Source: Pirellulales bacterium
GTDB lineage: Bacteria; Planctomycetota; Planctomycetia; Pirellulales; JAICIG01
Direction of reading: 5' to 3'
Assembly: GCA_035550375.1 (NCBI GenBank)
Contig: DASZPH010000085.1
Coordinates: 271,769 to 335,768, forward strand
DNA: 64,000 bases
The position numbers and the translations under genes were made by a program. Below, in pieces: positions 1 through 64,000 of the stretch. Under the pieces are notes generated by a model, which saw only the letters and a program-made list of their open reading frames with translations, did not search any database and was not told where the DNA came from. How positions within the stretch are numbered: position 1 is the stretch's first letter; the number at the start of each line of letters is the position of its first letter.

Positions 1-267
1 TTCGAGGGCTCGATGCTCTACTTGCTTTATCCGCCCGACCCGCGCACCGAGGCGGCGACGCTGCGCGAGGGGCTGCTGTGCCATCGCGATGGCGTAACGA
101 TCAACATTTTCCTGCTGCAGAGCTGGTCGCAGTCGATCGAGGACGTGCGGTTTGCCCATCGTCTGGCCGAATCAACCAAGGGGCGGGTGTTCTTCACGGC
201 CGGAAAAGATCTCGACCGGTACGTGGTCTGGGATTACGTGCAGCGTCGGCGAGCCATTGTTTCTTAG
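1..267 (+). CDS. C-terminal fragment of a protein truncated by the window edge, function unknown
   Basis: Frame 1 is open from base 1 to the stop at 265-267 (track ORF 13..267 starts at an internal Met). No motif I can assign. Confidence 0.4.
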   Translation, partial: FEGSMLYLLYPPDPRTEAATLREGLLCHRDGVTINIFLLQSWSQSIEDVRFAHRLAESTKGRVFFTAGKDLDRYVVWDYVQRRRAIVS

Positions 268-639
268 CCGGCTGCCTTTTCGGACTTTCTTATCGAGCTA
301 CGACCGCGTCGTTTAATCGGCAGCCAACGGCGACGGCGCGGTTGGAACCGCCAACTGGGCCGACTTGCATTTTCGGGCTCGGCCCGGCGGCGTCCTCACG
401 GTCGCCGTTGGCTCCCGGTTACGTTAACCAACCGAAGCCCAAAATGCAGTGCTCCTGAACTGGGACCCAGCCCTAGAATTGAGCATAAGGCCCGAACCTG
501 TAGCGTCAGCTCGTGGCAACCGCAACGTTTTGACCAGCAATCGCTTACGACGTGCCGACAAGATCGCCCAGACGGTTTATACCCCTTCCAGGCAATTCGA
601 GTGCAAGAACAGGGTCACCGCGGCAACTATCTTTCCGAC

Positions 640-1227
640 ATGACCGAATCGACCAGCACGAGGCCGGCCGGCGGCGAGCAGGCGGCGATTGACTGGCCGG
701 CCGTGCTGGCACAGCACGATCGATGGCTGCGGACGGTGCTCTTTGCGCGGTTGGGCGAACAGCAGGCGGTCGACGACGTCATGCAAGAGGTGTCGCTGGC
801 GGCGGTCGAACAGAAAGCGCCGCTTAGCGATCCGAGCAAGGTTTCCCCTTGGCTCTACCGGCTGGCGGTGACGCAGGCGCTGCTTTACCGTCGGAAGATG
901 GGACGGCGGCGGAAGCTGACGGAGGGCTACGCCCAGCGGGTGCGGCCGAGCGAGAGCGACTCGCGAACGCCAGATCCTCTCGCCTGGCTGCTGGCCGACG
1001 AACGGCGAAAACTCGTGCGGGTGGCCCTGGAGCGGCTGCCGGCGCGCGACGCCGAAATCTTGCTGCTGAAATACGGAGAAGACTGGAGTTACCACGACAT
1101 CGCCCGGCACCTGGGCATTGACCATAGCGCGGTCGAAGCCCGCTTGTACCGCGCGCGGCAGCGGCTGCGAAGCGAGTTGACGGCGTTGGACGTGGCGGAG
1201 AACACGGCAAGGGGTGGTAAGTCATGA
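640..1227 (+). CDS. ECF-type RNA polymerase sigma factor (sigma-70 family)
   Basis: Region-2-like 'VSPWLYRLAVTQALLYRRK' and region-4 HTH 'LPARDAEILLLKYGEDWSYHDIARHLGIDHSAVEARLYRARQRLR'. ATG 640 is in frame with track ORF 601..1227 and preferred over GTG 601. Confidence 0.85.
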   Translation: MTESTSTRPAGGEQAAIDWPAVLAQHDRWLRTVLFARLGEQQAVDDVMQEVSLAAVEQKAPLSDPSKVSPWLYRLAVTQALLYRRKMGRRRKLTEGYAQRVRPSESDSRTPDPLAWLLADERRKLVRVALERLPARDAEILLLKYGEDWSYHDIARHLGIDHSAVEARLYRARQRLRSELTALDVAENTARGGKS

Positions 1228-1937
1228 ATAGCCACAAGCAAACTGAGGACAAACAACGCCTGCTCGATCTACTGGTCGACGGCGAATTGAGCGACGGCGA
1301 GCGGCGAGAACTGCTCGCTTGGTGCGAGCGCGAGCCCGACGGCTGGCGGCGCTGCGCGCTGGCGTTTCTCGAAGCACAGGACTGGTCGAGCGTGCTGGGA
1401 GCGCTGACCGACACGTCGCAGGAGTCGGCCGCACCAACTGGCCCTGGGCGATCGGCGACCTCGGAACGCCTTCCTCCGGATGAGACCGGTCCGATGACCG
1501 CGCATGGTCGCGCGGAGCAGAGAGGGAGGACCTCGACGGGTCCCGGCCCGTTTTGGAATGTACGCCAGTGGGGCACGATGCTGGCCATGGCGGCCAGCGT
1601 CGTTCTGGCGTTCACCCTGGGACTGTGGGTTCGCGACGCGGGCAAGGCCGGACAAATCGCACCGCTTGGCTCGCCGGCCGTGAACGTGGTCACGAACGGA
1701 CCGGGTTCCCGCGGCGAGGAAGGTGGGCTGCAGATGGCGGACGGGGACGACGGCGGATGGGAGCCCGTGCGGGCCGAGGCGGTGCCCGAAGACGTGCGGC
1801 AGGCCCTAGAGCGGATGGGGCATCATGTGGAGCAACAGCGTCGGTTGGTGCCATACCGTCTTGACGACGGTCGCCGCGTGGTCATTCCGGTCGACCAGGT
1901 GGAAGTACGGCCGGTAGAGATCCGGAGCTATCAATAA
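1224..1937 (+). CDS. putative anti-sigma factor (single-pass membrane protein)
   Basis: ATGA overlap with the sigma gene stop. N-terminal 'LLDLLVDGELSDGERRELLAWCEREPDGWRRCALAFLE' is typical of anti-sigma N-domains. Central TM 'WGTMLAMAASVVLAFTLGLWV'. Confidence 0.6.
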   Translation: MNSHKQTEDKQRLLDLLVDGELSDGERRELLAWCEREPDGWRRCALAFLEAQDWSSVLGALTDTSQESAAPTGPGRSATSERLPPDETGPMTAHGRAEQRGRTSTGPGPFWNVRQWGTMLAMAASVVLAFTLGLWVRDAGKAGQIAPLGSPAVNVVTNGPGSRGEEGGLQMADGDDGGWEPVRAEAVPEDVRQALERMGHHVEQQRRLVPYRLDDGRRVVIPVDQVEVRPVEIRSYQ

Positions 1938-1948
1938 GGAGACCCCAG

Positions 1949-2854
1949 ATGCGACGTTCGCGACACGTTTGGCTGAAGTGGTTGTGGGCCGGCACGCTGG
2001 CCGTTGTAGCCTCGCCGGTCTCGGCGCAAGTCTTCCAGCCGTTCGCGCTGGCGGCGGCCAGCGACGAGGCCGGACCGGAAGAGAACGACTATTGGATCGG
2101 GGTGCGTTGCACCGAAGTACCGCCTCTTTTGCAGGCCCAGCTCGATCTGCCCGCCGGCCAGGGCGTGCTCGTCGACGTCGTGGTGCCCGAGGGTCCGGCA
2201 GATCGGGCGGGACTGAAGGCCTACGACGTGATCGCCGCCGTGGACGGGAAGCCCGTCGCAGACGCGGCCTCACTGGCCGCCGCGGTGGCCGGCGCGGGAG
2301 ATCGCGAGCTCAAAATCGATTACCTGCGCGGCGGACGTAAGCAGACGCTGTCGGTCAAGCCAGAACCTCGGCCCGAAGCCGTGGCGCCGCGCGAGCAGGA
2401 TCAGCGATCCATCCGCCAGTGGGTCGAGCATCTGGGGCGGGGCGCCGGTCCCATGAATTTTAGGTTCTTTCATCCGGGCAGGGTGCTCCCGCCGGGAACC
2501 TCGCTCGTGCCCGCCTTGCCCGACGACATGAAGGTCACGATCGAAAAAGAGGGGGACAAACCCGCGAAGGTTACGGCGAAACGGGGAGACCACCAGTGGG
2601 AAGCGAGCGAAGACTCGCTGGAATCGCTTCCCGACGAAGCCCGCCAGTACGCCGAGAGGATGCTCGGCCTGGGAGCGTTCCATTTCGACGTCTTCGAGCC
2701 GGCACCCCCTGGCCGTCCGGCCACGGGATTCCCCCGTCCCTTCTCGCCCTCCGGTCCCCTCGACGCTGAGAGTCGCCTGAACAAGCGGCTCGAGGAGATG
2801 AACCGCCAGATCGACGACCTTCGTAAGGCGGTCGAAAAACTCCAGAAGGAATAG
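1949..2854 (+). CDS. secreted PDZ domain-containing protein
   Basis: Signal-like N-terminus 'WLKWLWAGTLAVVASPVSAQ'. PDZ-like 'GVLVDVVVPEGPADRAGLKAYDVIAAVDGKPVADAASL...LKIDYLRGGRKQTLSVKP'. C-terminal coiled-coil tail. Confidence 0.7.
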   Translation: MRRSRHVWLKWLWAGTLAVVASPVSAQVFQPFALAAASDEAGPEENDYWIGVRCTEVPPLLQAQLDLPAGQGVLVDVVVPEGPADRAGLKAYDVIAAVDGKPVADAASLAAAVAGAGDRELKIDYLRGGRKQTLSVKPEPRPEAVAPREQDQRSIRQWVEHLGRGAGPMNFRFFHPGRVLPPGTSLVPALPDDMKVTIEKEGDKPAKVTAKRGDHQWEASEDSLESLPDEARQYAERMLGLGAFHFDVFEPAPPGRPATGFPRPFSPSGPLDAESRLNKRLEEMNRQIDDLRKAVEKLQKE

Positions 2855-3262
2855 CCTGCAATCGCACCTCGGAGACGTCGACGCAGACGCTCGGCCGACG
2901 ATGCGAGTTCATTTGTGGAAGCAATGAGCTTCTTGGTGACCGCCGGGAGAGCCTCCCCAGTCTGATCGCTGGGGAGGCTCTCGCTGTCTAACACGATCGT
3001 CACCTTCTCCGCTTCGCCTCGTGCGCGGCGACCACGTTCATGGAAGACATGGCTCAAATAAAATCGCGCGGCGGTTGACTACGAGGCGAATTCGCCTATC
3101 ATCCAAGCATCTTAGCCGGTCCGCGAAGGGCATGGCGAAAATGAAGGCGGCGCTGACGGCCCCGGACTGTGCGCAGTTGGGGCTGTTTTCATTGGGCGAG
3201 CATCTGGCACGCGCGCGAGCCGATTGGGGCGAGACGCGCCGGGAGTGCTGCACGACGGGATC

Positions 3263-3919
3263 ATGCCGCAGGTTTTTCATCCCAGCATGAACACCTTCAG
3301 CAAGGCCACCATCTTTGGCGCCTTGTTCGTGCTCATTGCGCTCGCGTTCGTGGCTGACCGGGTTGAACGTTCCCCCTATGTGACCGAAGTCGACGTCTTC
3401 CGCGAGCAGCCGGTTCCTTTCAGTCACGAGCACCACGTGAGCGGATTGGGAATCGACTGTCGATACTGCCACACAACGGTCGAAACCTCGGCCTTCGCCG
3501 GTCTGCCGGCTACCGAAGTCTGCATGAGCTGCCACTCGCAGATCTGGAAAGACAGCCCCATGCTCGAGCCGGTGCGCGAAAGCTTTCGCACCGGCAAGCC
3601 GCTGCGCTGGACGCGGGTGCATGACCTGCCCGATTTTGTCTATTTCAACCACAGCATCCATATTGCCAAAGGCATCGGATGCGAGAGCTGCCATGGCCGC
3701 GTCGATCAGATGCCGCTGATGAGGCGGGCCGCGTCGCTGCAGATGGCCTGGTGTCTCGATTGCCACGAAAAGCCGGAAGGCGCCATCCGCCCCAAGCGGG
3801 ACGTTTTTCGCTTCGGCCCCGAAGCCCGCCCCGTGTCGCATGAAGACGCGCTGCGCCTGATGAAGGACCATGGCGTCGAGACGGAACAACTCCTCGATTG
3901 CTGGACGTGTCACCGATGA
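3263..3919 (+). CDS. actA: alternative complex III subunit ActA (pentahaem cytochrome c)
   Basis: Five CxxCH motifs (CRYCH, CMSCH, CESCH, CLDCH, CWTCH) after one TM 'TIFGALFVLIALAFVA'. Start 3263 or 3287 within track ORF 3224..3919. Confidence 0.85.
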   Translation: MPQVFHPSMNTFSKATIFGALFVLIALAFVADRVERSPYVTEVDVFREQPVPFSHEHHVSGLGIDCRYCHTTVETSAFAGLPATEVCMSCHSQIWKDSPMLEPVRESFRTGKPLRWTRVHDLPDFVYFNHSIHIAKGIGCESCHGRVDQMPLMRRAASLQMAWCLDCHEKPEGAIRPKRDVFRFGPEARPVSHEDALRLMKDHGVETEQLLDCWTCHR

Positions 3920-3929
3920 AAGGCCACCG

Positions 3930-6900
3930 ATGAGCCAACACGACGGAGAACGCGCGTCCAAGGAACTGCTTGCCGGGTGCATGGATGACGCTCAGGCCGA
4001 CGGCCAGACGGCTTGCGGCGCCCGGCACTACGACTGGCAAGCCATCCGCGCCCGCCTGTCCGCCGCCAGCGGGCGCGAGTATTGGCGCAGCTTCGAGCAA
4101 CTGGCCGACACGGCGGCCTTCCAGGACTACCTGCGGCACGAGTTCCCCCGCCAGGCTGGCGAGTGGATGGACGCCGTGGGACGACGCCATTTCCTCAAAC
4201 TGATGGCGGCCTCCCTCGGTCTGGCCGGCTCGATGGGCTGCCTGCGGCAGCCGGATGAGAAAATCGTCCCCTACGTCCGTCAGCCGGAGGAAGTCGTGCC
4301 CGGCAAGCCCCTCTACTTCGCCACAGCCATGACGCTGGGGGGCTATGCCACTGGCACGCTTGTAGAAAGCCAGCTCGGACGGCCGACGAAGATCGAGGGG
4401 AACCCCGATCACCCCGCCAGCCTGGGAGCGACCGACGCTTTCACCCAGGCCGCCGTCCTTTCCCTCTACGATCCCGACCGCTCGCAGACGGTCATGCACC
4501 GCGAGCGGATCGACACCTGGAGCAGTTTTCTTTCGGCTCTGGCGGCCGAACTGCCGGCCCTGAAGTCGCGGCAAGGCCGAGGACTGAGGATCCTCACGGA
4601 AACCGTCACTTCGCCCACGCTGGCCGATCAGTTGCGGGCCCTCTTGGAGGCGATGCCCGAAGCGCGGTGGCACCAGTACGAGCCATGCGGCCGCGACAAC
4701 GTCCGGGCGGGCGCCAAGCTGGCCTTCGGGGAATACGTCGACACGATCTATCGCTTCGACCGCGCCGACGTCGTCGTCTCGCTCGACGCCGATTTTCTCT
4801 GGGGCATGCCGGGTAGTGTGCGGTATGCGCGAGATTTCGTCGACCGCAGGCGCGTCGCGGGCGGCGACGCCAGAATGAATCGCTTGTTCGTGTTCGAGAG
4901 CACACCGGGCCTGGCGGGCGCAATCGCCGACCACCGCTTGCCGATCCAGCCTTCGGAGGTGAAACCGCTGGCCCGCGCGCTGGCCGGCCGGCTAGGAGTC
5001 GAGGCGGCAGGAAGCGACATGCCGGCGAACGTCTCGCAAAAGCTGCTCGAGGCCGTCGTTTCCGACCTCAAAGCGCATCGGGGCGCAAGCATTGTGATCG
5101 CGGGCGACGGTCAGCCGCCCCTCGTTCACGCCCTGGCGCACGCCATCAACGGCCAACTCGACAACGTCGGCAAGACGATCGAATACGTCGAACCGGCCGA
5201 AGCGCGTCCCGAAGATCACGCGGCCTCGATCAAGGCGCTCGTCGACGACATGGCGGCCGGGGAAGTCGACTTGCTCGTGATCCTCGAGGGCAATCCGGCT
5301 TACAACACGCCGGCCTCGCTCGGCTTCGCGAAGCACCTGGTTAACAAGAGGGTGAAGCTGGCCGTCCATCTCTCACAGCACTACGACGAGACGTCGTTCC
5401 TCTGCCACTGGCACATTCCCGCGGCCCATTTTCTGGAAAGCTGGGGCGACGCGCGGGCCTTTGACGGCACGGCCTCGATCGTTCAGCCGCTGATCGCGCC
5501 GCTTTACGGCGGGCGCACGGCCCACGAGTTGATGTCGGTCCTGCTCGGCGAGGCCGACCAGGCAACCTTCGAGACGCTGCAGAAGTACTGGCGGAAGCAG
5601 ATCGGCGAGGACGATTTCGGCCGCTTCTGGCGAAAAGCGGTTCACGACGGCGTGGTTCCGGAGACTAAGGCCCCGGCGCGAAACGTGGAGTTGTCGTTCG
5701 ACGGGCGCACTCCCCAGGCGGAGGAACAGATATTCGCCGGAGGCGGCCTGGAGATTGTCTTCACCCCTGATCCGACGGTTTGGGACGGCCGCTTCGCCAA
5801 CAACGGCTGGCTACAGGAGTTGGCCAAGCCGCTCACCAAGCTTACCTGGGACAACGCGGTCTACATCAGTCCACGGCTCGCGGAAGACGAGCAGCTCGCC
5901 AACGGCGACATGGTGGAGCTGACGGTGGCCGAGCGCAAGCTCGACGTGCCGGTGTGGATTGTGCCGGGACAGGCCGACGGCGTCATCAGCCTTTCGCTCG
6001 GCTACGGCCGCTCGCGCGCCGGCCGGGTCGGCACGGGCGTTGGTTTTGACGCTTATGCGATTCGGCCGACGCACGCGGCGTGGTTCGCCAAAGGCGTCGA
6101 GCTGAAGAAGACCGGCCGGCGTTACCAGTTGGTGGTCACGCAAGACCACCACAGCATGCAGGGGCGCGACGTGGTGCAGTTCGGCACGCTGGACGATTTC
6201 CAGCGAGATCCGAACTTCCTGCTCGCGGACCACCCCAGTAAGAGCCGGGAAGACAGCCACCGTCCGTTTGACTTGCCGTCCCTCTACCCGGATGAGAAAG
6301 GCAGTTTCCCCGAGCGCAAAGAGACTGACAACGCCTGGGGCATGGTGATCGACCAGACGGCCTGCATCGGCTGCAACGCCTGCGTGATCGCCTGCCAGGC
6401 CGAGAACAACACGCCGATCGTCGGCAAGGAGCAGGTCTCGCGCGGCCGAGAGATGCAATGGCTGCGGATCGACCGTTATTACGTCGGCGATATCGACAAC
6501 CCCGACACCTATTTTCAGCCCATGCTCTGCGTCCAGTGCGAGAACGCGCCGTGCGAGCTGGTTTGCCCCGTCGGGGCGACCGTCCACAGCAGCGAGGGGC
6601 TGAACCAGATGGTCTACAACCGCTGCGTGGGAACGCGCTACTGCTCGAACAATTGTCCGTACAAGGTGCGGCGATTCAACTTCCTCAATTACGAGGCGTT
6701 CCTCCACTACGACACCGAGCCGCAGCTTGCCATGCTGCGCAATCCAGACGTCACCGTTCGCAGCCGGGGCGTGATGGAGAAATGCAGTTTCTGCGTGCAG
6801 CGCATCCAGGAGGCAAAGATCGAGGCGCACAAGGTCAACCGGCCGATCGCCGACGGCGAGGTGCTAACGGCGTGCCAGCAGGCTTGCCCGACGCGAGCCA

Positions 6901-7136
6901 TCGTCTTCGGTAACCTGAACGATCCCGACAGCGAGGTGGCCCGGCTCAAGAAGTCGCCGCTGAACTACGGCGTGCTGGCCGAACTGAACACTCGGCCGCG
7001 GACGACCCATCTGGCCCGTTTGCGCAATCCGCACCCCGACCTGGCCGCTCATCAGACGGGCGACACGCCTTCGCTCGACCCGCGCGATCAGAAGATCGAC
7101 AAGTGGCTGAAAGATCTGGAAGGGGGCGAAACGTGA
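3930..7136 (+). CDS. actB: alternative complex III subunit ActB (molybdopterin-oxidoreductase-like plus Fe-S domain)
   Basis: Tat-type 'RRHFLKLMAASLGLAGSMG'. C-terminal ferredoxin Cys clusters 'CIGCNACVIACQAEN', 'CVQCENAPCELVCPVGA', 'CSNNCPYKVRRF', 'CSFCVQR'. ATG 3930 preferred because 3870 overlaps actA. Confidence 0.9.
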   Translation: MSQHDGERASKELLAGCMDDAQADGQTACGARHYDWQAIRARLSAASGREYWRSFEQLADTAAFQDYLRHEFPRQAGEWMDAVGRRHFLKLMAASLGLAGSMGCLRQPDEKIVPYVRQPEEVVPGKPLYFATAMTLGGYATGTLVESQLGRPTKIEGNPDHPASLGATDAFTQAAVLSLYDPDRSQTVMHRERIDTWSSFLSALAAELPALKSRQGRGLRILTETVTSPTLADQLRALLEAMPEARWHQYEPCGRDNVRAGAKLAFGEYVDTIYRFDRADVVVSLDADFLWGMPGSVRYARDFVDRRRVAGGDARMNRLFVFESTPGLAGAIADHRLPIQPSEVKPLARALAGRLGVEAAGSDMPANVSQKLLEAVVSDLKAHRGASIVIAGDGQPPLVHALAHAINGQLDNVGKTIEYVEPAEARPEDHAASIKALVDDMAAGEVDLLVILEGNPAYNTPASLGFAKHLVNKRVKLAVHLSQHYDETSFLCHWHIPAAHFLESWGDARAFDGTASIVQPLIAPLYGGRTAHELMSVLLGEADQATFETLQKYWRKQIGEDDFGRFWRKAVHDGVVPETKAPARNVELSFDGRTPQAEEQIFAGGGLEIVFTPDPTVWDGRFANNGWLQELAKPLTKLTWDNAVYISPRLAEDEQLANGDMVELTVAERKLDVPVWIVPGQADGVISLSLGYGRSRAGRVGTGVGFDAYAIRPTHAAWFAKGVELKKTGRRYQLVVTQDHHSMQGRDVVQFGTLDDFQRDPNFLLADHPSKSREDSHRPFDLPSLYPDEKGSFPERKETDNAWGMVIDQTACIGCNACVIACQAENNTPIVGKEQVSRGREMQWLRIDRYYVGDIDNPDTYFQPMLCVQCENAPCELVCPVGATVHSSEGLNQMVYNRCVGTRYCSNNCPYKVRRFNFLNYEAFLHYDTEPQLAMLRNPDVTVRSRGVMEKCSFCVQRIQEAKIEAHKVNRPIADGEVLTACQQACPTRAIVFGNLNDPDSEVARLKKSPLNYGVLAELNTRPRTTHLARLRNPHPDLAAHQTGDTPSLDPRDQKIDKWLKDLEGGET

Positions 7137-8494
7137 GCGATCACGCCACAACCGTATCCCGCGGCGGCTTGCCGGTCCTGAAGCCGGGCCACACCTTCGG
7201 CTCAGTGACCGACAAGATCAGCTCGATCGTGCAGACGCGGCAGCCCAAAAGCTGGTGGTTCGGCTTTGCCGTCGGCTTCACGCTCCTCATGCTCTTCCTC
7301 TACACGACCACATATCTGCTGGCTACCGGCATCGGCATCTGGGGGACCAACATCCCGACGGGCTGGGCGTTCCCGATCATCAACTTCGTGTGGTGGATCG
7401 GCATCGGTCACGCAGGGACGTTCATCTCGGCGATTCTGTTGCTGTTGAAACAGGAGTGGCGGACGAGCATCAACCGTTTCGCCGAGGCGATGACGCTGTT
7501 CGCCGTGAGTTGCGCGGGCCTGTTCCCGTTGTTGCACCTGGGGCGCCCCTGGGTGTTCTACTGGCTCATGCCGTATCCGAACACGATGGACCTCTGGCCG
7601 CAGTTCCGCAGCCCGCTGGTGTGGGACGTGTTCGCCGTTTCAACCTACGCCACCGTCTCCCTGCTCTTCTGGTACGTAGGCCTGATTCCCGACATGGCCA
7701 CGTTGCGTGACCGGACGCAAAACCGTTTCGCCCAGATCGTGTACGGCATGTTGGCCATGGGCTGGCGGAACAGCGCGCGACATTGGCACCGCTATCAAAT
7801 GGCTTACCTGCTGCTGGCCGGGCTGGCCACGCCCCTGGTGCTTTCGGTCCACAGCATCGTGGGGATGGATTTTGCCGTGGCGATCGTGCCCGGCTGGCAC
7901 AGCACGATCTTTCCCCCGTACTTCGTCGCGGGAGCCATCTTCTCCGGTTTCGCTATGGTGGTGACGCTCACGGTGCCGCTGCGCTGGCTCTACGGCCTGC
8001 AAGATTTTGTGACCCTCAAGCATCTCGACAACATGGCCAAGGTCATGCTCGCCACGGGAAGTATGGTGGGCTACGGATATGCCTGCGAGGTGTTTTACGC
8101 CTACTACAGCGGCAACCCGTTTGAGCGATATATCGCGATCGACCGCATGCTCGGCGGCTACGCCTGGAGCTATTGGGGCATCGTGATTTGCAACGCTCTA
8201 GCGCCGCAACTCTTCTGGGTGCGGGCCATCCGCCGAAACGTGATCTGGCTGTTCGTGATCTCGCTGATAACCCAGACCGGTATGTGGCTGGAGCGATTCG
8301 TGATCATCGTCACCAGCCTGCACCGCGACTTCCTTCCCTCGGCCTGGCACATGTACTACCCGACGATCTGGGATTTCACCGAGTTTCTGGGTTCGATCGG
8401 CCTGTTCCTGACGCTGTTCTTTCTGTTCATCCGCTTTTTGCCGATGATTTCGATCTTCGAGTTGCGTGAACTGGTGAGCGACAAGAGCGAGTAG
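7133..8494 (+). CDS. actC: alternative complex III subunit ActC (NrfD/PsrC-like quinol-binding membrane subunit)
   Basis: Polytopic hydrophobic protein directly after actB. GTG 7133 overlaps the actB stop as GTGA. Confidence 0.88.
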   Translation: MSDHATTVSRGGLPVLKPGHTFGSVTDKISSIVQTRQPKSWWFGFAVGFTLLMLFLYTTTYLLATGIGIWGTNIPTGWAFPIINFVWWIGIGHAGTFISAILLLLKQEWRTSINRFAEAMTLFAVSCAGLFPLLHLGRPWVFYWLMPYPNTMDLWPQFRSPLVWDVFAVSTYATVSLLFWYVGLIPDMATLRDRTQNRFAQIVYGMLAMGWRNSARHWHRYQMAYLLLAGLATPLVLSVHSIVGMDFAVAIVPGWHSTIFPPYFVAGAIFSGFAMVVTLTVPLRWLYGLQDFVTLKHLDNMAKVMLATGSMVGYGYACEVFYAYYSGNPFERYIAIDRMLGGYAWSYWGIVICNALAPQLFWVRAIRRNVIWLFVISLITQTGMWLERFVIIVTSLHRDFLPSAWHMYYPTIWDFTEFLGSIGLFLTLFFLFIRFLPMISIFELRELVSDKSE

Positions 8495-8512
8495 CACCGG
8501 AATTCAGAACGT

Positions 8513-9052
8513 ATGGAAGTACCCGCCGATGTTTATGGGCTGATGGCCGAGTTTGAGACGGGCGATGCCCTGCTCGAAGCAGCCAAGCGCGCCCACGAGG
8601 CCGGGTATCGGCAGATGGACGGCTTTTCGCCCTTCCCGCTGCACGGTCTTTCGGAGGCTCTCGGCTTTCGCCGCACGCGCCTGCCCGTGGTCACGCTCAT
8701 CGGCGGCCTGCTCGGCGGCGGCGGAGCGTATTTCATGCTCTGGTACGCGTGCGTGGTGAGCTACCCGATCAACATCGGCGGCCGGCCGCTGCATAGTTGG
8801 CCGGCCTTCATCCCCATCACGTTCGAGCTCTCGGTGCTGGGGGCCTCGTTCGCCGCGCTGTTTGGCATGCTGGCCCTGAATGGCTTGCCTCGCCCGTATC
8901 ACCCGGTCTTCAACGTCCCGGAGTTCGTGCGGGCCAGCCGTGACAGATTTTTCCTGGTGATCGAAGCCCGCGACCCGGCGTTCGATCTCGCCGGCACCCG
9001 CCAGTTTCTGGAGGGTTTGAAACCGGAGAAAGTGTTCGAGGTGCTGCCATGA
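8513..9052 (+). CDS. actD: alternative complex III subunit ActD (DUF3341-like)
   Basis: N-terminal 'YGLMAEFETGDALLEAAKRAHEAGYRQMDGFSPFPLHGL' followed by two TM helices. Operon position is between actC and actE. Confidence 0.8.
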   Translation: MEVPADVYGLMAEFETGDALLEAAKRAHEAGYRQMDGFSPFPLHGLSEALGFRRTRLPVVTLIGGLLGGGGAYFMLWYACVVSYPINIGGRPLHSWPAFIPITFELSVLGASFAALFGMLALNGLPRPYHPVFNVPEFVRASRDRFFLVIEARDPAFDLAGTRQFLEGLKPEKVFEVLP

Positions 9053-9930
9053 CGGGGTTTGCAGCACGATCTGCCCTGCGGCTGCTCCCGGTCGTCGCGC
9101 TTGTCGCCGTTTCGGGTTGCGACATGCTCGATATGTACGACGAGCCTCGTTTTGAGCCCCTGGAGTCGAGCGCCTTTTTCGACGATGGAACGTCGGCCCG
9201 GCCGCTTGTGGCCGGAACCGTGGCGCGGGGCGACCTGCGCGAAGACGAGGGTTTTTATTCGGGCAAGGTCGACGGCAAGTATGTGGCGAAGCTCCCCGTC
9301 GATCTCGACGAGCAGCTTCTGCTGCGTGGGCACGAGCGGTTCAACATCTATTGTTCCCCTTGCCACGGGCGGGTCGGCGACGGCAACGGAATGATCGTTC
9401 AACGAGGTTTCCGTCGGCCCCCGTCGTTCGTGGGCACCGATCGGCTGCTCAATGCGCCCGTCGGACATTTCTACGACGTGATCAGCAATGGCTTCGGCGC
9501 CATGCCGAGCTACGCCAGCCGCGTCGAACCGACCGACCGCTGGGCGATCGTCGCCTACATTCGCGCCTTGCAGCGCAGCCAGAACGGTATCGTCGACGAC
9601 GTGCCGCTGGAATTACGCGACAAAATCGCCGAGTCGGAATCGATCACACAGCAAGAGCGAGATAAACGCGGTGCGGCCGAGCGGCTCGACACCGGGCGGC
9701 AGCAAAAGCTCGATCGCGACATCCGCGAACATCGACGTTCACCCGAGGAAGGCGAGAGCGAACACCGCGAGATCGAGCGCGAGAGGAGCCAAGACGGCAG
9801 CCTCGATAAGCAGTCGGCCCTGGAGCATGGATGGAATATCCTCCATGGCGTTCCGCCGTGCGATCAATCACGCATACACCAGGCATTTCTAGCCGCGAAG
9901 CGGCGATCCTTGGCGGAGGCCCTCGTATGA
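9049..9930 (+). CDS. actE: alternative complex III subunit ActE (monohaem cytochrome c lipoprotein) with charged C-terminal extension
   Basis: ATGA overlap with actD. Lipobox-like 'VAVSGC'. Single haem motif 'CSPCH'. The last ~90 aa are rich in E/R/D/K. Confidence 0.75.
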   Translation: MTGFAARSALRLLPVVALVAVSGCDMLDMYDEPRFEPLESSAFFDDGTSARPLVAGTVARGDLREDEGFYSGKVDGKYVAKLPVDLDEQLLLRGHERFNIYCSPCHGRVGDGNGMIVQRGFRRPPSFVGTDRLLNAPVGHFYDVISNGFGAMPSYASRVEPTDRWAIVAYIRALQRSQNGIVDDVPLELRDKIAESESITQQERDKRGAAERLDTGRQQKLDRDIREHRRSPEEGESEHREIERERSQDGSLDKQSALEHGWNILHGVPPCDQSRIHQAFLAAKRRSLAEALV

Positions 9931-11108
9931 CCTCCGCAGACCGTAATGCTGTCTTGCGCCGCGTTGGCGTGGCGTCGCTGCTGGTGGGAGTGGTCGGCGC
10001 CGTCGTCGCGGGGCTGGGCTATGGCGGCGGCTCGAAGGCTTTTTTGGCTTCCCACCTGGTCGCCTTCCTGTTCTGGTTGGGCATTTCGCTCGGGTCGATG
10101 ATCGTCTGTATGCTGCATGGCGTGACGGGGGGCGGATGGGGCCTGGCGGTGCGGCGCGTCGCCGAAGCCGCTCTGGCGACCCTCCCTCTGATGGCGCTGG
10201 CCTTCGTCCCCGTGGTCATGAACGTGGCCACGCTGTATGAATGGGCGGATCCGTCCCACGTCGCAGACGACGAGAACCTGCAGAAGAAAGTGCACTGGCT
10301 GAACGTCGAGGGGTACGAGACTCGGGCGGTCGTCTATTTCGGCGTCTGGATTGCGACAGCCGTGCTGCTGAACCTCCTCGCGCCGAACGAAGATCCCAAT
10401 CCGGAGTCTCGAAAAAATCTCTGGCTGCAGCGCGTCAGCGGAGCCGGGATGATTCTTTACGGCTTCAGCATGACGCTGGCGGCGGTCGACTGGGTGATGT
10501 CGCTGGAGCCGCACTGGTACTCGTCGATGTACGGCGTGATCTACTTCGGCGGCCAAGCGCTGGCCGGCATGTCGTTCTGCGTGCTGGTGATGAGCCTGCT
10601 GGAGAACTATCCCCCCTGGAACCGCTCGGTCAACACTTCGCGGCGGCACGACCTGGGCAACCTGCTGCTGGCCATGGTCATGTTCTGGGCTTACACCTCG
10701 TTCATGCAGTATCTGATCATCTGGTCGGGCAACCTGCCGGAAGAGAACGTGTGGTATCTACACCGCTCGGCCGGCGGCTACGAATGTGTGGTGCTGGTGC
10801 TGATGGGGTTTCACTTTGCCGTCCCCTTTGCGCTTCTGCTGTCGCGAGACATCAAGCAGAAGCAGCAGAGGCTGATGTGGTTGGTGGCGTGGCTGCTGGT
10901 GATGCGGCTGGTCGACTGGTATTGGCTGGCCGTGCCCGCGATCTTTCCGGGCGAGCTGACCCTGCCGTGGCAGTTGCCCGCCTGCATGGCGGCGATCGGC
11001 GGCTTTTGGCTGGCGATTTTTTCCTGGCGGCTGGCCTCGCTGGCCGACCGGCCGATTTACGATCCCGCACTGCTGGAGGGTGCCGATGAGCACGCAGCCC
11101 ACGCCTGA
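9927..11108 (+). CDS. actF: alternative complex III subunit ActF (polytopic membrane protein)
   Basis: ATGA overlap (9927-9930) with actE. About 9-10 hydrophobic helices. Start 9927 is inside track ORF 9831..11108. Confidence 0.75.
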   Translation: MTSADRNAVLRRVGVASLLVGVVGAVVAGLGYGGGSKAFLASHLVAFLFWLGISLGSMIVCMLHGVTGGGWGLAVRRVAEAALATLPLMALAFVPVVMNVATLYEWADPSHVADDENLQKKVHWLNVEGYETRAVVYFGVWIATAVLLNLLAPNEDPNPESRKNLWLQRVSGAGMILYGFSMTLAAVDWVMSLEPHWYSSMYGVIYFGGQALAGMSFCVLVMSLLENYPPWNRSVNTSRRHDLGNLLLAMVMFWAYTSFMQYLIIWSGNLPEENVWYLHRSAGGYECVVLVLMGFHFAVPFALLLSRDIKQKQQRLMWLVAWLLVMRLVDWYWLAVPAIFPGELTLPWQLPACMAAIGGFWLAIFSWRLASLADRPIYDPALLEGADEHAAHA

Positions 11109-11535
11109 ACTGGCGTCGTCAAGCGCGAAGCACGAGACGACCGACGTGCGCAGTACCCCGCTGGTCTTCTCGGCGCTGGTGCTGGCGGTGGCCGTGGCCC
11201 TGGTCTGCGTGTTTCTGATCTGGTTTTTCGGTCGGCTGGAGAATCACGCCCGGCGTCACGATCCGCGGCTGAGCCCGCTCGTCGGCAGCCAGACGCCGCC
11301 TGCTCCGCGCCTGCAAACCAGCCCCGCCAGCGACCTGGCCCGCATGCGCGAGGCGGAAGATCAGGCCCTCCACCGCTATCGGTGGATCGACAAAGAGCGC
11401 GGCACCGTGCAGTTGCCGATCGACCGGGCCATGGCCCTTTTGCTTGAAGAGGGTTTGCCGGAGACAAAGGCGGAAACGCCCGACGCAAAAGGCCCCCGCG
11501 ACGAGTCAACCGACAAAAAGGAGGCCGGACGATGA
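11086..11535 (+). CDS. small single-TM protein of the ACIII/oxidase operon, unknown function
   Basis: ATG 11086 is preceded by GGAGGG. TM 'LVFSALVLAVAVALVCVFLIWFF'. Overlaps the actF end and is ATGA-coupled to the next gene. Confidence 0.5.
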   Translation: MSTQPTPELASSSAKHETTDVRSTPLVFSALVLAVAVALVCVFLIWFFGRLENHARRHDPRLSPLVGSQTPPAPRLQTSPASDLARMREAEDQALHRYRWIDKERGTVQLPIDRAMALLLEEGLPETKAETPDAKGPRDESTDKKEAGR

Positions 11536-12434
11536 CCCGCTTCGGCAAGCTCTCCTATTTCTTGTTGCCGGCGGCGCTCCTGGCGCTCTCCGGCGCCGCC
11601 CACGCCCAGCGTCCTTTTGCCGCCGCTTCCTACCACGCGCCGGCCGACCAGGGCCAGGTGGCGCGAATGGTCGGTGAAATCGGCATCGATCAGCACCTCG
11701 GAGACCTGCTGCCTCTCGACCTGGAACTGCGCGACGAACGGGGGGAGACGGTTAAGCTCGGCCAGTTCTTTCACGAAAAGCCGGTCGTGGTGATGCTGGT
11801 CTACTATCGCTGCCCGATGCTCTGCACGCAGGTGCTGAACGGCTTTTTAAAGAGCAGCCAGGCTGTCAAGTACGCGATCGGACGCGACTACGAAGTTGTC
11901 ACCGTCAGTTTCGACCCGCGGGAGACGGCCGAGCTTGCGGCCGACAAGAAGGCCGCCTATGTGCGGGCTTATCGCCGCGAGGGGGCCGCGGACGGCTGGC
12001 ACTTTTTGACCGGCAGCGACGACTCGATCAAGCGGCTGACCGAGGCCATCGGTTTTCGCTATCGCTACGACGCCAAAAGCGACCAGTTCGCTCACGCCAG
12101 CGGCATCGTCGTTGCCACTCCCCAGGGGAAGCTGTCGCGGTACCTGTATGGAATCGAATACGAGCCGGGCAACCTGCGGCTTGCGCTGGTCGAGAGCGGC
12201 GAGAACCGCATCGGTTCCCCCGTCGACCAGGTGCTCCTGCTCTGTTTTCATTACGACCCGCTGACCGGCAAATACGGCCTCGTAATCGCCAACGTGATCC
12301 GGGCCGCCGGCTCGCTCACCGTGCTTTTGCTGGGCGGGTTTCTGGTCGCCATGTACCGCCTGGAGCGCCGCCGTACGAAAGAGGCCAGGCTGGCTGCGCC
12401 CGGAAGGCATTCCACGGTGGAAGAGGCGTCATGA
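11532..12434 (+). CDS. SCO1/SenC family copper chaperone
   Basis: Thioredoxin-like 'VVVMLVYYRCPMLCTQVLNG' CxxxC motif, downstream His region and a C-terminal TM. ATGA couplings on both sides. Confidence 0.85.
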   Translation: MTRFGKLSYFLLPAALLALSGAAHAQRPFAAASYHAPADQGQVARMVGEIGIDQHLGDLLPLDLELRDERGETVKLGQFFHEKPVVVMLVYYRCPMLCTQVLNGFLKSSQAVKYAIGRDYEVVTVSFDPRETAELAADKKAAYVRAYRREGAADGWHFLTGSDDSIKRLTEAIGFRYRYDAKSDQFAHASGIVVATPQGKLSRYLYGIEYEPGNLRLALVESGENRIGSPVDQVLLLCFHYDPLTGKYGLVIANVIRAAGSLTVLLLGGFLVAMYRLERRRTKEARLAAPGRHSTVEEAS

Positions 12435-13390
12435 CGAACGATACTTTCCGTCTCTTACCCGAGCAGGCATCGACCCATGCGCCCCAGGTCGACATGCTGT
12501 ATTTCTTCCTGCTTGGCGTGGCGACCTTTTTCACCGTGATGATCGCCGTCTTGATCGTCTTCTTCTCGATCAAGTATCGCCGCGGCGCGAAGGTCGATCG
12601 CACGGTTCGCGATGAGCACGCCCACGCCGTGGAAATCATGTGGATGGTGGGCCCGCTCGTGTTGGCCATGATCATCTTCTTCTGGGGAGCCAAGCTGTTT
12701 TTCGACGTCAACCGCCCGCCCGCCGGCGCTTTGGAGGTGGAGGTCGTCGGCAAGCAGTGGATGTGGAAGTTCCAGCACCCCGAGGGACGCCGCGAGATCA
12801 ACGAGTTGCACGTGCCTTTGGGTCAGCCCGTGCGGCTCCACATGATCTCGGAAGACGTGATCCACAGCCTGTTCGTGCCGGCCTTTCGCGTCAAGCAGGA
12901 CGTGCTGCCCGGCCGCTACAGCGGCACCTGGTTTGAGGCCACGAAGACGGGCGAGTATCACCTGTTCTGCGCTGAATACTGCGGCACCAACCATTCGTTG
13001 ATGAAAGGGCGGGTGGTGGTGATGGAGCCGAGCGAATACCAGGCCTGGCTGAGCGGCGGCAAGCCGGGCGAGTCGCCCGTCGAGGCCGGGCGCCGGCTGT
13101 TCGAGGAGATGCGCTGCTCGACGTGCCATCGCGGAGGCAGTCCGACCAGCCGCTGCCCGCCGCTGGAAGGAGTCTACGGCAACCCCGTGAAACTCGACAA
13201 CGGGCAGACCGTGACCGCCGACGAAGATTACCTGCGCGAGTCGATCCTGCATCCGGCGGCCAAGGTCGTGGCCGGGTTTCGGCCGATCATGCCCAGCTTC
13301 GAGGGACAACTTGGCGAAGAGGGGCTGATGCACGTGATCGCCTACATCAAGTCACTGGCCAAAGAGGAACGAGCCCGAACCGAGCCGTGA
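12431..13390 (+). CDS. ctaC: cytochrome c oxidase subunit II with fused cytochrome c domain (caa3-type)
   Basis: Two N-terminal TM helices. CuA site 'HSLFVPAFRVKQD...FCAEYCGTNHSLM'. C-terminal 'CSTCH'. Confidence 0.9.
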   Translation: MTNDTFRLLPEQASTHAPQVDMLYFFLLGVATFFTVMIAVLIVFFSIKYRRGAKVDRTVRDEHAHAVEIMWMVGPLVLAMIIFFWGAKLFFDVNRPPAGALEVEVVGKQWMWKFQHPEGRREINELHVPLGQPVRLHMISEDVIHSLFVPAFRVKQDVLPGRYSGTWFEATKTGEYHLFCAEYCGTNHSLMKGRVVVMEPSEYQAWLSGGKPGESPVEAGRRLFEEMRCSTCHRGGSPTSRCPPLEGVYGNPVKLDNGQTVTADEDYLRESILHPAAKVVAGFRPIMPSFEGQLGEEGLMHVIAYIKSLAKEERARTEP

Positions 13391-13429
13391 GTGCCGATCT
13401 GTGTGTACCGCAACCATGAGCCCTCATCC

Positions 13430-15109
13430 ATGACGTCCGTCGCAGTCGAACGACAAGCACAGCCCCCCGATGCGCCGCCGAAGCGCAACTACCTGAACGC
13501 CGGCTACACGGTGCGCTCGTGGCTCTTTACCACGGACCACAAGCGGATCGGGCTGCTCTACCTGCTCTCGATCACGTTCTTCTTCGTGATCGGCGGGGTC
13601 GCGGCGACGGTCGTGCGGCTCGACCTGATGACGCCCGAAGGCGACCTGGTGCAAACGGAGACCTACAACAAGCTCTTCACGGCGCACGGCGTGATCATGG
13701 TCTTCTTTTTTCTCGTGCCGTCGATCCCGGCCACGCTGGGCAACTTTCTCGTCCCGCTCATGGTCGGCGCGCGAGACCTGGCGTTTCCCAAGATCAACCT
13801 CATGAGTTGGTACGTCTACACGTGCGGCGGGCTGCTGACACTCTACGCGCTGGCGGCTGGAGGGGTCGACACGGGCTGGACGTTCTACGCGCCGTACAGC
13901 AGCACATACAGCAACACGCACGTCATGGCGACTGCCGTGGGGGTCTTCATCGTCGGCTTCTCGTCGATCATGACCGGGCTCAACTTCATCGTCACGATCC
14001 ACAAGATGCGCGCACCGGGCCTCACTTGGTTCCGGCTCCCGTTGTTCATCTGGTCGATTTACGCCACCAGCCTGATTCAGATCCTGGGGACGCCAGTCGT
14101 GGCCATCGCCCTGTTTCTGGTGGCCTGCGAACGGTTGCTCGGCCTCGGCATCTTCGACCCGCGGCTGGGAGGCGACCCGATTCTCTTTCAGCACCTCTTC
14201 TGGTTCTATTCGCACCCGGCCGTCTACATCATGATCCTGCCCGGCATGGGCGTGGTGACCGAAATCATCCCCTGCTTCTGCCGCAAGAAGATTTTTGGCT
14301 ACACGTTCATCGGTTTTTCGAGCTTCGCGATTGCCGTGTTTGGCTTTCTGGTCTGGGGGCACCACATGTTCGTCTCCGGGCAATCGGTTTACGCCGGCAT
14401 GGTGTTCTCCATGTTGAGTTACCTGGTGGCGATTCCCTCTGCGGTGAAAGTCTTCAACTGGACGGCTTCGCTCTACAAGGGATCGATCACGTTTGAAACA
14501 CCCATGCTCTACGCCTTGGGCTTTGTCGGTCTGTTCACGATGGGCGGCCTCACGGGGCTCTTCGTGGCCGCGCTGGGGGTGAACGTCCACGTTCACGACA
14601 CCTACTTCGTTATCGCCCACTTTCATTACATCATGGTGGGCGGCATGGTGATGGCCTACCTGGGCGGCATCCATTTCTGGTGGCCCAAGATCAGCGGCCG
14701 GATGTATCCCGAGGCCTGGGCCCGGTTCTCCGCCATTCTGATCTTCGTCGGCTTCAATCTGACTTTCTTCCCGCAGTACGTGCTCGGCTACTTGGGGATG
14801 CCGCGGCGCTACCACGTATACCCCGAAGAGTTTCAGGTGCTCAACGTTATGTCGTCGGCCGGAGCGTCGATTCTCGCGGTCGGGTACTTGTTCCCGCTCA
14901 CCTACCTGCTTTGGTCGCTACGATACGGTCCTTACGCTCCCCCGAACCCCTGGCGGGCAACGGGGCTGGAATGGACCACCGCTTCGCCGCCTCCCACGGA
15001 GAATTTTGCGTCAGCGCCGGTTGTTACCGACGAACCCTACGACTATCCCAAGTTCGACGCCGAGTGGCGAGACGCTTCCTTCAGCGAGGAACTGGCCGCA
15101 ACCGACTGA
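13430..15109 (+). CDS. ctaD: cytochrome c oxidase subunit I
   Basis: Haem-copper oxidase signatures '[17 protein letters not shown]', 'GHHMF', '[14 protein letters not shown]'. ATG 13430 (or GTG 13391). Confidence 0.95.
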
Positions 15110-15121
15110 CCGATTCTGCCT

Positions 15122-15787
15122 ATGTCTGAAGCCCACTCCATTCATGGTCCGGTAGCCCACCAGTTCGACGACCTCCAGCAGCAGCGCGAGGCCGACGAAC
15201 TAGGGATGTGGACCTTTCTCTGCACCGAGATCCTCTTCTTCGGCGGGGTCTTCCTCGCCTACACGCTCTACCGCCTGCGAGACGAGGCCGGCTTTGCCGA
15301 CGCCAGCGGCACGATGAACCTGTGGCTCGGCGCCGTCAACACGGCCGTGCTCTTGTGCAGCAGCCTCACCGTGGCCCTGGCGGTTCACGCCGGCGAGACG
15401 TCACGCCGCACGATGCTCGTCGTCTGCCTGGTGCTGACGATGATCCTGGGCGCGGGATTTTTGGGCATCAAGGGCTACGAATACTACGAAAAATACGAAG
15501 AACACCACATGCCCCTCTTCGGCCTGCCCTTTATCTACGAGGGCCAGGCGTCGCCGGCGACGGCTGAAATGTTCTTCGACCTTTACTTCGTGATGACGGG
15601 TATCCACGCCATCCACATGATCATCGGCATGGGCGTCTTCACCTTGCTCTTAGTCAAGGCACTCCGGGGCGGACTGCTGGGCGACTACTCGACGCCGGTG
15701 CACATCGCCGGTTTGTACTGGCACTTCGTGGATATCGTGTGGGTCTTTCTCTTTCCTTTCCTCTATCTCATCGGCGCCCGGCACTGA
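15122..15787 (+). CDS. ctaE: cytochrome c oxidase subunit III
   Basis: Five-TM protein ending 'AGLYWHFVDIVWVFLFPFLYL'. Follows subunit I. Confidence 0.9.
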   Translation: MSEAHSIHGPVAHQFDDLQQQREADELGMWTFLCTEILFFGGVFLAYTLYRLRDEAGFADASGTMNLWLGAVNTAVLLCSSLTVALAVHAGETSRRTMLVVCLVLTMILGAGFLGIKGYEYYEKYEEHHMPLFGLPFIYEGQASPATAEMFFDLYFVMTGIHAIHMIIGMGVFTLLLVKALRGGLLGDYSTPVHIAGLYWHFVDIVWVFLFPFLYLIGARH

Positions 15788-15803
15788 CACGAGAAGCACA
15801 GCC

Positions 15804-16178
15804 ATGAACGAACCGAGGCACCACGGCCAGGCGTCTCACGCGCCGGCGCATTTCTCCGTCGGGGCGCTGGTGGCCAATTTCGTCGCACTGATGGTACTGC
15901 TTGCCGCGACGGTCGCCGTCGCCGAGATCGACCTGGGCCGCGGCAATTTCATCGCCGCCACGGCGATTGCAGCCACCAAGACGACGCTGATCATGGTCGT
16001 CTTCATGAACCTGCGATACAGCAAGCCGCTGGCGCGGCTGGTGGCCTGCGCCGGGTTCTTCTGGCTGGCGATCATGTTCGCCCTGTCGTTCAGCGATTAC
16101 GGCAGCCGGGGCTGGCTGCCGAATGCGGATGCAGCGGCGCCGGTTGAGAATCGCTATTCGGCCGATGGCAACTCATAG
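15804..16178 (+). CDS. cytochrome c oxidase subunit IV family protein
   Basis: Small 3-TM protein ('LVANFVALMVLLAATVAV', 'KTTLIMVVFMNLRY', 'FFWLAIMFALSF') as the last gene of the oxidase operon. Confidence 0.7.
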   Translation: MNEPRHHGQASHAPAHFSVGALVANFVALMVLLAATVAVAEIDLGRGNFIAATAIAATKTTLIMVVFMNLRYSKPLARLVACAGFFWLAIMFALSFSDYGSRGWLPNADAAAPVENRYSADGNS

Positions 16179-17743
16179 CATGCGGCCTCGGTGGCATTAC
16201 GCACCAAAAGCCGGCTCCCGGCCACAACCGGATTGTTCCAGGTCTGTCCCTCGATTGCGGCAAACCGGGCCAACTCGTTGAATCGCTCGGACGACGCTTC
16301 GACCAGGGCAACCTCGCCTGTTTCAGCCTGGACAAGAAGCACGTTGTTGACCAGCAGGACCTGCCCGTGACCGTAGCGGCCGCCACGCCAGCGGCGCTTG
16401 CCGTCTTTCAGGTCGAGGCAGATGAGAGCCCGGCCGTCGTCGAGACCGTAAACGTGGCCGTCGCGAACGACAACGTTGGTGAACTTGGGTTTGAGCTGCT
16501 TGCTCTGCCAGAGCGATTTCGGGATGAGCTTATCGCCCTGGGAAGGCCCGATTTCAAGCAATTGGCAACCCAAGCCGTAGCCGGCGGAGACGAAAATGTG
16601 GTCGCCGTCGATGGCCACTGCATCGGGCACCTTCGGCGTGTTGCCCGGCCAGGCGAATTCCCACAGGAGGTGCCCATCTTGGGGATCGTGGGCCGAAACG
16701 GATTCCTGGTTGACCATCAGGACTTGCCGCACCCCCGCCACTTCGGCCAGCCGCGGCGAAGCGTAGCTGGAGGGCTGATCGCCCGCGTGCCAGGCGAGTT
16801 CGCCCGTTTGCTTATCGTAGGCCACGAGTGAGCGGCCGTCTTTGCCGCCCGCGCTGACGACAACCAGCCCGTCAACGACGAGCGGCGAACAGCTTTTGCC
16901 CCATTCCGGCAGCGAGGCTTTGTTCTCATCGAGCACGTCGTGAGTCCAAAGAAGCTGGCCCGTGCGGCCGTCGAGACAGTTGAGGCGACCCAACGCGCCA
17001 AGCGTGTAGACGCGGCCTTCGTCGACGGTCGGCGTCGATCGAGGCCCGTCGCCAGACAGCGTTTTGCTGAATCGTCCCTCGTCGGTGTGCGTCCAGAGCA
17101 GCTCTCCCTGGCCCAGGGAGTAGCACGTGATGCACTCGTATTTGCCCCGTTGCTCTTGGGTGACCGCATAATCACCCACGACGGCGAATGCCGACCAGCC
17201 GGCGCCGATGGGCTTTTTCCACGCGAGCTGTGGCGGGTGGGCCGTCCAGTCCGAATCGAACGACGGCGCTTCGGTCGTCGCGTCCCGATTCTTCCCGAGA
17301 AACTGGGGGAAATCGTGCTCGCTGGTGACGCTCAGATCGGCCGCCGCCGCGTGTTTGTCTAAAGGCTTCTCAGCCTCCCTGTCGACGAGCGACTCGTCGG
17401 GCCGCGGCGACCATCTCCAGGTGAAACGCGGGACGAGATTTCCGGAAAATCCGTCGACTCGCAGCGAGGCCGCCAGCGCGGTCCCGCCGGCGATCACGGC
17501 TACCAACCAGGAGAACGAAACGGCCCATGATCTGCCGGTGCCGAAAACGGCCCACAGCACCAGCATGCCTCCGACAAGCAGGCAGGCGGAGATCGTGGCC
17601 AGATTGCGGTGCGCGTCGTCGGGAAACAGGTCGGGCACCTGCAGCCCGCCGAGCAGGGCTCCCCCGGCGAGCAGAATTGCCACGAGCAGCCGCCAGCGGA
17701 CGAGCCGGGGCCTGGGAGTTTCGCTGCTCAAGCTGTCTTCCAT
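16154..17743 (-). CDS. PQQ-like beta-propeller repeat protein with N-terminal TM helices
   Basis: Repeated 'G.LLW...' blades ('GELLWTHTDEG', 'GQLLWTHDVLD', 'GELAWHAGD', 'GHLLWEFAW', 'GKRRWRGG') after hydrophobic N-terminal segments. Confidence 0.75.
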   Translation of the reverse strand: MEDSLSSETPRPRLVRWRLLVAILLAGGALLGGLQVPDLFPDDAHRNLATISACLLVGGMLVLWAVFGTGRSWAVSFSWLVAVIAGGTALAASLRVDGFSGNLVPRFTWRWSPRPDESLVDREAEKPLDKHAAAADLSVTSEHDFPQFLGKNRDATTEAPSFDSDWTAHPPQLAWKKPIGAGWSAFAVVGDYAVTQEQRGKYECITCYSLGQGELLWTHTDEGRFSKTLSGDGPRSTPTVDEGRVYTLGALGRLNCLDGRTGQLLWTHDVLDENKASLPEWGKSCSPLVVDGLVVVSAGGKDGRSLVAYDKQTGELAWHAGDQPSSYASPRLAEVAGVRQVLMVNQESVSAHDPQDGHLLWEFAWPGNTPKVPDAVAIDGDHIFVSAGYGLGCQLLEIGPSQGDKLIPKSLWQSKQLKPKFTNVVVRDGHVYGLDDGRALICLDLKDGKRRWRGGRYGHGQVLLVNNVLLVQAETGEVALVEASSERFNELARFAAIEGQTWNNPVVAGSRLLVRNATEAACYELPSAE

Positions 17744-17773
17744 GAGAAATCCTCGATCCGTCTCGATTGTCTT

Positions 17774-18058
17774 TCAATCGACGCGGCTCGTTACCTCGAG
17801 CAGATGCCAGCCGAATTGCGTTTTCACGGGTCCCTGAACCGTGCCGACGGGACAACTGAAGACGACGCGGTCGAACTCGGGTACCATCTGGTTGGGCGCG
17901 AACTCGCCCAGGTCGCCCCCTTGTTTGCCGGACGGGCACTGCGAATGCTTTCTGGCCAGGTCGGCGAAGTCGGCGCCCTCTTCGATCTGCGTCTTAAGGT
18001 CTTCGCAGGCTTCCTTGGTTTTGACGAGGATATGGCGGGCTTGGGCTCTCTTGGCCAT
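17774..18058 (-). CDS. parvulin-type peptidyl-prolyl cis-trans isomerase
   Basis: '[15 protein letters not shown]...[25 protein letters not shown]...MVPEFD...[14 protein letters not shown]' is PpiC-like. Start is CAT at 18056-18058. Confidence 0.85.
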
Positions 18059-18208
18059 GGTAATCTCTCTGGGGTTGGGCGAATCGTTGAAGGGGGCGAC
18101 GAGGTGGCAACGGAGCATGCCACAGGGTTGAATAAAGCTTAGCGGGGCGCCCGATTGGTGCCTAGGCGTCGCGTCGCCGCTCGCGGATGTCTTGGTCTTT
18201 TATTGACG

Positions 18209-19222
18209 ATGGCGATGAACGAACCCGGGGTGACCAGCCCGCCGGACGCCTGGCAAAAGCGGCTGGGGAGATGTTTCGGCCGGGCGGGACTTATCATGTC
18301 CGCCTTATTGTCCCTCGGGGTCGCGCTCTGCTACACCTGGCGGCTCGATGCCTGGGCCGCGGTGACCGTCTTTCCGATCTGGGTATGGTGGCTGGCCGGA
18401 GTTCTTCTCGTGGCCGCGGCAAGAAGGCAGGTGCCACGACGCTATTCGCTGACCGTCACCCTGATCTGGTGCCTGGTGCTCTACACGTTTTCCGACCATC
18501 CGCTGAACCTCCTGCGGTTCAAAAGCGGCGATGGCGTCCGGACCCTGAGGATTGTTTCGCTCAATTGTGCGGGGAACGTTCGCGCGGCTCTTGAAGTGGC
18601 TGACTTGCGGCCGGACATCGTGTTGGTCCAGGAATCGCCGGGCCGCGAGCCCTTGCTCACCCTGGCTCGCGAGTGCTTCGGCGACGAGGGATATGTGTTG
18701 TCGGGCGTCGACGCGTCGATCGTCGCCCGCGGCGAGGTGGAACGGCTGCCGCTGCCCGATTCGGTCACCAGCAACGCCGTCTGCGCCCGCATTCGTCTTG
18801 CGGACGGCCACGAGCTCAATGTCGTGAGCATGCGGCTAGAAACGCCGTCGGTGCGGGTTGATCTCTGGTCGCCAGACTGCTGGCACGAGCAAACGGCCAC
18901 CCGTCGGCGGCAGCGGAAGCAGTTGGAAACGATCGCCAAGATCGCGATTGATTCATCCGGCAGCGTGCCGTCCATCCTCGGCGGCGACTTCAACGCGCCT
19001 CCCGGCGACGCGATCTTTCGGGTCCTCACCCCGCTGCACGACGCCTTCGGTGAAGCGGGCCGCGGCTGGGGCAACACGATTCTCAACTCCACGCCGTGGC
19101 TGCGGATCGATCAGATTTGGATCTCGCCGCAACTCCGCGCCGTGGACGTTTACAGTCGGAAGACAGAGCACTCCGACCATCGGATGGTGGTCTGCGTTCT
19201 GCGCGTCGGCCGCACGCAATGA
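18209..19222 (+). CDS. endonuclease/exonuclease/phosphatase (EEP) family membrane protein
   Basis: N-terminal TM helices, then 'LRIVSLNC...PDIVLVQE', 'ILGGDFNAPP', 'SDHRMVVCVL' EEP motifs. Start uncertain (TTG 18155 or ATG 18209). Confidence 0.7.
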   Translation: MAMNEPGVTSPPDAWQKRLGRCFGRAGLIMSALLSLGVALCYTWRLDAWAAVTVFPIWVWWLAGVLLVAAARRQVPRRYSLTVTLIWCLVLYTFSDHPLNLLRFKSGDGVRTLRIVSLNCAGNVRAALEVADLRPDIVLVQESPGREPLLTLARECFGDEGYVLSGVDASIVARGEVERLPLPDSVTSNAVCARIRLADGHELNVVSMRLETPSVRVDLWSPDCWHEQTATRRRQRKQLETIAKIAIDSSGSVPSILGGDFNAPPGDAIFRVLTPLHDAFGEAGRGWGNTILNSTPWLRIDQIWISPQLRAVDVYSRKTEHSDHRMVVCVLRVGRTQ

Positions 19223-19374
19223 CGATCAGCTAAGGAAGGCGTTGTTGAATCGCCTTGCATCATCATGCAACGGGCCTGTGGTGAAGACGACAGGTCCTGC
19301 GCCAGGGTTAAGTCTATAGGACTGAGCATCTGCTTGCTTCGGACGGGCATGGGGTGGAAGGTCGTCCGAGGCCA

Positions 19375-20085
19375 CTACGCCATGCCCTGCAAGCCGAGCC
19401 GGCGGCGGCATTCGTCGAGCATTTCCTTGGTGCGGCTGGCGCCGGAGCGGCTGACGCCCAGGGCGCGTACCTTGAGCAGCGTATCCAGGTCGCGCACGCC
19501 GCCCGCTGCTTTCACTTGCACGTGCGGCGCCGCGTGCTTGCGCATCAGGGTCAGATCTTCCATCGTCGCCCCACCCGACCCGTAGCCGGTCGACGTCTTG
19601 ACCCAATCCGCGTTCACATCGCTGCAGATCTCGCAGAGCCGGATCTTCTGCGCGTCGTTCAGATAACAGTTCTCGAAGATCACCTTCACCTTCTGCCCGG
19701 CGGCGTGGGTTTCGTCAACGACGGCGCGGATCTCGTCACGAACGTAATCCCAATCGCCGCTGAGAACCTGCGAGATGTTGACCACCATGTCGAGCTCTTC
19801 GCCGCCGTCGGCCAGCGCTTGGCGGGTTTCGGCCAGCTTGATGGCCGTCGTGTGGCCGCCGTGCGGAAAGCCGATCGTCGTGCTCGGCCTGACGCCAGAA
19901 CCGGCCAGCATTTCAGCACAGCGGCGCAGGTAATACGGCAGGATACAGACGCTGGCCACCTTGTAGGCCGCGGCCAGCCGGCAGCCGGCCTCCAGATCGT
20001 CCGCCGTCAACGTGGGGTTGAGCAGCGAGTGGTCGATCATGCCGGCAATCTGTTCGTAGGTGTAATCCATCGGGTGCTCTGTCAA
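19375..20085 (-). CDS. deoC: deoxyribose-phosphate aldolase
   Basis: 'IDHSLLNPTLT', 'VASVCILPYY', 'TTIGFPHGG', 'ELDMVVNI', 'VKVIFENCYL', 'DWVKTSTGY', 'VKAAGGVR' match the DeoC class I aldolase pattern. Confidence 0.9.
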   Translation of the reverse strand: MTEHPMDYTYEQIAGMIDHSLLNPTLTADDLEAGCRLAAAYKVASVCILPYYLRRCAEMLAGSGVRPSTTIGFPHGGHTTAIKLAETRQALADGGEELDMVVNISQVLSGDWDYVRDEIRAVVDETHAAGQKVKVIFENCYLNDAQKIRLCEICSDVNADWVKTSTGYGSGGATMEDLTLMRKHAAPHVQVKAAGGVRDLDTLLKVRALGVSRSGASRTKEMLDECRRRLGLQGMA

Positions 20086-20107
20086 CGCTTAACTAGAACA
20101 AGGCTAT

Positions 20108-20265
20108 CAATGACGAATGACGAAGCTCGAATGACGAACGGCCGATGGGGCCAGCGAGCGCAGACTCTCAGAGCTTGCGCGTTCGCCTTCAAACTTGGTC
20201 GTTCATCATTCCTTTCGTCATTCGTGCTTCGTCATTCTTTCGTCATTTGTCGTGTGTCATTCGTG
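20108..20265. repeat. hairpin-forming intergenic element with (GAATGACGAA)-type arms
   Basis: Left arm is 'CAATGACGAATGACGAAGCTCGAATGACGAACGG'. Right arm is 'CGTTCATCATTCCTTTCGTCATTCGTGCTTCGTCATTCTTTCGTCATT', an imperfect reverse complement. Lies between the vWA stop and the deoC start. Confidence 0.7.
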
Positions 20266-20268
20266 TTT

Positions 20269-21132
20269 CTATCTGAGGTTCCCCGGTGCCGCGGCGCGCG
20301 TCCCCATGTCGAGGAATTTCAACAGGGCCACCATGTCGGCGTTGAACGCCATGCCGCGGGCGTTCGGCTTGAGCTCGAAGCCTTCGGCAACCGCCCGGTT
20401 GAAGATCGTTTCGGGCAGCACGCTCGACATGTCGAACAGGACGCGGGCCAGGTCGTCGGGCAGAATTTCGTTGCTCGCTGGGAACATGAAAGGATCGGCC
20501 GCGGTCATCGACAGGTGGCAGTTAAACAACAGCACGTTGCCGTCGTCGGTGGCCAGATCTTTCACGGCGTCGGCGTAGGGAATCGGGTCGCCGTCCTGCG
20601 ACTCGCCGTCGGTGATGTTGATCACGATCGGCGGAAAACTTGTGCCGTGATCCTTGATCCAGCCTTCGAGCACCTCGTACGCGTGGTGCAGGACGTTGCA
20701 CATCGGCGTTCCCCCCTGCGCCTTCGGGTCGACCCAGACCGGCATCTCGGCGGCGATGGAAATCATTTCGCCAGTGTCCTCGTCGGGGAGCTGCTGCTGC
20801 TTCTGGTCGATGCGTAGCGGGTTCTCGCCGACGTCCTTAATCGACACGAGTTCGCGGCCGGCGAGAACCCCCTGCAGGGCCGACTCCAGGATCGGGTTCC
20901 CCTGCTCGTCGGTGCGATACCCGATCACGCCGACGTCCATCCAGTCTTTGATGCCCGTATCGCCGCTCGCCCGGATGGTCATGTTCTGCAGCCAGGCGTT
21001 GAGGGCCGTCGCCAGCTCGTCCTTCTTGAGCTTGTCGGAATTGCCCAGCGGCTCTTCCATTGAGAACGACTGGTCGAGCAGAAAGAGGAAGCACGCCTTG
21101 CGGGCACGGCTGATTTCCTGAGTGTAGGGCAT
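20269..21132 (-). CDS. von Willebrand factor A (vWA) domain protein, TerY-like
   Basis: MIDAS 'LFLLDQSFSM' (DxSxS) near the N-terminus, 'VINITDGES' later. No signal peptide. Start is CAT at 21130-21132 inside track ORF 20269..21264. Confidence 0.8.
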   Translation of the reverse strand: MPYTQEISRARKACFLFLLDQSFSMEEPLGNSDKLKKDELATALNAWLQNMTIRASGDTGIKDWMDVGVIGYRTDEQGNPILESALQGVLAGRELVSIKDVGENPLRIDQKQQQLPDEDTGEMISIAAEMPVWVDPKAQGGTPMCNVLHHAYEVLEGWIKDHGTSFPPIVINITDGESQDGDPIPYADAVKDLATDDGNVLLFNCHLSMTAADPFMFPASNEILPDDLARVLFDMSSVLPETIFNRAVAEGFELKPNARGMAFNADMVALLKFLDMGTRAAAPGNLR

Positions 21133-21180
21133 GGAAGGGTCCTTGGTTGAATGGATTGGTAGTTCGTTGAGTCCGGCTTT

Positions 21181-21272
21181 AATGACGAAGCACGAATGAC
21201 GAAAGACGAAAGACGAACGGTCGATGCGCGTCCTGGCGCCGTTCGAACTTTGACATTCTGTCATTCGCCATT
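21181..21272. repeat. second copy of the GAATGACGAA-arm hairpin element
   Basis: 'AATGACGAAGCACGAATGACGAAAGACGAAAGACGAACGG-TCGATG...CCGTTCGAACTTTGACATTCTGTCATTCGCCATT'. Shares 'ACGAACGGnCGATG' with the 20108-20265 copy. Confidence 0.7.
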
Positions 21273-21296
21273 ACTTCCCGCTCATAGTGCTTCTGC

Positions 21297-22742
21297 TTAG
21301 CGAAGCGCCACAATCTCCTGGTATTTTTCCCAGCGATCCAACACCTTGTGGGCCGTGGCGGCCGCGTCGCGGAACGACCACTCGCGGCACGATCGGTCGG
21401 GCTCGTCGTCGACGCCCCACTGTTCGCGGTAGGCGGCGAGCTGTTGCTGCCAGGTCTCGCAATCGTCGGCGAATTGCTGCCAATCGGCGCGGCTGGCCGA
21501 TTCGCTCGCCAGGCCGGCTACGCGCTGATTGTAATCCTCGGCCCAGGCAACGTACTGCGGCTTGCCGGGTGGCTGTTCCAAGGCCCCGCGCGGAATCTGC
21601 TCGTCGCCGCGAGGGCGCTCGGTCTGATGCCGCCGGTCGGTCCAGAAGCGGAATTGCTCGGCCCCCGCCGGCAAGAAGAACGTACCGATCTTCCGCTGTC
21701 CGCTCTTGGTGACGGCCTCCTGCTTGCCCAGCAGCGACGAGGGCGGGTCGACCTTCGGCAAACGATTTGCAATCCATTGCGTCACCTGACGGCGTGCATG
21801 CTGCTTGATCGGTTCTTCGATCTGCTTGTTTGCCAGGATTTGCGACGCCTCCGCCAACAGCGTATCGAGGTCGCCGGCCTGGTCCAAGACGCGGACCGAG
21901 ATTTCGCTTTTCAAACGGTCGCGGCGGCGCTCGAGCTGGGCTTGCAGATCGCGCTCGGCCGGGCTGGGTGGGTCGGGGTATTTGCGCAGGAACGCTTGCA
22001 TCTCGTTGAAAAGACTCCCATCGGCGCCCGACGTCTCCGTGCGGTCTAGCGCCTCCCAGGCCCTCCGGTATTCGGCCCGCTTACGCACGAGTTGCAGCCG
22101 TTCGAGCTGATCGGCGTCGGTCACGTGGGCCAAGGGATCGGTGTCGAGGCGTTTGAGACAGGCGTCGTATCGGCCCTGATCAAGATCGCTTCGGGCGGCC
22201 GCCTCGGCGTCGGCCAGGCGGTCCTGCCGGCGATAATCGCCGATTTCGTCTTGGAGCTGGCGGACGCGGCGGTCGAGCAGGGCGAAGAACTCGTCGGCCC
22301 CCTGCACCTGCCCCACGTATTTTTGCCGGTGGTCGGTAACGAACGCCTTCAGCCGGGTCAGCGACGCCTCCGCCTGCTGTCGACGAACGTCCGGCGAACC
22401 ATCGGGCGACACGTGAACGGCACCCGCCTTGGCGTATTGGGACACAAGCCGGCGGGCTTCCTGGGAGCCGTTCCAGGCGGCCTTCAGCCCCTCGTCGGCC
22501 GAATCGGGCAACGGCTCGCCGCCGGCTTCGAGCAGATCGATTCGGGGAAGGGATTTCAGCAATTCGGCTCTTTCTTTTTCCCGATCGGCCACAGCGGCTG
22601 CCCGGTTTGCGATCGCCCCCGTATCAAGCTGATTGGCATCGGCGGCCGAAGAAGGTCTCGCGCCGGCGGCCTGCCACACGCTGGCGACGGTGAGCACGGC
22701 CAACGGCAGGCAGGCGGCGACAAGGATCAGGAGGTATCGCAT
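21297..22742 (-). CDS. secreted, largely helical/coiled-coil protein of unknown function
   Basis: Signal peptide 'MRYLLILVAACLPLAVLTVASVWQAAGA'. Charged helical sequence. Start overlaps the upstream stop (TGATG at 22740-22744). Confidence 0.6.
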   Translation of the reverse strand: MRYLLILVAACLPLAVLTVASVWQAAGARPSSAADANQLDTGAIANRAAAVADREKERAELLKSLPRIDLLEAGGEPLPDSADEGLKAAWNGSQEARRLVSQYAKAGAVHVSPDGSPDVRRQQAEASLTRLKAFVTDHRQKYVGQVQGADEFFALLDRRVRQLQDEIGDYRRQDRLADAEAAARSDLDQGRYDACLKRLDTDPLAHVTDADQLERLQLVRKRAEYRRAWEALDRTETSGADGSLFNEMQAFLRKYPDPPSPAERDLQAQLERRRDRLKSEISVRVLDQAGDLDTLLAEASQILANKQIEEPIKQHARRQVTQWIANRLPKVDPPSSLLGKQEAVTKSGQRKIGTFFLPAGAEQFRFWTDRRHQTERPRGDEQIPRGALEQPPGKPQYVAWAEDYNQRVAGLASESASRADWQQFADDCETWQQQLAAYREQWGVDDEPDRSCREWSFRDAAATAHKVLDRWEKYQEIVALR

Positions 22743-25700
22743 CAGTTGCTTTCTGCAGGCTGACCGTCGTCAGTCGCCTCTTTTTCCGTAGCCGGCGGTT
22801 CCGGGTGGCCCATCACCAAATAACGGGCATACATCGTGGGGGTCACCCGGCGATAAACTACGGCCGAGAACTTGAACGCGCGTTTCCGAAGGGAGTCGAG
22901 CTGAGTCAACTGAACGTCCCGTTCCTTGGCAGCCCTCAAAACTTTATCGACGGCCATCTTGTATGCCCCTTTTGCCTCTTTGGTCCGGCGGTCCGGCGGC
23001 GGCAAGGCTGGAGCGTCCATGCCCAGTTCCGTGGCCAACGCCTTGGCAGCGGTATCCACGACGTCGAAGTCCTTGCTGAGGTCGAGAATGCGAATCTTGT
23101 CTTTCAGCGAGTTGGGCGATAAACGAGCCGGACGATTCTCGACCTTCCTGTCCGGATCGTTGTCGGACGTGATACGAATCAGCCACCTTGGCTCATGATC
23201 AACCGCAGCCCGCGCTAATTCGACGTGTGCTCCCGACTTTCTATACTGATCGGGCAAATCGCGGATGTCAGCCAGGCGCTTCGGCGAGGCGGCGTCGCCA
23301 AACGGAAACCGCCGTTCGTTTTCCACTTCGACCGACCCGTAGCCGAGAAGGAGCTCATCGTCCGCCGACGGCTCCAGGTCGCTGCCGCCAAGCTGGCGCA
23401 AGTCGAGTGTTAGTGTCCCAGCCTTGAACGCAAGCTCGTCAATCGTGATCGGCTTCGACAGACTGACGAAGGCCGAGTTGACGCTTCCCGCCGCTTCCAG
23501 CACGCATCGCCTTAGAGCCGTGTAACAGGCCGAGGAGGGCGGCCGGCCGTCTGAAGAATCGAACCACTGAAAGCTCACGCTCTCTCCCCCCGCGGTGAAT
23601 TGAGCCAGCGCGCTGTCCGTCCCACCTGCTTGGGCCGCGACTTGCAACGCTTCACCCTGCTGCACGACAGCGAGCTGCCCGTCGACGTGTTTCTTCAACC
23701 ACTCGTTGGCCGATGGCAAGCCGTGTAATTTTAGCTTAATTCGGCCCGGCTCGGCCGGCGACGTGTCGGCCGAAAGGTGAAGCTCTTTTAACAGGGCGCC
23801 ATTCGACTTTTCGTTGGACCGGGGGAGGGTGTGGTACTCATCGACAATCTGGGTGCTGTCATCCGGCGTCGGCTCCTTGGCGGCACCTTCAAGGGGCGTC
23901 GAGGGGCTGTCTTCCTTGTCCGTGGTCGCCGAAGGGGGCGTGGTTGGCACCGTCGTCTCGGGCGCGGGGCCATCGTCGGCTTTCTCGGGCACGGGCATGT
24001 CGTTCGGGCCATCCGGTTGGCCGTTCTTGCCAGTGACCGGCGCCTGGTCGCTCTTATCCGCTACCGAGGAAACTTTTGCCGCTTCTTCCTCCGGCTTGCG
24101 CTCGGCCGTTGAGCTCGATTCGTCGACCATTTCGCTATCGGCCGCCTCCGACGTCGACGATTCGACGGGCTCCGGCTGCTTCTTCTGGGCATTTCCTGTT
24201 GCCGGCGAACGACGCGTCGTTTGATTCGTCGCTACCCGCGAGGTTCGCCCGCCAAAAACGAAGTAGCCGATCAGGGGCACAAGCAAGGCGATAAGCAGGC
24301 CCGCGCCCGCGATGCTCGTCCAACTCGGCTGTTTGGCGCGGCGCTTGAGCTTAAACCGACGCTTGCCTTTGGTGAACGCGTTGGGGGTCGACCAGATGCC
24401 GTTCGTAAAATAAAGCTCGATGTCCTGCTTACCCGTCACGGTCAGCGGCGACCGGCCGAGCAGGCCCTGAGCGATCCTTTGCAGCGCTTGCAGCTTCCGC
24501 TTGCCCGAAGCGTCGTCGCCGTAGATCCAGAGTCGCTCCTCGAGCTCGCGCAGCAACTGCAACATCCTCGCCTGCTGCTGGCGGCGGCGCTGCAATTGCT
24601 CGAGCTCGGCCTGGGGGCCGCTGGCCGGAGCGCTTTTGATGGTCCTACTATCAACGGCCGCCTCCGCATCAAAGGTCATCGGGCAACCTAGATGCTGCGA
24701 GGCCAGTTCCAGGCGGGCCTTGAACTGGGGGACCTCCAGGCGGCAGTGTTCCGCCACCTCGGCCAGTTCGTCCAGTTCGCTCGTTCGTTTCGGCATCGCA
24801 TGGGCCAAGGCCTCACCCAGCGGCTTGAAGTCGGGAGGACGCGGCGGACGTAAGCGGTGCTTAAGGCGATCCAGGCGTCCCGCGGTCGACTTTTGCTCGC
24901 GTTCGCCCAGTTCCACCAGGCAGGAGCGGACCTTCTTCCATTCGCCCAGACGCCGCTCCGCCAGGTTCGGATAGAAGAAGTAAGCCTTCCACTGGTCGAG
25001 TACCGTGAGCCGCGTTTCAAAATCCTTGGCCCTGTCGGGCAACTCATAAAGCGCCTGTCCGAGCCGTCTGGCAAGCGTCGGCTGCGGCGGAGGATACGCT
25101 TCGGTCAGCTCGCTGCGATATCCGACCAGGGCGTCAAAAAGCGCCTCGTCCTCGAGCTGCAAGAGAACGTCGAGCAGCAGCCGTTTGAGAGCGGCGGGGG
25201 GCGACGCCGGCGGTTTGCAAGCGGCAATCAAAGCCGGCAGCAAGGCGGTCCGCCGACCTTCGTCGAGGCCCTCATAGACGCGGCGGAGTACGCCTTCGGG
25301 GAGCCGAGCCAGCAGGTCGGGCAACAGCCAGCCGCTGCTGGACGAGCGGGTTTTCGGCCGTTTGCCCTGCTCTTCGAGAAGCTGGCAGCCGTCGGGTAAC
25401 CGCCCTTGGGTACCCGCATAGGAAGCAAGTGCCTCCAGCTTGGCGCTGCGAAGCAAGAGGGGCGAGGCGACCAGTTCGGCGATCCGGTCGGGCGGAAACT
25501 CCTTCAAGAGCAGTTGCGCCGGCCGTTGCAGACCCGCCACCGGCGGCTCGCACGTGATCAACTCCAGCACGGTGAGATGGTTGGAGGTGCCGACGACTCG
25601 ATTCAGGCGGAAGCCGTTCCCCGGCGGCGTGGCGAGTTGGTATTGCACTTCGCGCGCCAGGTATCTTGCCGCCAGGTCGGACTTGCGCCAGGAGTCGTCC

Positions 25701-26788
25701 CCCGGCGGCGATGCCGAAAGAACCTGCGACGCGACGCGGTGCGTGGGGACGAGCACCTCGAGATCCTCCGGCCGTTTCGCTCCGGCCGCCTCAAACGCCT
25801 CGCGCAGACGGTCGACGGCTGCCCAGCCCTCTTCCAGCAGTTGCTCGATGATGAAGCGGGCGTAGTTGCCCTCCGGCACTCCCCCCTCCGAGACGCGGTC
25901 TAGATAGGTGTTGATCACCAGACCGCGACGCCGGTAGAGGTCGGTGCGGACATCGGCCGTTTGCGGATCGAAAAAAGTGGTGGCCGCCAGGGTCACGGGC
26001 AGCCGTTCAGCGTTGGGCTCGTAGGTCGAAAAACTCAGGCCCTCGGCGAGCGACTTGGGGAGCAAGCGGGCCACGCCGTAGAAGACGAGTGCGGCAATGT
26101 CCGGCTCGACCACGAGCAAGATGCTCTCTCGGCGCTGCGTCCCCAGCGCGAGCAGACCCTGCAGGGTGTTGGCGACCAGGTCGATTCGCTGCTGGGCCGC
26201 CATGTTTTGCCAGCGCGAGCCGACGAACGTTCCCCCGTTGTCTTCCGCAGGGGGAGTTGAGGGCTGCAAAAAATGTAACAAGGCGTCGTCGCCGACGGCC
26301 GGCTCGGTGCCGGCCCAGACTTCGTCAAGTCGTTCCAGCGGTGACAGTTTGAAGGGATGCTCGGGCGAATCCTCCGCCGTCCAGGGCGCGCTCCAGAGCC
26401 GCAGGCAGTCTGCGGTCGACCAGCCGCCGGCGGCACGGTCTGCGAACAGGACGTGCGCGAAATAGGAGCCCAGGCGGCCTGCCGTGTCGTACTGCCGGTA
26501 GGCCACCTGGCCGACCATCTGCAAGCGGCCCATCGACGGACAGAAGAAGAGCCGCCGCGGGGCGCCGGCCGCGTCGAGCCGCTGCTTTTCTTCGGGCGGC
26601 GTGTCGGAGGGAAGGTAGTAGTAGAGAAACCGCTCGATGGCACGGTAGTCGTTGCGCAGATCGTTGCGCTCCGCCGAGCCGGCCCGGGCGCTGTAGCCCA
26701 GCACGCGATCGGCCAGCTCGCCTTCGCGCTGCTCGAGCGCCGACGTGCCGTAGGTGCAGTGCGTGCAATAGACCTGCTCGATAGGCAT
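22742..26788 (-). CDS. 1348-aa single-pass membrane protein: N-terminal cytoplasmic domain, helical middle region, TM, PT/E-rich linker, C-terminal extracytoplasmic domain
   Basis: Long uninterrupted ORF. N-terminus 'IEQVYCTHCTYGTSALEQ...LGYSARAGS'. TM 'SWTSIAGAGLLIALLVPLIGYFVFG' (24251-24325). Low-complexity 'PVTGKNGQPDGPNDMPVPEKADDGPAPETTVPTTPPSATTDKED'. Confidence 0.7.
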   Translation of the reverse strand: MPIEQVYCTHCTYGTSALEQREGELADRVLGYSARAGSAERNDLRNDYRAIERFLYYYLPSDTPPEEKQRLDAAGAPRRLFFCPSMGRLQMVGQVAYRQYDTAGRLGSYFAHVLFADRAAGGWSTADCLRLWSAPWTAEDSPEHPFKLSPLERLDEVWAGTEPAVGDDALLHFLQPSTPPAEDNGGTFVGSRWQNMAAQQRIDLVANTLQGLLALGTQRRESILLVVEPDIAALVFYGVARLLPKSLAEGLSFSTYEPNAERLPVTLAATTFFDPQTADVRTDLYRRRGLVINTYLDRVSEGGVPEGNYARFIIEQLLEEGWAAVDRLREAFEAAGAKRPEDLEVLVPTHRVASQVLSASPPGDDSWRKSDLAARYLAREVQYQLATPPGNGFRLNRVVGTSNHLTVLELITCEPPVAGLQRPAQLLLKEFPPDRIAELVASPLLLRSAKLEALASYAGTQGRLPDGCQLLEEQGKRPKTRSSSSGWLLPDLLARLPEGVLRRVYEGLDEGRRTALLPALIAACKPPASPPAALKRLLLDVLLQLEDEALFDALVGYRSELTEAYPPPQPTLARRLGQALYELPDRAKDFETRLTVLDQWKAYFFYPNLAERRLGEWKKVRSCLVELGEREQKSTAGRLDRLKHRLRPPRPPDFKPLGEALAHAMPKRTSELDELAEVAEHCRLEVPQFKARLELASQHLGCPMTFDAEAAVDSRTIKSAPASGPQAELEQLQRRRQQQARMLQLLRELEERLWIYGDDASGKRKLQALQRIAQGLLGRSPLTVTGKQDIELYFTNGIWSTPNAFTKGKRRFKLKRRAKQPSWTSIAGAGLLIALLVPLIGYFVFGGRTSRVATNQTTRRSPATGNAQKKQPEPVESSTSEAADSEMVDESSSTAERKPEEEAAKVSSVADKSDQAPVTGKNGQPDGPNDMPVPEKADDGPAPETTVPTTPPSATTDKEDSPSTPLEGAAKEPTPDDSTQIVDEYHTLPRSNEKSNGALLKELHLSADTSPAEPGRIKLKLHGLPSANEWLKKHVDGQLAVVQQGEALQVAAQAGGTDSALAQFTAGGESVSFQWFDSSDGRPPSSACYTALRRCVLEAAGSVNSAFVSLSKPITIDELAFKAGTLTLDLRQLGGSDLEPSADDELLLGYGSVEVENERRFPFGDAASPKRLADIRDLPDQYRKSGAHVELARAAVDHEPRWLIRITSDNDPDRKVENRPARLSPNSLKDKIRILDLSKDFDVVDTAAKALATELGMDAPALPPPDRRTKEAKGAYKMAVDKVLRAAKERDVQLTQLDSLRKRAFKFSAVVYRRVTPTMYARYLVMGHPEPPATEKEATDDGQPAESN

Positions 26789-26827
26789 CTTGCTAACCAG
26801 GCAACAGCCAGCTCTCGCGGCTTCTTT

Positions 26828-29632
26828 TCACAAAACCCAGGCCCCAAAAAATCCCGAACCGCGTCGAGGCGCACTTGCAGGCACAACGTCCAGCCGGCCG
26901 AGCACAAGCGGCTCGCTGGCGAAAACATGAAAGCCCGCGTCGATCATCGCCCACACGACCACGTACGAGCCGAACCAGTCGGCTTCGACGTGCAGGATGC
27001 GGCTCCCTCCCCCTTCTTCAAAGCTTCTGCGGTCGACCGGCAGGCGAATCAGGGCGGCGAGCTGCCGGGGATCTTCGCCTCGTGCCGGCAGGCTGCGGCA
27101 CAAGGTGACGATGCACTGCTCGCTGTAACGGGGCTCGGGCCATTGCCAAGAGAGCCGGAACGTGCCGTTGTTGCCCGGCTCCCGAGCGAGCGCCTTGCGG
27201 GCCACCGGCGGCGCGAGCCCGATCTCGCGCGAAGCGAGCATCTCGGCCGCGATCCATTCTTCGATCCGGCCTCGGTAGTGGGCGAACTCGTTGGGGTGCC
27301 GTCGCAGCACGCGGGCGTCGAACGCCTTATGAAAACCAGCCCGGTCGTTTTTCTTGAGCGTCCCCATCAGATGCCGCAACGTGCGTAGCTCAGCGACCGC
27401 CCCCTTGGCGATTCGCGCCCAGTCGCTCGGCAGGGGATAACCGTCGAGGCAGTCTTCGCTTGCCAGCTCCGCGACACGCATCTTGTCGCCGGCCGCGATG
27501 GCCGCTTTCATTTGTTCCAGCGCCCCCTGCCTCCGCAGGGCAGCCTGATAGCTGGCCCTCCAGGCGTCGGCATCGTGGCACTCGGCCAGCAGGGCGTCGT
27601 TCCAGGTGCTCAAAAGCCGGCGGTCGAGTTGCGAGGCCTGGTCGATCGGATAATTGGGCGGGATCTGCTTGAGGATGCACAGCAGATTGGCCCGCTGGCT
27701 GGCGAGCGTAGCGCGGGCGCGCGTCGGTGCGGAAACGAGCGGCTGCGCGTCGATTTGCTCCAGGCGTTCCCAGGCGCCGGCGACGGCCAGATCGGAGATC
27801 GGCTCGTGGAGGGTCCGTTTCAAATGGGCCACGGCGTGGAGTCGGTCGTGCGCCAGCTTGAGTCGCGGTTGAAGGCGAAGTCCATATCCGCTGGGCAAGT
27901 CCGCCGCCGTCCGGTAGATGTCGTCTTCATTCGATATGCTCGTCGGCAGTGCCGCCAGCCGCTCCAACTCGGCGACGAGCTGCAATCGCCTTGTTGCGGC
28001 GGCCACGCGCGGTCGCTGGGCCTCAGCCTTCTTCCAGCCGAAAAAAAGCACCTCGTTCCAGGCCTCGACGAGCGCGGTGTCGGTCGTCTCGTTCAGGGCG
28101 GCCGGAACGGACGTGAACGAGCTCCAGGCGAATTCTCGCTGCAGGATGCGCTCGATCTGCGCACGATGGGAGTTCGTGTCAGGGTGCCCTCCCAAGGCCA
28201 CGAGCTGCTTCCAGCTTGCGTCGAGGGCGGCGGCGTCGCAGTCGGGTTGCGCCAGCAAGGCGAGCACCGCATCGCAGACCTGGTTTCGTTGGCGCCACGA
28301 CTTGACCTCGGCCTCGAAGCGTTCGGCGCTTTTTCGCCCGTGTAGGAGCTTTTCGTGGGCGTCCCATTGTCGGACGAATTGCCGCCAGTCGCCGGCGCGG
28401 CGGCAGCCCGCGAGCTGGTCGATCGCGGCCGCAACCCTCGGCGCCGTCTTCGCCAGAGCGACGGCTGCCTGGGCGTGAGGAAAGTCGTCGAGCAGTTTTG
28501 GCTCGTAAAGGCGCGAGATGGCCCGTTCGTCTCCGGCCGCGATCGCCCGTTCCAGCTCGGCCAGTCGCTCGACCCGCTCGTGGGCGTTGCGGATGCGCGG
28601 CTGCAGGGCGGTCGGCGCCGCGGAGGCCGGCTTGCGGCTGCGGTTAACCATCGCGATGGCGGCCTCGAAGTCGCGCGCGTTAAGCAGCGACTCGACCTTG
28701 GCATAGGAGAAGAGGACCGAATCGAGCTGCGGCACCTGGTCGAGGCGCACGCCACGCAGCGCGACGAGTTCTTCGCAAAGCCGCGGCACCTCGGGGTCCC
28801 CCGACCGCTTCAGGACCTTCATCAGCTCCGAGCGGGCCGGGTCGTCGAGATCTTCGCGGCGAAAGAGCAGCTTGTCGTACTGCGTGGGCTCGATGAATCG
28901 CTGCCACAGATCGGGCGCGGCGGCGAGTGCCCGCAGGGCCGCCAGGATGAAGAGGGCCGAGTAATTGTCGAGGTGCAAGGAGAGAGGCGTATCGTGGTTC
29001 CGCTCCGGGTGCTGATACGGTTCCACGCCGATTTCCAGGTTCTTGCGGCCGACCAGCGCCGGCACGCACATGCAGTCGTAATCGACGAGCTTGAGTTGTC
29101 CGGAGGTCGTCACCATTACATTGGCGTGCTGCAAATCACCGTGAGACACCTTGGCGGCCACGAGTTGCTCGACGGTCTGGACCCACTGTTCGCCCGCGCG
29201 CTGCAAAGCCGCCTGGTTTTTTTCGCGACACTGACGGCCCGTCCACTTCAGGAGCGTTTCGCCCGGCACCCACTCCATCGTCACCAGCGGGTAGTACTTT
29301 CCGTCGCTGGCGGAGCGAATGCCGTCGTCGGCGTAGGTAAAACCGACCAGCGGCTCAATGCGCCGGCCCTGCAAGTAGGCAGCGATGGCGTTGTAGCGTT
29401 CGCGCCGTTCGGATGCCGCACTGGTGAAGACACGGATAGCCAGCGACCCCCGGCCGTTAGCGTAGTTCCCCTTGTAGACCGTGGCGAAGGCGCCAGACCA
29501 GGCCCGAGGCTGCCGCCGGTCGTCCTTTTCGATCGCCACCCGCTTCAGCTCGGCATCGCGAAACGCATGCTGCGGGTTTTGCAGCATGGTGCTGAAGTGC
29601 GAGGCCAGCGGCCAGGACAGTGCAGACGGCAT
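26828..29632 (-). CDS. atypical Ser/Thr protein kinase-fold protein (YegI-like) with long helical-repeat C-terminal region
   Basis: 'GAFATVYKG' Gly-loop, 'LAIRVF' beta3, 'HGDLQHANVMV' catalytic loop, 'KLVDYD' in place of DFG, 'EPYQHPER'. Repeated 'AIAAGD...' helical modules downstream. Confidence 0.8.
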   Translation of the reverse strand: MPSALSWPLASHFSTMLQNPQHAFRDAELKRVAIEKDDRRQPRAWSGAFATVYKGNYANGRGSLAIRVFTSAASERRERYNAIAAYLQGRRIEPLVGFTYADDGIRSASDGKYYPLVTMEWVPGETLLKWTGRQCREKNQAALQRAGEQWVQTVEQLVAAKVSHGDLQHANVMVTTSGQLKLVDYDCMCVPALVGRKNLEIGVEPYQHPERNHDTPLSLHLDNYSALFILAALRALAAAPDLWQRFIEPTQYDKLLFRREDLDDPARSELMKVLKRSGDPEVPRLCEELVALRGVRLDQVPQLDSVLFSYAKVESLLNARDFEAAIAMVNRSRKPASAAPTALQPRIRNAHERVERLAELERAIAAGDERAISRLYEPKLLDDFPHAQAAVALAKTAPRVAAAIDQLAGCRRAGDWRQFVRQWDAHEKLLHGRKSAERFEAEVKSWRQRNQVCDAVLALLAQPDCDAAALDASWKQLVALGGHPDTNSHRAQIERILQREFAWSSFTSVPAALNETTDTALVEAWNEVLFFGWKKAEAQRPRVAAATRRLQLVAELERLAALPTSISNEDDIYRTAADLPSGYGLRLQPRLKLAHDRLHAVAHLKRTLHEPISDLAVAGAWERLEQIDAQPLVSAPTRARATLASQRANLLCILKQIPPNYPIDQASQLDRRLLSTWNDALLAECHDADAWRASYQAALRRQGALEQMKAAIAAGDKMRVAELASEDCLDGYPLPSDWARIAKGAVAELRTLRHLMGTLKKNDRAGFHKAFDARVLRRHPNEFAHYRGRIEEWIAAEMLASREIGLAPPVARKALAREPGNNGTFRLSWQWPEPRYSEQCIVTLCRSLPARGEDPRQLAALIRLPVDRRSFEEGGGSRILHVEADWFGSYVVVWAMIDAGFHVFASEPLVLGRLDVVPASAPRRGSGFFGAWVL

Positions 29633-30018
29633 TCAGGCGGACGGGATGAAGTACGGTAGACGCCGGGTGCGGCCGAGGGACACCCAAAGGTAGCCCCGGC
29701 ACTCCGTGACGGGGAGGCGGTCTCGTGGCGGCCACCTTCTGGCTCCCGTTCATTCTATGCTGGTTGTGGCGGGTTTCCCAGGATGGTGCCATCCAAGGGA
29801 AGTGGGGCCGACTTGGCGACCCAGAGTTGCACGTATCGGCACCTTTCCTCGTCTGCCACCAGCTTTAACGCTTTAGTCAGTGGCAAAGGCCACGCATTCG
29901 TCATTAGTTCTTATCCGACAGCAGTTCAAACCATCGCGGATAGAATTGCTCATTCCCATCGACTCGATGCGGCTACCGCACCCAGGGCGAAACGAAGGGC
30001 GGCATTTTTCGGACTCGC

Positions 30019-32184
30019 TCAGCCTAACACCGGGTAGCCGTTCATGTGCAAAAGCCACAACAGGGGCTCCAGCAGGCCGACCGGGGCAATCGTGCGACGG
30101 CTCAAATCCCGCTCGCCGAGGCCGTCCAGCCCGACCGGCGAAAGCGGAAAGAACAAGAACCGGCCACCGAACAGATCGTCGATCTGACGCTCGATCTGCC
30201 AGCCCGGCCAGATCGTGTCGCGAAGCTGGCCCATCACCTTCGAGCGGGCCTCGATCGTCTGGATGCTCATGTCCCAATCGATCTCCCCCAGGTCGCGATA
30301 GAATTTTTCGATGGCTCCCCCGCCGTGCGGATCGGCGTAGGGTTGGCTGACCATCAGATCGATCTTCGAGACGCACAGCGCGATCGGGACGTGCACTTGC
30401 TTGCCCGCCCCGATGCCCTTGATGCGGCGCAGATCCTCGCGAAAACCGGCCAGCGCCTGCGACTGCGTCTCACTTGGCTCGGTCGGATCGAGGAAGAAGA
30501 AAAATCCGTCGCCGTCGAGGGCCCGCTGCCGCTGGCGGTCGTCGATCGTCTGACTGCGGATCACTTCGCCCGAATAATCAAAAATGTTGACCAGCACGTT
30601 CGACGTGCCGAAGCGGTCGTGGTCGAGGAAGTTGAAGATCAACGGATGGGGGATGCGGCCCACTTGGGTCGCCATCGGCCCCAACTTCTTGTTCAGGATT
30701 TCGTCGACCACGATGTCGAAATCGTCCGAGCTGGTCGAACGGATCCGCTCGAACTGAACCGCGCTGGGATAATTGCCCCGGTTCAGCTCGCGGTAGACCA
30801 TCGCCAGCCAGTGCGTCTTGCCGGCCTGCGGGATGCCCAGCGTGGGGAAGCAGAGCTTGACGTTCTGGCGGTACATGGCCGAAAACGTGAAGTCGCACTC
30901 CTCATAGGGATGCTCGGAAATGACGTTCTTGCAGCGCACCATTTCCAGGCCCGGGTGTGAGGCGTCGCCGGTCGGCTCGAAGGTTCCCTCACCAAGGCAG
31001 AGCGGGCACGTCTCGCGGGTCTTTCGCTGGCGGCCGCGGACCTGCCTCTTGAACAGCAACCCGCCCGTGGCGGCCAGGCCGAGCAGGCCGACGCCCAATC
31101 CGCCGCGAATCCATTCCCGCTGCCGCCGGTAGGCGTCACGCTCGGCGGCGTACTGGGCGATTTTCGCGCGGGCCGAATCGAGCTCTTTGAGATCCTGCCG
31201 CAACCGATCGGCCACCGTCCTCTGGCTCGCCAGTTCCTGGGTCAATCGCACGACCGCCTGCGACGCTCGCTGGGTCAGTTCCAGCAGGCCGGCCGCTGAG
31301 GCCGCATCCGGCTGGCCGGTTCGCCACTTGTTTGCCGCATCTTTGTATGCCGCCTCGGCGGACCGTTTGTGTTCTTGGGCTTGAGCCCGTTCGGCGTCGA
31401 TCGACTTGTTTTGCTCGACGAAGGCCTGGCGAGGCGATGGCTCGGCCCCCATGCCCGCCTGCAACAACCACTGATAGAGACGATCGCCGAAGACGAACGT
31501 GGCCAAGGTGACGATCGCCACGAACGTCAGCAGGCCGGTGAGGAATTTGGAGAGTCCCAGGGCGCGGGCTCGGCCGCCGTTGAGCCACCGGCGGATCTCA
31601 TGGCGCCGCTCGTGAAGGGTCACCGCCGCCACGCTGCCGAGGGCAAACAGGCCACAAAGCCAGAACCAGCGGTTGTCGACGCTCAAGAGCGACGCCATCT
31701 GCCCGGCGATCTGCTGGCTGGCTTTCACCTCGTACAGTTCAAGTTGCTGGTTGTAGAGCGTCGTCCGCACGCCGCGCCAGTCGTCGATGAGCTGTGTGCC
31801 CTCGGCGGCCGCGTCGTCGGCGTCCCGCTCAATCGCCCGCACAACCTTCTGGCCTTCCTTTTCGGCAATCTCCGCCAGCGCCCTTCGCTCGTCGTCGGCC
31901 AGCCCGGACAGCATGGCGGTTACGCTTGCGCCGGGATGTCCGCCCGACGACAACCATTCCTGCTCGCGCTTCAGCGTCTCGGCGGCCGCTTGCGCCTGCG
32001 CCTGGCTGACGACGCTTTCGACGTAGTGGCCGGCCAGGCGGACCGCCTCGCCGCGGGGTTCGCCGGCCAGGGCCGGTCCCGCAAGGCCGTCCGCCGCGCT
32101 TGCCGCGTTGCCCGATGCAACCGCCAGAACGAGCCAGCCGAGTCGGACGATGCTGTGGCGACCCATTCCAGTTGGCAAATGCAC
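30019..32184 (-). CDS. membrane-anchored P-loop GTPase-like protein with coiled-coil regions and a zinc-ribbon-like motif
   Basis: Signal-like N-terminus. TMs 'WFWLCGLFALGSVAAVTL', 'LTGLLTFVAIVTLATFVFG', 'GLGVGLLGLAATGGLLF'. 'CPLCLGEG...VRCKN...YEEC'. G1 'GIPQAGKTH' (30811-30837), G3-like 'IFDYSGE', G4-like 'CVSKIDL'. Confidence 0.65.
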   Translation of the reverse strand: MHLPTGMGRHSIVRLGWLVLAVASGNAASAADGLAGPALAGEPRGEAVRLAGHYVESVVSQAQAQAAAETLKREQEWLSSGGHPGASVTAMLSGLADDERRALAEIAEKEGQKVVRAIERDADDAAAEGTQLIDDWRGVRTTLYNQQLELYEVKASQQIAGQMASLLSVDNRWFWLCGLFALGSVAAVTLHERRHEIRRWLNGGRARALGLSKFLTGLLTFVAIVTLATFVFGDRLYQWLLQAGMGAEPSPRQAFVEQNKSIDAERAQAQEHKRSAEAAYKDAANKWRTGQPDAASAAGLLELTQRASQAVVRLTQELASQRTVADRLRQDLKELDSARAKIAQYAAERDAYRRQREWIRGGLGVGLLGLAATGGLLFKRQVRGRQRKTRETCPLCLGEGTFEPTGDASHPGLEMVRCKNVISEHPYEECDFTFSAMYRQNVKLCFPTLGIPQAGKTHWLAMVYRELNRGNYPSAVQFERIRSTSSDDFDIVVDEILNKKLGPMATQVGRIPHPLIFNFLDHDRFGTSNVLVNIFDYSGEVIRSQTIDDRQRQRALDGDGFFFFLDPTEPSETQSQALAGFREDLRRIKGIGAGKQVHVPIALCVSKIDLMVSQPYADPHGGGAIEKFYRDLGEIDWDMSIQTIEARSKVMGQLRDTIWPGWQIERQIDDLFGGRFLFFPLSPVGLDGLGERDLSRRTIAPVGLLEPLLWLLHMNGYPVLG

Positions 32185-32391
32185 GATAAGCGTCGGGAAA
32201 ACAGAGGTACTGGACCGGCGCGGTCGAGGGGTTTAGAGGTGTTTTGTTCGACAAAACCCTTCTTTTGACCATACCTGCGGCAATTCCTGCTGTCAAAAAG
32301 CGCACGCCGGTTGCAAACGGCCGCGCGGCGAAATACTCTGGAACCCGTCTTCTCCCCTGCGTCTGACGTTTTTAGTTGGAAGGAAGCCTTC

Positions 32392-33408
32392 ATGAAGCGC
32401 GCGCCGCGGCTTCGCGCACGCCTCCGGTGGTGCCCGATCGTGTCGACAATCGTCCTGGCGACCGCTTGCGCGCGCACGTCCGCGGTTGATGCGGCGGAAC
32501 CGGCTTATGATGTCAACGCGCTAGACCAGGAGTTCGCCGCGTCGGCCGCCGAGAACCCCAAACTTCAAGGCGCGTGGATCGACCTCGATTACGAGCCCAG
32601 CGCGGATGAATCGCTCCCCGGCAGGTTCACGGTCCGCCGAGTGCTCGATTCAAGCCGGGCGGACACGCAGCGAGCCGAGATTGACCGCGTCGCGGCCGGC
32701 TGGCTTCCTGCGGGCCGCTATCAGGTCAGGCCGCAGGCCGACCGGCTCTATCCCTTCTCGCGCCTTCTGGCCGACCTGGAGCTGGCGATCGAAACCGAGC
32801 CGACCCTGAGCGGCTGCCAGATCACGGGGGGTTATTACGCGGGCGACCCGAACGAGCCGGGCGCGCTCAACCTCGTGCTTCGCGGCCGGATCGCCCGTGA
32901 AGACCAGGACGTCGAGATCGAGGGGCTTTGCGGACGATTGATGCGTCGCGACCCGGCCTGGATCAAACCCAGCAACGGTCGACGAGGCGATCCCGGTGCG
33001 AACGTCGCGCTGGCGATCGCCCCCAAGACGACGGAGCTGAAGGTGGTCGAACCGTCGGAGGCCAACGGCCGCTGGTTCTACGCCGCGGGCCTGCGGCACT
33101 TCTGGAAGCTCGACTACGCCCGCGCCGCGCGGGCTTTCCACCAGGCGACGCTCGAATCGCCGCGCACGCTGCAATATCACTACTGGTGGATCCTGGCCGA
33201 CCTGGGCCAGGGCAAGAAGCAACTGGCCCGCCGCCGGATGGACATGGTCGCCCGCCGCTTCCGCGAAGAGGATTTTGATCACCAGTCGCCCGAATACCGG
33301 CTTGTCGTCCGCTCGTTGGAGCGCGTGCAGGGGCCGTTGCGTCAATCGTTGCAGCGGCTGGAGACGCAAGCCCTGTTCGGCAACTCGCAGCTTGGCGCGA
33401 ATTACTGA
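32392..33408 (+). CDS. secreted hypothetical protein
   Basis: ATG 32392 preceded by GGAAGG. Signal-like 'MKRAPRLRARLRWCPIVSTIVLATACA'. C-terminal helical (TPR-like) 'WFYAAGLRHFWKLDYARAARAFHQA'. Confidence 0.5.
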   Translation: MKRAPRLRARLRWCPIVSTIVLATACARTSAVDAAEPAYDVNALDQEFAASAAENPKLQGAWIDLDYEPSADESLPGRFTVRRVLDSSRADTQRAEIDRVAAGWLPAGRYQVRPQADRLYPFSRLLADLELAIETEPTLSGCQITGGYYAGDPNEPGALNLVLRGRIAREDQDVEIEGLCGRLMRRDPAWIKPSNGRRGDPGANVALAIAPKTTELKVVEPSEANGRWFYAAGLRHFWKLDYARAARAFHQATLESPRTLQYHYWWILADLGQGKKQLARRRMDMVARRFREEDFDHQSPEYRLVVRSLERVQGPLRQSLQRLETQALFGNSQLGANY

Positions 33409-34706
33409 TCGCGGCGCTCCGGCTGTTTTGAGCGGCGGGCAATGTTATTTCTCGCCCCCGGCGTTTCGCCGCCGTTTATCGCGCCGCGAACCAGAGTATC
33501 GTCGACGACTTGCACGAGTTCGCGGGCACCTGGGTGATAGTGCGTGGGCTCGAATCCCTGCAGATACCCTGTACGCGCGCCGTCAATAACGTCCCAGCGA
33601 GAGAGGCCGCTCGGATCGGATGAGAACAGCCAATGTCCGTCGCTGAAGAATGAACCGGCAGGACCGGCAAACGCTGTAAGCTCGCAAGGCCAGGGCCCGT
33701 CGACAGCACGCCAGCGAACCTCTCCATCTCCCGTTAAGGAAACGTCAAAGATGCGGGCACCTTCGATCATATCCTGGTCATCGTCGCCGATCCCGCCTAT
33801 GACTATCCGGCTATCATCGAGCCAAGTTAGTGCATGATCCCAGTAATAATGACGTGCGCATATGGCTTTCCGCGACGGTCCATCTTCGGACTCCCATACG
33901 TTGTCAGAGATCCACGGTTCGAGCTTCCAAGTTGCCGGAACGCCAACGGGATGCCACACCCAACCATCATCAACGATACGAACACTGTTCGGACTAATTT
34001 GGATCGCCCCGTGGAAGTAATCCAGATCGTGAATTGGTCGGTCCTCTCCCGGCCCCCAGCTTGTCGGATTCCGATCGGTCAGTAAGGTTCCGGTCAAGGG
34101 ATCGGACACGTCGAGCCGGTTCCAGTCCGTGCGATGGATGGCCACCGTCCGCCCCTTGACGTGGGCAAAGGTGAACGAGAACGGGACCGTTTCCGCGTTA
34201 TCATCGCCGCCGTAAAGCGATAGGGTCACTCGGCCGGATCGGAGGTCAATGACCTGACCATAATATCCATAGTCATTGACGATGGCGGCAAAATCGCCAT
34301 TTGGAGCAGCATGCAAGCGCGGTTTCAGGATTCGATCACGCCAAGGTTCGTGATCGGGTTCCGAGGGGAGAGTTGCGCGTACGAGGCGATTCCACTCGCA
34401 GGTGTCGGCATCGAATCGGGCGATCAGGCCGTCTTCAGCGAGTAACAGCCAGTGCGACCGCCCGTCCCGAAGGATCGGAGAAACATCAACGATCTTGCCG
34501 AGCTCTCGTGGCAGAGCCGTGTTCTCAAGTGGAAGGTCGAAGGCTTCGCAACGAGACCGAATCTCGGGCTTCCCACGAACCCCCATGAAACGGCCAACTG
34601 CAGTTGCGGCGTGCTCGAGGCACTCCTGGCAAACAACGTCGCTGGTGACCGGTCGCCCTGTCTCACGCTCATGCGCGCAGGAATTGCAGAGCAATTCGGA
34701 ATCCAT
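33402..34706 (-). CDS. hypothetical protein with N-terminal CxxC...CxxC motif and beta-rich body
   Basis: 'LLCNSCAHE...VVCQECLEH' followed by repeated W/D/G-rich strands. Start ATG (CAT 34704-34706) inside track ORF 33402..34817. Locally lower GC by eye. Confidence 0.5.
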   Translation of the reverse strand: MDSELLCNSCAHERETGRPVTSDVVCQECLEHAATAVGRFMGVRGKPEIRSRCEAFDLPLENTALPRELGKIVDVSPILRDGRSHWLLLAEDGLIARFDADTCEWNRLVRATLPSEPDHEPWRDRILKPRLHAAPNGDFAAIVNDYGYYGQVIDLRSGRVTLSLYGGDDNAETVPFSFTFAHVKGRTVAIHRTDWNRLDVSDPLTGTLLTDRNPTSWGPGEDRPIHDLDYFHGAIQISPNSVRIVDDGWVWHPVGVPATWKLEPWISDNVWESEDGPSRKAICARHYYWDHALTWLDDSRIVIGGIGDDDQDMIEGARIFDVSLTGDGEVRWRAVDGPWPCELTAFAGPAGSFFSDGHWLFSSDPSGLSRWDVIDGARTGYLQGFEPTHYHPGARELVQVVDDTLVRGAINGGETPGARNNIARRSKQPERRDQ

Positions 34707-34880
34707 CGCAAAGCCGGTGTACCACCTTACGTAGCTGAGCCAAGGTTGTCGGCAGGTGCGAAGATGAACGCAAACCGGTGTTCCGGACGGTTCGCGATCG
34801 TGACCACACGCCAGCATTCTGTCACCTCGGATCGCTACTGTTCCATTCCGTGGTCACTAGCCGCCGCCGGCCCGCTCCGA

Positions 34881-37805
34881 TCAGCAATGCTGCACGCGTT
34901 TCGGCCGATCACTTTTTTGCCCCGATTGCCTGTTCGCTTGGGCAGGCAACAGTTCTGCTAGAAACCTGCCCGTGTACGACTTCTTGCATGCCGCGATTTC
35001 CTCAGGCGTGCCACAGGCGATCAGCTCGCCGCCGTTGTGGCCTCCCTCGGGCCCGAGATCGATCACGTAGTCGGCCGTCTTGATCACGTCGAGGTTGTGC
35101 TCGATGACGACCACCGAATGACCGTTGTCGACCAGGCGATTCAGGCTGTCGAGCAGCCGGTCGATGTCGGCAAAGTGCAGGCCGGTGGTCGGCTCGTCGA
35201 GAATGTACAGATTGTGCTTGCCGCGTTTCAGCTTGCCGAGCTCGCCGGCCAGCTTCACGCGCTGAGCTTCGCCGCCGGAGAGAATCGTCGAGGGGTGACC
35301 GAGCTTGATGTAGCCAAGCCCCAGATCCTCCAGGACGCTGATCTTGCGGGCAATCGATAGCTCATCGGAGAAGAATTGCACGCCTTCTTCCACCGACAGG
35401 TCGAGCACTTCGGCGATATTCTTGCCATGGTACTCGACCTCAAGCGTGTCTTCGTTGTACCGCGTTCCCTTGCAGGTAGGGCAGAGAACCTCCACGTCGG
35501 GCATGAACGAGAGTTGAGTCGTGATCGTCCCTTCGCCGCTGCACTCCTCGCAACGGCCCCCCTTGACGTTGAAGCTGAAGGTCGAGGCGGTGAAGCCGCG
35601 TTTTTTCGCCTGGTTGGTTTCCGCGAACAGCGTGCGAATCGCGTCGTAAAAGCCGATGTAGGTGGCGGGGTTCGAGCGCGACGAGCGGCCGATCGGCGAT
35701 TGGTCGACGTCGATCACGTCGCTGATGTGTTCGCTGCCCGTGAGTTCGTCGTGATCGCCGGCGAAGACGCGGCTGTCATAGAGCAGTGAAAAGAGCCGCT
35801 TGTGGACGATTTCGTGAATCAGCGAGCTCTTTCCCGAACCCGACGCGCCCGTCACGCAGACGAATTGTTCGAGCGGAATCGTCACGTCGAGGTTCTTGAG
35901 ATTGTTCTGGCGAGCGCCGCGCACGGTCAGCGACTTGCCGCTCGCCGGCCGGCGCCGTGCGGGGACGGCGATGCTCTTCTTGCCGCTAAGGTATTGGCCG
36001 GTGAGCGATTTCCCGTCCTTCAGGATCTTCTTCAAAGGCCCTGCGGCGACAATCTTGCCGCCGTGCACGCCGGGGCCGGGCCCGATTTCGAGAATATGGT
36101 CGGCCGCCTGAATGGTGTCGGCATCGTGCTCGACCACGATCACCGTGTTGCCGAGATCGCGCAGCCGCTTGAGCGTCTCGATCATCTTGACGTTATCCTT
36201 GGGATGCAGGCCGATGCTCGGTTCGTCGAGCACGTACAGCATGCCCATCAAGCCGGAGCCGATCTGTGACGACAGCCGGATGCGTTGCGATTCGCCGCCC
36301 GAAAGCGTCGCCGAGCGGCGATTCAGGCTCAGATAGTCCAGCCCGATCGCGATCAGCAGTTCCAGCCGCGTGGTCACCTCGCGCACGATGGTGTCGGCGA
36401 TGGCACGCTGCTTGGGCGCCGGTTTGATCGATTTCAGAAACCGGAGCAGTTCGGCCAGGTGCATCTCGCCGATCTCGAAGAGATTGCGGCCCTCGATGGT
36501 GACGAGCCGCCGGGCGAGTTTCAGGCGGGCGCCGCCGCATTCCGGGCAATCGTACTCGACCATCACCTTCTTGAGATATTCGTCCATGCCGGCGTTCGAA
36601 GTGCCCTGCTTGCGGTATCTCCGGTAGTGGTCTTCCAGTTGATTGACGACGCCGTGAAACTTGATTTTCTTGCCGGCGTGTTGCTGGCCCACCTTGGCTT
36701 TGGGAGGTACGACGACCGTGAACTGCTCCCCCTTGGTGCCGTAGAACAGGATTTGCACGTGCTCTTCCGCCAGATCCTGAAAGGGCGTGTCGAGGCTAAA
36801 GCCGTAGTGGGCAGCAAGACTGTGGAGCATGCGGCCGCCCCAGCTATCGGGGCTGTTTCCGAGCGCGGCGTTGACGAACGCTCCCTCGTTCAAGCTGCGT
36901 TTCGGATCGGGTACGAGCAACGATGGGTGCACGCGCATGGCCGTGCCGATGCCGGCGCAGGTCGGGCAGGCGCCGGCCGGATCGTTGAACGTGAACTGGA
37001 AGGCTTGCATCTCCGCGGCCACGAGTCGATGCCGCGTGCAGCCGAAGCCGTCGTAGAACTTCTTGTGCACGCCGCTGGGCTGCTTCGGTTTCACGATGTG
37101 AAAACCGAGCAAGCCATCGCCGAGCTTCAGTCCGTGTTCGAGCGACGTGATGACTTGCTGGTCGATACCCGGCTCGACGACGAACGTATCGATCACCGCC
37201 TCGACCGAATGCGGCCGGTCCTCGTCGAGCTCGATGTGCTCTCCTAGATCGCGCGGCTTGCCGTCGATTCGTGCCCGGCGATAGCCGTTCACGCGGATCT
37301 GTTCGAACAGATACTCATAATCCTCGCCGTGAATCTTGTACACCGGCGCCCGCACCTCGACCTCGGTCCCCTTCGGCAGCGATAGCAAGTGCTCCATCAT
37401 CTGGTAAGGCGTGCGGATCATGAGTTCGTCGCCGCAGAGCGGACAGTGGGGAACGCCCATCGTGGCGAACAACATCCGCAAATAGTCGGAGATGTCGGTC
37501 ATGGTGCCGACCGTCGATCGTGGGTTGGAGCCGACGGTCTTCTGATCGATCGACACCACGGGCGACAGGCCGTTGACGAAATCGACGTCGGGTTTCTTGA
37601 GCTGTCCGACGAAACGCTTGGCGAAGGTCGACATCGACGCCAGCAAGCGCCTTTGGCCTTCGGCATAAAGCGTGTCGAAGGCCAGGGACGATTTGCCGGA
37701 GCCGCTCACGCCGGTGACGACGATGAGCCTGTCGCGTGGAATTTCGACGTCGACGTTGCAGAGGTTGTTCTCCCGCGCGCCGCGAATCTCGATCGTGGTT
37801 CGCAT
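34881..37805 (-). CDS. uvrA: excinuclease ABC subunit A
   Basis: Two ABC ATPase modules ('[22 protein letters not shown]', '[11 protein letters not shown]', '[11 protein letters not shown]', '[11 protein letters not shown]', '[12 protein letters not shown]', '[12 protein letters not shown]') and zinc-finger Cys pairs. Confidence 0.95.
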
Positions 37806-37815
37806 CGGTGGCTCG

Positions 37816-38781
37816 TCAGGAAGCGTCCAGGAAATAGGCGGGTTCTTCGACCTGATCCTGGCTACGCTTCGTCAGCTTGAACGGTGCCGAGACTTTCTCC
37901 AACAGCCCTTTGCGTTCCAGCCACTCGCATGCCGACTCCAGGTGCCAGGGGTGCAACTGCGAGAAGGCGAAGTGATCGCCGATCTCCGACAACGGCACCA
38001 CGCGGTTTTGCTTTTTGAGGAAGGCAAGGAGCGGCTTCAAGTGGGCCTGGTAGTGCTCGTCGAGATAGCCTTCGATCGCATCGAGGGCCGCCGAGATCGC
38101 TCGCCGGTTCTTGCGTTTGGCCAGCACATCGAGATAGATCGTCTGAAACAGATCCGGTGCTCCCTCGATCGCCCGGTAGATGACGTCCCCTTCCCACACT
38201 TCGCCGCGGCGGATGATCTCGGTGTGCGCGACGCTGTGGGCCGCCGAGAGCGTTTCTTGTACGGCCAGTTCGAGATCCTTCTTGATGTCGAGACGTTTGC
38301 GCGCCTGGCGGTGCGAGTAGATCGTCCATGTCGAGAAGGTCAAGAGTTCGCGTTCCCGGTCCTTGGTCGCCGTGCGGTTGGCCTTTTCAAACCAGCTCTT
38401 GATGGACGGGTCTTTGCTGTGCACGATCCGGCGTTCGGCGAAGAAGTTGCAGGAGAATGCGGTACGTGATGCTCCTTCGACCATCTGCTTGAAGCGAGCA
38501 CGCGGGATCAGTTCGGCGTGAAGGTTGATGCCGTTTTCGACGAGGATGCGAAAGATCCGTTCGTCATTGCCGTCGCTGAGCACGCGCCGGGTGACGCCAT
38601 CGGCCTCGATGATCCACAACCCCAGCGATTCGCGCCGCCAGATCGTTTCCTCCTTCAGGCTCCCCACCAACACGACGGCGAGCACGTAACGATCCTCCGC
38701 GATCCGCTCGATGAATTGGTTGAGCGCGGTTTCGAACTGGGCGAGTTTTTCAGCGTCACTAGCCGGGGGCATGGCCGTCAT
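37816..38781 (-). CDS. hypothetical protein, possibly nucleotidyltransferase-fold N-domain plus winged-helix C-terminus
   Basis: '[26 protein letters not shown]' resembles the G-S strand of NTase folds. Stop lies 10 nt upstream of the uvrA start. Assignment is weak. Confidence 0.45.
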
Positions 38782-39115
38782 CTCGTGGTTGTGCCCGACA
38801 AATCAAAGCCGTATTTTAGTTGGAGCCAGTCCGCTGGCGAGAAGGAATTCGGATTCATTCTCGTAGGACTGGCAATGCCGCTGCATCGTTCGGTTCGACA
38901 ATTCGCATCCGCGTTTGCCACCGGCGTTAGCTGCTAAAGCTGGTGGCAGACAGACCTGCATATTCGTCTTGATGCGAGGGCCAAGGTATCGCTGCGACAG
39001 GCCCGGCTTGCCCCAGATTCCGGAGGACTTCAAAATGACGCTCCGGTTTGAACAACTGCAATGGCGCGGGCTGCATCGTGCGATCACGTCTGATTGTGGA
39101 TCTGAGGCCATCGTG

Positions 39116-39592
39116 ATGAAATACCACATCCGGCTCGAACAGGCCAGCAGTCGTCCCCTTGCGGTTGTTCGCCGTCGCGCGCAGCCGCACGAACTGTCGA
39201 AGGTCGTCCCTGAGGCCTGTGGCACGGTATGGAACGTCGTCCGGGCTGGGCCGATTCCAGGGGCGGGTCGTCATGTCGCGGTTTACCTGGACTGCCAGAT
39301 CAACCTCGAAGTGGGCGTGGAATTGGAGGCACCGTTCGGCGGCGACGGCGAAGTTATCGGCTCGGCCACTCCGGCCGGCACCGTCGCCACGACGACCCAT
39401 TTCGGGCCTTACGGTCTACTCCACGAGGCGCATGACGCGATTCGCCTGTGGTGCCAGAACAACGGGCATGCGTTGACGGGCCCCAATTGGGAGATCTACG
39501 GCCACTGGAAAGACGAGTGGAACTGCGATCCGGCCAAGATCACCACAGACGTTTTCTACCTGCTCGAGGCGGACGCGCATCCGCGCATTTGA
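39116..39592 (+). CDS. GyrI-like small-molecule-binding domain protein
   Basis: 'IRLEQASSRPLAVVRRRAQPHELSKVVPEACGTVW...GPYGLLHEAHDAIRLWCQNNGHALTGPNWEIYGHW' fits the GyrI/SbmC-like fold pattern. ATG 39116 inside track ORF 38915..39592. Confidence 0.6.
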   Translation: MKYHIRLEQASSRPLAVVRRRAQPHELSKVVPEACGTVWNVVRAGPIPGAGRHVAVYLDCQINLEVGVELEAPFGGDGEVIGSATPAGTVATTTHFGPYGLLHEAHDAIRLWCQNNGHALTGPNWEIYGHWKDEWNCDPAKITTDVFYLLEADAHPRI

Positions 39593-39610
39593 GCCACGGT
39601 TGGCCACGGG

Positions 39611-41686
39611 CTATGGTCGTGGGCCCGAGCCGCGTCCCTTTCCCTTGCGTGCTTTGTCCTGACGACTCGCAGTCTTTCGCCCTGGCCGGTAACCCGCCTT
39701 AGGCAAACCACGCTCGCCGGCTGGCTCACCCTTCGCCGGGTTGGCGACAGAATGGTAATGGTCCGAATCATTGGCCCGACGCCTGCGCGCCTCGATCGCT
39801 TCCTTCGGCGGCCGGTCCGGAATAAGGCAATCGCAACCGCTGCCGATCAGATCCTGCCGCCCCGCTTGCTCCAGCGCCCGCCGCACCTCGAAATAATTCT
39901 CCGGCTTGAAGAACTGCAAGAGGGCACGTTGCAGCTTGCGGTCGCGAAGGTGCCTGGCGATGTAGACCGGTTTGCCGGTGAACGGATCGAGCCCCGTGTG
40001 ATACATGCAGGCCGCGATGTCGAACGGGCTGGGAATGAAATCCTGCACCTGGTCGGGCCGGTAGCCGTTGCGCTTGAGGAAAACCGCCAGCTCGATCATC
40101 GAGTCGAGGTCGCTCCCCGGATGGCTGGCGATGAAGTAGGGGACGAGGTACTGCTTCTTGCCGGCCGCCCGTGAGGCCTTCTTGAATTCGCGGTCGAACT
40201 CGACGAAATCCTCCCGGCCGGGCTTTTTCATCAGGTCGAGCACTTTGCTGTCGATGTGCTCCGGGGCGACCTTCATGTGGCCGCCCACGTGGTGGGTCGC
40301 CAGCTCGCGCATGTACACGGGGCTGCGGCGGGCCAGGTCCATGCGGATACCGGAGGCCACGAAGACCTTCTTGATTCCCGGTTCTTCGCGGGCCTGTTTC
40401 ATCAACTCGATGAGCGGGCCGTGATCCGTGCCCAGCAGCTTGCAGATCGTCGGGTGGACGCAGCTCAAGCGGCGGCAACGGGCCTCGACCTCCGGCCGCT
40501 GGCAGCGCATCTGGTACATGTTGGCGGTGGGGCCGCCGATGTCGCTCACGACGCCGGCGAACTTCGGGTCCTCCTTCATCTGGCGGATTTCCGCCAGCAC
40601 CGACTCCTGGCTGCGGCTCTGGATGATCCGCCCCTCGTGGGCCGTGATCGAACAGAACGTGCAGCCGCCGAAGCAGCCCCGCATTATCTGGACCGAGTCT
40701 TTCACCACCTCGTGGGCCGGAATCGGCTGGTCGCCGTAGCTCGGGTGGGGCTGGCGCGTGTAGGGGAGGCCGTAGACGCGGTCCATCTCGGCCTGGCTTA
40801 GCGGCAAGGCCGGAGGGTTGACGACCACCGCCTCGCGATCGTGGGTCTGCACCAGCCGCCGCGCGTTGTGGGGGTTCGTCTCGTTGTGGGCGATCTTGGT
40901 GAGCTGCGCGAACGCCCGTTTGTCGGCCACCACCTCTTCGTAGCTCGGCAGGCGGATGGTGTTTTCGGTCGGCGGCGGTTCGCTGGCTCCCAACCGGTAG
41001 ACGACGCCCCGCAGATCGCGCAGGTCACGCACCGTTTCGCCGCGGGCCAGGCGGTGGGCGATCTCGACGATCGGCCGCTCGCCCATGCCGAACACCACCA
41101 GGTCGGCCTTGCAGTCGAGGATGATCGAGCGGCGGACCTTGTCGCTCCAATAGTCGTAATGGGCCAGCCGCCGCAGACTCGCCTCGACTCCTCCGGCGAT
41201 GACCGGTACGCCCTTATACGCCTCGCGGGCGCGCTGGCAATAGGCGAGCGTGGCGCGATCGGGCCGCCGCCCGATGGCGCCACCCGGGCTGTAGGCGTCG
41301 TCGTTGCGCACCTTGCGATTTGCCGTGTAGTGGTTGATCATCGAGTCCATGTTGCCGGCGCTGACCGCGAAGAACAGCCGTGGCCTGCCGAATGTCCGCC
41401 AGGCGTCGCAGGACCGCCAGTCTGGCTGGCTCAGAATGGCCACTCTGAAACCTTCGGATTCCAGCAGCCGGCCGAGCAGCGCCATGGCGAAGCTGGGGTG
41501 GTCGACGTAGGCATCCCCCGTGACGAACACGACGTCGACTTCGGTCCATCCCCGCGCCTGCATCTCCTCCCTCGACATCGGAAGGGGCTGTGTCAGCCGG
41601 CGCGCAGCGGGGGCCTGACCGACGATCGGCAGGGAGAGGGAGTCGGGCTGGCGGGCGGTGACGGACATTCGCGAGGGCAGACGCAA
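39611..41686 (-). CDS. ygiQ: YgiQ family radical SAM protein
   Basis: '[26 protein letters not shown]', radical-SAM cluster region '[18 protein letters not shown]', basic C-terminal tail. Confidence 0.9.
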
Positions 41687-42257
41687 AACGCGTGCGAAGG
41701 AGGATCGGGCAACCTGTTATTCTAGCGTTGCGGTCCAGCCGATCGCTATGGAATGAAGCTGCTGGTAGTGGGACATCAGCGTGGTGCTGGGCTGGGCTCG
41801 TGCCCAGCGATCACGAGACACCCTCTCCCTCCAGCGTGTCGGCCACTTCGCGGATGACGGCGATCGCCTCCACGCGGGACCGCTCCCATTCCCTTTCCCC
41901 AAGGCCACCACCAGAGGCAAGGTTGTGTTCGAGCGTAAACCCGCGCAGTACGAGAAGCTCCCGGCGCGTTTATTCGTCTTTGGTCTCGTCAAGTATCCTG
42001 GCGGCTAGCCGTAGAAAATGGACCCGCGATGGCCATGCGATTCACCTATTCTCGATACGGGTTCTCGTCCATGGCGCCTATTCTACCGCGCTGGATCTGG
42101 CCTGCGCGACTGCCCTTGTTTGGGCAAGGGAGAACCTGTACTTTCCTCCCACGGTCCAGCCACTCCCTGGATCCAGCCGCTTAGGCTGGATCGGCACTCC
42201 TGGTTGGGTTAGCATTGCGGGTGGTTAACACGCCCCCGCAAAGAGCCATGCACCAGG

Positions 42258-42635
42258 ATGGCAGACGCTGACTGGCAGAAGGTCTGGGTTCGCTATGCCA
42301 AGCATCGCAAGGCCACGGTCCGGGACGTAAAAAACGGCGTGGCCAAACAGTGGTCGCAATCGGAAAACTCCCAAGCCCAATACCATCCAGAGAATTATGG
42401 CGGCGACGAGCAAGTCAAGGCCCTCGACATGCTCTGCCTTGAAAACGGCGTTTTAATTCGTGCAACGGCCGTAAAGAGGACCTATTATTACGATTGCGGA
42501 GCCGGAAACTACGTCGGCTATTGCTGTGGCACCTTGACGACGTTCGTCCACACCGAATGGCACAGGGCTGGCGAGATTCACGGCAGGCCGATCTGCAAGA
42601 AGTGTCTAAACCAAAAGCCGGGCGTCGACCTATGA
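42258..42635 (+). CDS. hypothetical Cys-rich protein (island cargo)
   Basis: Track ORF in the lower-GC region. 'YYYDCGAGNYVGYCCG...PICKKC'. ATGA-coupled to the next ORF. Confidence 0.4.
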   Translation: MADADWQKVWVRYAKHRKATVRDVKNGVAKQWSQSENSQAQYHPENYGGDEQVKALDMLCLENGVLIRATAVKRTYYYDCGAGNYVGYCCGTLTTFVHTEWHRAGEIHGRPICKKCLNQKPGVDL

Positions 42636-43030
42636 TCCTCTATCCGCAAATCCCCTCAGACTTTGGGTGCGAAGTAGTTGGGTATCTCTACGATTCCGAC
42701 GATCCGGCCGACCTTGGCCAGACAATGATGGAAATCGTGACCCCGAAGGGCGTGTGCGTTAATTGCGGGTGGCTCCCTGAAGGCGACCCCAACGGAGCCT
42801 ATCGAATCGTTGTGACTCAAGGATTCCGACGCGTGATGCGCGACTACGAAACCAGAAGCATTGAGGAGGCGGCCCGAAGACTAGAAGCCATCACCAAGTC
42901 ACTTTGCGTGGGCGTGCCTTTCTTGAGTTCAATCTCTGGCGCCGTCCGGCAGACTGTAAACTTTGCATTGCCAGCGGCGAAAAACAGCGTTGAGGTGTCG
43001 GCTGGTCGTCCCGAATTGGCCATTAGCTGA
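42632..43030 (+). CDS. hypothetical protein (island cargo)
   Basis: ATG 42632 overlaps the previous stop (ATGA), in frame with track ORF 42494..43030. Confidence 0.4.
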   Translation: MILYPQIPSDFGCEVVGYLYDSDDPADLGQTMMEIVTPKGVCVNCGWLPEGDPNGAYRIVVTQGFRRVMRDYETRSIEEAARRLEAITKSLCVGVPFLSSISGAVRQTVNFALPAAKNSVEVSAGRPELAIS

Positions 43031-43041
43031 AGCCGCGAAAG

Positions 43042-43506
43042 ATGCCGAAGCCCATCTTTATCGTCTGTGCCCAAAGCGTTATCGAGGACAAGACGACTAA
43101 TAATGTAAGCATTCTTAATGTTTTAGAGAAGATTAGTTATATCAAAAGAAAACCCAGCGACGACCAGCCAGTCACGCAGTTCAATTGCAATGTTCTCGCA
43201 GTATGGCGCCGTGAAACGAGCGACATAAACGTCGAGTTCGAGACGGAGTTTTCTTTGATTCTTCCGAGCAGCGGTGACATCCATTCTCTCGCCAGTTCCC
43301 CCTTTACATTTCCCGAAGACAAGGAGCTTTGGCGATTTAATCTGATGTTTTCGGGGATGCCCCCGATAGATGGCGATGGGACATTGATTTTCCGTCACGG
43401 GCTAAGGAAGAAGGCGGCATCCGAATGGCTTTATCAGAGCTATCCCGTGTCGGTCGAGGCACTCAAAACAGAGAACGAATCGGCACAGAAGGCCACCAGG
43501 AAATAG
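43042..43506 (+). CDS. hypothetical protein (island cargo)
   Basis: Track ORF 11 nt after the previous stop. AT-rich codon usage unlike the flanks. Confidence 0.45.
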   Translation: MPKPIFIVCAQSVIEDKTTNNVSILNVLEKISYIKRKPSDDQPVTQFNCNVLAVWRRETSDINVEFETEFSLILPSSGDIHSLASSPFTFPEDKELWRFNLMFSGMPPIDGDGTLIFRHGLRKKAASEWLYQSYPVSVEALKTENESAQKATRK

Positions 43507-43513
43507 CTCGCGT

Positions 43514-44536
43514 TTAGGAAAGAACCGCCGCGAACAGTTCATCGAACGTCCAAGGGTGATCGGTCAGACCGGCCATCATGCAAGCCGTCGACCGAAGCTT
43601 GCCGGACTTGCCCGGCTTGCGGGTCCGCCAGCAGTAGTTGTAGTGGGCGGCGAAGATAGCGAATGCCGCTTCAAGATTTCTTAGTTTTTTGCTAAATGCG
43701 TAGGTCAGCCGGTTGAGCCGCTTCAAGAACAGCCGTTGGGTGCCGTTTAACCGCTCGACGTGGCTCGTGCATATCGTCCACCGCTCGCCTTCGCTCATGC
43801 CGCGCCGTGCCCGACGGCGCGTGCCTATCATTTCACTGGGCGTGTAGATGATCTTGGCATTTCGATATTCTTTAATTATTGTTCCATATTTCACGTAAGG
43901 CCCGAAAGCCAAATCGACCGCTTCCGGATAAGCCGCGAAGGCGTCGGTCGAGACCTGGACCAGCCTCTTGAACGCGCCCTGTTGATAGGCGTGATCGTCT
44001 GAGGCGTGCGCCGTCGGCCAGACGAGTCGACTGGCCACGTCACGCATGAACCGCCGTGCATTGTCGCCCGAGCGCTTGCCGATCAAAAACGACGGCAGCA
44101 GCTTAGTATCGGTGTCGAGGCACGTCCAGATGTAGACCTCGCCAATGTCGTGGCGCTTCTCGCGCTCTTCCAGTGTGAGCCGATGCTGCTTCTTCAGCAC
44201 CGTCGTATGCTGCTCGTCAAACTGGAGATGCCCCAACGTCAGGCCCCGCATCCGCTGGTCAAGAAAACGTCGGCACGCTTCCCCGAAGTGGACAAGCAGC
44301 TTGAGAATCGTTTTCTTGTGGATGCCGGTCAGCCGAACCGCACTACGGATTGACGAGCCTTCGGCCAACAGATGAAGCACTCGCTTGGCATCTTCGACCG
44401 GCACGCGCATCACGCCAAGCGGCTTTGCCTTGGGTGCCCCAAACCGCTTACCGCACAAGAGGCACTTGTAGCGTTGATTCCCGTCTCGATCCTTGCCGTC
44501 TTTCTTCAACGACGTGTGGGCACACGCGACCATCAT
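43514..44536 (-). mobile_element. IS1-family-like transposase gene (terminal inverted repeats not identified)
   Basis: N-terminal zinc finger 'YKCLLCGKRF', HTH region, DDE-type core ('QFDEQHT', 'STDAFAAY'). C-terminal 'HVERLNGTQRLFLKRLNRLTYAFSKKLRNLEAAFAIFAAHYNYC' resembles the IS1 InsB signature. Confidence 0.7.
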
Positions 44537-44741
44537 TTGCCGTTTCCCTTGCTGGGCTACGGCCGGTCGCTAGAATTCGCTTACCACAGACGGTTCAGGC
44601 GACCAGCCTGGATTGTTTGCCCGTGGTTGCCCGCCAAGGCTTCCACGGGTTTCTTTGTCTGCCGTTATTGTAACGATAAAAACATAACGGTCAAGTGGCA
44701 GTAGACTTGACCACCGATGTTTTTATCCTTACACTTTCGAC

Positions 44742-44921
44742 ATGGCACGACCAAAGAAGGAAGCAGGCATGGCCCGTGACAAACTGATGCAAGTCAGGGT
44801 CAAGCCGCAAGAGTACGAATCGTTCAAGGAAGCCGCCGACATATCGGGGCTAGATCTATCCGCATGGGTTCGCCAGCAGCTCTTGCTGGCCGTTAGGAAG
44901 GTCGCTCGAAAGAGCGCCTGA
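44742..44921 (+). CDS. 59-aa ribbon-helix-helix (CopG/MobC-like) protein
   Basis: Not in the ORF track (too short). 'MARPKKEAGMARDKLMQVRVKPQEYESFKEAADISGLDLSAWVRQQLLLAVRKVARKSA' has the beta-strand/helix/helix pattern of RHH proteins. Stop at 44919-44921. Confidence 0.55.
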   Translation: MARPKKEAGMARDKLMQVRVKPQEYESFKEAADISGLDLSAWVRQQLLLAVRKVARKSA

Positions 44922-44922
44922 G

Positions 44923-45011
44923 CGGAGTGGCGGGGGAATCGAACCCGGCGAAAAATCGCTCCTGACGCGGTTTATAAAACCGCTGCGCGGCCAACACGCG
45001 GGCCGCCCTCC
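44923..45011 (-). tRNA. non-canonical tRNA-like gene: 9-bp acceptor / 3-bp T stem, long variable arm, anticodon UAU
   Basis: Hand fold of the minus strand: GGAGGGCGG-CC-CGCG-UGUUGGC-CGCG-CA-GCGGU-UUUAUAA-ACCGC-GUCAGGA-GCGA-UUUU-UCGC-C-GGG-UUCGAUU-CCC-CCGCC(A)CUCC-G. Has a T-loop UUCGAUU and GG in the D-loop. No encoded CCA. Confidence 0.5.
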
Positions 45012-45107
45012 GAATGGAGAGCGGTCGATTTACGGCGCTAGAGAAGATCGCTTCATGTAAGAGAGACACCGGGTAGAAACGGCCAGTTCGCGCAACGAGG
45101 GTTACAA

Positions 45108-45965
45108 ATGGGAAAGAAGGGAAAGAAGTCACGTCGGAAGAGAAAGAACAAATCCAAGCCAAGCGAAGCCGGCGGCGAAGAGGAGACAGCCCCCCAAGAT
45201 CCAGAGTCCCAACTTCCATCCACTGTCGGAGCTAAGGCCGATCAGGACACAGGCCAAGGCCAGACCGCCAGCCAACCCGCCAAGGAAAAGCGACGGTGGC
45301 AAAAACCACCTGTTAGCCAAGAGTGGCTGAAATTTGCCGAAGTTCTGTGCGCTGGCGCGATAGTGATATTCGCCGCAATAGCCCAAAAGAACGCGCAGGA
45401 CGCGGCGAAGTCCGCAGAGGCAACCGTGAGGCAGGCTAGGGCCGACTCTGAAAAAATCCAAAAACTTGTCAACGAAACGGGCGTTAAATTTCTGCGGGCA
45501 TACGTGAGCGTTCAGCCGGGTGGCGTCGAGCCGTCTAAAAAGCCAGATGAACTCAAGGCTACCATAAACATCGTGAACAATGGCATGACCAGGGCGCACA
45601 AGATCGCAATGCGATCCAATGCCCTTCTTGCGCCGCTGAACTATTCCGGAGAATTCGTGACGATGCCCCATCCCACCAGGAATTGGTTGGGACCAAGCGA
45701 CAACTTTCTCTTGATGGTCTCTGTCCCGGCAAGCGAGACCCAACGGAAAGCCTTGAAGGACGGCGAATTGGTTCTGTGGGTCTATGGCCGCATAGAGTAC
45801 AAAGACGACTACAAGGGCGATCGGTACACCGAGTTTCGCTATTACTGGGATGGACAGAACGAGACCTTTAATTTTGCCAATAATGGCAATCAGGCCGACG
45901 AATGGCCGGAGGAATCCGACGCGAATATGGAAGCTAGTCACGATCTAGTCCTCCCCGCGAAGTAG
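45108..45965 (+). CDS. hypothetical membrane protein with Lys/Arg-rich N-terminus
   Basis: 'MGKKGKKSRRKRKNKSKP', acidic linker, TM 'VLCAGAIVIFAAIA', then a ~190-aa beta-rich domain. Confidence 0.5.
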   Translation: MGKKGKKSRRKRKNKSKPSEAGGEEETAPQDPESQLPSTVGAKADQDTGQGQTASQPAKEKRRWQKPPVSQEWLKFAEVLCAGAIVIFAAIAQKNAQDAAKSAEATVRQARADSEKIQKLVNETGVKFLRAYVSVQPGGVEPSKKPDELKATINIVNNGMTRAHKIAMRSNALLAPLNYSGEFVTMPHPTRNWLGPSDNFLLMVSVPASETQRKALKDGELVLWVYGRIEYKDDYKGDRYTEFRYYWDGQNETFNFANNGNQADEWPEESDANMEASHDLVLPAK

Positions 45966-46198
45966 CAGCACCACGGCCTGAGCCCACTACCAAGCTGCTG
46001 GTGTGCTTCCATTTGGCGCGAGTGTCAGGAAAAAACCGCGTTTGGGCCAAAACCGACTGCTTAGGCAAAGAGCTCGCAGCTCAGCGCTGTATTAAGAAAT
46101 CCCCACGACTCCCACGTGCCTTCAATCTGCCATGACCGAAGGCACCGGTGTACCGATTCTGGTAAAAACGAGGAACATACAAGCGCTGTGCCGGGAGA

Positions 46199-46456
46199 TT
46201 AGGCAGGCAGGCTTTCGATCCACTTTCTTGCTCGCGCGACGACCTCGCAAATATCCGGAATTGGGTCATCGCTCTCCGATGCGAAGATGATGTCGAACTG
46301 AATCCTTTCCGCCTGGTCCTTTATGCCGTGCCCGTGGCCTTCGATCGCACTCGCGAGACCTACTAGCTGCCGCCCCACATCGAGGCAGTCGGACTTCCCA
46401 GAATCCCACTGGTCACAGACCTCGCGCATCATTTGAATGATGGTCGCGTTTGACAT
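46199..46456 (-). CDS. hypothetical small protein
   Basis: Internal Met 'MSNATIIQMMREVCDQW...' of track ORF 46199..46702. Overlaps the next ORF by 28 nt. Confidence 0.3.
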   Translation of the reverse strand: MSNATIIQMMREVCDQWDSGKSDCLDVGRQLVGLASAIEGHGHGIKDQAERIQFDIIFASESDDPIPDICEVVARARKWIESLPA

Positions 46457-46686
46457 GCCCACATCATAGCGTCGGCGGGGCGGCTGGTGGCGCGAAAGTT
46501 GATGTAAGCCTCGTTCCCAGCGGCTCCAAGTGGAATGTTCAGATCCACAAGCAGGCATCGGCGGAGCATTGCCCAACCCCAGTCGTCGCGCCGTTGCTCG
46601 ACGCTGAATCCGAGCTTCTGGTAAAAGTCGATGCTGGCCGGCATGCTCTTCCCCGGCAACATTGGTATGAGACGGCTCAAGTTCAT
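46429..46686 (-). pseudogene. possible truncated glyoxalase/bleomycin-resistance (VOC) family fragment
   Basis: 'LIPMLPGKSMPASIDFYQKLGFSVE' resembles the first beta-alpha-beta module of VOC proteins, but the ORF is only 85 aa and overlaps another frame. Confidence 0.3.
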
Positions 46687-46740
46687 CGGAACCCTTTAGC
46701 AATTTCGATGGTGAATCTCGATTACGGCTACGCCGCTTCG

Positions 46741-46932
46741 TCAGCGTTGGTCATGGTCTCGTAATCGCCGCAGCAGGGCTAACCGTTCGCGGAGAAGCTC
46801 CCGCAGACGGCATTCGTCGGCCTCGGGATTCTCGTGGCGCAAACCGTCGAGGATGATCCGGCAAGAACGGTCGAAAACGCTCGCTCCCGCCAATAGCTTG
46901 TCTTCTGGCGACATGGCGCGGGCCGCTCGCAC
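46741..46932 (-). CDS. hypothetical small helical protein
   Basis: Track ORF of 63 aa. No motif recognised. Confidence 0.3.
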   Translation of the reverse strand: MRAARAMSPEDKLLAGASVFDRSCRIILDGLRHENPEADECRLRELLRERLALLRRLRDHDQR

Positions 46933-46980
46933 CTTCGAGAGGTAGCTCTCGTCGATTAGCTCCTAAGTGGGCCTCACCTT

Positions 46981-47679
46981 CTACCAGTGGAAGTGCAGAT
47001 GCGGAATCGACTCCTGTAGCCGGCCGGCCCCCTCCTCGGTCGCCTCGCTCCCCTCAATATACAAATTCTGGAGCTGATCGAACCCCAGAAGCTGCTCCAA
47101 CCCGGCATCGGTGATCGGCGCGTTCTGCAGGATCAGCGTGGTCAGTTCAGGCAGGCGTCGCACGCTCGCCAGACCGTTGTCGCCGATCTTGCTGGCGCCG
47201 AAACGAAGCAACCGCAAATGGCTCAGGGAAGTCAGCTTCTTCAGCCCCGCTGAAGTCACATCGGCGCCGGCGAAATTGAGCGTTTCCAGCTCCCGCATGC
47301 CCAGCAGGTTTTCCAGCCCGTCGTCCGTCACGCTCGTTTCGCCCAGGACAAGCGTTCGCAACTCGGTTAATCCGGCCAGGCGATGCAAGCCGGTGTCGCT
47401 GATCCGGGCCTGCTTGAGCACGAGCCGATGCAAACCGGTCAAGCCGGTAAGTTGCTCAAGATCGGCATCCGAAACCGGCTGCGATTCCAGTTCGATCGCG
47501 TCCGACTTGCCCTCGCGCACCTGGCGAACCTGTTCGGCGAGCGAATCGTCGGATCGCGGCGATTCAATCGCCGGTGCGGCATTTCTCGCCCGCGGCGCGG
47601 GCGGCTCGCAGCCCGTCGCGGCCGCGAGCCAGACCACCAACAGGGAGAAGTGAACGAGCTGCGAACGCGGCAAAGTCAA
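46981..47679 (-). CDS. leucine-rich repeat lipoprotein
   Basis: Lipobox-like 'LAAATGC'. Tandem ~24-aa LRRs ('LTGLHRLVLKQARISDTGLHRLAGLTELRTLVLGETSVTDDGLENL...'). Confidence 0.75.
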   Translation of the reverse strand: MTLPRSQLVHFSLLVVWLAAATGCEPPAPRARNAAPAIESPRSDDSLAEQVRQVREGKSDAIELESQPVSDADLEQLTGLTGLHRLVLKQARISDTGLHRLAGLTELRTLVLGETSVTDDGLENLLGMRELETLNFAGADVTSAGLKKLTSLSHLRLLRFGASKIGDNGLASVRRLPELTTLILQNAPITDAGLEQLLGFDQLQNLYIEGSEATEEGAGRLQESIPHLHFHW

Positions 47680-47698
47680 TGAACCGTGGATGGCACAA

Positions 47699-47790
47699 GG
47701 AGAAAGTCAAAATACAAAATGCAAAAGTCAACCGGAAATCGGCGCGCATCGCAACTTGCCCCTTCCCGATTCTGCATTTTGACTCTCTTC
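47699..47790. repeat. AT-rich-arm hairpin element (imperfect inverted repeat)
   Basis: 'GGAGAAAGTCAAAATACAAAATGCAAAAGTCAACCGGAAATCGG' versus 'CCCGATTCTGCATTTTGACTCTCTTC'. Lies just 3' of the DUF3500 gene stop. Confidence 0.6.
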
Positions 47791-47838
47791 GGCTGTGACT
47801 CCGTGGTTACCTCCTCAACATAGTTCTGTTTTGGGATG

Positions 47839-48888
47839 TCACTTTCCAGAATTCCCAAAATCCCCCTCCATCTGGCGCCAGACGCAGTGGATATGGTTGG
47901 CCGGGTTGCCCGCCCCGTCGGGCTGAACGTTGACGAACTCGATGAGGAACGTCTTCCCCTGCGCGCGGTAATAGTGGCCGATGCCCGGCTTGTCGGCCCC
48001 CGCCCAGGCAAAGTAGACGTTCTTGATGCCGGCGTCGCGCACTTCGGCCAAACGCTTCTGGCCGACCTCGAGTGCCATGTTGTCGGTGTACGCCTCCAGC
48101 AGCGACCAAAGGATCTTTTGTTGCTCGTCGCTAAGCTCACCGGCCGGCAGGCCCTCGGGCTCGCCTTGTGGCGGCTGCGCCCCAACGGGGCCGCGGATGT
48201 CGCTCGGCGCCTTGTCGGCGATCATGGCCTTGGCCCGCTGTTCGGCCGAGAGCGACTTCAACAGTTCAAAGGCCCGATCTTCCTCGGCCCGCAACACGCG
48301 CGTGCCCCGTGCGGGTCCCACGCCGACGTCGCTGCGCACGTCGGCCGGGTTAGCCCCAAAAAAAGCCGGTGTGACGGAGACGAGCTTGCCGCCATCGACC
48401 ACAAAATTCAGCGAGAGGTGGTGCCCCTCGACGCTCAGGCCCCAGCGGTCCGACTCGCTCGGCTGGCCGAAGACGGTGAAATAGTAACGCTCCGGATCGC
48501 GCAGCGGAGCACCCTTTTTCTCCTTCTCCAGCTCATGCAAAATGGCCTCCAGGCTCATGATCGTCTTGGCCTTGTCGTAGCCGAGTTGGCTGACGGCGCT
48601 GGCCAACAGCGCGTGGGCCAGCTTCCGCTGCTGCGCGTCCATATGTTTGATCTGCAGCCCCTTGCGTTTGTCCTTGGGGATGAAATGCCAGTCGGTGCGG
48701 GCCACGTCGTCGAATTTCATGCTCGCCTCGGCCCGTTGTTCGGCCGACAGGCCCGCCAGAAAATCGCGGGCTGCGTGCGTCATATCGGCGCCGGCCGGGC
48801 GGAAGTTGACGGCCGCCAGCGTGCCGCCGCAACAGACCAGGAGGGCGGCCAGAACGGCCAGGGATCTTTTCTTGGGGGGGCTTTGCAT
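47839..48888 (-). CDS. DUF3500 domain-containing secreted protein
   Basis: Start 'MQSPPKKRSLAVLAALLVCCGG' (CAT 48886-48888). 'WHFIPKDKRKGL', 'YYFTVFGQPS...WGLSVEGHHLSLNF', 'EFVNVQPD...ANHIHCVWR' fit DUF3500. The upstream part of track ORF 47839..50007 is rejected. Confidence 0.75.
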   Translation of the reverse strand: MQSPPKKRSLAVLAALLVCCGGTLAAVNFRPAGADMTHAARDFLAGLSAEQRAEASMKFDDVARTDWHFIPKDKRKGLQIKHMDAQQRKLAHALLASAVSQLGYDKAKTIMSLEAILHELEKEKKGAPLRDPERYYFTVFGQPSESDRWGLSVEGHHLSLNFVVDGGKLVSVTPAFFGANPADVRSDVGVGPARGTRVLRAEEDRAFELLKSLSAEQRAKAMIADKAPSDIRGPVGAQPPQGEPEGLPAGELSDEQQKILWSLLEAYTDNMALEVGQKRLAEVRDAGIKNVYFAWAGADKPGIGHYYRAQGKTFLIEFVNVQPDGAGNPANHIHCVWRQMEGDFGNSGK

Positions 48889-49061
48889 GGGCGGTGCTCC
48901 AAGTTGAGGCGAGGATTCGCTTGAGGCGGGTAGGTTTCCCGCTACGATAACTCGCCGGGCCGCCAGCAGCCAGGGGCCCGCGGCGGGTGAACGCCGACCG
49001 ATACCGAGCCCGCGAGCGGCTCCCTCTCGTATATTTTGCCCAGGTTTGGTTGGAATCCGTC

Positions 49062-51119
49062 CTACACGGGCGGCGGCACGTCCAGCGCCGGGTTCTGGTC
49101 GAAGAAGCCGTCGGGCTTGAGGGAAAAGCCGATCGAAGCCACCGGCATGACAGGCCAGTCTTCGGGACGCGGCACGTGCGTGTGCCCGAAGACGTACCAG
49201 ACGACGAGCGGCGTGTTCTTGATCGGCCGATCCGCCGCCGTCCAGTACGGAAGACCGTCGCCGGTCGGGTGCTGATTCGGGTAATCGCCCGCCGCGAACC
49301 GCTGGTTCGGGTCGTAGGGCGTCACCCAGAGCTGGTGGGCGACGAAGCCGGCACGCTTCATCACCGCGGCGTCGGGCAAAATCAGGGGCGGACAGTTTTC
49401 TCCCGGCACGAGCCGGTAACCGGTGGGCCGTCCCAGGCGGTTGCGGCGGCCCTCGTTCACGATCCGCCAGAAACGGGCGGCCGCGCCCTTTACCGATCGT
49501 CTGGCGTCGAGTTCGCCGGCCAGCGGCGTGGTTTCGACGCGGAACGCGTTGTGATGCGGGTTCTCCGGGCCGGCCGGCACCGAGACCGTGTCGACCTCCT
49601 CGATCGAGTTGCCTTCGCCGTCGACCGCGACGTCGAGACGGGCGGCAAAAATGTGCTGGTGCAGCGGCGCGTTCAATTGCGGCGCGATTTCGCTGCCGAA
49701 CGGCGACCGCTCGCCCGGCTTGAGGGCCGTCGTGTTCACGATGCCGGTCAGCTTCACCTCGCACGCGATCGTGCCATCCTGCCCGAAGCTCCAGAAGAAA
49801 CCGTAGTCGTAGTTGCCGATGGTGGAGATGAACGAGACGACCAGTCGCCGGCCGCGTCGCGCCTCGCTCTGCCCGGTCCGCCAGTCGCTGTGCTTCCAGA
49901 GCAGGCCCGTGTCTTCCTCGTGGAGACAGACGGCGTTCTTGATCGTGACGGCGCGACCGGCGCCGTTGCACACGTGGGCGTCGAAATAGTGGATCTTTCC
50001 CAGGCAATCGCAGCCGAGGACGAGCGAGTTGGCCAACATGCCGACGCCGAATTCACCGATATCGAAGGCGTTCTTGCGATAGCCGCACTCGCCGGGATCG
50101 CCGTAGGGAACGACCATCTCGCCGATGCTCGCCCGGTAGAGCACGGGCCGTTCTTGCCCCCGGTCTGCGTAACGCACGGTGTGCAACACGAGCCCCTCAC
50201 GCGGCGTAAAACCAACCCGAAATCTCCATTTCTGCCACTGCACTTCCTGGCCGGTGACGGTGAAGCTCGTTCCTTCGGGCTGAGAAACAAAAAGCGGCTT
50301 GAGATCGTTTCGCGGTGTCGGCAAAAAGTCCCCCGCCCAGTTGCCGCTGGTCGGCGGCAGCGGCACAACTCCGTAGTCTTCGATCCGCAGCACTTCCATC
50401 TTGTGCAAATCGACAACGGCCACGATGCCTTCCAGGGGCCGCGCGTAACCGTTGTCCCCCGCTTCGCTGCGCACCCAACAGAGGGCCCTCGCCAGACGTT
50501 TGCCGCGGTCCTCGGCCGGTTCGGTGCCGTACATGCCGGCCGACCAGGCGTCGACCATCACCAACTCGACGTCGTTCAGGCCCCTTCTGGCCAGCGCGGC
50601 ACGAAATTCCGGCGAGCGCTTGACGGCCGCTTCGCATTGGTCGCATTCGTCGGAGATAACCATGGGCTGCAATCCGGCGGCGAGAGCCTCGTACTTCGTC
50701 ACCTCTTCGGTCGAGAGGTCGACGATGGCTTCGAACGCCTGGCCGGCCGACGGATCCATCACGACGATTGCCGCGGTCCGAGCGGGGGAATCTGCCAGTT
50801 GCCAGGCGAGGGGCCGGTTCGGCTCGGCCAGCGCCACGCTGACGAACCGCCACGAATTGCCGATGGGCTTTTGTTTTCGCAGAACGGCCACGGCCTGTTC
50901 GATCTCGTCGGTCGTAAGCGGATCGAGGGGATGCGGCGCCGGCCGCGTTTTGCTCCCCGCGCTGGATTGCGTCGCGCCGGATCGCTCGGCCGCGTGGGCT
51001 GCTCCCGTGACCAGCCATCGTCCCGCCGCCAGCACTCCCGTTGTCGCCGCCGAGGCACCCAGGAACGCCCGTCGAGAAGTCGTGGAGCCGCCCGAATGTA
51101 GATCGTCTGCGTGTGCCAT
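49062..51119 (-). CDS. copper-containing primary amine oxidase (Tat-exported)
   Basis: Tat-type 'SRRAFLGASAATTGVLAAG'. TPQ consensus 'TIGNYDYGFFWSF'. His ligands in 'HQHIFAARLD' and 'HTHVPRPEDWPVMP'. Confidence 0.9.
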   Translation of the reverse strand: MAHADDLHSGGSTTSRRAFLGASAATTGVLAAGRWLVTGAAHAAERSGATQSSAGSKTRPAPHPLDPLTTDEIEQAVAVLRKQKPIGNSWRFVSVALAEPNRPLAWQLADSPARTAAIVVMDPSAGQAFEAIVDLSTEEVTKYEALAAGLQPMVISDECDQCEAAVKRSPEFRAALARRGLNDVELVMVDAWSAGMYGTEPAEDRGKRLARALCWVRSEAGDNGYARPLEGIVAVVDLHKMEVLRIEDYGVVPLPPTSGNWAGDFLPTPRNDLKPLFVSQPEGTSFTVTGQEVQWQKWRFRVGFTPREGLVLHTVRYADRGQERPVLYRASIGEMVVPYGDPGECGYRKNAFDIGEFGVGMLANSLVLGCDCLGKIHYFDAHVCNGAGRAVTIKNAVCLHEEDTGLLWKHSDWRTGQSEARRGRRLVVSFISTIGNYDYGFFWSFGQDGTIACEVKLTGIVNTTALKPGERSPFGSEIAPQLNAPLHQHIFAARLDVAVDGEGNSIEEVDTVSVPAGPENPHHNAFRVETTPLAGELDARRSVKGAAARFWRIVNEGRRNRLGRPTGYRLVPGENCPPLILPDAAVMKRAGFVAHQLWVTPYDPNQRFAAGDYPNQHPTGDGLPYWTAADRPIKNTPLVVWYVFGHTHVPRPEDWPVMPVASIGFSLKPDGFFDQNPALDVPPPV

Positions 51120-51298
51120 GTACGGTGCTCGTGAAAACCCCACTAAGTATAGCGTCGCGTGCGGTTTCGCTCACCCGCAAAGATCTAACAACCGGTTAAT
51201 TGCAATTGCCGAGGCAAAGGCTGACAATAATCTTGGTCTGCCGCTCCACGACGGGTGGTAGACTTGCTAAACGACTGACCCCGCACGAGGAACGTGCC

Positions 51299-52546
51299 AT
51301 GTCTGTGTACCTGCGTTGGCTCGTCATCTCGACCTTGTTTCTGACGTCCGACCAGCTCGCGTTCGCGCGCGGTTTTGGAGGCGGCCACGCAGGCGGCTTT
51401 CATGGGGGCGGCTTTGCGGGGGGCGCTCACCTTGGTGGAATGGGCGGTGCTCATTTCGGCGGAATGGGCGGCGTGCACCCTGGCGGTTTTGGAGGAGGCT
51501 TTCGGGAAGGGGGCGGCCTCCCGGGCGGCCAGATTGGCGGAATGAACCGCGGCATGGGCGGCATCGACCGCGGCGGTTTTGATCGTGGGGAGCTTGGCGG
51601 CTTTAGCGGCGGAGCGATGAGCGGCTATCGCGGCCTCGACGGGGCACGCCCCGGAGAAGTCGGCGGGTTCGGGGCCGGCGGCTATCGGGTAGGCGGCTTC
51701 GATCATTCGATGGGCGCTTACGGCGCCGCGTCGCGCGGCGATTTGAATCGCTTCCTCGGACTGCCGACCGACGCGGGCATGAACGCGGCGGCGGGCGTGG
51801 CGGGACGCGGCTTCATGGCCGAAGGCCCGCGAGGCGGTGCGGTCGCCGCCGGAAGCATTGCTGCCGGGCGCGGTTTTCGCGCGGTCTCGCCCGCCTCCTA
51901 CCACGCTCAGGGCTGGGCAGTACGCCGCGGCTTTGGCGGCTACGGCTGGTACGGTCGCGACTGGTATCGACGCTATCCCGGCGCCTGGTGGCCCGCAGGC
52001 TGGTACGCAGGCGCGGCTGGGGCCTGGGCCTGGTGTACCTGGGCCTCGCTCGGCGGTTGGTTTGGCTACTCCGGCGTCTCCCCCATGTACTACAACTACG
52101 GCAGCAACTTCGTCTACGACGGGGACGACGTCTACTACAACGGCCAACCGATCGGCACCGCGGCCGACTACTACGACCAGGCCAACACGCTGGCGGCGGG
52201 CGCGGCGGCGCCCGATCCCGACGCCACCGACTGGCTCCCTCTCGGGGTCTTCAGCCTGGTGGAGAGCGATCAAACTCAGCCCTCGCTGGTTTTTCAACTG
52301 GCGGTAAACAAGGCCGGAACGGTCCGCGGCAACTGCTCCAAGCCCGACGAAGAATTCGTCGGCGCCGTGCAGGGGGCGGTCGACAAGGAAAAGCAGCGCG
52401 TCGCGTGGACCGTCGGCGACGACAAGCAAACGATTTACGAGACCGGTCTCTACAACCTCACCAAGGACGAAGCGCCGGCCCTCGTTCACCGCGGGGCCGA
52501 CAACACCGAACAATGGCTGCTCGTGCGCATGAAGCAGCCCGAATGA
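51299..52546 (+). CDS. secreted Gly-rich protein with W/Y-rich conserved C-terminal domain
   Basis: Signal 'MSVYLRWLVISTLFLTSDQLAFA'. 'RGFGGGHAGGFHGGGFAGGAHLGGMGG' repeats. C-terminal 'WWPAGWYAGAAGAWAW...YNYGSNFVYDGDDVYYNGQP'. Paralogue at 53676. Confidence 0.6.
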   Translation: MSVYLRWLVISTLFLTSDQLAFARGFGGGHAGGFHGGGFAGGAHLGGMGGAHFGGMGGVHPGGFGGGFREGGGLPGGQIGGMNRGMGGIDRGGFDRGELGGFSGGAMSGYRGLDGARPGEVGGFGAGGYRVGGFDHSMGAYGAASRGDLNRFLGLPTDAGMNAAAGVAGRGFMAEGPRGGAVAAGSIAAGRGFRAVSPASYHAQGWAVRRGFGGYGWYGRDWYRRYPGAWWPAGWYAGAAGAWAWCTWASLGGWFGYSGVSPMYYNYGSNFVYDGDDVYYNGQPIGTAADYYDQANTLAAGAAAPDPDATDWLPLGVFSLVESDQTQPSLVFQLAVNKAGTVRGNCSKPDEEFVGAVQGAVDKEKQRVAWTVGDDKQTIYETGLYNLTKDEAPALVHRGADNTEQWLLVRMKQPE

Positions 52547-52610
52547 GAGGCCAGTTGGCCGAGCAGAAAGCCGTCAAACGAGCGGGCACCGAGGAAACGA
52601 AGAAATCACC

Positions 52611-53555
52611 ATGAAGTACGCACTCTCCTCTTGTGGATTGATCATCGCGATGATGGTTGTCGCCGCGCCGGCCCAGGAAAAGAAGCCGGCAGCGCCGCGT
52701 CGCGAACAGGCCAAGCCGGCGAAGGCCGACGCGTCGGCAGACGAGCAGGCGATCCGGGCCACAGCCGACGTGTTCGTCAAGGCCTTCAATTCGGGTGATG
52801 CGCAAGCCTTGGGTGCCCTGTGGACCGCCGACGCCGATTACACGGACGAGAACGGCCAGGTCTATCACGGCCGCGCCGCCATCGAAAAGGAGTATACCTC
52901 CCTCTTCAAAGCGCACTCCGACATGACGCTGAAGATCGACGTTCAGTCGGTCCGCGTTCTCAATCCGACGACCGCCCTCGAGGACGGCCGCACGGCGATC
53001 GTCGCGCAAGGCCAGACGATCTCGCAAGCGCGCTACACTGCGGTGCACGTGAAGGAAAACGGCAAATGGCTGCTTTCCGCGGTACGTGATATGCCCGATG
53101 CCGGTTCAGCCGACGCGACCTTTCTGGCCCTCGACTTCTTCGTGGGCGAGTGGGTCGCCCACGGTGATACCGTGTCGGTTAAGACGAGCTGCAAATGGGC
53201 CGTCGGCAAGAAATTTCTTCTCCGTACCTTCGTCGTGAGCGGGCACGACAAGGACACGCCCGAACGATCCGGTTTGCAGGTCATCGGCTTCGATCCGGCC
53301 AGCCGGCAGATCCGTTCGTGGACGTTCGACTCCAGCGGCGGGCATGGCCAGGGTCTCTGGACGCCAGTGGACGGGGGCTGGGCCATCGAATCGCAGGGAG
53401 TGCTCGCCGACGGAACTCCTACGGCTTCCACGGATCTGGTCGAGCGCGTGAATGACAACATTTTAGGTTGGCAGTCGGTCAATCGCATGGCGGGCGGCCA
53501 GCAGCTTCCGAATACCGAACAGGTGGTCTTGGAGCGAGTCGAGCCGCGCTCCTAG
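52611..53555 (+). CDS. secreted NTF2-like (SnoaL/DUF4440-type) two-domain protein
   Basis: Signal peptide, then 'DEQAIRATADVFVKAFNSGDAQALGALWTADADYTDENGQVYHGRAAIEKEY...VHVKENGKWLLSAVRD'. Confidence 0.65.
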   Translation: MKYALSSCGLIIAMMVVAAPAQEKKPAAPRREQAKPAKADASADEQAIRATADVFVKAFNSGDAQALGALWTADADYTDENGQVYHGRAAIEKEYTSLFKAHSDMTLKIDVQSVRVLNPTTALEDGRTAIVAQGQTISQARYTAVHVKENGKWLLSAVRDMPDAGSADATFLALDFFVGEWVAHGDTVSVKTSCKWAVGKKFLLRTFVVSGHDKDTPERSGLQVIGFDPASRQIRSWTFDSSGGHGQGLWTPVDGGWAIESQGVLADGTPTASTDLVERVNDNILGWQSVNRMAGGQQLPNTEQVVLERVEPRS

Positions 53556-53675
53556 GCCGAGCTATTTGTCGACAGACTCGTGAGAAGTCTGGTCGTCGTG
53601 CCCTTGGCGGCCATGTCTCGCCCGTTTCTGCTACGCAGTTATCCGATTCGAACTTGAATCTGAGAGAGAATTCCC

Positions 53676-54988
53676 ATGTGCACCCCTCTGCGGCTGATGT
53701 TGGCCTGTTTGTTGTTTGCCTCGACGAGTCAAGTCGCGTCGGCGCGTGGCTTCGGAGGTTTTAGCGGGTCCGCCGGGGGATATAGCGGTCTGGCCCGGCG
53801 CGGGTTCGATATGGGGGGGCCGACCAGCTACTATCGCGCCTACCTTCCGGGTGGTCTCGGCCTGGAGGAGCGGAGCGATCTCACCCCGACGGAAAGCGGC
53901 CCGTCTGGTGTCGGATACCGGGGGGACAACTTCAGCACGCCGACCGGCAGGTATAGCAGTCTGGCCCGGCGCGGGTTCGATATGGGGGGACCGACCAGCT
54001 ACTACCGCCCCTTCATCGGCGCGGGTCTGACCGGCGCCGAGCGCGAAGACTTGAGCGGCGCGGGCCCCGGATACGTCGGCCAATATCGGGGGGACAACTT
54101 CAGCACGCCCACGGGCAGCTACGTCGGTCTCGAAAGGCGTGGCTTCGACATGGGCGGCATGTCGCGATTGAACAACCTGCCCACCGACAGCGGCCTGACG
54201 AGCGTCGGGGGCGCTGCCCAACGACGCGCCGCGCCGCGAAGAACCCCGGCCGAAAACGCGGCAGGCGGACCCTCCCCGTCCCGCGGCTTTCATCGCCTCT
54301 CGCCCGCCACCAACCGGGCACAAGGTCTGGCGGTACGCGGCAGCTTTCCGGGCTATGGTTGGTACGGCCGCGGCTGGCACGAGCGGTACGCCGGCTCGTG
54401 GTGGCCGGCCGGTTGGTATCAGCCAAATGTGGGCGCCTGGGCATGGACCACCTGGTCGGTCCTTGGTCCCTGGACTGGTTACGCCGACAGCTCTCCCATC
54501 TTCTACAACTACGGCGATAACTTCGTCTACGACGGCGATAACGTCTACTTCGCCGGGCAGCCTCTCGGTTCGGCCGCCGAGTACTACGACCAGGTAAGCA
54601 AGGTCGCCCACGGCGCAGCCGAGCCCGATGCCGCCGCGAGCGACTGGTTGCCGCTGGGCGTTTTTGGCCTCGCCAGGGTCGGCCAGCCGAAGCCGACGCT
54701 GGTGTTCCAACTGGCCGGGACAAGGCCGGCACGCTCAGAGGCAATTGCTCGCAGGCCGACGAGACGTTCTTGGGAGAGGTGAGGGGAGCGGTCGACAAGG
54801 AAAGACAGCGCGCGGCTTGGACGGTGGGGGACGACGAGCAGACCGTCTATGAAACAGGGCTCTACAACCTGACCAAAGACGAAGCTCCCGCTCTGGTTCA
54901 CCGCGCCGCCGACAAGACCGAGCAGTGGCTGCTGGTGCGCGTCAAGCAGCCTGACAATCGGCCCGCTGGCGAAAATGGCGCTCGCTGA
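53676..54988 (+). pseudogene. frameshifted paralogue of the 51299-52546 Gly-rich protein
   Basis: Track ORFs 53676..54782 and 54770..54988 together are collinear with the paralogue. The frame changes at the G-run 54717-54719 ('LAG|DKAGTLRGNCS' versus 'LAVNKAGTVRGNCS'). Confidence 0.6.
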
Positions 54989-55149
54989 CGGAGCGAAGCG
55001 GCCTGCGGACGGGGGTGGACTCAGCTTGAGTCAGCCCGTTGCACGGTTGGATTTGGTGGGTGGGATTTGCTGGACGCTGCGCAACGCCGATGACATACTG
55101 AATTCGCTTCAGTTTTTCGCGTTTTTGATTCAAACGGCTCGTCGCGTTT

Positions 55150-55650
55150 GTGCCTGCTCCCATCGCCCAAAAGAACTCATCGCAGTTCGTCGGCTTTCAA
55201 CTTGCTGGCCAGGAATACGCCTTCCGGATCGAGCGGATCCAGGAAATCGTCATCCTCAAGCAGGTGACGAAGACGCCGCAGGTGCCCGATTACGTCGAAG
55301 GCGTAAGCAACCTGCGCGGTTCGATCATACCGATCATCAACCTGCGAAGCTTATTCGGTCTGGAGCCCCGGCCGGCCGATAGCGAGACGCGCACGATCGT
55401 GGTCAACGTCGGGCCGCGCACGATGGGCTGCACCGTGGACACGGTTTCGCAGGTCATGCGCATTCCGGAAGAGAATATCCAGGCGGCGCCGGAAACCGTC
55501 ACTGCCGCCGGCGCCCACTATATCGCCGGATTTGCCCGTCACAACGGGCGCCTGATGATCCTGCTCGATACCGACGAGCTCCTCGACCCGGCGAAGCTTG
55601 AGCTGGTGAGTCAGTCGGCCGCGCAGGAACTGAGTAACCTATCGGGATGA
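55150..55650 (+). CDS. cheW: chemotaxis coupling protein CheW
   Basis: '[23 protein letters not shown]...[27 protein letters not shown]' is a CheW-like domain. Confidence 0.85.
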
Positions 55651-55736
55651 CGCTTCGCTGCCCGCCAGCGGCAGCAAACCGCGGACGGAGCCCCTTGCAC
55701 CTTCCTCGTTCGAGACACAACTGGGAGCAATCGGAA

Positions 55737-57470
55737 ATGGCAACCGTTCCAGGCCGCGGCCGAAACAAGCCGGCGGTCGCCCGCAAGTCGGCGCCCCGAT
55801 TAAACGCCGCTTTCTTCGAGCAGATCGCCGAAAACACCGGAGTCCACGTGATCGCGGCCGATCGCGAGTTGCGAATCGTGTACATGAACCCGGCTTCCGT
55901 CAAGACGCTCCGCAAGATCGAGCATCTGCTCCCCTGTCGCGTGGACGATATGATCGGAAAGTCCATCGACGTTTTTCACAAGCAACCCGAAATGCAGCGG
56001 CGCCTGTTGGCCGACCCCAACAATCTGCCACACCGCGCGAAGATACGGCTGGGAGACGAGATCCTCGACCTGACCGCGACCGCCATGCGCGATGCGCGGG
56101 GCAGCTACATCGGCCCCATGATCAACTGGGAGCTCGTCACCCAAGCCGAGCATGTGCGGGCCCAACAGCAGCGATTGCAGCAGATGGTCGAGAACGCCGC
56201 CGTGCGCCTGATCATGGCCGACCGCGATTTCAACATCGTCTACATGAACCCGGCATCCATCCAGGCGCTCCGCCGGTTGGAGCACCTGCTTCCTTGCCGC
56301 GTCGACGAGATCATCGGGAAGTCGATCGACATCTTCCACAAGAGTCCCGAACAGCAGCGCCGGTTGCTCTCGGACCCCCGCAACCTACCCCACCGGGCAA
56401 CTATCCAACTGGGCGATGAACTGCTTGATCTGTCGGTGAACGCCATCCGTGACGAGCAAGGCGGTTACATCGGTCCTATGGTGACCTGGGAGGTCATTAC
56501 CGAGGCGGAGCGAGCCAAAGAGCGCGAGCAGCAGCTCCAGCAACAGCAGAAGGCGGCCAGGGAAGATCTGGAGCGCAAGGTGAACTCGCTGCTGCAGGTC
56601 GTCACGGCCGCGGCCGCAGGTGATCTGACGAGCGACGGCGACGTTCACGGCGACGACGACATGGGTCGCCTGGCGGCCGGTCTGAGGAAGATGCTGGGCG
56701 ATCTGCGAAACGTGATCGGCCAGGTCGTGGAAGCGGCCAACCAGCAGAACGAAGGCGCCCGCACGATCGCCGAAAGCAGCGCCAACCTGAGCGAGGGGGC
56801 GCAGTCGCAGGCCGCCTCCGTCGAGCAGATGACCGCCTCGGTCGAACAACTGATCGGCTCCATCGACGTGATCTCCAGAAGCGCCGCCGAGTCGAAGGCC
56901 CAGGCCGAAGCCACGGTTGTCCTGGCCAAAGGGGGTGGAACGACCGTCGCCGAGGCCGTGAATTCGATGCAGTTGATCCGCAAGTCGAGCGAGCAGATCA
57001 ACGACATCATCCAGGTGATCAGCGAGATCGCGAGCCAGACCAACTTGCTGGCCCTGAACGCGGCCATCGAGGCGGCCCGCGCCGGCGAGCACGGGCTGGG
57101 GTTCGCCGTCGTGGCCGATGAAGTGCGCAAGCTGGCGGAACGATCGAGCGAGGCGGCCAAGGAGATCACGCAGCTCATCAAGGAATCGTCGCGGCGCGTC
57201 GAGGAGGGGGCGACTTTGTCGGGCAAGGTCGGCGAGTCGCTCAAGTCGATCGTCGAGGCGGTGGACAAAACGGCCGCGGGAATCGCCAAGATCGCCGTCT
57301 CGACCGAGACTCAGGCCGCCAGCGCCACCCAGGTCAAGGCCGCCATCCGCTCGGTATCGCACACCACCGAGTCGAACGCGGCGGCCGCGGAAGAGATGGC
57401 GGCCAGCGCCGAGCAGCTCGGCGCGCAGGCGCAGACCCTGAGAGATCTGGTCGCCCGATTCAAGGCGTGA
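55737..57470 (+). CDS. soluble methyl-accepting chemotaxis protein with two tandem PAS domains
   Basis: No TM segments. Duplicated PAS ('IVYMNPAS...LLPCRVD..IGKSID.FHK.PE.QRRLL.DP.NLPHRA'). MCP signalling domain '[40 protein letters not shown]'. Confidence 0.85.
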
Positions 57471-57479
57471 GGCCGCGTC

Positions 57480-58310
57480 GTGCTGGAACTGGAAAAACTG
57501 TCGCAGCCGCAGTTCGACCGCTTTCGCGATTTCATCTACCGTCGCAGCGGCATTCGCGTGGAAGCCTCCAAAATCACGCTGGTCAGCAACCGCATCCGCC
57601 GCCGCTTACGGGCCGGGGGATTCGTTGATTTCGACACGTACTACCAGCACCTCACTTCTCCGCAGGGAGCGGGGGAGCTCGAACAGTTCCTCGATGCGAT
57701 CACCACCAACGAGACCTACTTCTTCCGGACCGGGGCGCATTTCGACTGGTTCAAAAGCGACTTTCTTAGCGAACTCATCTTGAAGCAGCGTCGAGGAGAG
57801 CGCGAGCCGGCTTTGCGCGTCTGGTCGGCGGCGTGCAGCACCGGCGAGGAACCCTACTCCCTGGCCATCTGCCTGGCGGAAAACGCCCTGCGGCTGCGGG
57901 GCTGGCAGCTTTCGATCGTCGGCACCGACATCAGCGAGGGCGTTCTGAAGGACGCTCGCCAGGGCGTTTATCGCCCCCGGTCGCTGGCGGAGGTCAGTTC
58001 CGTGCAGAAGCGTCGTTACTTCGACGTGGTCGAAGAAGGAACGTCCTGGCAGGTGCGGGCCGCGGTACGCCAGCTTGTCGAGTTTCGCCGGCACAACCTG
58101 ATGGAACCGCTGCGACTGCCGCCGTTCGACTGCATCTTCATCCGCAACGTGCTGATCTATTTCGATCGCGAATCGAAGCGGGCGGTCATCCGCAACCTCA
58201 TCGAAGCCCTGGCACCCGGCGGATATCTCGTCGTCGGCCCTTCGGAAGGGATCTACGACATGCTCGCGCCTCTGGCGAAGCAGGCGACTTACCTCTATCG
58301 CAAGGCCTGA
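57480..58310 (+). CDS. cheR: chemotaxis protein methyltransferase CheR
   Basis: 'TNETYFFR', 'LRVWSAACSTGEEPYSLAI', 'DISEGVLKDARQGVY', 'FDCIFIRNVLIYFD'. GTG start. Confidence 0.9.
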   Translation: MLELEKLSQPQFDRFRDFIYRRSGIRVEASKITLVSNRIRRRLRAGGFVDFDTYYQHLTSPQGAGELEQFLDAITTNETYFFRTGAHFDWFKSDFLSELILKQRRGEREPALRVWSAACSTGEEPYSLAICLAENALRLRGWQLSIVGTDISEGVLKDARQGVYRPRSLAEVSSVQKRRYFDVVEEGTSWQVRAAVRQLVEFRRHNLMEPLRLPPFDCIFIRNVLIYFDRESKRAVIRNLIEALAPGGYLVVGPSEGIYDMLAPLAKQATYLYRKA

Positions 58311-58328
58311 CGGCGGGAATCGGCGGCG

Positions 58329-60749
58329 ATGAGCGACGACTTCGATTTTGCGACCGGTATGCCCTCGGCGGAGATGGCCCAGTACCTGCAGATGTACCTG
58401 GACGAGACCTCGGAGCAGTTGGACGCGCTGGTCGAGTCTCTCTTGCTGCTGGAGTCGAACCCGACCGACGCCGGCCAGCTCAACGAATCATTTCGGCTGA
58501 TTCACTCCATCAAAGGCTCCTCGGCCATGATGGGGCTCGACGGCATCACCGCCCTGACCCACCACCTGGAGAACCATTTCGAGCGGCTGCGATCCGGCTT
58601 GCGCGAGTTGGACCAGGCGTCGATGGCCCTCATTCTTCGCGCGATCGACTTTCTGCGCGGGTGCAACGTCAGGCTGCGGGTGGGCGAGGCACTCGGTTCG
58701 GCCCCGGAGCTGCTCGGTGAGCTAAGCCTGCTGAGCTCCGGCGCCGGGCCGAGCGAAGGCCCCGCGGACGACAACCCACTGGCGGTCGAGCACGCAGGCG
58801 CGCCGGAGAGCCTGGAAGCGCCCTCCCCGCCGGCAACCACGCCCGAAGCAAGCGTGCCCTCGGCCGCGGTGACCACGAACTTTCGCGTGCTTGTACAGTT
58901 CGAAGCACAGCTGTCGCTGGCCGATCTCAAAGCCGAACTTGTGCTTCGGCGGTTGTCCGAAATCGCCACGGTCGAAGACACGCGTCCCGCTCGCTCGCAA
59001 CTGGAGAGCGTGGCCGATACGCGGTGGCTTGAGGTCCTGTTGTCCGCCGGTCGCTCGTCGGCCGAGGTGCGCGCCGCGGCCGACGTCGACGGAGTGGAGC
59101 TGGTCGAAATCGACGAAGGGGCAACGACGTTCGTCATGCCTGACACGGCCCCCGCTTTGCCTCCCGAAGCGGCTCCCCCCGCAAGCGAAAGGACGGTCGA
59201 CCTCGTCGGACTCTCCGTTCCCCAGGAAACCGGTGGCCTAGGCGAATCGCCGCCGCGCCCCGATCCGGAGCCGTCGCCAGTCGAAGCGGGCGAGGGCAAC
59301 AAGTCGAAGGTCGTCGAAACCGTTCGGGTCGACATCGCGCGGCTCGACAAGCTCATGAATCTCACGGGCGAACTGGTTGTCAACAAGGCGAGGTTCGTCG
59401 AGATCGCGCGGCGGATGGCGCCGGCGTTCAAGAAATCGACCATTTCCGGGCGCGTTCGGGCGCTCGGCGAATCGATGCGGCGAGCCATTCAACTGCTCGA
59501 GGCCCAGGCCGGAAACGGCGACGACGAGAGCGGCCTGAAGTGGAGAGAGCAACTCCACGACGTCGAGTCCGAGCTGTCCGTGCTGGAAACGATGTGGGAG
59601 GAAAGTCGCCGCGGTTTCGGGCAAATCACGGAGGCCATCGACCAGATGGCACGCGTCTCAGACAGCCTGCAGCGCGGCGTGCTCGACACCCGAATGGTGC
59701 CGATCGCGCCGCTTTTCAACCGCTTCAAGCGAGTCGTCCGCGACATCGCCCTGGAACTCGACAAGAAAGTGCAGCTCGAGATTGAGGGGGAAAAGACCGA
59801 GCTCGACAAGCGAATGATCGACGAACTGGGCGACCCCCTCATCCACCTGGTGCGCAACGCCATCGACCACGGCATCGAGCCGGCCGAAGTCCGCGTTCGC
59901 CGCGGCAAGTCTCCCATCGGCACGATCCGCCTGGAAGCGTCGCACAGCGGCAACACCGTCTACATCGCCGTGCGCGACGACGGAGGCGGCATCAACATCG
60001 ACAAGGTCCGCGAACGAATCGTCCAACGGGGTCTGCTCACGCAAGACGCCGCTCAAGGCCTCTCCGAAGGGGAAGTGATCGAATATATCTGGCACCCCGG
60101 ATTCAGCACGGCCGACGCGGTCTCCGATATTTCCGGTCGTGGCGTGGGCATGGACATCGTCAAGACGCGCATCGCCGAGCTGAACGGCACCGTCGGCATT
60201 CAGCACGTCGCCGCGCAAGGCACGACGTTTACCGTGCGTCTGCCGCTCACGTTGGCCATCATCCGCAGCCTGCTGTTCCGGGTGCGACAGGGGATTTTCG
60301 CCGTGCCGATGGACAATGTGCGCGAGATCGTATCGGTCAACGTCGATCAGGTGCTGGCGGTGCACGGACGTGAAACGTTTGACGTACGGGGCAAGTTTGT
60401 GCCCCTGGTGGGCATCGACGACATCTTCGACTGGCGGTGCGGAAACCACGCGAATCCGCCCGGTGCCGCGGCCGGCGACCAACCGGCGACCAAACGCATC
60501 GACGTCGTCATTCTCCACTCGGCCGACCGGACGATGGGGCTCAAAGTTGACGAGTTGCACGGCGGCCAGGAGATCGTCATCAAGTCGCTGGCCGAAAACT
60601 TCGTTCCCATCCGCGGGTTATCGGGAGCCAGCATTCTGGGCGACGGTACGGTTTGCCTGCTGCTCGACACGGCCGCCGCCATCAACATGGTCACCGAACC
60701 GCGGCGTCAGCGTCGGTCGCCGCTGGCAAAGCTAGCGCCGGCCGTTTGA
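58329..60749 (+). CDS. cheA: chemotaxis histidine kinase CheA
   Basis: Hpt 'LIHSIKGSSAMMG', dimerisation/HATPase 'DPLIHLVRNAIDHGIE', 'DDGGGI', 'GRGVGMDIV', C-terminal CheW-like domain. Confidence 0.9.
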   Translation: MSDDFDFATGMPSAEMAQYLQMYLDETSEQLDALVESLLLLESNPTDAGQLNESFRLIHSIKGSSAMMGLDGITALTHHLENHFERLRSGLRELDQASMALILRAIDFLRGCNVRLRVGEALGSAPELLGELSLLSSGAGPSEGPADDNPLAVEHAGAPESLEAPSPPATTPEASVPSAAVTTNFRVLVQFEAQLSLADLKAELVLRRLSEIATVEDTRPARSQLESVADTRWLEVLLSAGRSSAEVRAAADVDGVELVEIDEGATTFVMPDTAPALPPEAAPPASERTVDLVGLSVPQETGGLGESPPRPDPEPSPVEAGEGNKSKVVETVRVDIARLDKLMNLTGELVVNKARFVEIARRMAPAFKKSTISGRVRALGESMRRAIQLLEAQAGNGDDESGLKWREQLHDVESELSVLETMWEESRRGFGQITEAIDQMARVSDSLQRGVLDTRMVPIAPLFNRFKRVVRDIALELDKKVQLEIEGEKTELDKRMIDELGDPLIHLVRNAIDHGIEPAEVRVRRGKSPIGTIRLEASHSGNTVYIAVRDDGGGINIDKVRERIVQRGLLTQDAAQGLSEGEVIEYIWHPGFSTADAVSDISGRGVGMDIVKTRIAELNGTVGIQHVAAQGTTFTVRLPLTLAIIRSLLFRVRQGIFAVPMDNVREIVSVNVDQVLAVHGRETFDVRGKFVPLVGIDDIFDWRCGNHANPPGAAAGDQPATKRIDVVILHSADRTMGLKVDELHGGQEIVIKSLAENFVPIRGLSGASILGDGTVCLLLDTAAAINMVTEPRRQRRSPLAKLAPAV

Positions 60750-60786
60750 ACTCGCGAATCCCTCTGGCACGTCATCACACGCCGGC

Positions 60787-61401
60787 ATGCTCACACAACC
60801 ACAACTCGCTGCATTGACCGCCGTTTTCCAGCGGGGATCCGAGGAGGCATCCGTCGCGTTCTCGCGGTGGCTGGACCGGCGGGTAAGCGTCACCGTCGAG
60901 CCGCTCGAACAGCTCACGCTGGCTGCCGCCGCGGAAGAACTCCCCGACCCGGAGCGCCCGATCTGCTGCTGTGCCATGGGGCTGACAGGCCGGCTGAGCG
61001 GACAATTGCTTGTGGTCTTCGACGACGCCAGCGGCCTGGCGCTGGCCGATCTGCTTTTGGGCAGGCCGCTCGGCGCATCGACGCAGTGGGGCGAGATCGA
61101 ACGATCGGCCGCCCAAGAAACGGCCAACATTCTCGGCTGCGCGTACCTGAATTCGCTGGCCCGCAGCTTTCCCGACGCCGACGGTGAGCCGGACGGCCTG
61201 CTGCCGTCGCCGCCGAAGTTCGTGCGCGACTTTGCCGAATCGCTGCTTGAGTTCGCCCTGATGGACCAGGCCATGGCGTCGGACGTAGTCTTTCTGACCC
61301 GCAACCAGTTTCGCATCGAAGACGAGCCCGTGAGCTGCCGCTTGATGTTGGTTCCCGGCGCCCAGTGTCTGGCGGGTCTGCGAAAAATGTTGCCAAGTTA
61401 G
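60787..61401 (+). CDS. cheC: CheC-like chemotaxis phosphatase
   Basis: 'ERSAAQETANILGCAYLNSLA' matches the CheC/CheX 'E..A..E..NI' active-site helix. Position is before cheD. Confidence 0.7.
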   Translation: MLTQPQLAALTAVFQRGSEEASVAFSRWLDRRVSVTVEPLEQLTLAAAAEELPDPERPICCCAMGLTGRLSGQLLVVFDDASGLALADLLLGRPLGASTQWGEIERSAAQETANILGCAYLNSLARSFPDADGEPDGLLPSPPKFVRDFAESLLEFALMDQAMASDVVFLTRNQFRIEDEPVSCRLMLVPGAQCLAGLRKMLPS

Positions 61402-61404
61402 CAC

Positions 61405-61896
61405 ATGGAAATCCTTCGCAAGCCAGGCCGGCTTCCGTCGCTGCCGATGGGCGAAATCGCCGTCTCGCAGACGAGCGGCTCCTTGCGCACGCTGCTGGGT
61501 TCGTGCCTCGGCCTGGCGCTGTACGAACAGAAGCTGAAACTCGGGGCTTTGGCCCATATCGTGTTGCCGGCGTCGCTGGGGCGCACCGACCCGCCGGGCA
61601 AGTTCGCCGACACGGCCGTGCCGGCCATGATAGGCCGCATGCGGAAGCTGGTCGACAATCGACCGGTACGACTGCAAGCCAAGCTCGCGGGGGGCGCAAA
61701 TATGTTCGCGGCGGCCGGCGCCGTCAACACGGTGGGCTCGCAGAATGTATCCGCCATCGAACGCATCTTAAAGGAGCTGGGCATTCCCGTCGTTGCACGG
61801 CACTGCGGCGGAGAGCAGGGCCGCAAAATGACGTTTGACCTGGCTACCGGCCTGGTGACAATCGAAATCGTGGGCGCCGAGATTATTACGCTTTAG
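61405..61896 (+). CDS. cheD: chemoreceptor glutamine deamidase CheD
   Basis: 'LRTLLGSCLGLALYE...GALAHIVLP', 'AKLAGGANMF', 'QNVSAIERILKELGIPV' is the CheD pattern with the catalytic Cys. Confidence 0.85.
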   Translation: MEILRKPGRLPSLPMGEIAVSQTSGSLRTLLGSCLGLALYEQKLKLGALAHIVLPASLGRTDPPGKFADTAVPAMIGRMRKLVDNRPVRLQAKLAGGANMFAAAGAVNTVGSQNVSAIERILKELGIPVVARHCGGEQGRKMTFDLATGLVTIEIVGAEIITL

Positions 61897-61906
61897 GGAT
61901 AGCCGC

Positions 61907-62281
61907 ATGGCCAAACGAGTGTTGATCGTCGACGATGCCTTGATCATGCGGATGCGTATCAAGGAGATCGCGCTCGAGGCCGGCTGGGAGGTTGCCGGTG
62001 AGGCCGCCGACGGCGCCGAGGGCCTGGCCCGCTATCGCGAGCTTTCGCCTGACCTGACGACCCTCGACATCGTGATGCCGAATCTGGACGGCGTTTCCGT
62101 GTTGCGGCAGATCAAGCAGGAAAACCCGGCAGCGAAAGTCGTGATGGTCAGCGCCGTCGACCAGAAAGGCAAGCTTACGGAGTGCATCCAGTTGGGAGCC
62201 ATGGATTTCATCGTCAAGCCGTTCGATAAGGCGCGGCTCAAAAGCTTCTTCACCAAGTATGGAGGCGATCGGTCGCTTTGA
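61907..62281 (+). CDS. cheY: CheY-like response regulator
   Basis: Receiver domain 'VLIVDDALIMR', 'DLTTLDIVMPNLDG', 'VVMVSA', 'DFIVKPF'. Confidence 0.85.
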   Translation: MAKRVLIVDDALIMRMRIKEIALEAGWEVAGEAADGAEGLARYRELSPDLTTLDIVMPNLDGVSVLRQIKQENPAAKVVMVSAVDQKGKLTECIQLGAMDFIVKPFDKARLKSFFTKYGGDRSL

Positions 62282-63375
62282 CAGAGGAAGTGATTCGCAT
62301 CCTGGTGGTCGACGACTCGGCCCTCTATCGGCAGTTGGTGCGCAACGTGCTGCGCGACGTGCCCGGCGTTGAGGTTGTCGGCGCGGCGGGCAGCGGTCAG
62401 GAGGCGCTCGACCAGATCGAGCTGCTTGCCCCCGATTTGATCACGCTCGACGTGAACATGCCGGGCATTAACGGAATCGAAGTGCTGCGCCAGTTGCGCA
62501 AGCGGAGCTGTGCGACGAAGGCGATCATGCTGAGCGGGTTTACCGCCCAGGGGGCCCAGGTCACCACCGACGCCCTTCTGGAGGGCGCCTTCGATTTCAT
62601 CCTCAAACCAGCCGGAGCCAACGCCGAGGCGAATCGGACGGCGTTGCTCGCTGCGCTGTCGGAGAAGATCCAAGCCTATCGCAGCAGCCACGCGCGCCGC
62701 GCGCCAAAACGTAGCACATCGCCGGCCGCCAGTCCGACGGCAGGAATGGGCAGGTTGCCTGCCTCAAGGACGACCGCGGACGCGCCGTTCGAGGTCGTCG
62801 TCGTTGGCACGTCGACCGGAGGCCCTGTGGCACTGCGGCAGATCCTGCCTCAACTGCCGGGCGATCTGCCCGTACCGATTCTGGTGGTGCAGCACATGCC
62901 GCCCCAGTACACGCATTCGCTGGCCCAGCGATTGAACGAAGCTTCGCAGATCGAAGTCGTCGAGGCCTGCGAGGGGATGACGCTGGAAGCCGGGTGGGCC
63001 TTCATCGCCCCCGGGGGCCGGCAGATGAAAATCGCCCGGCGCGGCGGCCGGCTGGCGATTCAGCTTACGGACGATCCGCCCGAACACAGTTGTCGCCCCT
63101 CGGTCGACTATCTTTTTCGTTCGGCCGCCGAGGTTCTAAGCGGCAAGGTTCTGGCGATCGTGCTCACCGGAATGGGACGCGACGGAACCGAGGGATGCCG
63201 GCTGCTCAAGAACCGCGGGGCGACGGTGGTCGCCCAGCATCCCGAAGGCTGCGTCGTCTACGGCATGCCCAAAGCCGTAGCCGACGAACAGCTTGCCGAT
63301 CACGTCCTGCCGCTGGAATCGATTGCCGAGTTCGTCATCCGACAGGTTCGCTCGAAGCGAAAAATGGGCCGCTGA
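62278..63375 (+). CDS. cheB: protein-glutamate methylesterase/response regulator CheB
   Basis: Receiver 'ILVVDDSALYR...DLITLDVNMPGING' plus esterase 'VVVGTSTGGPVAL', 'ILVVQHMPPQYT', 'LTGMGRDG'. Overlaps the cheY stop. Confidence 0.9.
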   Translation: MTEEVIRILVVDDSALYRQLVRNVLRDVPGVEVVGAAGSGQEALDQIELLAPDLITLDVNMPGINGIEVLRQLRKRSCATKAIMLSGFTAQGAQVTTDALLEGAFDFILKPAGANAEANRTALLAALSEKIQAYRSSHARRAPKRSTSPAASPTAGMGRLPASRTTADAPFEVVVVGTSTGGPVALRQILPQLPGDLPVPILVVQHMPPQYTHSLAQRLNEASQIEVVEACEGMTLEAGWAFIAPGGRQMKIARRGGRLAIQLTDDPPEHSCRPSVDYLFRSAAEVLSGKVLAIVLTGMGRDGTEGCRLLKNRGATVVAQHPEGCVVYGMPKAVADEQLADHVLPLESIAEFVIRQVRSKRKMGR

Positions 63376-63376
63376 A

Positions 63377-64000
63377 ATGACCGCCGACACCGCAACTCCA
63401 GCCCCGATCGCCCTCATTGCCGAAGACAGCCGCATTCAGGCCAAGATCCTGCAGAACCGGCTGACCCAGGCCGGCTACGACGTCCGCGTCGCGGGCGACG
63501 GAGCGGCCGCCCTGGAAATGGTCCGCCGCCAGAAGCCGGACATCATCATCTCCGACATCGAGATGCCCCGGATGACGGGCTACGAGTTGTGCCGCGCCGT
63601 CAAGCAGGACCCCGACCTGCACCTGGTGCCGGTCATCCTGCTTTCGACACTCTCCGATTCCGTCGACATCATCAAAGGGCTCGACGCCGGGGCGGACAAC
63701 TATGTGACCAAGCCCTACGATCCGGACTATCTGCTGGCACGCGTCGAGTCGCTGCTCAAGACCCCCGTCGACGACGCCGGTCCAGAGAGCGACCTGGCGG
63801 TGACGCTCGCCGGGCAGACATTTCACGTCAAATCGGGGCGCCGGCAGGTTCTCAACCTGCTGGTCTCGACGTTCGAGAACGCGGTGGAGAAGAACCGCGA
63901 GTTGCACCGCCTCAACGAGCAACTCACGCTGGCCAAAGAGAAGCTGCAGCAGTGGAACGTGGAACTGAAGTCGCTCAACCGGCAGCTCGACACCGCCAAC
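63377..64000 (+). CDS. response regulator with coiled-coil continuation (3' end beyond window)
   Basis: ATG 63377 lies 2 nt after the cheB stop and the frame stays open to base 64000. 'IALIAEDSRIQ', 'DIIISDIEMPRMTG', 'VILLST', 'YVTKPYD'. Not in the track because no stop is reached. Confidence 0.8.
   Translation, partial: MTADTATPAPIALIAEDSRIQAKILQNRLTQAGYDVRVAGDGAAALEMVRRQKPDIIISDIEMPRMTGYELCRAVKQDPDLHLVPVILLSTLSDSVDIIKGLDAGADNYVTKPYDPDYLLARVESLLKTPVDDAGPESDLAVTLAGQTFHVKSGRRQVLNLLVSTFENAVEKNRELHRLNEQLTLAKEKLQQWNVELKSLNRQLDTAN

Follow-up and report, generated by a model that had tools for sequence, protein, structure and literature searches.

Organization of the locus

The DNA analysed here (the window) is a stretch of 64,000 nucleotides from a Pirellulales bacterium, and all positions refer to it. 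It contains a compact cluster of five genes on the reverse strand, which encode, in order, a GTPase, a TerY-P-type kinase, a membrane GAP1-N2 protein, a secreted helical protein and a TerY-like vWA protein. The features of the locus are:

30019..32184, reverse strand: DO-GTPase2 gene, open for 721 aa from a GTG
26828..29632, reverse strand: 934-aa kinase protein, with an N-terminal TerY-P-type Ser/Thr kinase, a long helical region and a β-rich C-terminus
22742..26788, reverse strand: 1348-aa GAP1-N2 protein, with one TM segment (aa 826-844) and an extracytoplasmic tail of about 500 aa
21297..22742, reverse strand: 481-aa protein (p481), with an N-terminal hydrophobic signal or anchor (peak aa 4-22) and a helical body
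20269..21264, reverse strand: TerY-like vWA protein, identified by PADLOC TerY, with a DxSxS MIDAS motif (LLDQSFSM)
32268..32296, reverse strand: promoter-like site TTGACA-17-TATGGT, 5' of the GTPase gene
32311..33408, forward strand: gene for a 365-aa protein, divergent from the GTPase gene

In public protein collections the GTPase starts at residue 7, an ATG at 32166, giving a protein of 715 aa. The promoter-like site comes from a consensus scan (10/12 matches) and is a pattern match only. The start of p481 overlaps the stop of the GAP1 gene. The GTPase and kinase genes are 386 nt apart in the window, and Rfam and a repeat scan found nothing recognisable in this gap: Rfam gave no RNA family over 19000-35000, and the repeat scan of 29400-32500 gave short, chance-like matches only. 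Because of this gap, and because the GTPase is unlinked to the cluster in five related loci, co-transcription of the GTPase and kinase is not assured. Three genomes with an isolated GTPase keep the kinase-GAP1-p481-vWA cluster on another contig.

The locus is set among housekeeping genes (a cytochrome oxidase operon, UvrA and a DeoC-like gene) and not in an obvious defence island, and no mobile-element genes were found flanking it.

Domain structure and proposed topology of the GTPase

The GTPase consists of a signal-like segment, a helical hairpin, TM1, an Arg-rich loop, TM2, a second hairpin, TM3, a four-Cys zinc ribbon and the GTPase domain. The predicted N-terminal segments, all on the reverse strand, are:

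32092..32184, reverse strand: signal-peptide-like N-terminus, aa 1-31, with a basic end, a hydrophobic stretch and small residues (ASA/AD)
31669..32091, reverse strand: first extracytoplasmic helical hairpin, aa 32-172 (AlphaFold2 helices 45-80, 84-93 and 97-156)
31483..31668, reverse strand: TM1 (aa 173-191), Arg-rich cytoplasmic loop (192-213) and TM2 (214-234), together aa 173-234, from hydrophobicity
31111..31482, reverse strand: second extracytoplasmic helical hairpin, aa 235-358 (AlphaFold2 helices 251-289 and 298-344, in blocks of pLDDT 85-95)
31054..31110, reverse strand: Gly-rich TM3, aa 359-377, from hydrophobicity, with G364, L367 and G374 invariant

This layout is kept in 116 of the 150 best relatives, among which the number of N-terminal hydrophobic peaks is four in 74, three in 28, five in 11, two in 2 and six in 1. 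A first-pass annotation of the sequence had called the architecture unusual. The layout that it described is real, but it is the norm in the subfamily, and TM segments and zinc ribbons both appear in the published text on the family (Kaur, Burroughs, Iyer and Aravind, 2020, eLife 9:e52696, PMC7159879).

Kyte-Doolittle analysis gives peaks at aa 173-191, 214-232 and 359-377, which reproduces the three hydrophobic segments reported in that annotation (aa 173-190, 215-233 and 361-377). There is also a fourth, signal-like hydrophobic stretch at the N-terminus (aa ~14-30), which was absent from it; this stretch recurs in homologues and is required for the topology proposed here. The homologues share the N-terminal pattern, with a mean net charge of +2.9 ahead of the hydrophobic stretch. 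The Arg-rich loop between TM1 and TM2 (HERRHEIRRWLNGGRARALGLSK) is conserved, with 59.7% identity, and residues F174, W175, G178, R193, R194, E196, R198, L201 and G203 of TM1 and the loop are invariant. A basic stretch, KRQVRGRQRKTRE, follows directly after TM3. When counted over 25 homologues as K+R minus D+E, the net charge is +5.4 for the TM1-TM2 loop and +4.3 after TM3, as against -6.6 for the first helical region and -1.6 for the second. This positive-inside bias fits an arrangement in which the helices would lie outside the membrane and the zinc ribbon and G domain inside, which is how the coiled coils and GTPase had been placed previously. The supposed coiled coils are indeed helical regions, but AlphaFold2 gives two hairpins and not one long coil. 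It is rather probable that the GTPase is active and is inserted in the membrane with this topology.

The two hairpins are much less conserved than the rest of the protein. In the first hairpin region the mean identity is 22.7% over aa 1-135 and 60.1% over the juxtamembrane aa 136-172, and the second hairpin, at 24.2% over aa 241-350, is likewise fast-diverging. Identity is thus 23-24% in the outer segments, while the TM core, zinc ribbon and G domain reach 60-72%. The nucleotide state of the G domain may be coupled to the outer helical region, which would fit both the topology and the fast outer divergence; equally, the low identity of the outer helices may reflect mere weak constraint on coiled coils, and not sensing. 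In a PDB profile search the top match, of ATP synthase subunit b to the second hairpin, had a non-significant E of 0.095, and no usable look-alike of the N-terminal half (aa 32-392) came from the ESM Atlas.

Proteins at three related loci (L041, L043 and L045) were considered as 'short' forms made up of the zinc ribbon and GTPase, and this was rejected. The L043 protein is 725 aa long and has the same signal/helix/TM front half, which is too diverged to be found by tblastn, and the front halves of L041 and L045 look frame-broken.

The zinc ribbon and GTPase domain

The C-terminal half of the protein contains the following features:

30895..31008, reverse strand: four-Cys zinc-ribbon-like module (CPLC ... 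C418 ... C430), aa 393-430, from motif coordinates
30022..30867, reverse strand: TRAFAC-type G domain, aa 440-721, from the domain model and fold matches
30811-30837, reverse strand: G1 / Walker A, GIPQAGKTH, aa 450-458
within the G domain, reverse strand: candidate G2, T506, invariant
30565-30579, reverse strand: G3, DYSGE, within LVNIFDYSGE (aa 531-540)
30358-30369, reverse strand: G4, SKID, within ALCVSKIDL (aa 602-610)

The four-Cys module is a putative zinc ribbon, present in a single copy; all four Cys are found in 25/25 sequences, and it forms short β strands in both structure models.

The GTPase matches the Pfam family DO-GTPase2 (PF19993) over aa 448-613, with a score of 36.2 bits against a cut-off of 27, and reaches only 15.9 bits against DO-GTPase1 (cut-off 27). 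Among the 8000 sequences scored there are 234 relatives at E≤1e-3. Relatives down to 44% identity have E = 0 and cover 93-100% of the length, and PF19993 is present in all of the 120 homologues listed. Given these relatives at E = 0 and the invariance of the motif residues in 25/25 sequences, the ORF is not a chance observation. PADLOC and NCBIfam have no family for the GTPase itself, and a PDB sequence profile search found no chain matching the G domain.

Residues G450, G455, K456 and T457 (G1), T506, D536, G539 and E540 (G3), and K607 and D609 (G4) are invariant in 25/25 aligned sequences. In a larger alignment G1, the candidate G2 Thr506, G3 and the G4 xKxD are invariant in 33/33, except for the Walker B Glu E540 of D536-Y-S-G539-E540, which is present in 29/33. 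Identity within the G domain is about 72% across the aligned set.

A model of the G domain (aa 385-721) has a pLDDT of 84.6 and a pTM of 0.88. Foldseek found at least 500 matches to this model at E≤1e-3, with atlastin, Ran, Rho and Ras at the top (probability 1.00). The domain-only model was needed because the full-length model gave no Foldseek match at E≤1e-3, and only weak G-alpha rows. VIA gave the Rag-like GTPase 8yl2_A (Z 15.2, rmsd 2.7, 174 aligned), YcjX 6nz4_A (Z 14.7, rmsd 3.8, 234 aligned) and MglA 5ymx_A (Z 12.9), and Rab, Ran and Rho also match the G domain fold. The C-terminal sequence LLEPLLWLLHM was considered as a further TM helix; in the model it is the high-confidence last helix of the G domain.

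The fold and motifs support the prediction that this is a complete TRAFAC/Ras-like GTPase. In Ras-like GTPases the G4 Asp confers guanine specificity. Glu540 would correspond to Gln61 of Ras and may thus be a catalytic residue built into the domain.

The first-pass annotation had suggested a membrane-tethered TRAFAC-like GTPase, and the PF19993 match together with the predicted TRAFAC/Ras-like fold supports that reading. The positions that it gave for CPLC...YEEC, Walker A, LVNIFDYSGE and ALCVSKIDL are all reproduced exactly. The profile search that it proposed, against Pfam GTPase families including DO-GTPase, gives a P-loop GTPase match above the Pfam threshold (PF19993), and the motif spacing is compatible with a GTPase, aa 385-721 being predicted as a TRAFAC/Ras-like G domain. 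It had also noted a likeness to the GTPases of conflict systems, and a GAP1-N2 gene is indeed found two genes downstream.

Partner genes

The kinase protein matches Pfam Pkinase (37.4 bits, cut-off 31.7) and PADLOC STK_OB (2.8e-52 over aa 7-307). The latter match covers profile positions 3-294 of 562, which is the kinase part of the profile only, so that no OB fold is demonstrated by it. The catalytic-loop residues H164, D166 and N171, and D184 at the DFG-equivalent position, are at least 95% conserved in 36 sequences. The β3 Lys position is occupied by a conserved Arg67, which makes kinase activity uncertain.

The GAP1 protein scores 30 bits against Pfam GAP1-N2 (PF20013, cut-off 24) and 19.7 bits against GAP1-M, which is below the cut-off of 24; GAP1-C gave no match. 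Its look-alikes in the ESM Atlas carry GAP1-N2/M, with GAP1-M in 31-37% of the members of the look-alike clusters. It also has a linker rich in Pro, Ser, Thr and Glu. No Pfam or PADLOC family was found for p481, and its conservation across related loci is weak.

The vWA protein matches PADLOC TerY (2.5e-77 over aa 45-325), and matches Pfam VWA below threshold only; its true start is probably M45. Copies that are 70-95% identical lie at the end of related clusters.

No PP2C phosphatase was found in the 37 window ORFs scanned, and no toxic effector domain is recognisable in the five cluster genes. The five cluster proteins gave no match to an FNIII family at the thresholds used; β-rich regions are present in the kinase C-terminus and the GAP1 tail.

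Conservation and distribution of the cluster

Of the 42 planctomycete loci with at least 1 kb of sequence beyond the GTPase gene, 37 have the kinase gene downstream of it. A GAP1 homologue is present in 26/31 related loci with at least 5 kb downstream, and the vWA gene in 17/24 loci with at least 9.5 kb downstream. The cluster occurs in 8/10 genomes of its own family, in 1/140 genomes from other families of the same order, and in 1/400 genomes in a sample of the phylum. This patchy distribution is as expected of an accessory system.

Comparison with known systems

Kaur et al. (2020; PMC7159879) predicted the DO-GTPase family and the GAP1-N2 'GTPase-centric' conflict systems, and in the terms of their text the locus is such a system. 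We regard it as very likely that the ORF encodes its DO-GTPase2. According to the same text, the DO-GTPases have as a hallmark a Glu in Walker B, with one or two N-terminal zinc ribbons in 60% and N-terminal TM segments in 13%. The protein described here resembles them in being a TRAFAC GTPase with the Walker B Glu, an N-terminal zinc ribbon and N-terminal TM segments, and its locus resembles their systems in the downstream GAP1-N2 protein with a C-terminal TM, the occurrence in planctomycetes and the predicted membrane-proximal action.

There are also differences from that text. It reports a pair of paralogous GTPase genes, the source of the family name, in 38% of systems; the pair is not obligatory. 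Here there is one GTPase gene only, with no second one in the cluster, and this lone GTPase carries the four N-terminal hydrophobic segments that are ascribed there to one member of the pair. It has one zinc ribbon and not two, and has no C-terminal TM. A fast-evolving FNIII-repeat protein is treated in PMC7159879 as typical of GAP1-N2 systems, whereas Pfam found none here. The paired, fast-diverging periplasmic hairpins look new, since that text does not describe them.

The kinase theme of GAP1-N2 systems (a protein kinase, a PP2C and a standalone vWA) is described in the same text as 'restricted to actinobacteria', and the planctomycete themes named there are FGS and GYF. The present locus is like the kinase theme in that kinase and standalone vWA genes are joined to a DO-GTPase/GAP1-N2 core and the kinase C-terminus is β-rich. 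It differs in being found at planctomycete loci (37/42), in having no PP2C and in having the conserved Arg in place of the kinase β3 Lys. Compared to the text of PMC7159879, the kinase/vWA theme in Planctomycetota therefore looks new, although Figure 6 or the source data of that paper may already show it.

The TerY-P triad is described in the text of PMC11090510 and PMC7699616 as a TerY vWA protein, a PP2C and a Ser/Thr kinase with a C-terminal OB fold or zinc ribbon; the OB-fold form is a stand-alone anti-phage system according to Gao et al. (2020), as cited there. The vWA protein of the present cluster has a full-length match to PADLOC TerY, and the kinase domain matches STK_OB. In contrast to the triad, no phosphatase was found, and the kinase and vWA genes sit inside a GTPase/GAP1 cluster that also encodes three membrane or secreted proteins.

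The Rag-like, Rab/Ran/Rho, MglA and YcjX GTPases share the predicted fold of the G domain and are structural neighbours only, with 12-21% identity, and they lack the front half with its signal, TM, hairpin and zinc-ribbon segments.

In the literature searched, we found no biochemical or genetic data on any DO-GTPase or GAP1 protein, and the DO-GTPase/GAP1 systems, although a large class of gene clusters, are known there from a single computational paper. The compact planctomycete form ties the GTPase/GAP1 core to two parts of the TerY-P module, for which anti-phage activity is reported. It also lends itself to experiment, through a soluble G domain whose Glu540 may be catalytic, a proposed topology, and exposed helices that change fast.

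Possible functions of the system

Family membership, fold, motif conservation, the topology from charge counts and the gene linkage provide a starting point, from which we infer a sensing role, a direction of signalling, a set of protein contacts and a biological purpose. The best explanation overall, and on balance a probable one, is that the ORF product is the switch GTPase of a GAP1-N2-type system, in a membrane-spanning DO-GTPase2 form with two helical hairpins outside the cytoplasmic membrane. The two outer hairpins would pack as one bundle, reporting an event at the envelope, which could be an invader, damage to the wall, or a contact made by the bundle with GAP1, through its periplasmic tail, or with p481. 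From there the signal would reach the zinc ribbon and G domain via TM2, TM3 and the conserved Arg-rich loop. Whether the G domain carries GTP or GDP would set the engagement of the GTPase with the cytoplasmic N2-M module of GAP1, and the output would be via the TerY-P-type kinase and the TerY-like vWA protein.

The part of this proposal in which the outer helices are the signal input is tentative, and we would put it at somewhat below even chances. If the outer helices do control the G domain, the protein would be a simple bacterial model for transmembrane control of a Ras-like switch; otherwise it adds another member to a predicted family already known. A more specific form of the idea, which is unlikely as it stands, is a single-chain 'receptor plus G protein'. 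Here the two variable hairpins would form a four-helix bundle in the periplasm that recognises a cue from outside, such as a partner protein or a piece of phage or wall, and the three TM helices would carry this straight to the protein's own Ras-like domain to control its nucleotide exchange or dimerisation. GAP1 would be a longin/DENN-like regulator, with phosphorylation by the kinase-vWA pair as output. If true, the system would amount to transmembrane G-protein signalling in bacteria, with the envelope as the thing guarded.

Among the alternatives, the cluster could be a lineage-specific planctomycete machine for envelope housekeeping, regulating an envelope-spanning or cytoskeleton-like assembly, and not a conflict system. 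Its conserved gene order and presence in 8/10 genomes of the family would suit this, as would the ~72% identity of the G domain, the housekeeping neighbours with no flanking mobile-element genes, and the fact that no toxin-like effector was recognised. However, a core envelope function would be expected to be distributed more broadly than 1/140 genomes of other families and 1/400 of the phylum sample, the kinase and vWA proteins match models built from an anti-phage module, and the outer parts diverge fast; we consider it an unlikely explanation.

Less likely still is a role for the outer hairpins as a stalk or an output, and not as a sensor. GAP1 and the kinase would then control the GTPase from the cytoplasmic side, and the GTPase would drive an inside-out change in the periplasm via the GAP1 tail or the 481-aa protein. 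In its favour, conservation in the N-terminal half is highest in the TM1-loop-TM2 unit with its Arg-rich loop, and not in the outer helices; GAP1 and p481 likewise have periplasmic parts; and the second hairpin has a weak likeness to the ATP synthase stalk subunit b, which at E 0.095 is not significant. Against it, the direction of signalling is not distinguished by the data, and the text of PMC7159879 expects fast divergence in the exposed parts of sensing modules in GTPase-centric systems, which matches what is seen here.

It is very improbable that the G domain serves as an ATPase or a nucleotide-binding scaffold, and not as a cycling switch, in a protein that is mainly a membrane anchor for the kinase/GAP1 complex. 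G4 is SKID and not the canonical N/TKxD, no solved relative is near enough in sequence to transfer enzymology, and position 540 is not Glu in 4/33 relatives, but all of the nucleotide-contacting motifs, including K607 and D609 of xKxD, are invariant (33/33), and the G4 Asp and the presumed Gln61-like position of Glu540 argue for a GTPase.

Other genes considered

The sole other DO-GTPase match in the genome (PF19993) is on another contig, adjoining an FGE-sulfatase gene. It was rejected as part of the cluster, being a separate small module of an FGE-sulfatase and a zinc ribbon-GTPase. A 471-aa Cys-rich neighbour (33402-34817, reverse strand) was also rejected as a part of the system, having no family match and no homologue in the 48 loci. 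The 365-aa protein has no Pfam or PADLOC family. A homologue of it is found upstream of the GTPase in 8/48 loci, on the opposite strand in L004, L008, L012, L019, L021, L022 and L034 and on the same strand as the GTPase in L035, and it is possibly an accessory gene of the system.

The GTPase gene and its family

The open frame at 30019-32184 has a third-position GC of 0.83, typical for coding genes of the window, and a promoter-like site is found upstream of it. Public protein collections use an ATG start about seven codons further in, giving a protein of 715 aa. The following features were read from the sequence. The coordinates of the four motifs and the three hydrophobic peaks listed in the first-pass annotation were all reproduced.

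30019-32184, reverse strand: DO-GTPase2 gene, open frame of 721 codons
30895-31008, reverse strand: cysteine motif, aa 393-430
30811-30837, reverse strand: Walker A motif GIPQAGKTH, aa 450-458
aa 531-540, reverse strand: LVNIFDYSGE
aa 602-610, reverse strand: ALCVSKIDL
aa 173-191, 214-232 and 359-377, reverse strand: hydrophobic peaks

There is a fourth, N-terminal hydrophobic stretch at about aa 14-30, missed in the first pass, with basic residues before it and ASA/AD after it. It is also present in homologues, and looks like a signal peptide.

Searching Pfam with hmmscan, aa 448-613 match DO-GTPase2 (PF19993), scoring 36.2 bits where the curated cut-off is 27; DO-GTPase1 reaches 15.9 bits on the same protein, under its cut-off. 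No family was found for it in PADLOC or NCBIfam. The protein is a member of a known family, one that was itself predicted by computation. Among 8000 candidates scored from a collection of 5.8 billion proteins, 234 relatives were found at E<=1e-3. PF19993 is present in all 120 relatives listed, with query coverage of 79-100% and identity down to 44%, and their named sources are Pirellulales, Thermoguttaceae or Planctomycetota MAGs.

In an alignment of 25 sequences, the four cysteines (C393, C396, C418 and C430) are invariant, as are G450, G455, K456, T457, T506, D536, G539, E540, K607 and D609. The same residues are found in 33/33 sequences of an alignment of the C-terminal 337 aa, except for E540 (29/33). 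We take E540 to occupy the position of Gln61 in Ras. A glutamate directly after DxxG is given as the defining feature of the DO-GTPases, described as a TRAFAC family whose Walker B motif has a glutamate, in the available portion of the text of Kaur et al. (2020; PMC7159879).

Zinc ribbon and G domain together were also used as a profile against 1.84 billion cluster representatives; 1352 proteins matched at E<=1e-3, of which 411 reached 1e-10 and 267 reached 1e-30. The Walker A motif lies past residue 380 in 116 of the best 150 representatives, which implies that these have the long front half. The number of hydrophobic peaks before the zinc ribbon in these 116 is generally four (n=74) or three (28), with five in 11, two in 2 and six in 1. 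The remaining 34 proteins are shorter, a good number of them resembling gene fragments. Among related loci where the tblastn match begins only at residue 393, at least one (L043, encoding a 725-aa protein) has a front half of the same type.

Structure predictions

The full-length AlphaFold2 model has a mean pLDDT of 76.5 and a pTM of 0.57. It predicts helices at 45-80, 84-93 and 97-156 in the front part, transmembrane helices within 169-201 and 209-245, and two further helices (251-289 and 298-344) between TM2 and TM3, with TM3 sitting in helix 346-391. The cysteine module is predicted as short strands, followed by a domain of alternating strands and helices. A C-terminal hydrophobic stretch was considered as a membrane segment and rejected, since in the model it forms the last helix of the G-domain fold.

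A model of the domain only (aa 385-721, 33 sequences) has a pLDDT of 84.6 and a pTM of 0.88. Foldseek gave no significant match for the full-length model, and a sequence-profile search with the G domain found nothing in the PDB; for the domain model, Foldseek gave at least 500 PDB matches at E<=1e-3, with Atlastin-1, Ran, RhoA and KRAS among those listed, all with a probability of 1.00. A second search of the domain model, independent of Foldseek, gave the following matches, at 12-21% identity.

8yl2_A, Rag-like GTPase: Z 15.2, rmsd 2.7, 174 aligned
6nz4_A, YcjX: Z 14.7, rmsd 3.8, 234 aligned
3e5h_A, Rab28: Z 14.0, rmsd 3.4, 177 aligned
5ymx_A, MglA: Z 12.9, rmsd 3.5, 184 aligned

Membrane topology

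Net charge (K+R minus D+E) was counted for each segment in 25 homologues.

Ahead of the first hydrophobic stretch: +2.9
First helical region: -6.6
TM1-TM2 loop: +5.4
Second helical region: -1.6
After TM3: +4.3

Under the positive-inside rule, this pattern assigns an outside location to both helical regions and an inside one to the loop, the zinc ribbon and the G domain. The first-pass annotation had proposed the same arrangement for a membrane-tethered TRAFAC-like GTPase, with which these predicted positions agree; its observations are borne out, and its interpretation is supported by the PF19993 match above cut-off, the TRAFAC/Ras-like fold and the positive-inside topology.

Mean identity to the window protein is only 22.7% for the first outer region and 24.2% for the second, whereas TM1-loop-TM2 reaches 59.7%, the zinc ribbon 61.1% and the G domain 71.9%. 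Within the front half, the loop between TM1 and TM2, HERRHEIRRWLNGGRARALGLSK, is one of the best-conserved stretches.

The gene cluster and its conservation

Four more genes lie downstream of the GTPase gene on the same strand.

26828-29632, reverse strand: kinase, 934 aa, N-terminal kinase domain, Pkinase 37.4 bits against 31.7
22742-26788, reverse strand: GAP1-N2 protein, 1348 aa, GAP1-N2 30 bits against 24, GAP1-M sub-threshold
21297-22742, reverse strand: p481, 481 aa, helical, with an N-terminal hydrophobic signal or anchor, start overlapping the GAP1 stop
20269-21264, reverse strand: vWA protein, 331 aa, PADLOC TerY 2.5e-77 over the whole profile, DxSxS motif

The kinase domain matches PADLOC STK_OB (2.8e-52, aa 7-307). 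In 36 sequences, H164, D166 and N171 of the catalytic loop and the DFG-equivalent D184 are kept, and R67 (at least 95% of the sequences) is at the position where the β3 lysine is expected. The C-terminal extension of about 600 aa is helical and then β-rich. The GAP1 protein has one TM segment (aa 826-844). A basic cluster lies ahead of this segment, and a linker rich in Pro/Ser/Thr/Glu, then a globular tail, come after it. Judged by their sequences, the kinase and vWA protein belong with the TerY-P module, the OB-fold form of which is described as a stand-alone anti-phage system in the available text of PMC11090510 and PMC7699616, citing Gao et al. (2020). Judged from its translated sequence, the gene after vWA looks like a deoxyribose-phosphate aldolase, which would put the end of the cluster at 20269.

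When one genome was scanned for each species, 48 related loci were obtained, all Planctomycetota by record title. Downstream genes were counted by tblastn with the window proteins, over those loci with enough downstream DNA.

Kinase homologue directly downstream, same strand: 37/42 loci (at least 1 kb)
GAP1 homologue downstream: 26/31 loci (at least 5 kb)
vWA homologue downstream: 17/24 loci (at least 9.5 kb)

Five loci (L003, L005, L007, L008 and L047) have no kinase, and a long GAP1-N2 gene lies elsewhere in each of these genomes. In the three of these genomes that were examined further, kinase, GAP1, p481 and vWA lie together on another contig (L054, L055 and L056), with no adjoining GTPase gene, so that the GTPase gene can be unlinked with both parts kept. 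The GTPase of this sub-lineage is about 63% identical to that of the window, and in two of its three clusters a second, diverged TerY-like vWA (27-30% identity) adjoins the first. The gap between GTPase and kinase genes is 386 nt in the window, against 6-40 nt in many relatives, and contains no recognisable RNA or repeat.

With the whole GTPase as query (E<=1e-20), matches were found in 8/10 other genomes of the same family, 1/140 genomes from other families of the order, and 1/400 other genomes in a phylum-wide sample; in that last sample, only two candidates per genome were scored. The window's genome has a single GAP1-N2 gene, that of the cluster, none being detected elsewhere. It has one further DO-GTPase match, in a module at L053:8266-10268 on another contig (C117). 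There, a 365-aa protein with an FGE-sulfatase domain (Pfam 1.4e-40) is overlapped by a 314-aa zinc ribbon and GTPase protein behind it, which scores above both cut-offs (DO-GTPase1 54.4 bits, DO-GTPase2 41.9 bits). This module agrees with the planctomycete 'FGS' theme in the available text of PMC7159879.

Comparison with published systems

A literature search on family terms found DO-GTPase/GAP1 systems described by PMC7159879 only. In the portion of that text available, 60% of DO-GTPases carry one or two zinc ribbons at the N-terminus, and about 13% carry TM segments there; the partner is a GAP1 of N1 or N2 type, with planctomycetes among the GAP1-N2 hosts; and the GTPase is proposed to be a threshold-setting switch, with sensing coordinated by GAP1. 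As far as that text goes, the match of these features makes the window system a member of the kind described, with three differences. Firstly, the theme of kinase, PP2C and standalone vWA is there 'restricted to actinobacteria', whereas the kinase and vWA here are in Planctomycetota and PP2C was not found (neither PP2C nor FNIII families were detected among the 37 window ORFs scanned). Secondly, in the paired form described, one GTPase has four TM helices at the N-terminus plus a single one at the C-terminus, whereas the single GTPase here has four N-terminal hydrophobic segments and no C-terminal TM. Thirdly, the two periplasmic helical hairpins have no counterpart in the same portion of text. 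The GTPase is a predicted-family member in a variant setting.

Possible function

The results above show the protein's family, fold, motifs, charge-based topology and gene linkage; its sensing role, signalling direction, contacts and purpose are inferred. We propose that the whole protein is a transmembrane switch. Its outer hairpins would receive the input, which the TM helices and Arg-rich loop would relay to a switch made up of zinc ribbon and G domain; in the cytoplasm, the protein would have the GAP1 N2-M module as its partner, and output would run through the kinase/vWA pair. Alternatively, the system may be a lineage-specific envelope machine, or signalling may run inside-out, with the helices as a stalk or output. 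The GTPase might also be a non-cycling scaffold that binds nucleotide.

Surroundings of the cluster

Upstream of the GTPase gene is uvrA, together with an unrelated 471-aa gene and a divergent gene:

32311-33408, forward strand: 365-aa protein, divergent from the GTPase gene, no known family

Homologues of the 365-aa protein are found upstream of the GTPase gene in 8/48 loci, from several planctomycete families, and the protein may belong to the GTPase system as an accessory. For the 471-aa protein (33402-34817, reverse strand), neither Pfam nor PADLOC gave a family, and a homologue was found in none of the related loci; the protein has several CxxC-like pairs at its N-terminus, and a third-position GC of 0.61, below that of its neighbours.

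The wider window contains a chemotaxis operon and a cytochrome oxidase operon. The respiratory block (3870-16178, forward strand) encodes an Fe-S protein, an NrfD-like membrane protein, cytochrome c proteins, SCO1/SenC, COX2, COX1, COX3 and COX4, and resembles an operon for alternative complex III plus cytochrome oxidase, an ordinary housekeeping context. Between 42000 and 47000 the GC content is 0.55-0.59, compared to about 0.64.

Follow-up and report, generated by a model that had tools for sequence, protein, structure and literature searches.

An allo-tRNA(UAU) gene in an IS1-family module of a Pirellulales genome, a candidate AUA decoder of its own element

Introduction

The allo-tRNA(UAU) group is the largest among the non-canonical tRNAs with 8/4 and 9/3 architecture, and to our knowledge it has no known function. 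The combination of G73 and a long variable arm is typical of Ser identity, not of Ile identity. Those bacterial tRNA-Ile(UAU) species that decode AUA, for example in Mycoplasma mobile, are class I 7/5 molecules with A73 that are charged by IleRS and carry no lysidine; the tRNA described here shares with them UAU, A37 and A38, and differs in its class-II-like body, its 9/3 architecture and G73. The single-ORF subgroup of the IS1 family (ISfinder classification) may carry passenger genes, and we know of no description of an RHH gene plus a tRNA gene as constant companions of IS1. As with the codon-compensating tRNAs of phages and mobile elements, the codon concerned is one that the host seldom uses and the element's own genes use often; unlike phage-borne tRNAs, the present one has a small IS carrier, a non-canonical body and an identity that does not obviously match its codon.

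The group was published by Mukai 2017, in a study that linked it to transposons and toxin-antitoxin genes (PMC5389517), and the allo-tRNA class is also covered in PMC7609411. When six allo-tRNA(UAU) variants were converted to CUA, a CAT(Ser146TAG) assay in E. coli showed no activity, and two of the variants proved toxic; the Edaphobacter C40 copy was called a pseudogene, and other allo-tRNAs were found to translate Leu codons as Ser in E. coli (PMC5389517). Because the CAT assay works with a changed anticodon and responds to Ser or Ala only, it would miss an anticodon-dependent charging with Ile. A search of the literature for IS-borne tRNAs or for a link to AUA gave nothing beyond Mukai 2017 and its review.

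The tRNA gene studied here, found in a 64-kb stretch of DNA from a Pirellulales MAG (the window), belongs to the published allo-tRNA(UAU) group, the comparison being one of described features and not of published sequences. In common with the description in PMC5389517 are the tRNA-Sec-like match, the 12-bp branch with a long acceptor and a short T stem, the long variable arm, G73, the UAU anticodon, irregularities that destabilise the stems (in the window, a bulged A), transposon-related and antitoxin-like neighbours, and an ORF that can be called across the tRNA. That paper lists UAU under 8/4 and other anticodons under 9/3, whereas 12 of the 13 members of the present family are 9/3 and one is 8/4; its hosts are Acidobacteria, Clostridia and Proteobacteria, and ours are Pirellulales (Planctomycetota) and Solirubrobacterales; a fixed module of tRNA, RHH gene and IS1 transposase, as well as the link to ATA codons, is absent from its description. 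Of the features that mark an allo-tRNA (Mukai 2017), the 8/4 or 9/3 branch, the hairpin variable arm, the retrieval by a tRNA-Sec model and G73 or U73 are all present; as for the tRNA-Sec-like D arm and the longer anticodon stem, the D stem is long (5 bp), its loop has 5 nt in the window subgroup, and the anticodon stem has 5 bp, without lengthening. The Silvibacterium bohemicum (9/3) allo-tRNA-Ser (UAA) and the engineered 9/3 allo-tRNAs (PMC5389517, PMC7590224) share the 9 + 3 bp, the long arm and G73; they are charged with Ser and active on E. coli ribosomes, whereas the window tRNA is known from sequence alone, and their anticodon and long D stem with a tetraloop differ from those of the window tRNA. 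Newly seen here are the Pirellulales MAG host, the fixed module, the persistence of UAU across architectures and the link with codon 255 (ATA) of the transposase.

Results

Structure of the tRNA gene

44923..45011, minus strand: allo-tRNA(UAU)-class tRNA gene, 89 nt (ARAGORN, Rfam E-value mode, RNAfold, family covariation)
Acceptor: 9 bp, GGAGGGCGG / CCGCC-A-CUCC, with the A bulged
D arm: 3-nt linker, then 5-bp stem GCGUG/CGCGC with the 5-nt loop UUGGC; 1 nt before the anticodon stem
Anticodon arm: 5-bp stem, loop UUUAUAA
44974..44976, minus strand: anticodon UAU (cognate codon AUA), found in every intact family member, the 8/4, 7/5 and 67-nt mini forms included
Variable region: about 20 nt, hairpin GCGA-UUUU-UCGC
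T arm: 3-bp stem GGG/CCC, loop UUCGAUU
3' end: discriminator G (G73), CCA not encoded

Across the 64 kb, ARAGORN made a single call, tRNA-Ile(tat), at 44924-45008 on the minus strand. The window tRNA had no Rfam match at gathering score; in E-value mode, its best match within the tRNA clan was tRNA-Sec (RF01852), with 26.8 bits and E = 0.0038, spanning 44924-45011. The gathering score of RF01852 is 47, and both the window tRNA and that of locus L002 (44 bits) fall below it. The minimum free energy structure from RNAfold (-40.6 kcal/mol, z = -2.17) recovers the 9-bp acceptor with its bulged A, the GGG/CCC T stem, the anticodon hairpin and the GCGA/UCGC helix of the variable arm.

Several other assignments were considered. 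An 8/4 fold of the window copy is ruled out by the C-C opposition that flanks the GGG/CCC stem. A canonical bacterial tRNA-Ile (class I 7/5, short variable loop, A73) does not fit the gene, given its unsupported 7/5 fold, long variable arm and discriminator G, and an RF00005 score below threshold. Bacterial tRNA-Sec has the anticodon UCA and an 8/5 architecture with a 13-bp branch, whereas the window copy has UAU, 9/3 pairing adding up to 12 bp and a score under gathering. The long arm and G73 are those of a tRNA-Ser (class II, Ser anticodon, 7/5), but UAU and the 9/3 branch are not. An ORF that crosses the tRNA gene can be called at 44893-45219, as is also the case in Edaphobacter C40.

Alignment of the window copy with 12 relatives gave 13 sequences and 28 pairs. 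Standard pairs occupy 94.9% of the pair cells and 15 of the 28 pairs have changed on both sides, values attained in 0 of 500 shuffles; when the 3' partners are slid by 1-3 columns, pairing drops to 44-59%. Compensatory changes are present in all five helices, in loci whose transposases are 32-78% identical. The long-acceptor pairs 8-97 and 9-96 are formed in 13/13 and 12/13 sequences, whereas each of the two additional T-stem pairs needed for 7/5 is formed in just one of the 13. Twelve members are thus 9/3, and one (L129) is 8/4. A covariance model built from the relatives gives the window copy 92.7 bits, against less than 35 bits for the ordinary and phage tRNAs of 122 other loci. In the variable-arm helix (GCGA/UCGC in the window copy), four pairs show changes on both sides across the family, and the register of the D stem is backed by covariation (G17-C23 to C17-G23), whereas the alternative register CGCG/CGCG was rejected for a G-G clash in L016 and L039. 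G-U pairs, for instance U-G at D-stem pair 16-26 in 7/13 sequences, show that the folded strand is the tRNA-sense strand.

The D-loop GG and the T loop UUCGAUU are conserved, and the T and anticodon loops are invariant in the family. The acceptor begins with GGAGRG, its pairs G1-C72, G2-C71 and A3-U70 being invariant, and every member has G as its discriminator apart from the L130 mini form (A). L002 and L073 alone have the D-arm tetraloop UGGU; in the window subgroup the loop is 5 nt long. The acceptor stem of nearly every GC-rich member contains a bulge or a mismatch, irregularities that could reflect relaxed selection. The UAU anticodon is retained in the 9/3 forms, in the 8/4 form of L129, in L140, where the tRNA is a canonical 7/5 (Rfam tRNA, 60.7 bits), and in L130, a mini variant of 67 nt without a D arm. 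All together, it is well supported that this is a genuine, selectively maintained 9/3 gene of the allo-tRNA(UAU) class.

These results bear on an earlier note on this DNA, in which the gene had been folded by hand from the letters. Its 9/3, allo-tRNA-like cloverleaf with a long variable arm and UAU at 44974-44976 is borne out by RNAfold and by the 13-sequence covariation, and its view of the canonical 7/5 fold as the worse one agrees with the outer T-stem pairs, formed in 1/13. The bulged A, GGG/CCC with UUCGAUU, the anticodon hairpin and the GCGA/UCGC arm that it described reappear in the RNAfold structure, and the discriminator G and the lack of an encoded CCA can be read directly from the sequence. 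Its D stem, CGCG/CGCG after a 2-nt linker, had to be replaced by GCGUG/CGCGC after a 3-nt linker, with the loop UUGGC (G17-C23 to C17-G23). As regards the checks that it proposed, ARAGORN returned its one tRNA-Ile(tat) call; homologous loci gave 15 of 28 pairs changed on both sides, supporting 9/3 and not decay; and the tRNA-Sec model RF01852 proved to be the best clan match, but its 26.8 bits stayed under the gathering score of 47.

Layout and mobility of the module

42000..47000, no strand: low-GC island, GC content 53-58%, compared with about 64% (flanks about 60-68%)
43514..44536, minus strand: IS1-family transposase, 340 aa, N-terminal zinc finger and DDE core
44660..44742, no strand: RHH-transposase intergenic control region, with a 26-nt inverted repeat (44660-44685 / 44717-44742)
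44694-44667, minus strand: sigma-70-like promoter TTGACC-16-TACAAT, overlapped by the inverted repeat
44707-44735, plus strand: sigma-70-like promoter TTGACC-17-TACACT, divergent, overlapped by the inverted repeat
44742..44921, plus strand: RHH protein gene, 59 aa, NikA-like, weak RelB/TacA/DUF6290 matches, convergent with the tRNA
45012..45107, minus strand: tRNA 5' end to gene X start, about 95 nt, presumed tRNA promoter and leader
45108..45965, plus strand: gene X, 285 aa, Lys/Arg-rich N-terminus, one predicted membrane helix

The module has the well-supported order tRNA, convergent RHH gene, palindrome with divergent promoters, and transposase gene, which points away from the palindrome and is read on the same strand as the tRNA. 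The stop codon of the RHH gene ends 1 nt from the 3' end of the tRNA, and the two genes abut equally (gap 0 or -1) in 7 of 9 relatives. As no intrinsic terminator was found between them, the convergent transcripts must overlap. The 26-nt palindrome is presumably the RHH operator, and similar palindromes are found in L130 and L137.

The window transposase is 100% identical to a protein in a Pirellulales MAG and has 2999 homologues with E <= 1e-10, which are annotated as IS1 family and some of which match PF03400. It scores above the cutoff of 28 for the IS1/IS1595 zinc-finger domain NF050000 (35.1 bits) and below the cutoff of 100 for NF033558 transpos_IS1 (64.9 bits, E = 9e-18).

Gene X, whose protein has no Pfam match, lies on the opposite side of the tRNA and is co-directional with the RHH gene; its homologues begin 91-96 nt from the tRNA in L131, L129 and L039, and in other loci unrelated genes occupy this position. 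The DNA sequence of the intervening 45012..45107 is conserved in the other Pirellulales copy and, in part, in L016, L039 and L129, the shared motifs being GCGCGAAC, GTGTC, CATG and GCCGTTTAAT. A strict sigma-70 scan upstream of the tRNA found no promoter.

A block of 2.45 kb (43514-45965) is shared with a second Pirellulales MAG in unrelated contexts, so that gene X, the tRNA, the RHH gene and the transposase gene travel jointly between them. A Solirubrobacterales MAG and many metagenome contigs have the module as well. A tRNA(UAU)-like gene was present in 9 of the 11 loci retrieved via the transposase alone (L123, L129, L130, L131, L134, L136, L140, L142 and L143), and in the eight loci retrieved by a DNA pattern alone the tRNA(UAU) never occurred without the RHH or transposase genes. 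The transposase comes next at an unvarying distance in L001, L002, L119 and the window; in L073, where it is only 32% identical, it comes next as well. Viral contigs scanned with a single transposase gave no match, and the same scan with a transposase alignment gave 5 loci. The alphaproteobacterial plasmid loci that serve as an IS1-family outgroup contain no tRNA-like element, a BLASTN of the tRNA against plasmids found no match, and L144 (transposase 38% identical) adjoins an ordinary tRNA-Leu(CAA).

Conservation ends at the stop codon of the transposase, past which no conserved sequence was found; on the other side, it ends at the 5' end of the tRNA in distant loci, and beyond gene X when the window is compared with L131. 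The carrier, a small IS-type element, measures about 1.5-2.5 kb. It has transposase domains in common with the IS1 family; neither terminal inverted repeats nor target duplications turned up. The earlier note had placed the tRNA in a low-GC island, with an IS1-like transposase and an RHH gene as neighbours, and had suggested horizontal carriage; the island at about 42-47 kb (53-58% GC, flanks about 60-68%), the 2.45-kb block in unrelated contexts and the module in the Solirubrobacterales MAG confirm both points. That the tRNA forms a constant part of an IS1-family mobile element, found here in Pirellulales (Planctomycetota), is well supported.

AUA codons in the element

43772..43774, minus strand: ATA codon 255 of the transposase, in T-I-C-T-S-H-V-E-R-L-N, six codons ahead of the catalytic Glu

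Within the window, ATA accounts for 9 of the 22 Ile codons of the element genes and for 6 of the 439 in the host-like frames (1.4%, in a high-GC host; Fisher p = 9e-10). The ATA codons of the element fall at hydrophobic positions. In gene X, they represent 5 of the 8 Ile codons, three of them located in the predicted membrane helix. In the transposase, codons 220 and 237 are ATA besides codon 255.

Of 13 transposase homologues with 63-78% identity, 12 have ATA as codon 255, despite a GC3 of 0.62-0.81 and synonymous variation of the adjacent codons. The other Ile codons of the close homologues are ATA in 20 of 163 cases, the resulting binomial tail of 1.3e-10 carrying no phylogenetic correction. 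Fourteen columns have one and the same codon in 7/7 homologues, and ATA is the sole disfavoured codon in this set. The link between ATA255 and the tRNA is not strict: L142 and L143 have the tRNA and an ATT codon 255, and L141 and L137 have ATA with the tRNA lost or decayed. Distant homologues, 128 in number, have I, A, V or F at position 255 and in no case S or T, and a required Ser at this position was consequently rejected. Retention of ATA for the sake of an out-of-frame ATG in ATA-TGC was likewise rejected, since L002 has ATA-GGC. Reading the sequence for pairing between the anticodon loop and the mRNA beyond codon 255 gave the three codon bases only.

The location of ATA at aliphatic positions means that, in the element's own genes, AUA stands for an aliphatic residue, and this meaning speaks against Ser at AUA and for a putative AUA decoder borne by the element.

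Discussion

We propose that this genuine allo-tRNA(UAU), set in an IS1-family module, may act as the element's own AUA decoder, a reading to which we give an even chance. The RNA would be transcribed from the conserved region of about 95 nt upstream, and it would then be processed and receive CCA as any tRNA does. It would serve to decode AUA, which is scarce in host genes and common in those of the element, including at a near-invariant position of the catalytic core, and the synthesis of the transposase and of the cargo would become less dependent on the scarce AUA-reading tRNA of the host. The two sides of the locus point to different amino acids: the tRNA body would predict Ser, and the codon usage of the element Ile or another aliphatic residue.

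A different possibility, one to be taken seriously though we would not expect it to hold, is that the gene yields a tRNA-like regulator that never enters the ribosome, acting by antisense or interference against RHH (or RHH-X read-through), or serving as the RNA half of a toxin-antitoxin-like pair. The sole experimental data, the six members of the UAU group without suppression (Mukai 2017, PMC5389517), are in line with it, as are the recurring bulges and mismatches of the acceptor stem, the RHH stop codon that touches the 3' end of the tRNA, where for want of a terminator the convergent transcripts must overlap, and the 67-nt mini variant of L130 that has lost the D arm. A regulator of this kind would nonetheless leave unexplained why UAU, U33, A37, the T loop and the D-loop GG are kept across 9/3, 8/4 and 7/5 forms, and why ATA is enriched and conserved in the genes of the element. 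The earlier note had instead inferred that the tRNA, if expressed and serylated, would read AUA as Ser. Such a missense suppressor or 'toxic tRNA', charged by SerRS, would insert Ser at AUA and perhaps at AUG, with RHH limiting the damage. The long variable arm, G73 and the GGAGRG acceptor with its invariant G1-C72, G2-C71 and A3-U70 would suit SerRS; other allo-tRNAs place Ser at Leu codons and two UAU variants killed E. coli (PMC5389517); and the rarity of AUA in the host would limit the harm. The genes worst hit, however, would be those of the element itself, where ATA makes up 9 of 22 Ile codons at hydrophobic sites, three of them within the membrane helix of gene X; residue 255 is never S or T in the 128 distant homologues, and the amber variants of the UAU group gave no Ser or Ala suppression in the CAT assay (PMC5389517). 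We consider this reading unlikely, and the results do not support this part of the earlier note.

It is very unlikely that the tRNA is a resident gene serving as the insertion target of an element made of RHH and transposase genes, in the manner of islands at tRNA 3' ends. The first gene of the element does begin right at the 3' end of the tRNA, the genes that lie beyond its 5' end differ among loci, and the distant L144, with its 38% identical transposase, sits beside an ordinary tRNA-Leu(CAA). Against this idea, the tRNA(UAU) was never without RHH or transposase genes in the eight DNA-pattern loci, it co-occurs with the transposase across phyla, and X, tRNA, RHH and transposase genes are co-mobile in two Pirellulales MAGs. 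Least credible of all is a decaying class II pseudogene or a plain canonical 7/5 tRNA-Ile, which the ARAGORN label, the bulged A of the acceptor, the Rfam score under threshold and the name of pseudogene given to the Edaphobacter C40 copy (Mukai 2017, PMC5389517) might suggest. Compensatory changes in all five helices among loci with transposases 32-78% identical, the outer T-stem pairs of 7/5 formed in only 1/13, and the invariant T and anticodon loops are at odds with both versions.

Returning to the AUA decoder, the arrangement of the module raises a further, rather doubtful prospect, namely that an IS-borne tRNA, matched to the conserved rare AUA codon of the transposase core, gates the synthesis of the transposase in place of the scarce AUA decoder of the host, and that the abutting RHH gene wires the transcription of the tRNA to de-repression. 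The tRNA and RHH repressor genes being convergent and abutting, transcription of the former may lower RHH and, we speculate, could thereby de-repress the transposase.

The defined unit, the conserved anticodon and the near-invariant cognate codon make a testable hypothesis out of an orphan group. Should the tRNA not decode, its conserved anticodon needs another explanation. If it decodes AUA for its own element, this would be the first IS known with its own decoder, and a natural case of a sense codon coupled to an orthogonal-looking tRNA body, of relevance to genetic-code engineering. Were the gating also to hold, a bacterial IS would contain a complete control circuit of its own made of codon and tRNA, and allo-tRNA(UAU) would gain a role.

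Results

The tRNA gene and its fold

The tRNA gene in the window is a real, conserved gene of the allo-tRNA(UAU) class with a 9/3 fold (9 bp in the acceptor stem, 3 bp in the T stem), and an IS1-family element of this Pirellulales genome carries it as a fixed part. The features concerned are the following.

44923-45011, minus strand: allo-tRNA(UAU)-class tRNA gene, sequence GGAGGGCGGCCCGCGUGUUGGCCGCGCAGCGGUUUUAUAAACCGCGUCAGGAGCGAUUUUUCGCCGGGUUCGAUUCCCCCGCCACUCCG
44974-44976, minus strand: anticodon UAU of this tRNA, read from the sequence
43514-44536, minus strand: IS1-family transposase, by homology
43772-43774, minus strand: ATA codon 255 of the transposase, in T-I-C-T-S-H-V-E-R-L-N, shortly before the catalytic Glu
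44742-44921, plus strand: 59-aa ribbon-helix-helix (RHH) gene, NikA-like above the Pfam cutoff, with weak RelB and TacA matches
45108-45965, plus strand: gene X, its start 96 nt away from the 5′ end of the tRNA

ARAGORN, a check proposed in the earlier note, calls the gene as tRNA-Ile(tat) at 44924-45008, its sole tRNA call in the whole 64 kb. Rfam gives no match for it at gathering scores; at relaxed thresholds the tRNA-Sec model RF01852 is the best of the tRNA clan, but with 26.8 bits (E = 0.0038) it stays below its gathering score of 47. By RNAfold, the minimum-energy structure (-40.6 kcal/mol; z = -2.17 relative to shuffled sequences) is the cloverleaf that had been folded by hand: the acceptor has 9 bp and a single bulged A, the T stem is the 3-bp helix GGG/CCC enclosing UUCGAUU, and the anticodon and variable arms form hairpins. 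The anticodon, the discriminator G and the lack of an encoded CCA also stand as described, whereas the D-arm register given there was wrong: in the supported form a linker of 3 nt leads into a 5-bp stem capped by the 5-nt loop UUGGC. A 108-codon open frame (44893-45219, minus strand) spans the tRNA on the same strand, and its apparent conservation in two other loci (L001 and L016) reflects only conserved tRNA DNA. Such frames may get annotated as proteins; a comparable case, Edaphobacter C40, was given by Mukai et al. (PMC5389517).

A pattern scan over 185,579 species genomes yielded two relatives: L001, from another Pirellulales MAG, is nearly identical, and L002, from a Solirubrobacterales MAG, has a perfect 9/3 fold. 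A metagenome scan added at least five (L016, L039, L073, L117, L119). A covariance model built from six of these relatives gives family members 52-105 bits, while all other tRNAs in 122 loci fall below 35 bits. In a 13-sequence alignment, whose fitting to the covariance model favours the modelled fold in the pairing figures, standard pairs occupy 94.9% of pair cells, 15 of the 28 pairs are changed on both sides (the compensatory changes that the earlier note had looked to), none of 500 column shuffles attains the observed pairing values, and sliding the 3′ partners by 1-3 columns leaves pairing at only 44-59%. The decisive comparison is that of pair counts within the family: acceptor pairs 8 and 9 (G-C and A-U) are formed in 13/13 and 12/13 sequences, and the two extra T-stem pairs required by a canonical 7/5 fold in 1/13 each, so that fold fails, as had been claimed. 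Since G-U pairs occur (for example U-G in 7/13 at one D-stem pair), the tRNA-sense strand is the folding strand.

Allo-tRNAs with 8/4 or 9/3 branches were defined by Mukai et al. in 2017 using the tRNA-Sec model (PMC5389517). Their UAU group, the most abundant, bears "stem-destabilizing mutations" and neighbours transposon-related and toxin-antitoxin genes, and the contigs figured for it may derive from Acidobacteria (PMC5389517). Judged by description, the window tRNA is therefore a member of the published class. That study placed UAU under 8/4 and other anticodons under 9/3, whereas in the present UAU family the branch is 9/3 in 12 of 13 members and 8/4 in one (L129).

A mobile module with a fixed tRNA

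The element lies in a low-GC island, as the earlier note had it (53-58% GC across 42-47 kb against about 64% elsewhere in the window), and the tRNA adjoins the transposase and RHH genes reported there. The transposase matches a protein of a Pirellulales MAG at 100% identity; its homologues at E <= 1e-10 number 2999, of which many carry an IS1-family annotation. RHH gene and tRNA converge, the RHH stop codon ending 1 nt short of the tRNA 3′ end, and a 26-nt palindrome between RHH gene and transposase overlaps two divergent sigma-70-like promoters. The product of X is Lys-rich and matches no family; a single membrane helix is predicted in it. Elsewhere in the island, at 42258-43506 and 46199-46932, lie ORFs of 125, 178, 154, 167 and 63 aa; these have no Pfam or NCBIfam match and, unlike the block in between, are not shared with the second Pirellulales MAG.

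That block, X-tRNA-RHH-transposase (43514-45965), is common to the window and the second MAG, and because the flanks are unrelated on both sides it moved as a unit, bearing out the suggested horizontal carriage. The order [tRNA +][RHH -][transposase +], in tRNA orientation, recurs in L001, L002 and L119, and in 7/9 loci the stop codon of the RHH gene lies directly against the tRNA 3′ end (gap 0 or -1); in L073, which lacks the RHH gene, the transposase that follows is only 32% identical to the window's. A second retrieval started from transposase proteins, avoiding DNA-pattern bias; where the upstream region was present, a tRNA(UAU)-like gene stood at equal distance in 9/11 loci, of allo type in seven (L123, L129, L131, L134, L136, L142, L143). 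At L140 914-1017, on an IMG/VR contig, a canonical 7/5 class II tRNA(UAU) (variable arm about 37 nt, G73, Rfam tRNA 60.7 bits), missed by ARAGORN, stands where relatives carry a 9/3 allo-tRNA. At L130 2514-2580 there is a 67-nt mini form without a D arm, with a 9-bp acceptor whose pairs 8 and 9 are inverted to C-G, a 3-bp T stem, loop CCUAUAA and discriminator A, followed by RHH gene, palindrome and transposase in the usual way. L137, with a decayed tRNA region, and L141, with no tRNA, both still have the RHH gene. Alphaproteobacterial plasmid IS1-family relatives (33% identical) show nothing comparable, and a search for terminal inverted repeats of the element found none.

In more distant loci the 5′ end of the tRNA is the very point at which DNA similarity begins, and the neighbouring gene there differs (GmrSD-like, AAA ATPase, ImmA/IrrE with DUF4411). 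It is often defence-like (L117, L119, L123, L136):

L117 1-819, minus strand: GmrSD N-terminal domain gene (79.5 bits); L119 has a homologue
L123 813-2402, minus strand: AAA_15/AAA_21 ATPase gene, by domain match
L136 696-2339, minus strand: Peptidase_M78 (ImmA/IrrE) and DUF4411 gene, by domain match

Two loci have further mobile elements gathered around the module. In L016 an ORF at +355 to +1752 from the anticodon loop (oriented), judged by eye on its N-terminal sequence to be group II intron reverse transcriptase-like, replaces the transposase; in L039 the module is flanked upstream by IS3-type orfA/orfB-like ORFs and downstream by a long, different transposase-like ORF.

Other tRNAs in the loci

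The locus L134 holds a second tRNA-like gene (197-284), 2.3 kb from the first, with anticodon UAC rather than UAU; its T-loop variant GGG-AUCGUAA-CCC recurs at L143 989-1081, on an unrelated contig. A separate family of about 90 nt, with anticodon UAU, long variable arm (GCGCCAGAUUAGCG), canonical 7/5 branch, A73 and encoded CCA, occurs at L003 4318-4409, L055 8817-8910 and about 30 more loci among L003-L122, within tRNA gene arrays (22-30 genes each) whose freshwater metagenome contigs look phage-like. The L003 array is without tRNA-Ile(GAU); a class-II-shaped AUA decoder within phage tRNA arrays is unusual. An ordinary-looking tRNA-Leu(CAA) at L144 1033-1124 (minus strand) lies upstream of a 38%-identical transposase relative on the opposite strand, and may hint at how this transposase family first joined with class II tRNAs.

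AUA codons in the element

ATA accounts for 9/22 Ile codons in the three element genes of the window against 6/439 in host-like frames (Fisher p = 9e-10), and three of the element's ATA codons fall in the membrane helix of X. Codon 255 of the transposase is ATA in 12/13 homologues (63-78% identity), in genes with a GC3 of 0.62-0.81 whose neighbouring codons vary synonymously; among the 14 codon-identical columns in the first seven sequences compared, ATA is the only disfavoured codon. The remaining Ile codons are ATA in 20/163 cases, which gives a binomial tail of 1.3e-10, computed ignoring shared ancestry. The link to the tRNA is not absolute: L142 and L143 (53% identical) have the tRNA and ATT at codon 255, and L141 and L137 have ATA without an intact tRNA. 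At codon 247 (43796-43798) close homologues have either ATG (Met) or ATA (Ile), and 119 proteins divide into 87 with I and 32 with M; an unmodified U34 could read both codons.

Discussion

The earlier note proposed that the tRNA, if serylated, would read AUA as Ser. Its body does look Ser-like, with a long variable arm and G73, which are tRNA-Ser identity features, and an acceptor that begins GGAGRG and has three invariant pairs. The element, however, uses ATA in the predicted hydrophobic helix of X and at a residue for which a survey of the wider transposase family, with 150 representatives, found I (63), A (36), V (28) or F (1) in homologues below 50% identity, but no S or T. Reading of AUA as Ser is thus unlikely as the selected function, judged from these sequences.

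The main rival to a decoding role is a non-translating, tRNA-shaped regulator. Mukai et al. suspected that allo-tRNA(UAU) works outside translation: none of six UAU members, made amber suppressors, conferred chloramphenicol resistance on E. coli, two of the six killed the cells, and most such species, they concluded, may not serve in translation (PMC5389517), as a 2020 review restates (PMC7609411). Since the assay used a swapped anticodon and responds to Ser or Ala alone, its negative outcome leaves room for anticodon-dependent charging. All intact copies keep UAU despite very different bodies, which points to selection on the anticodon. We infer that the tRNA acts as the element's own AUA decoder, and convergent transcription would possibly wire it to the control of RHH gene and transposase.

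New with respect to the published work are the module, the phyla, the way the anticodon persists across architectures and the conservation of ATA at codon 255; these observations make the function of the allo-tRNA(UAU) group testable.
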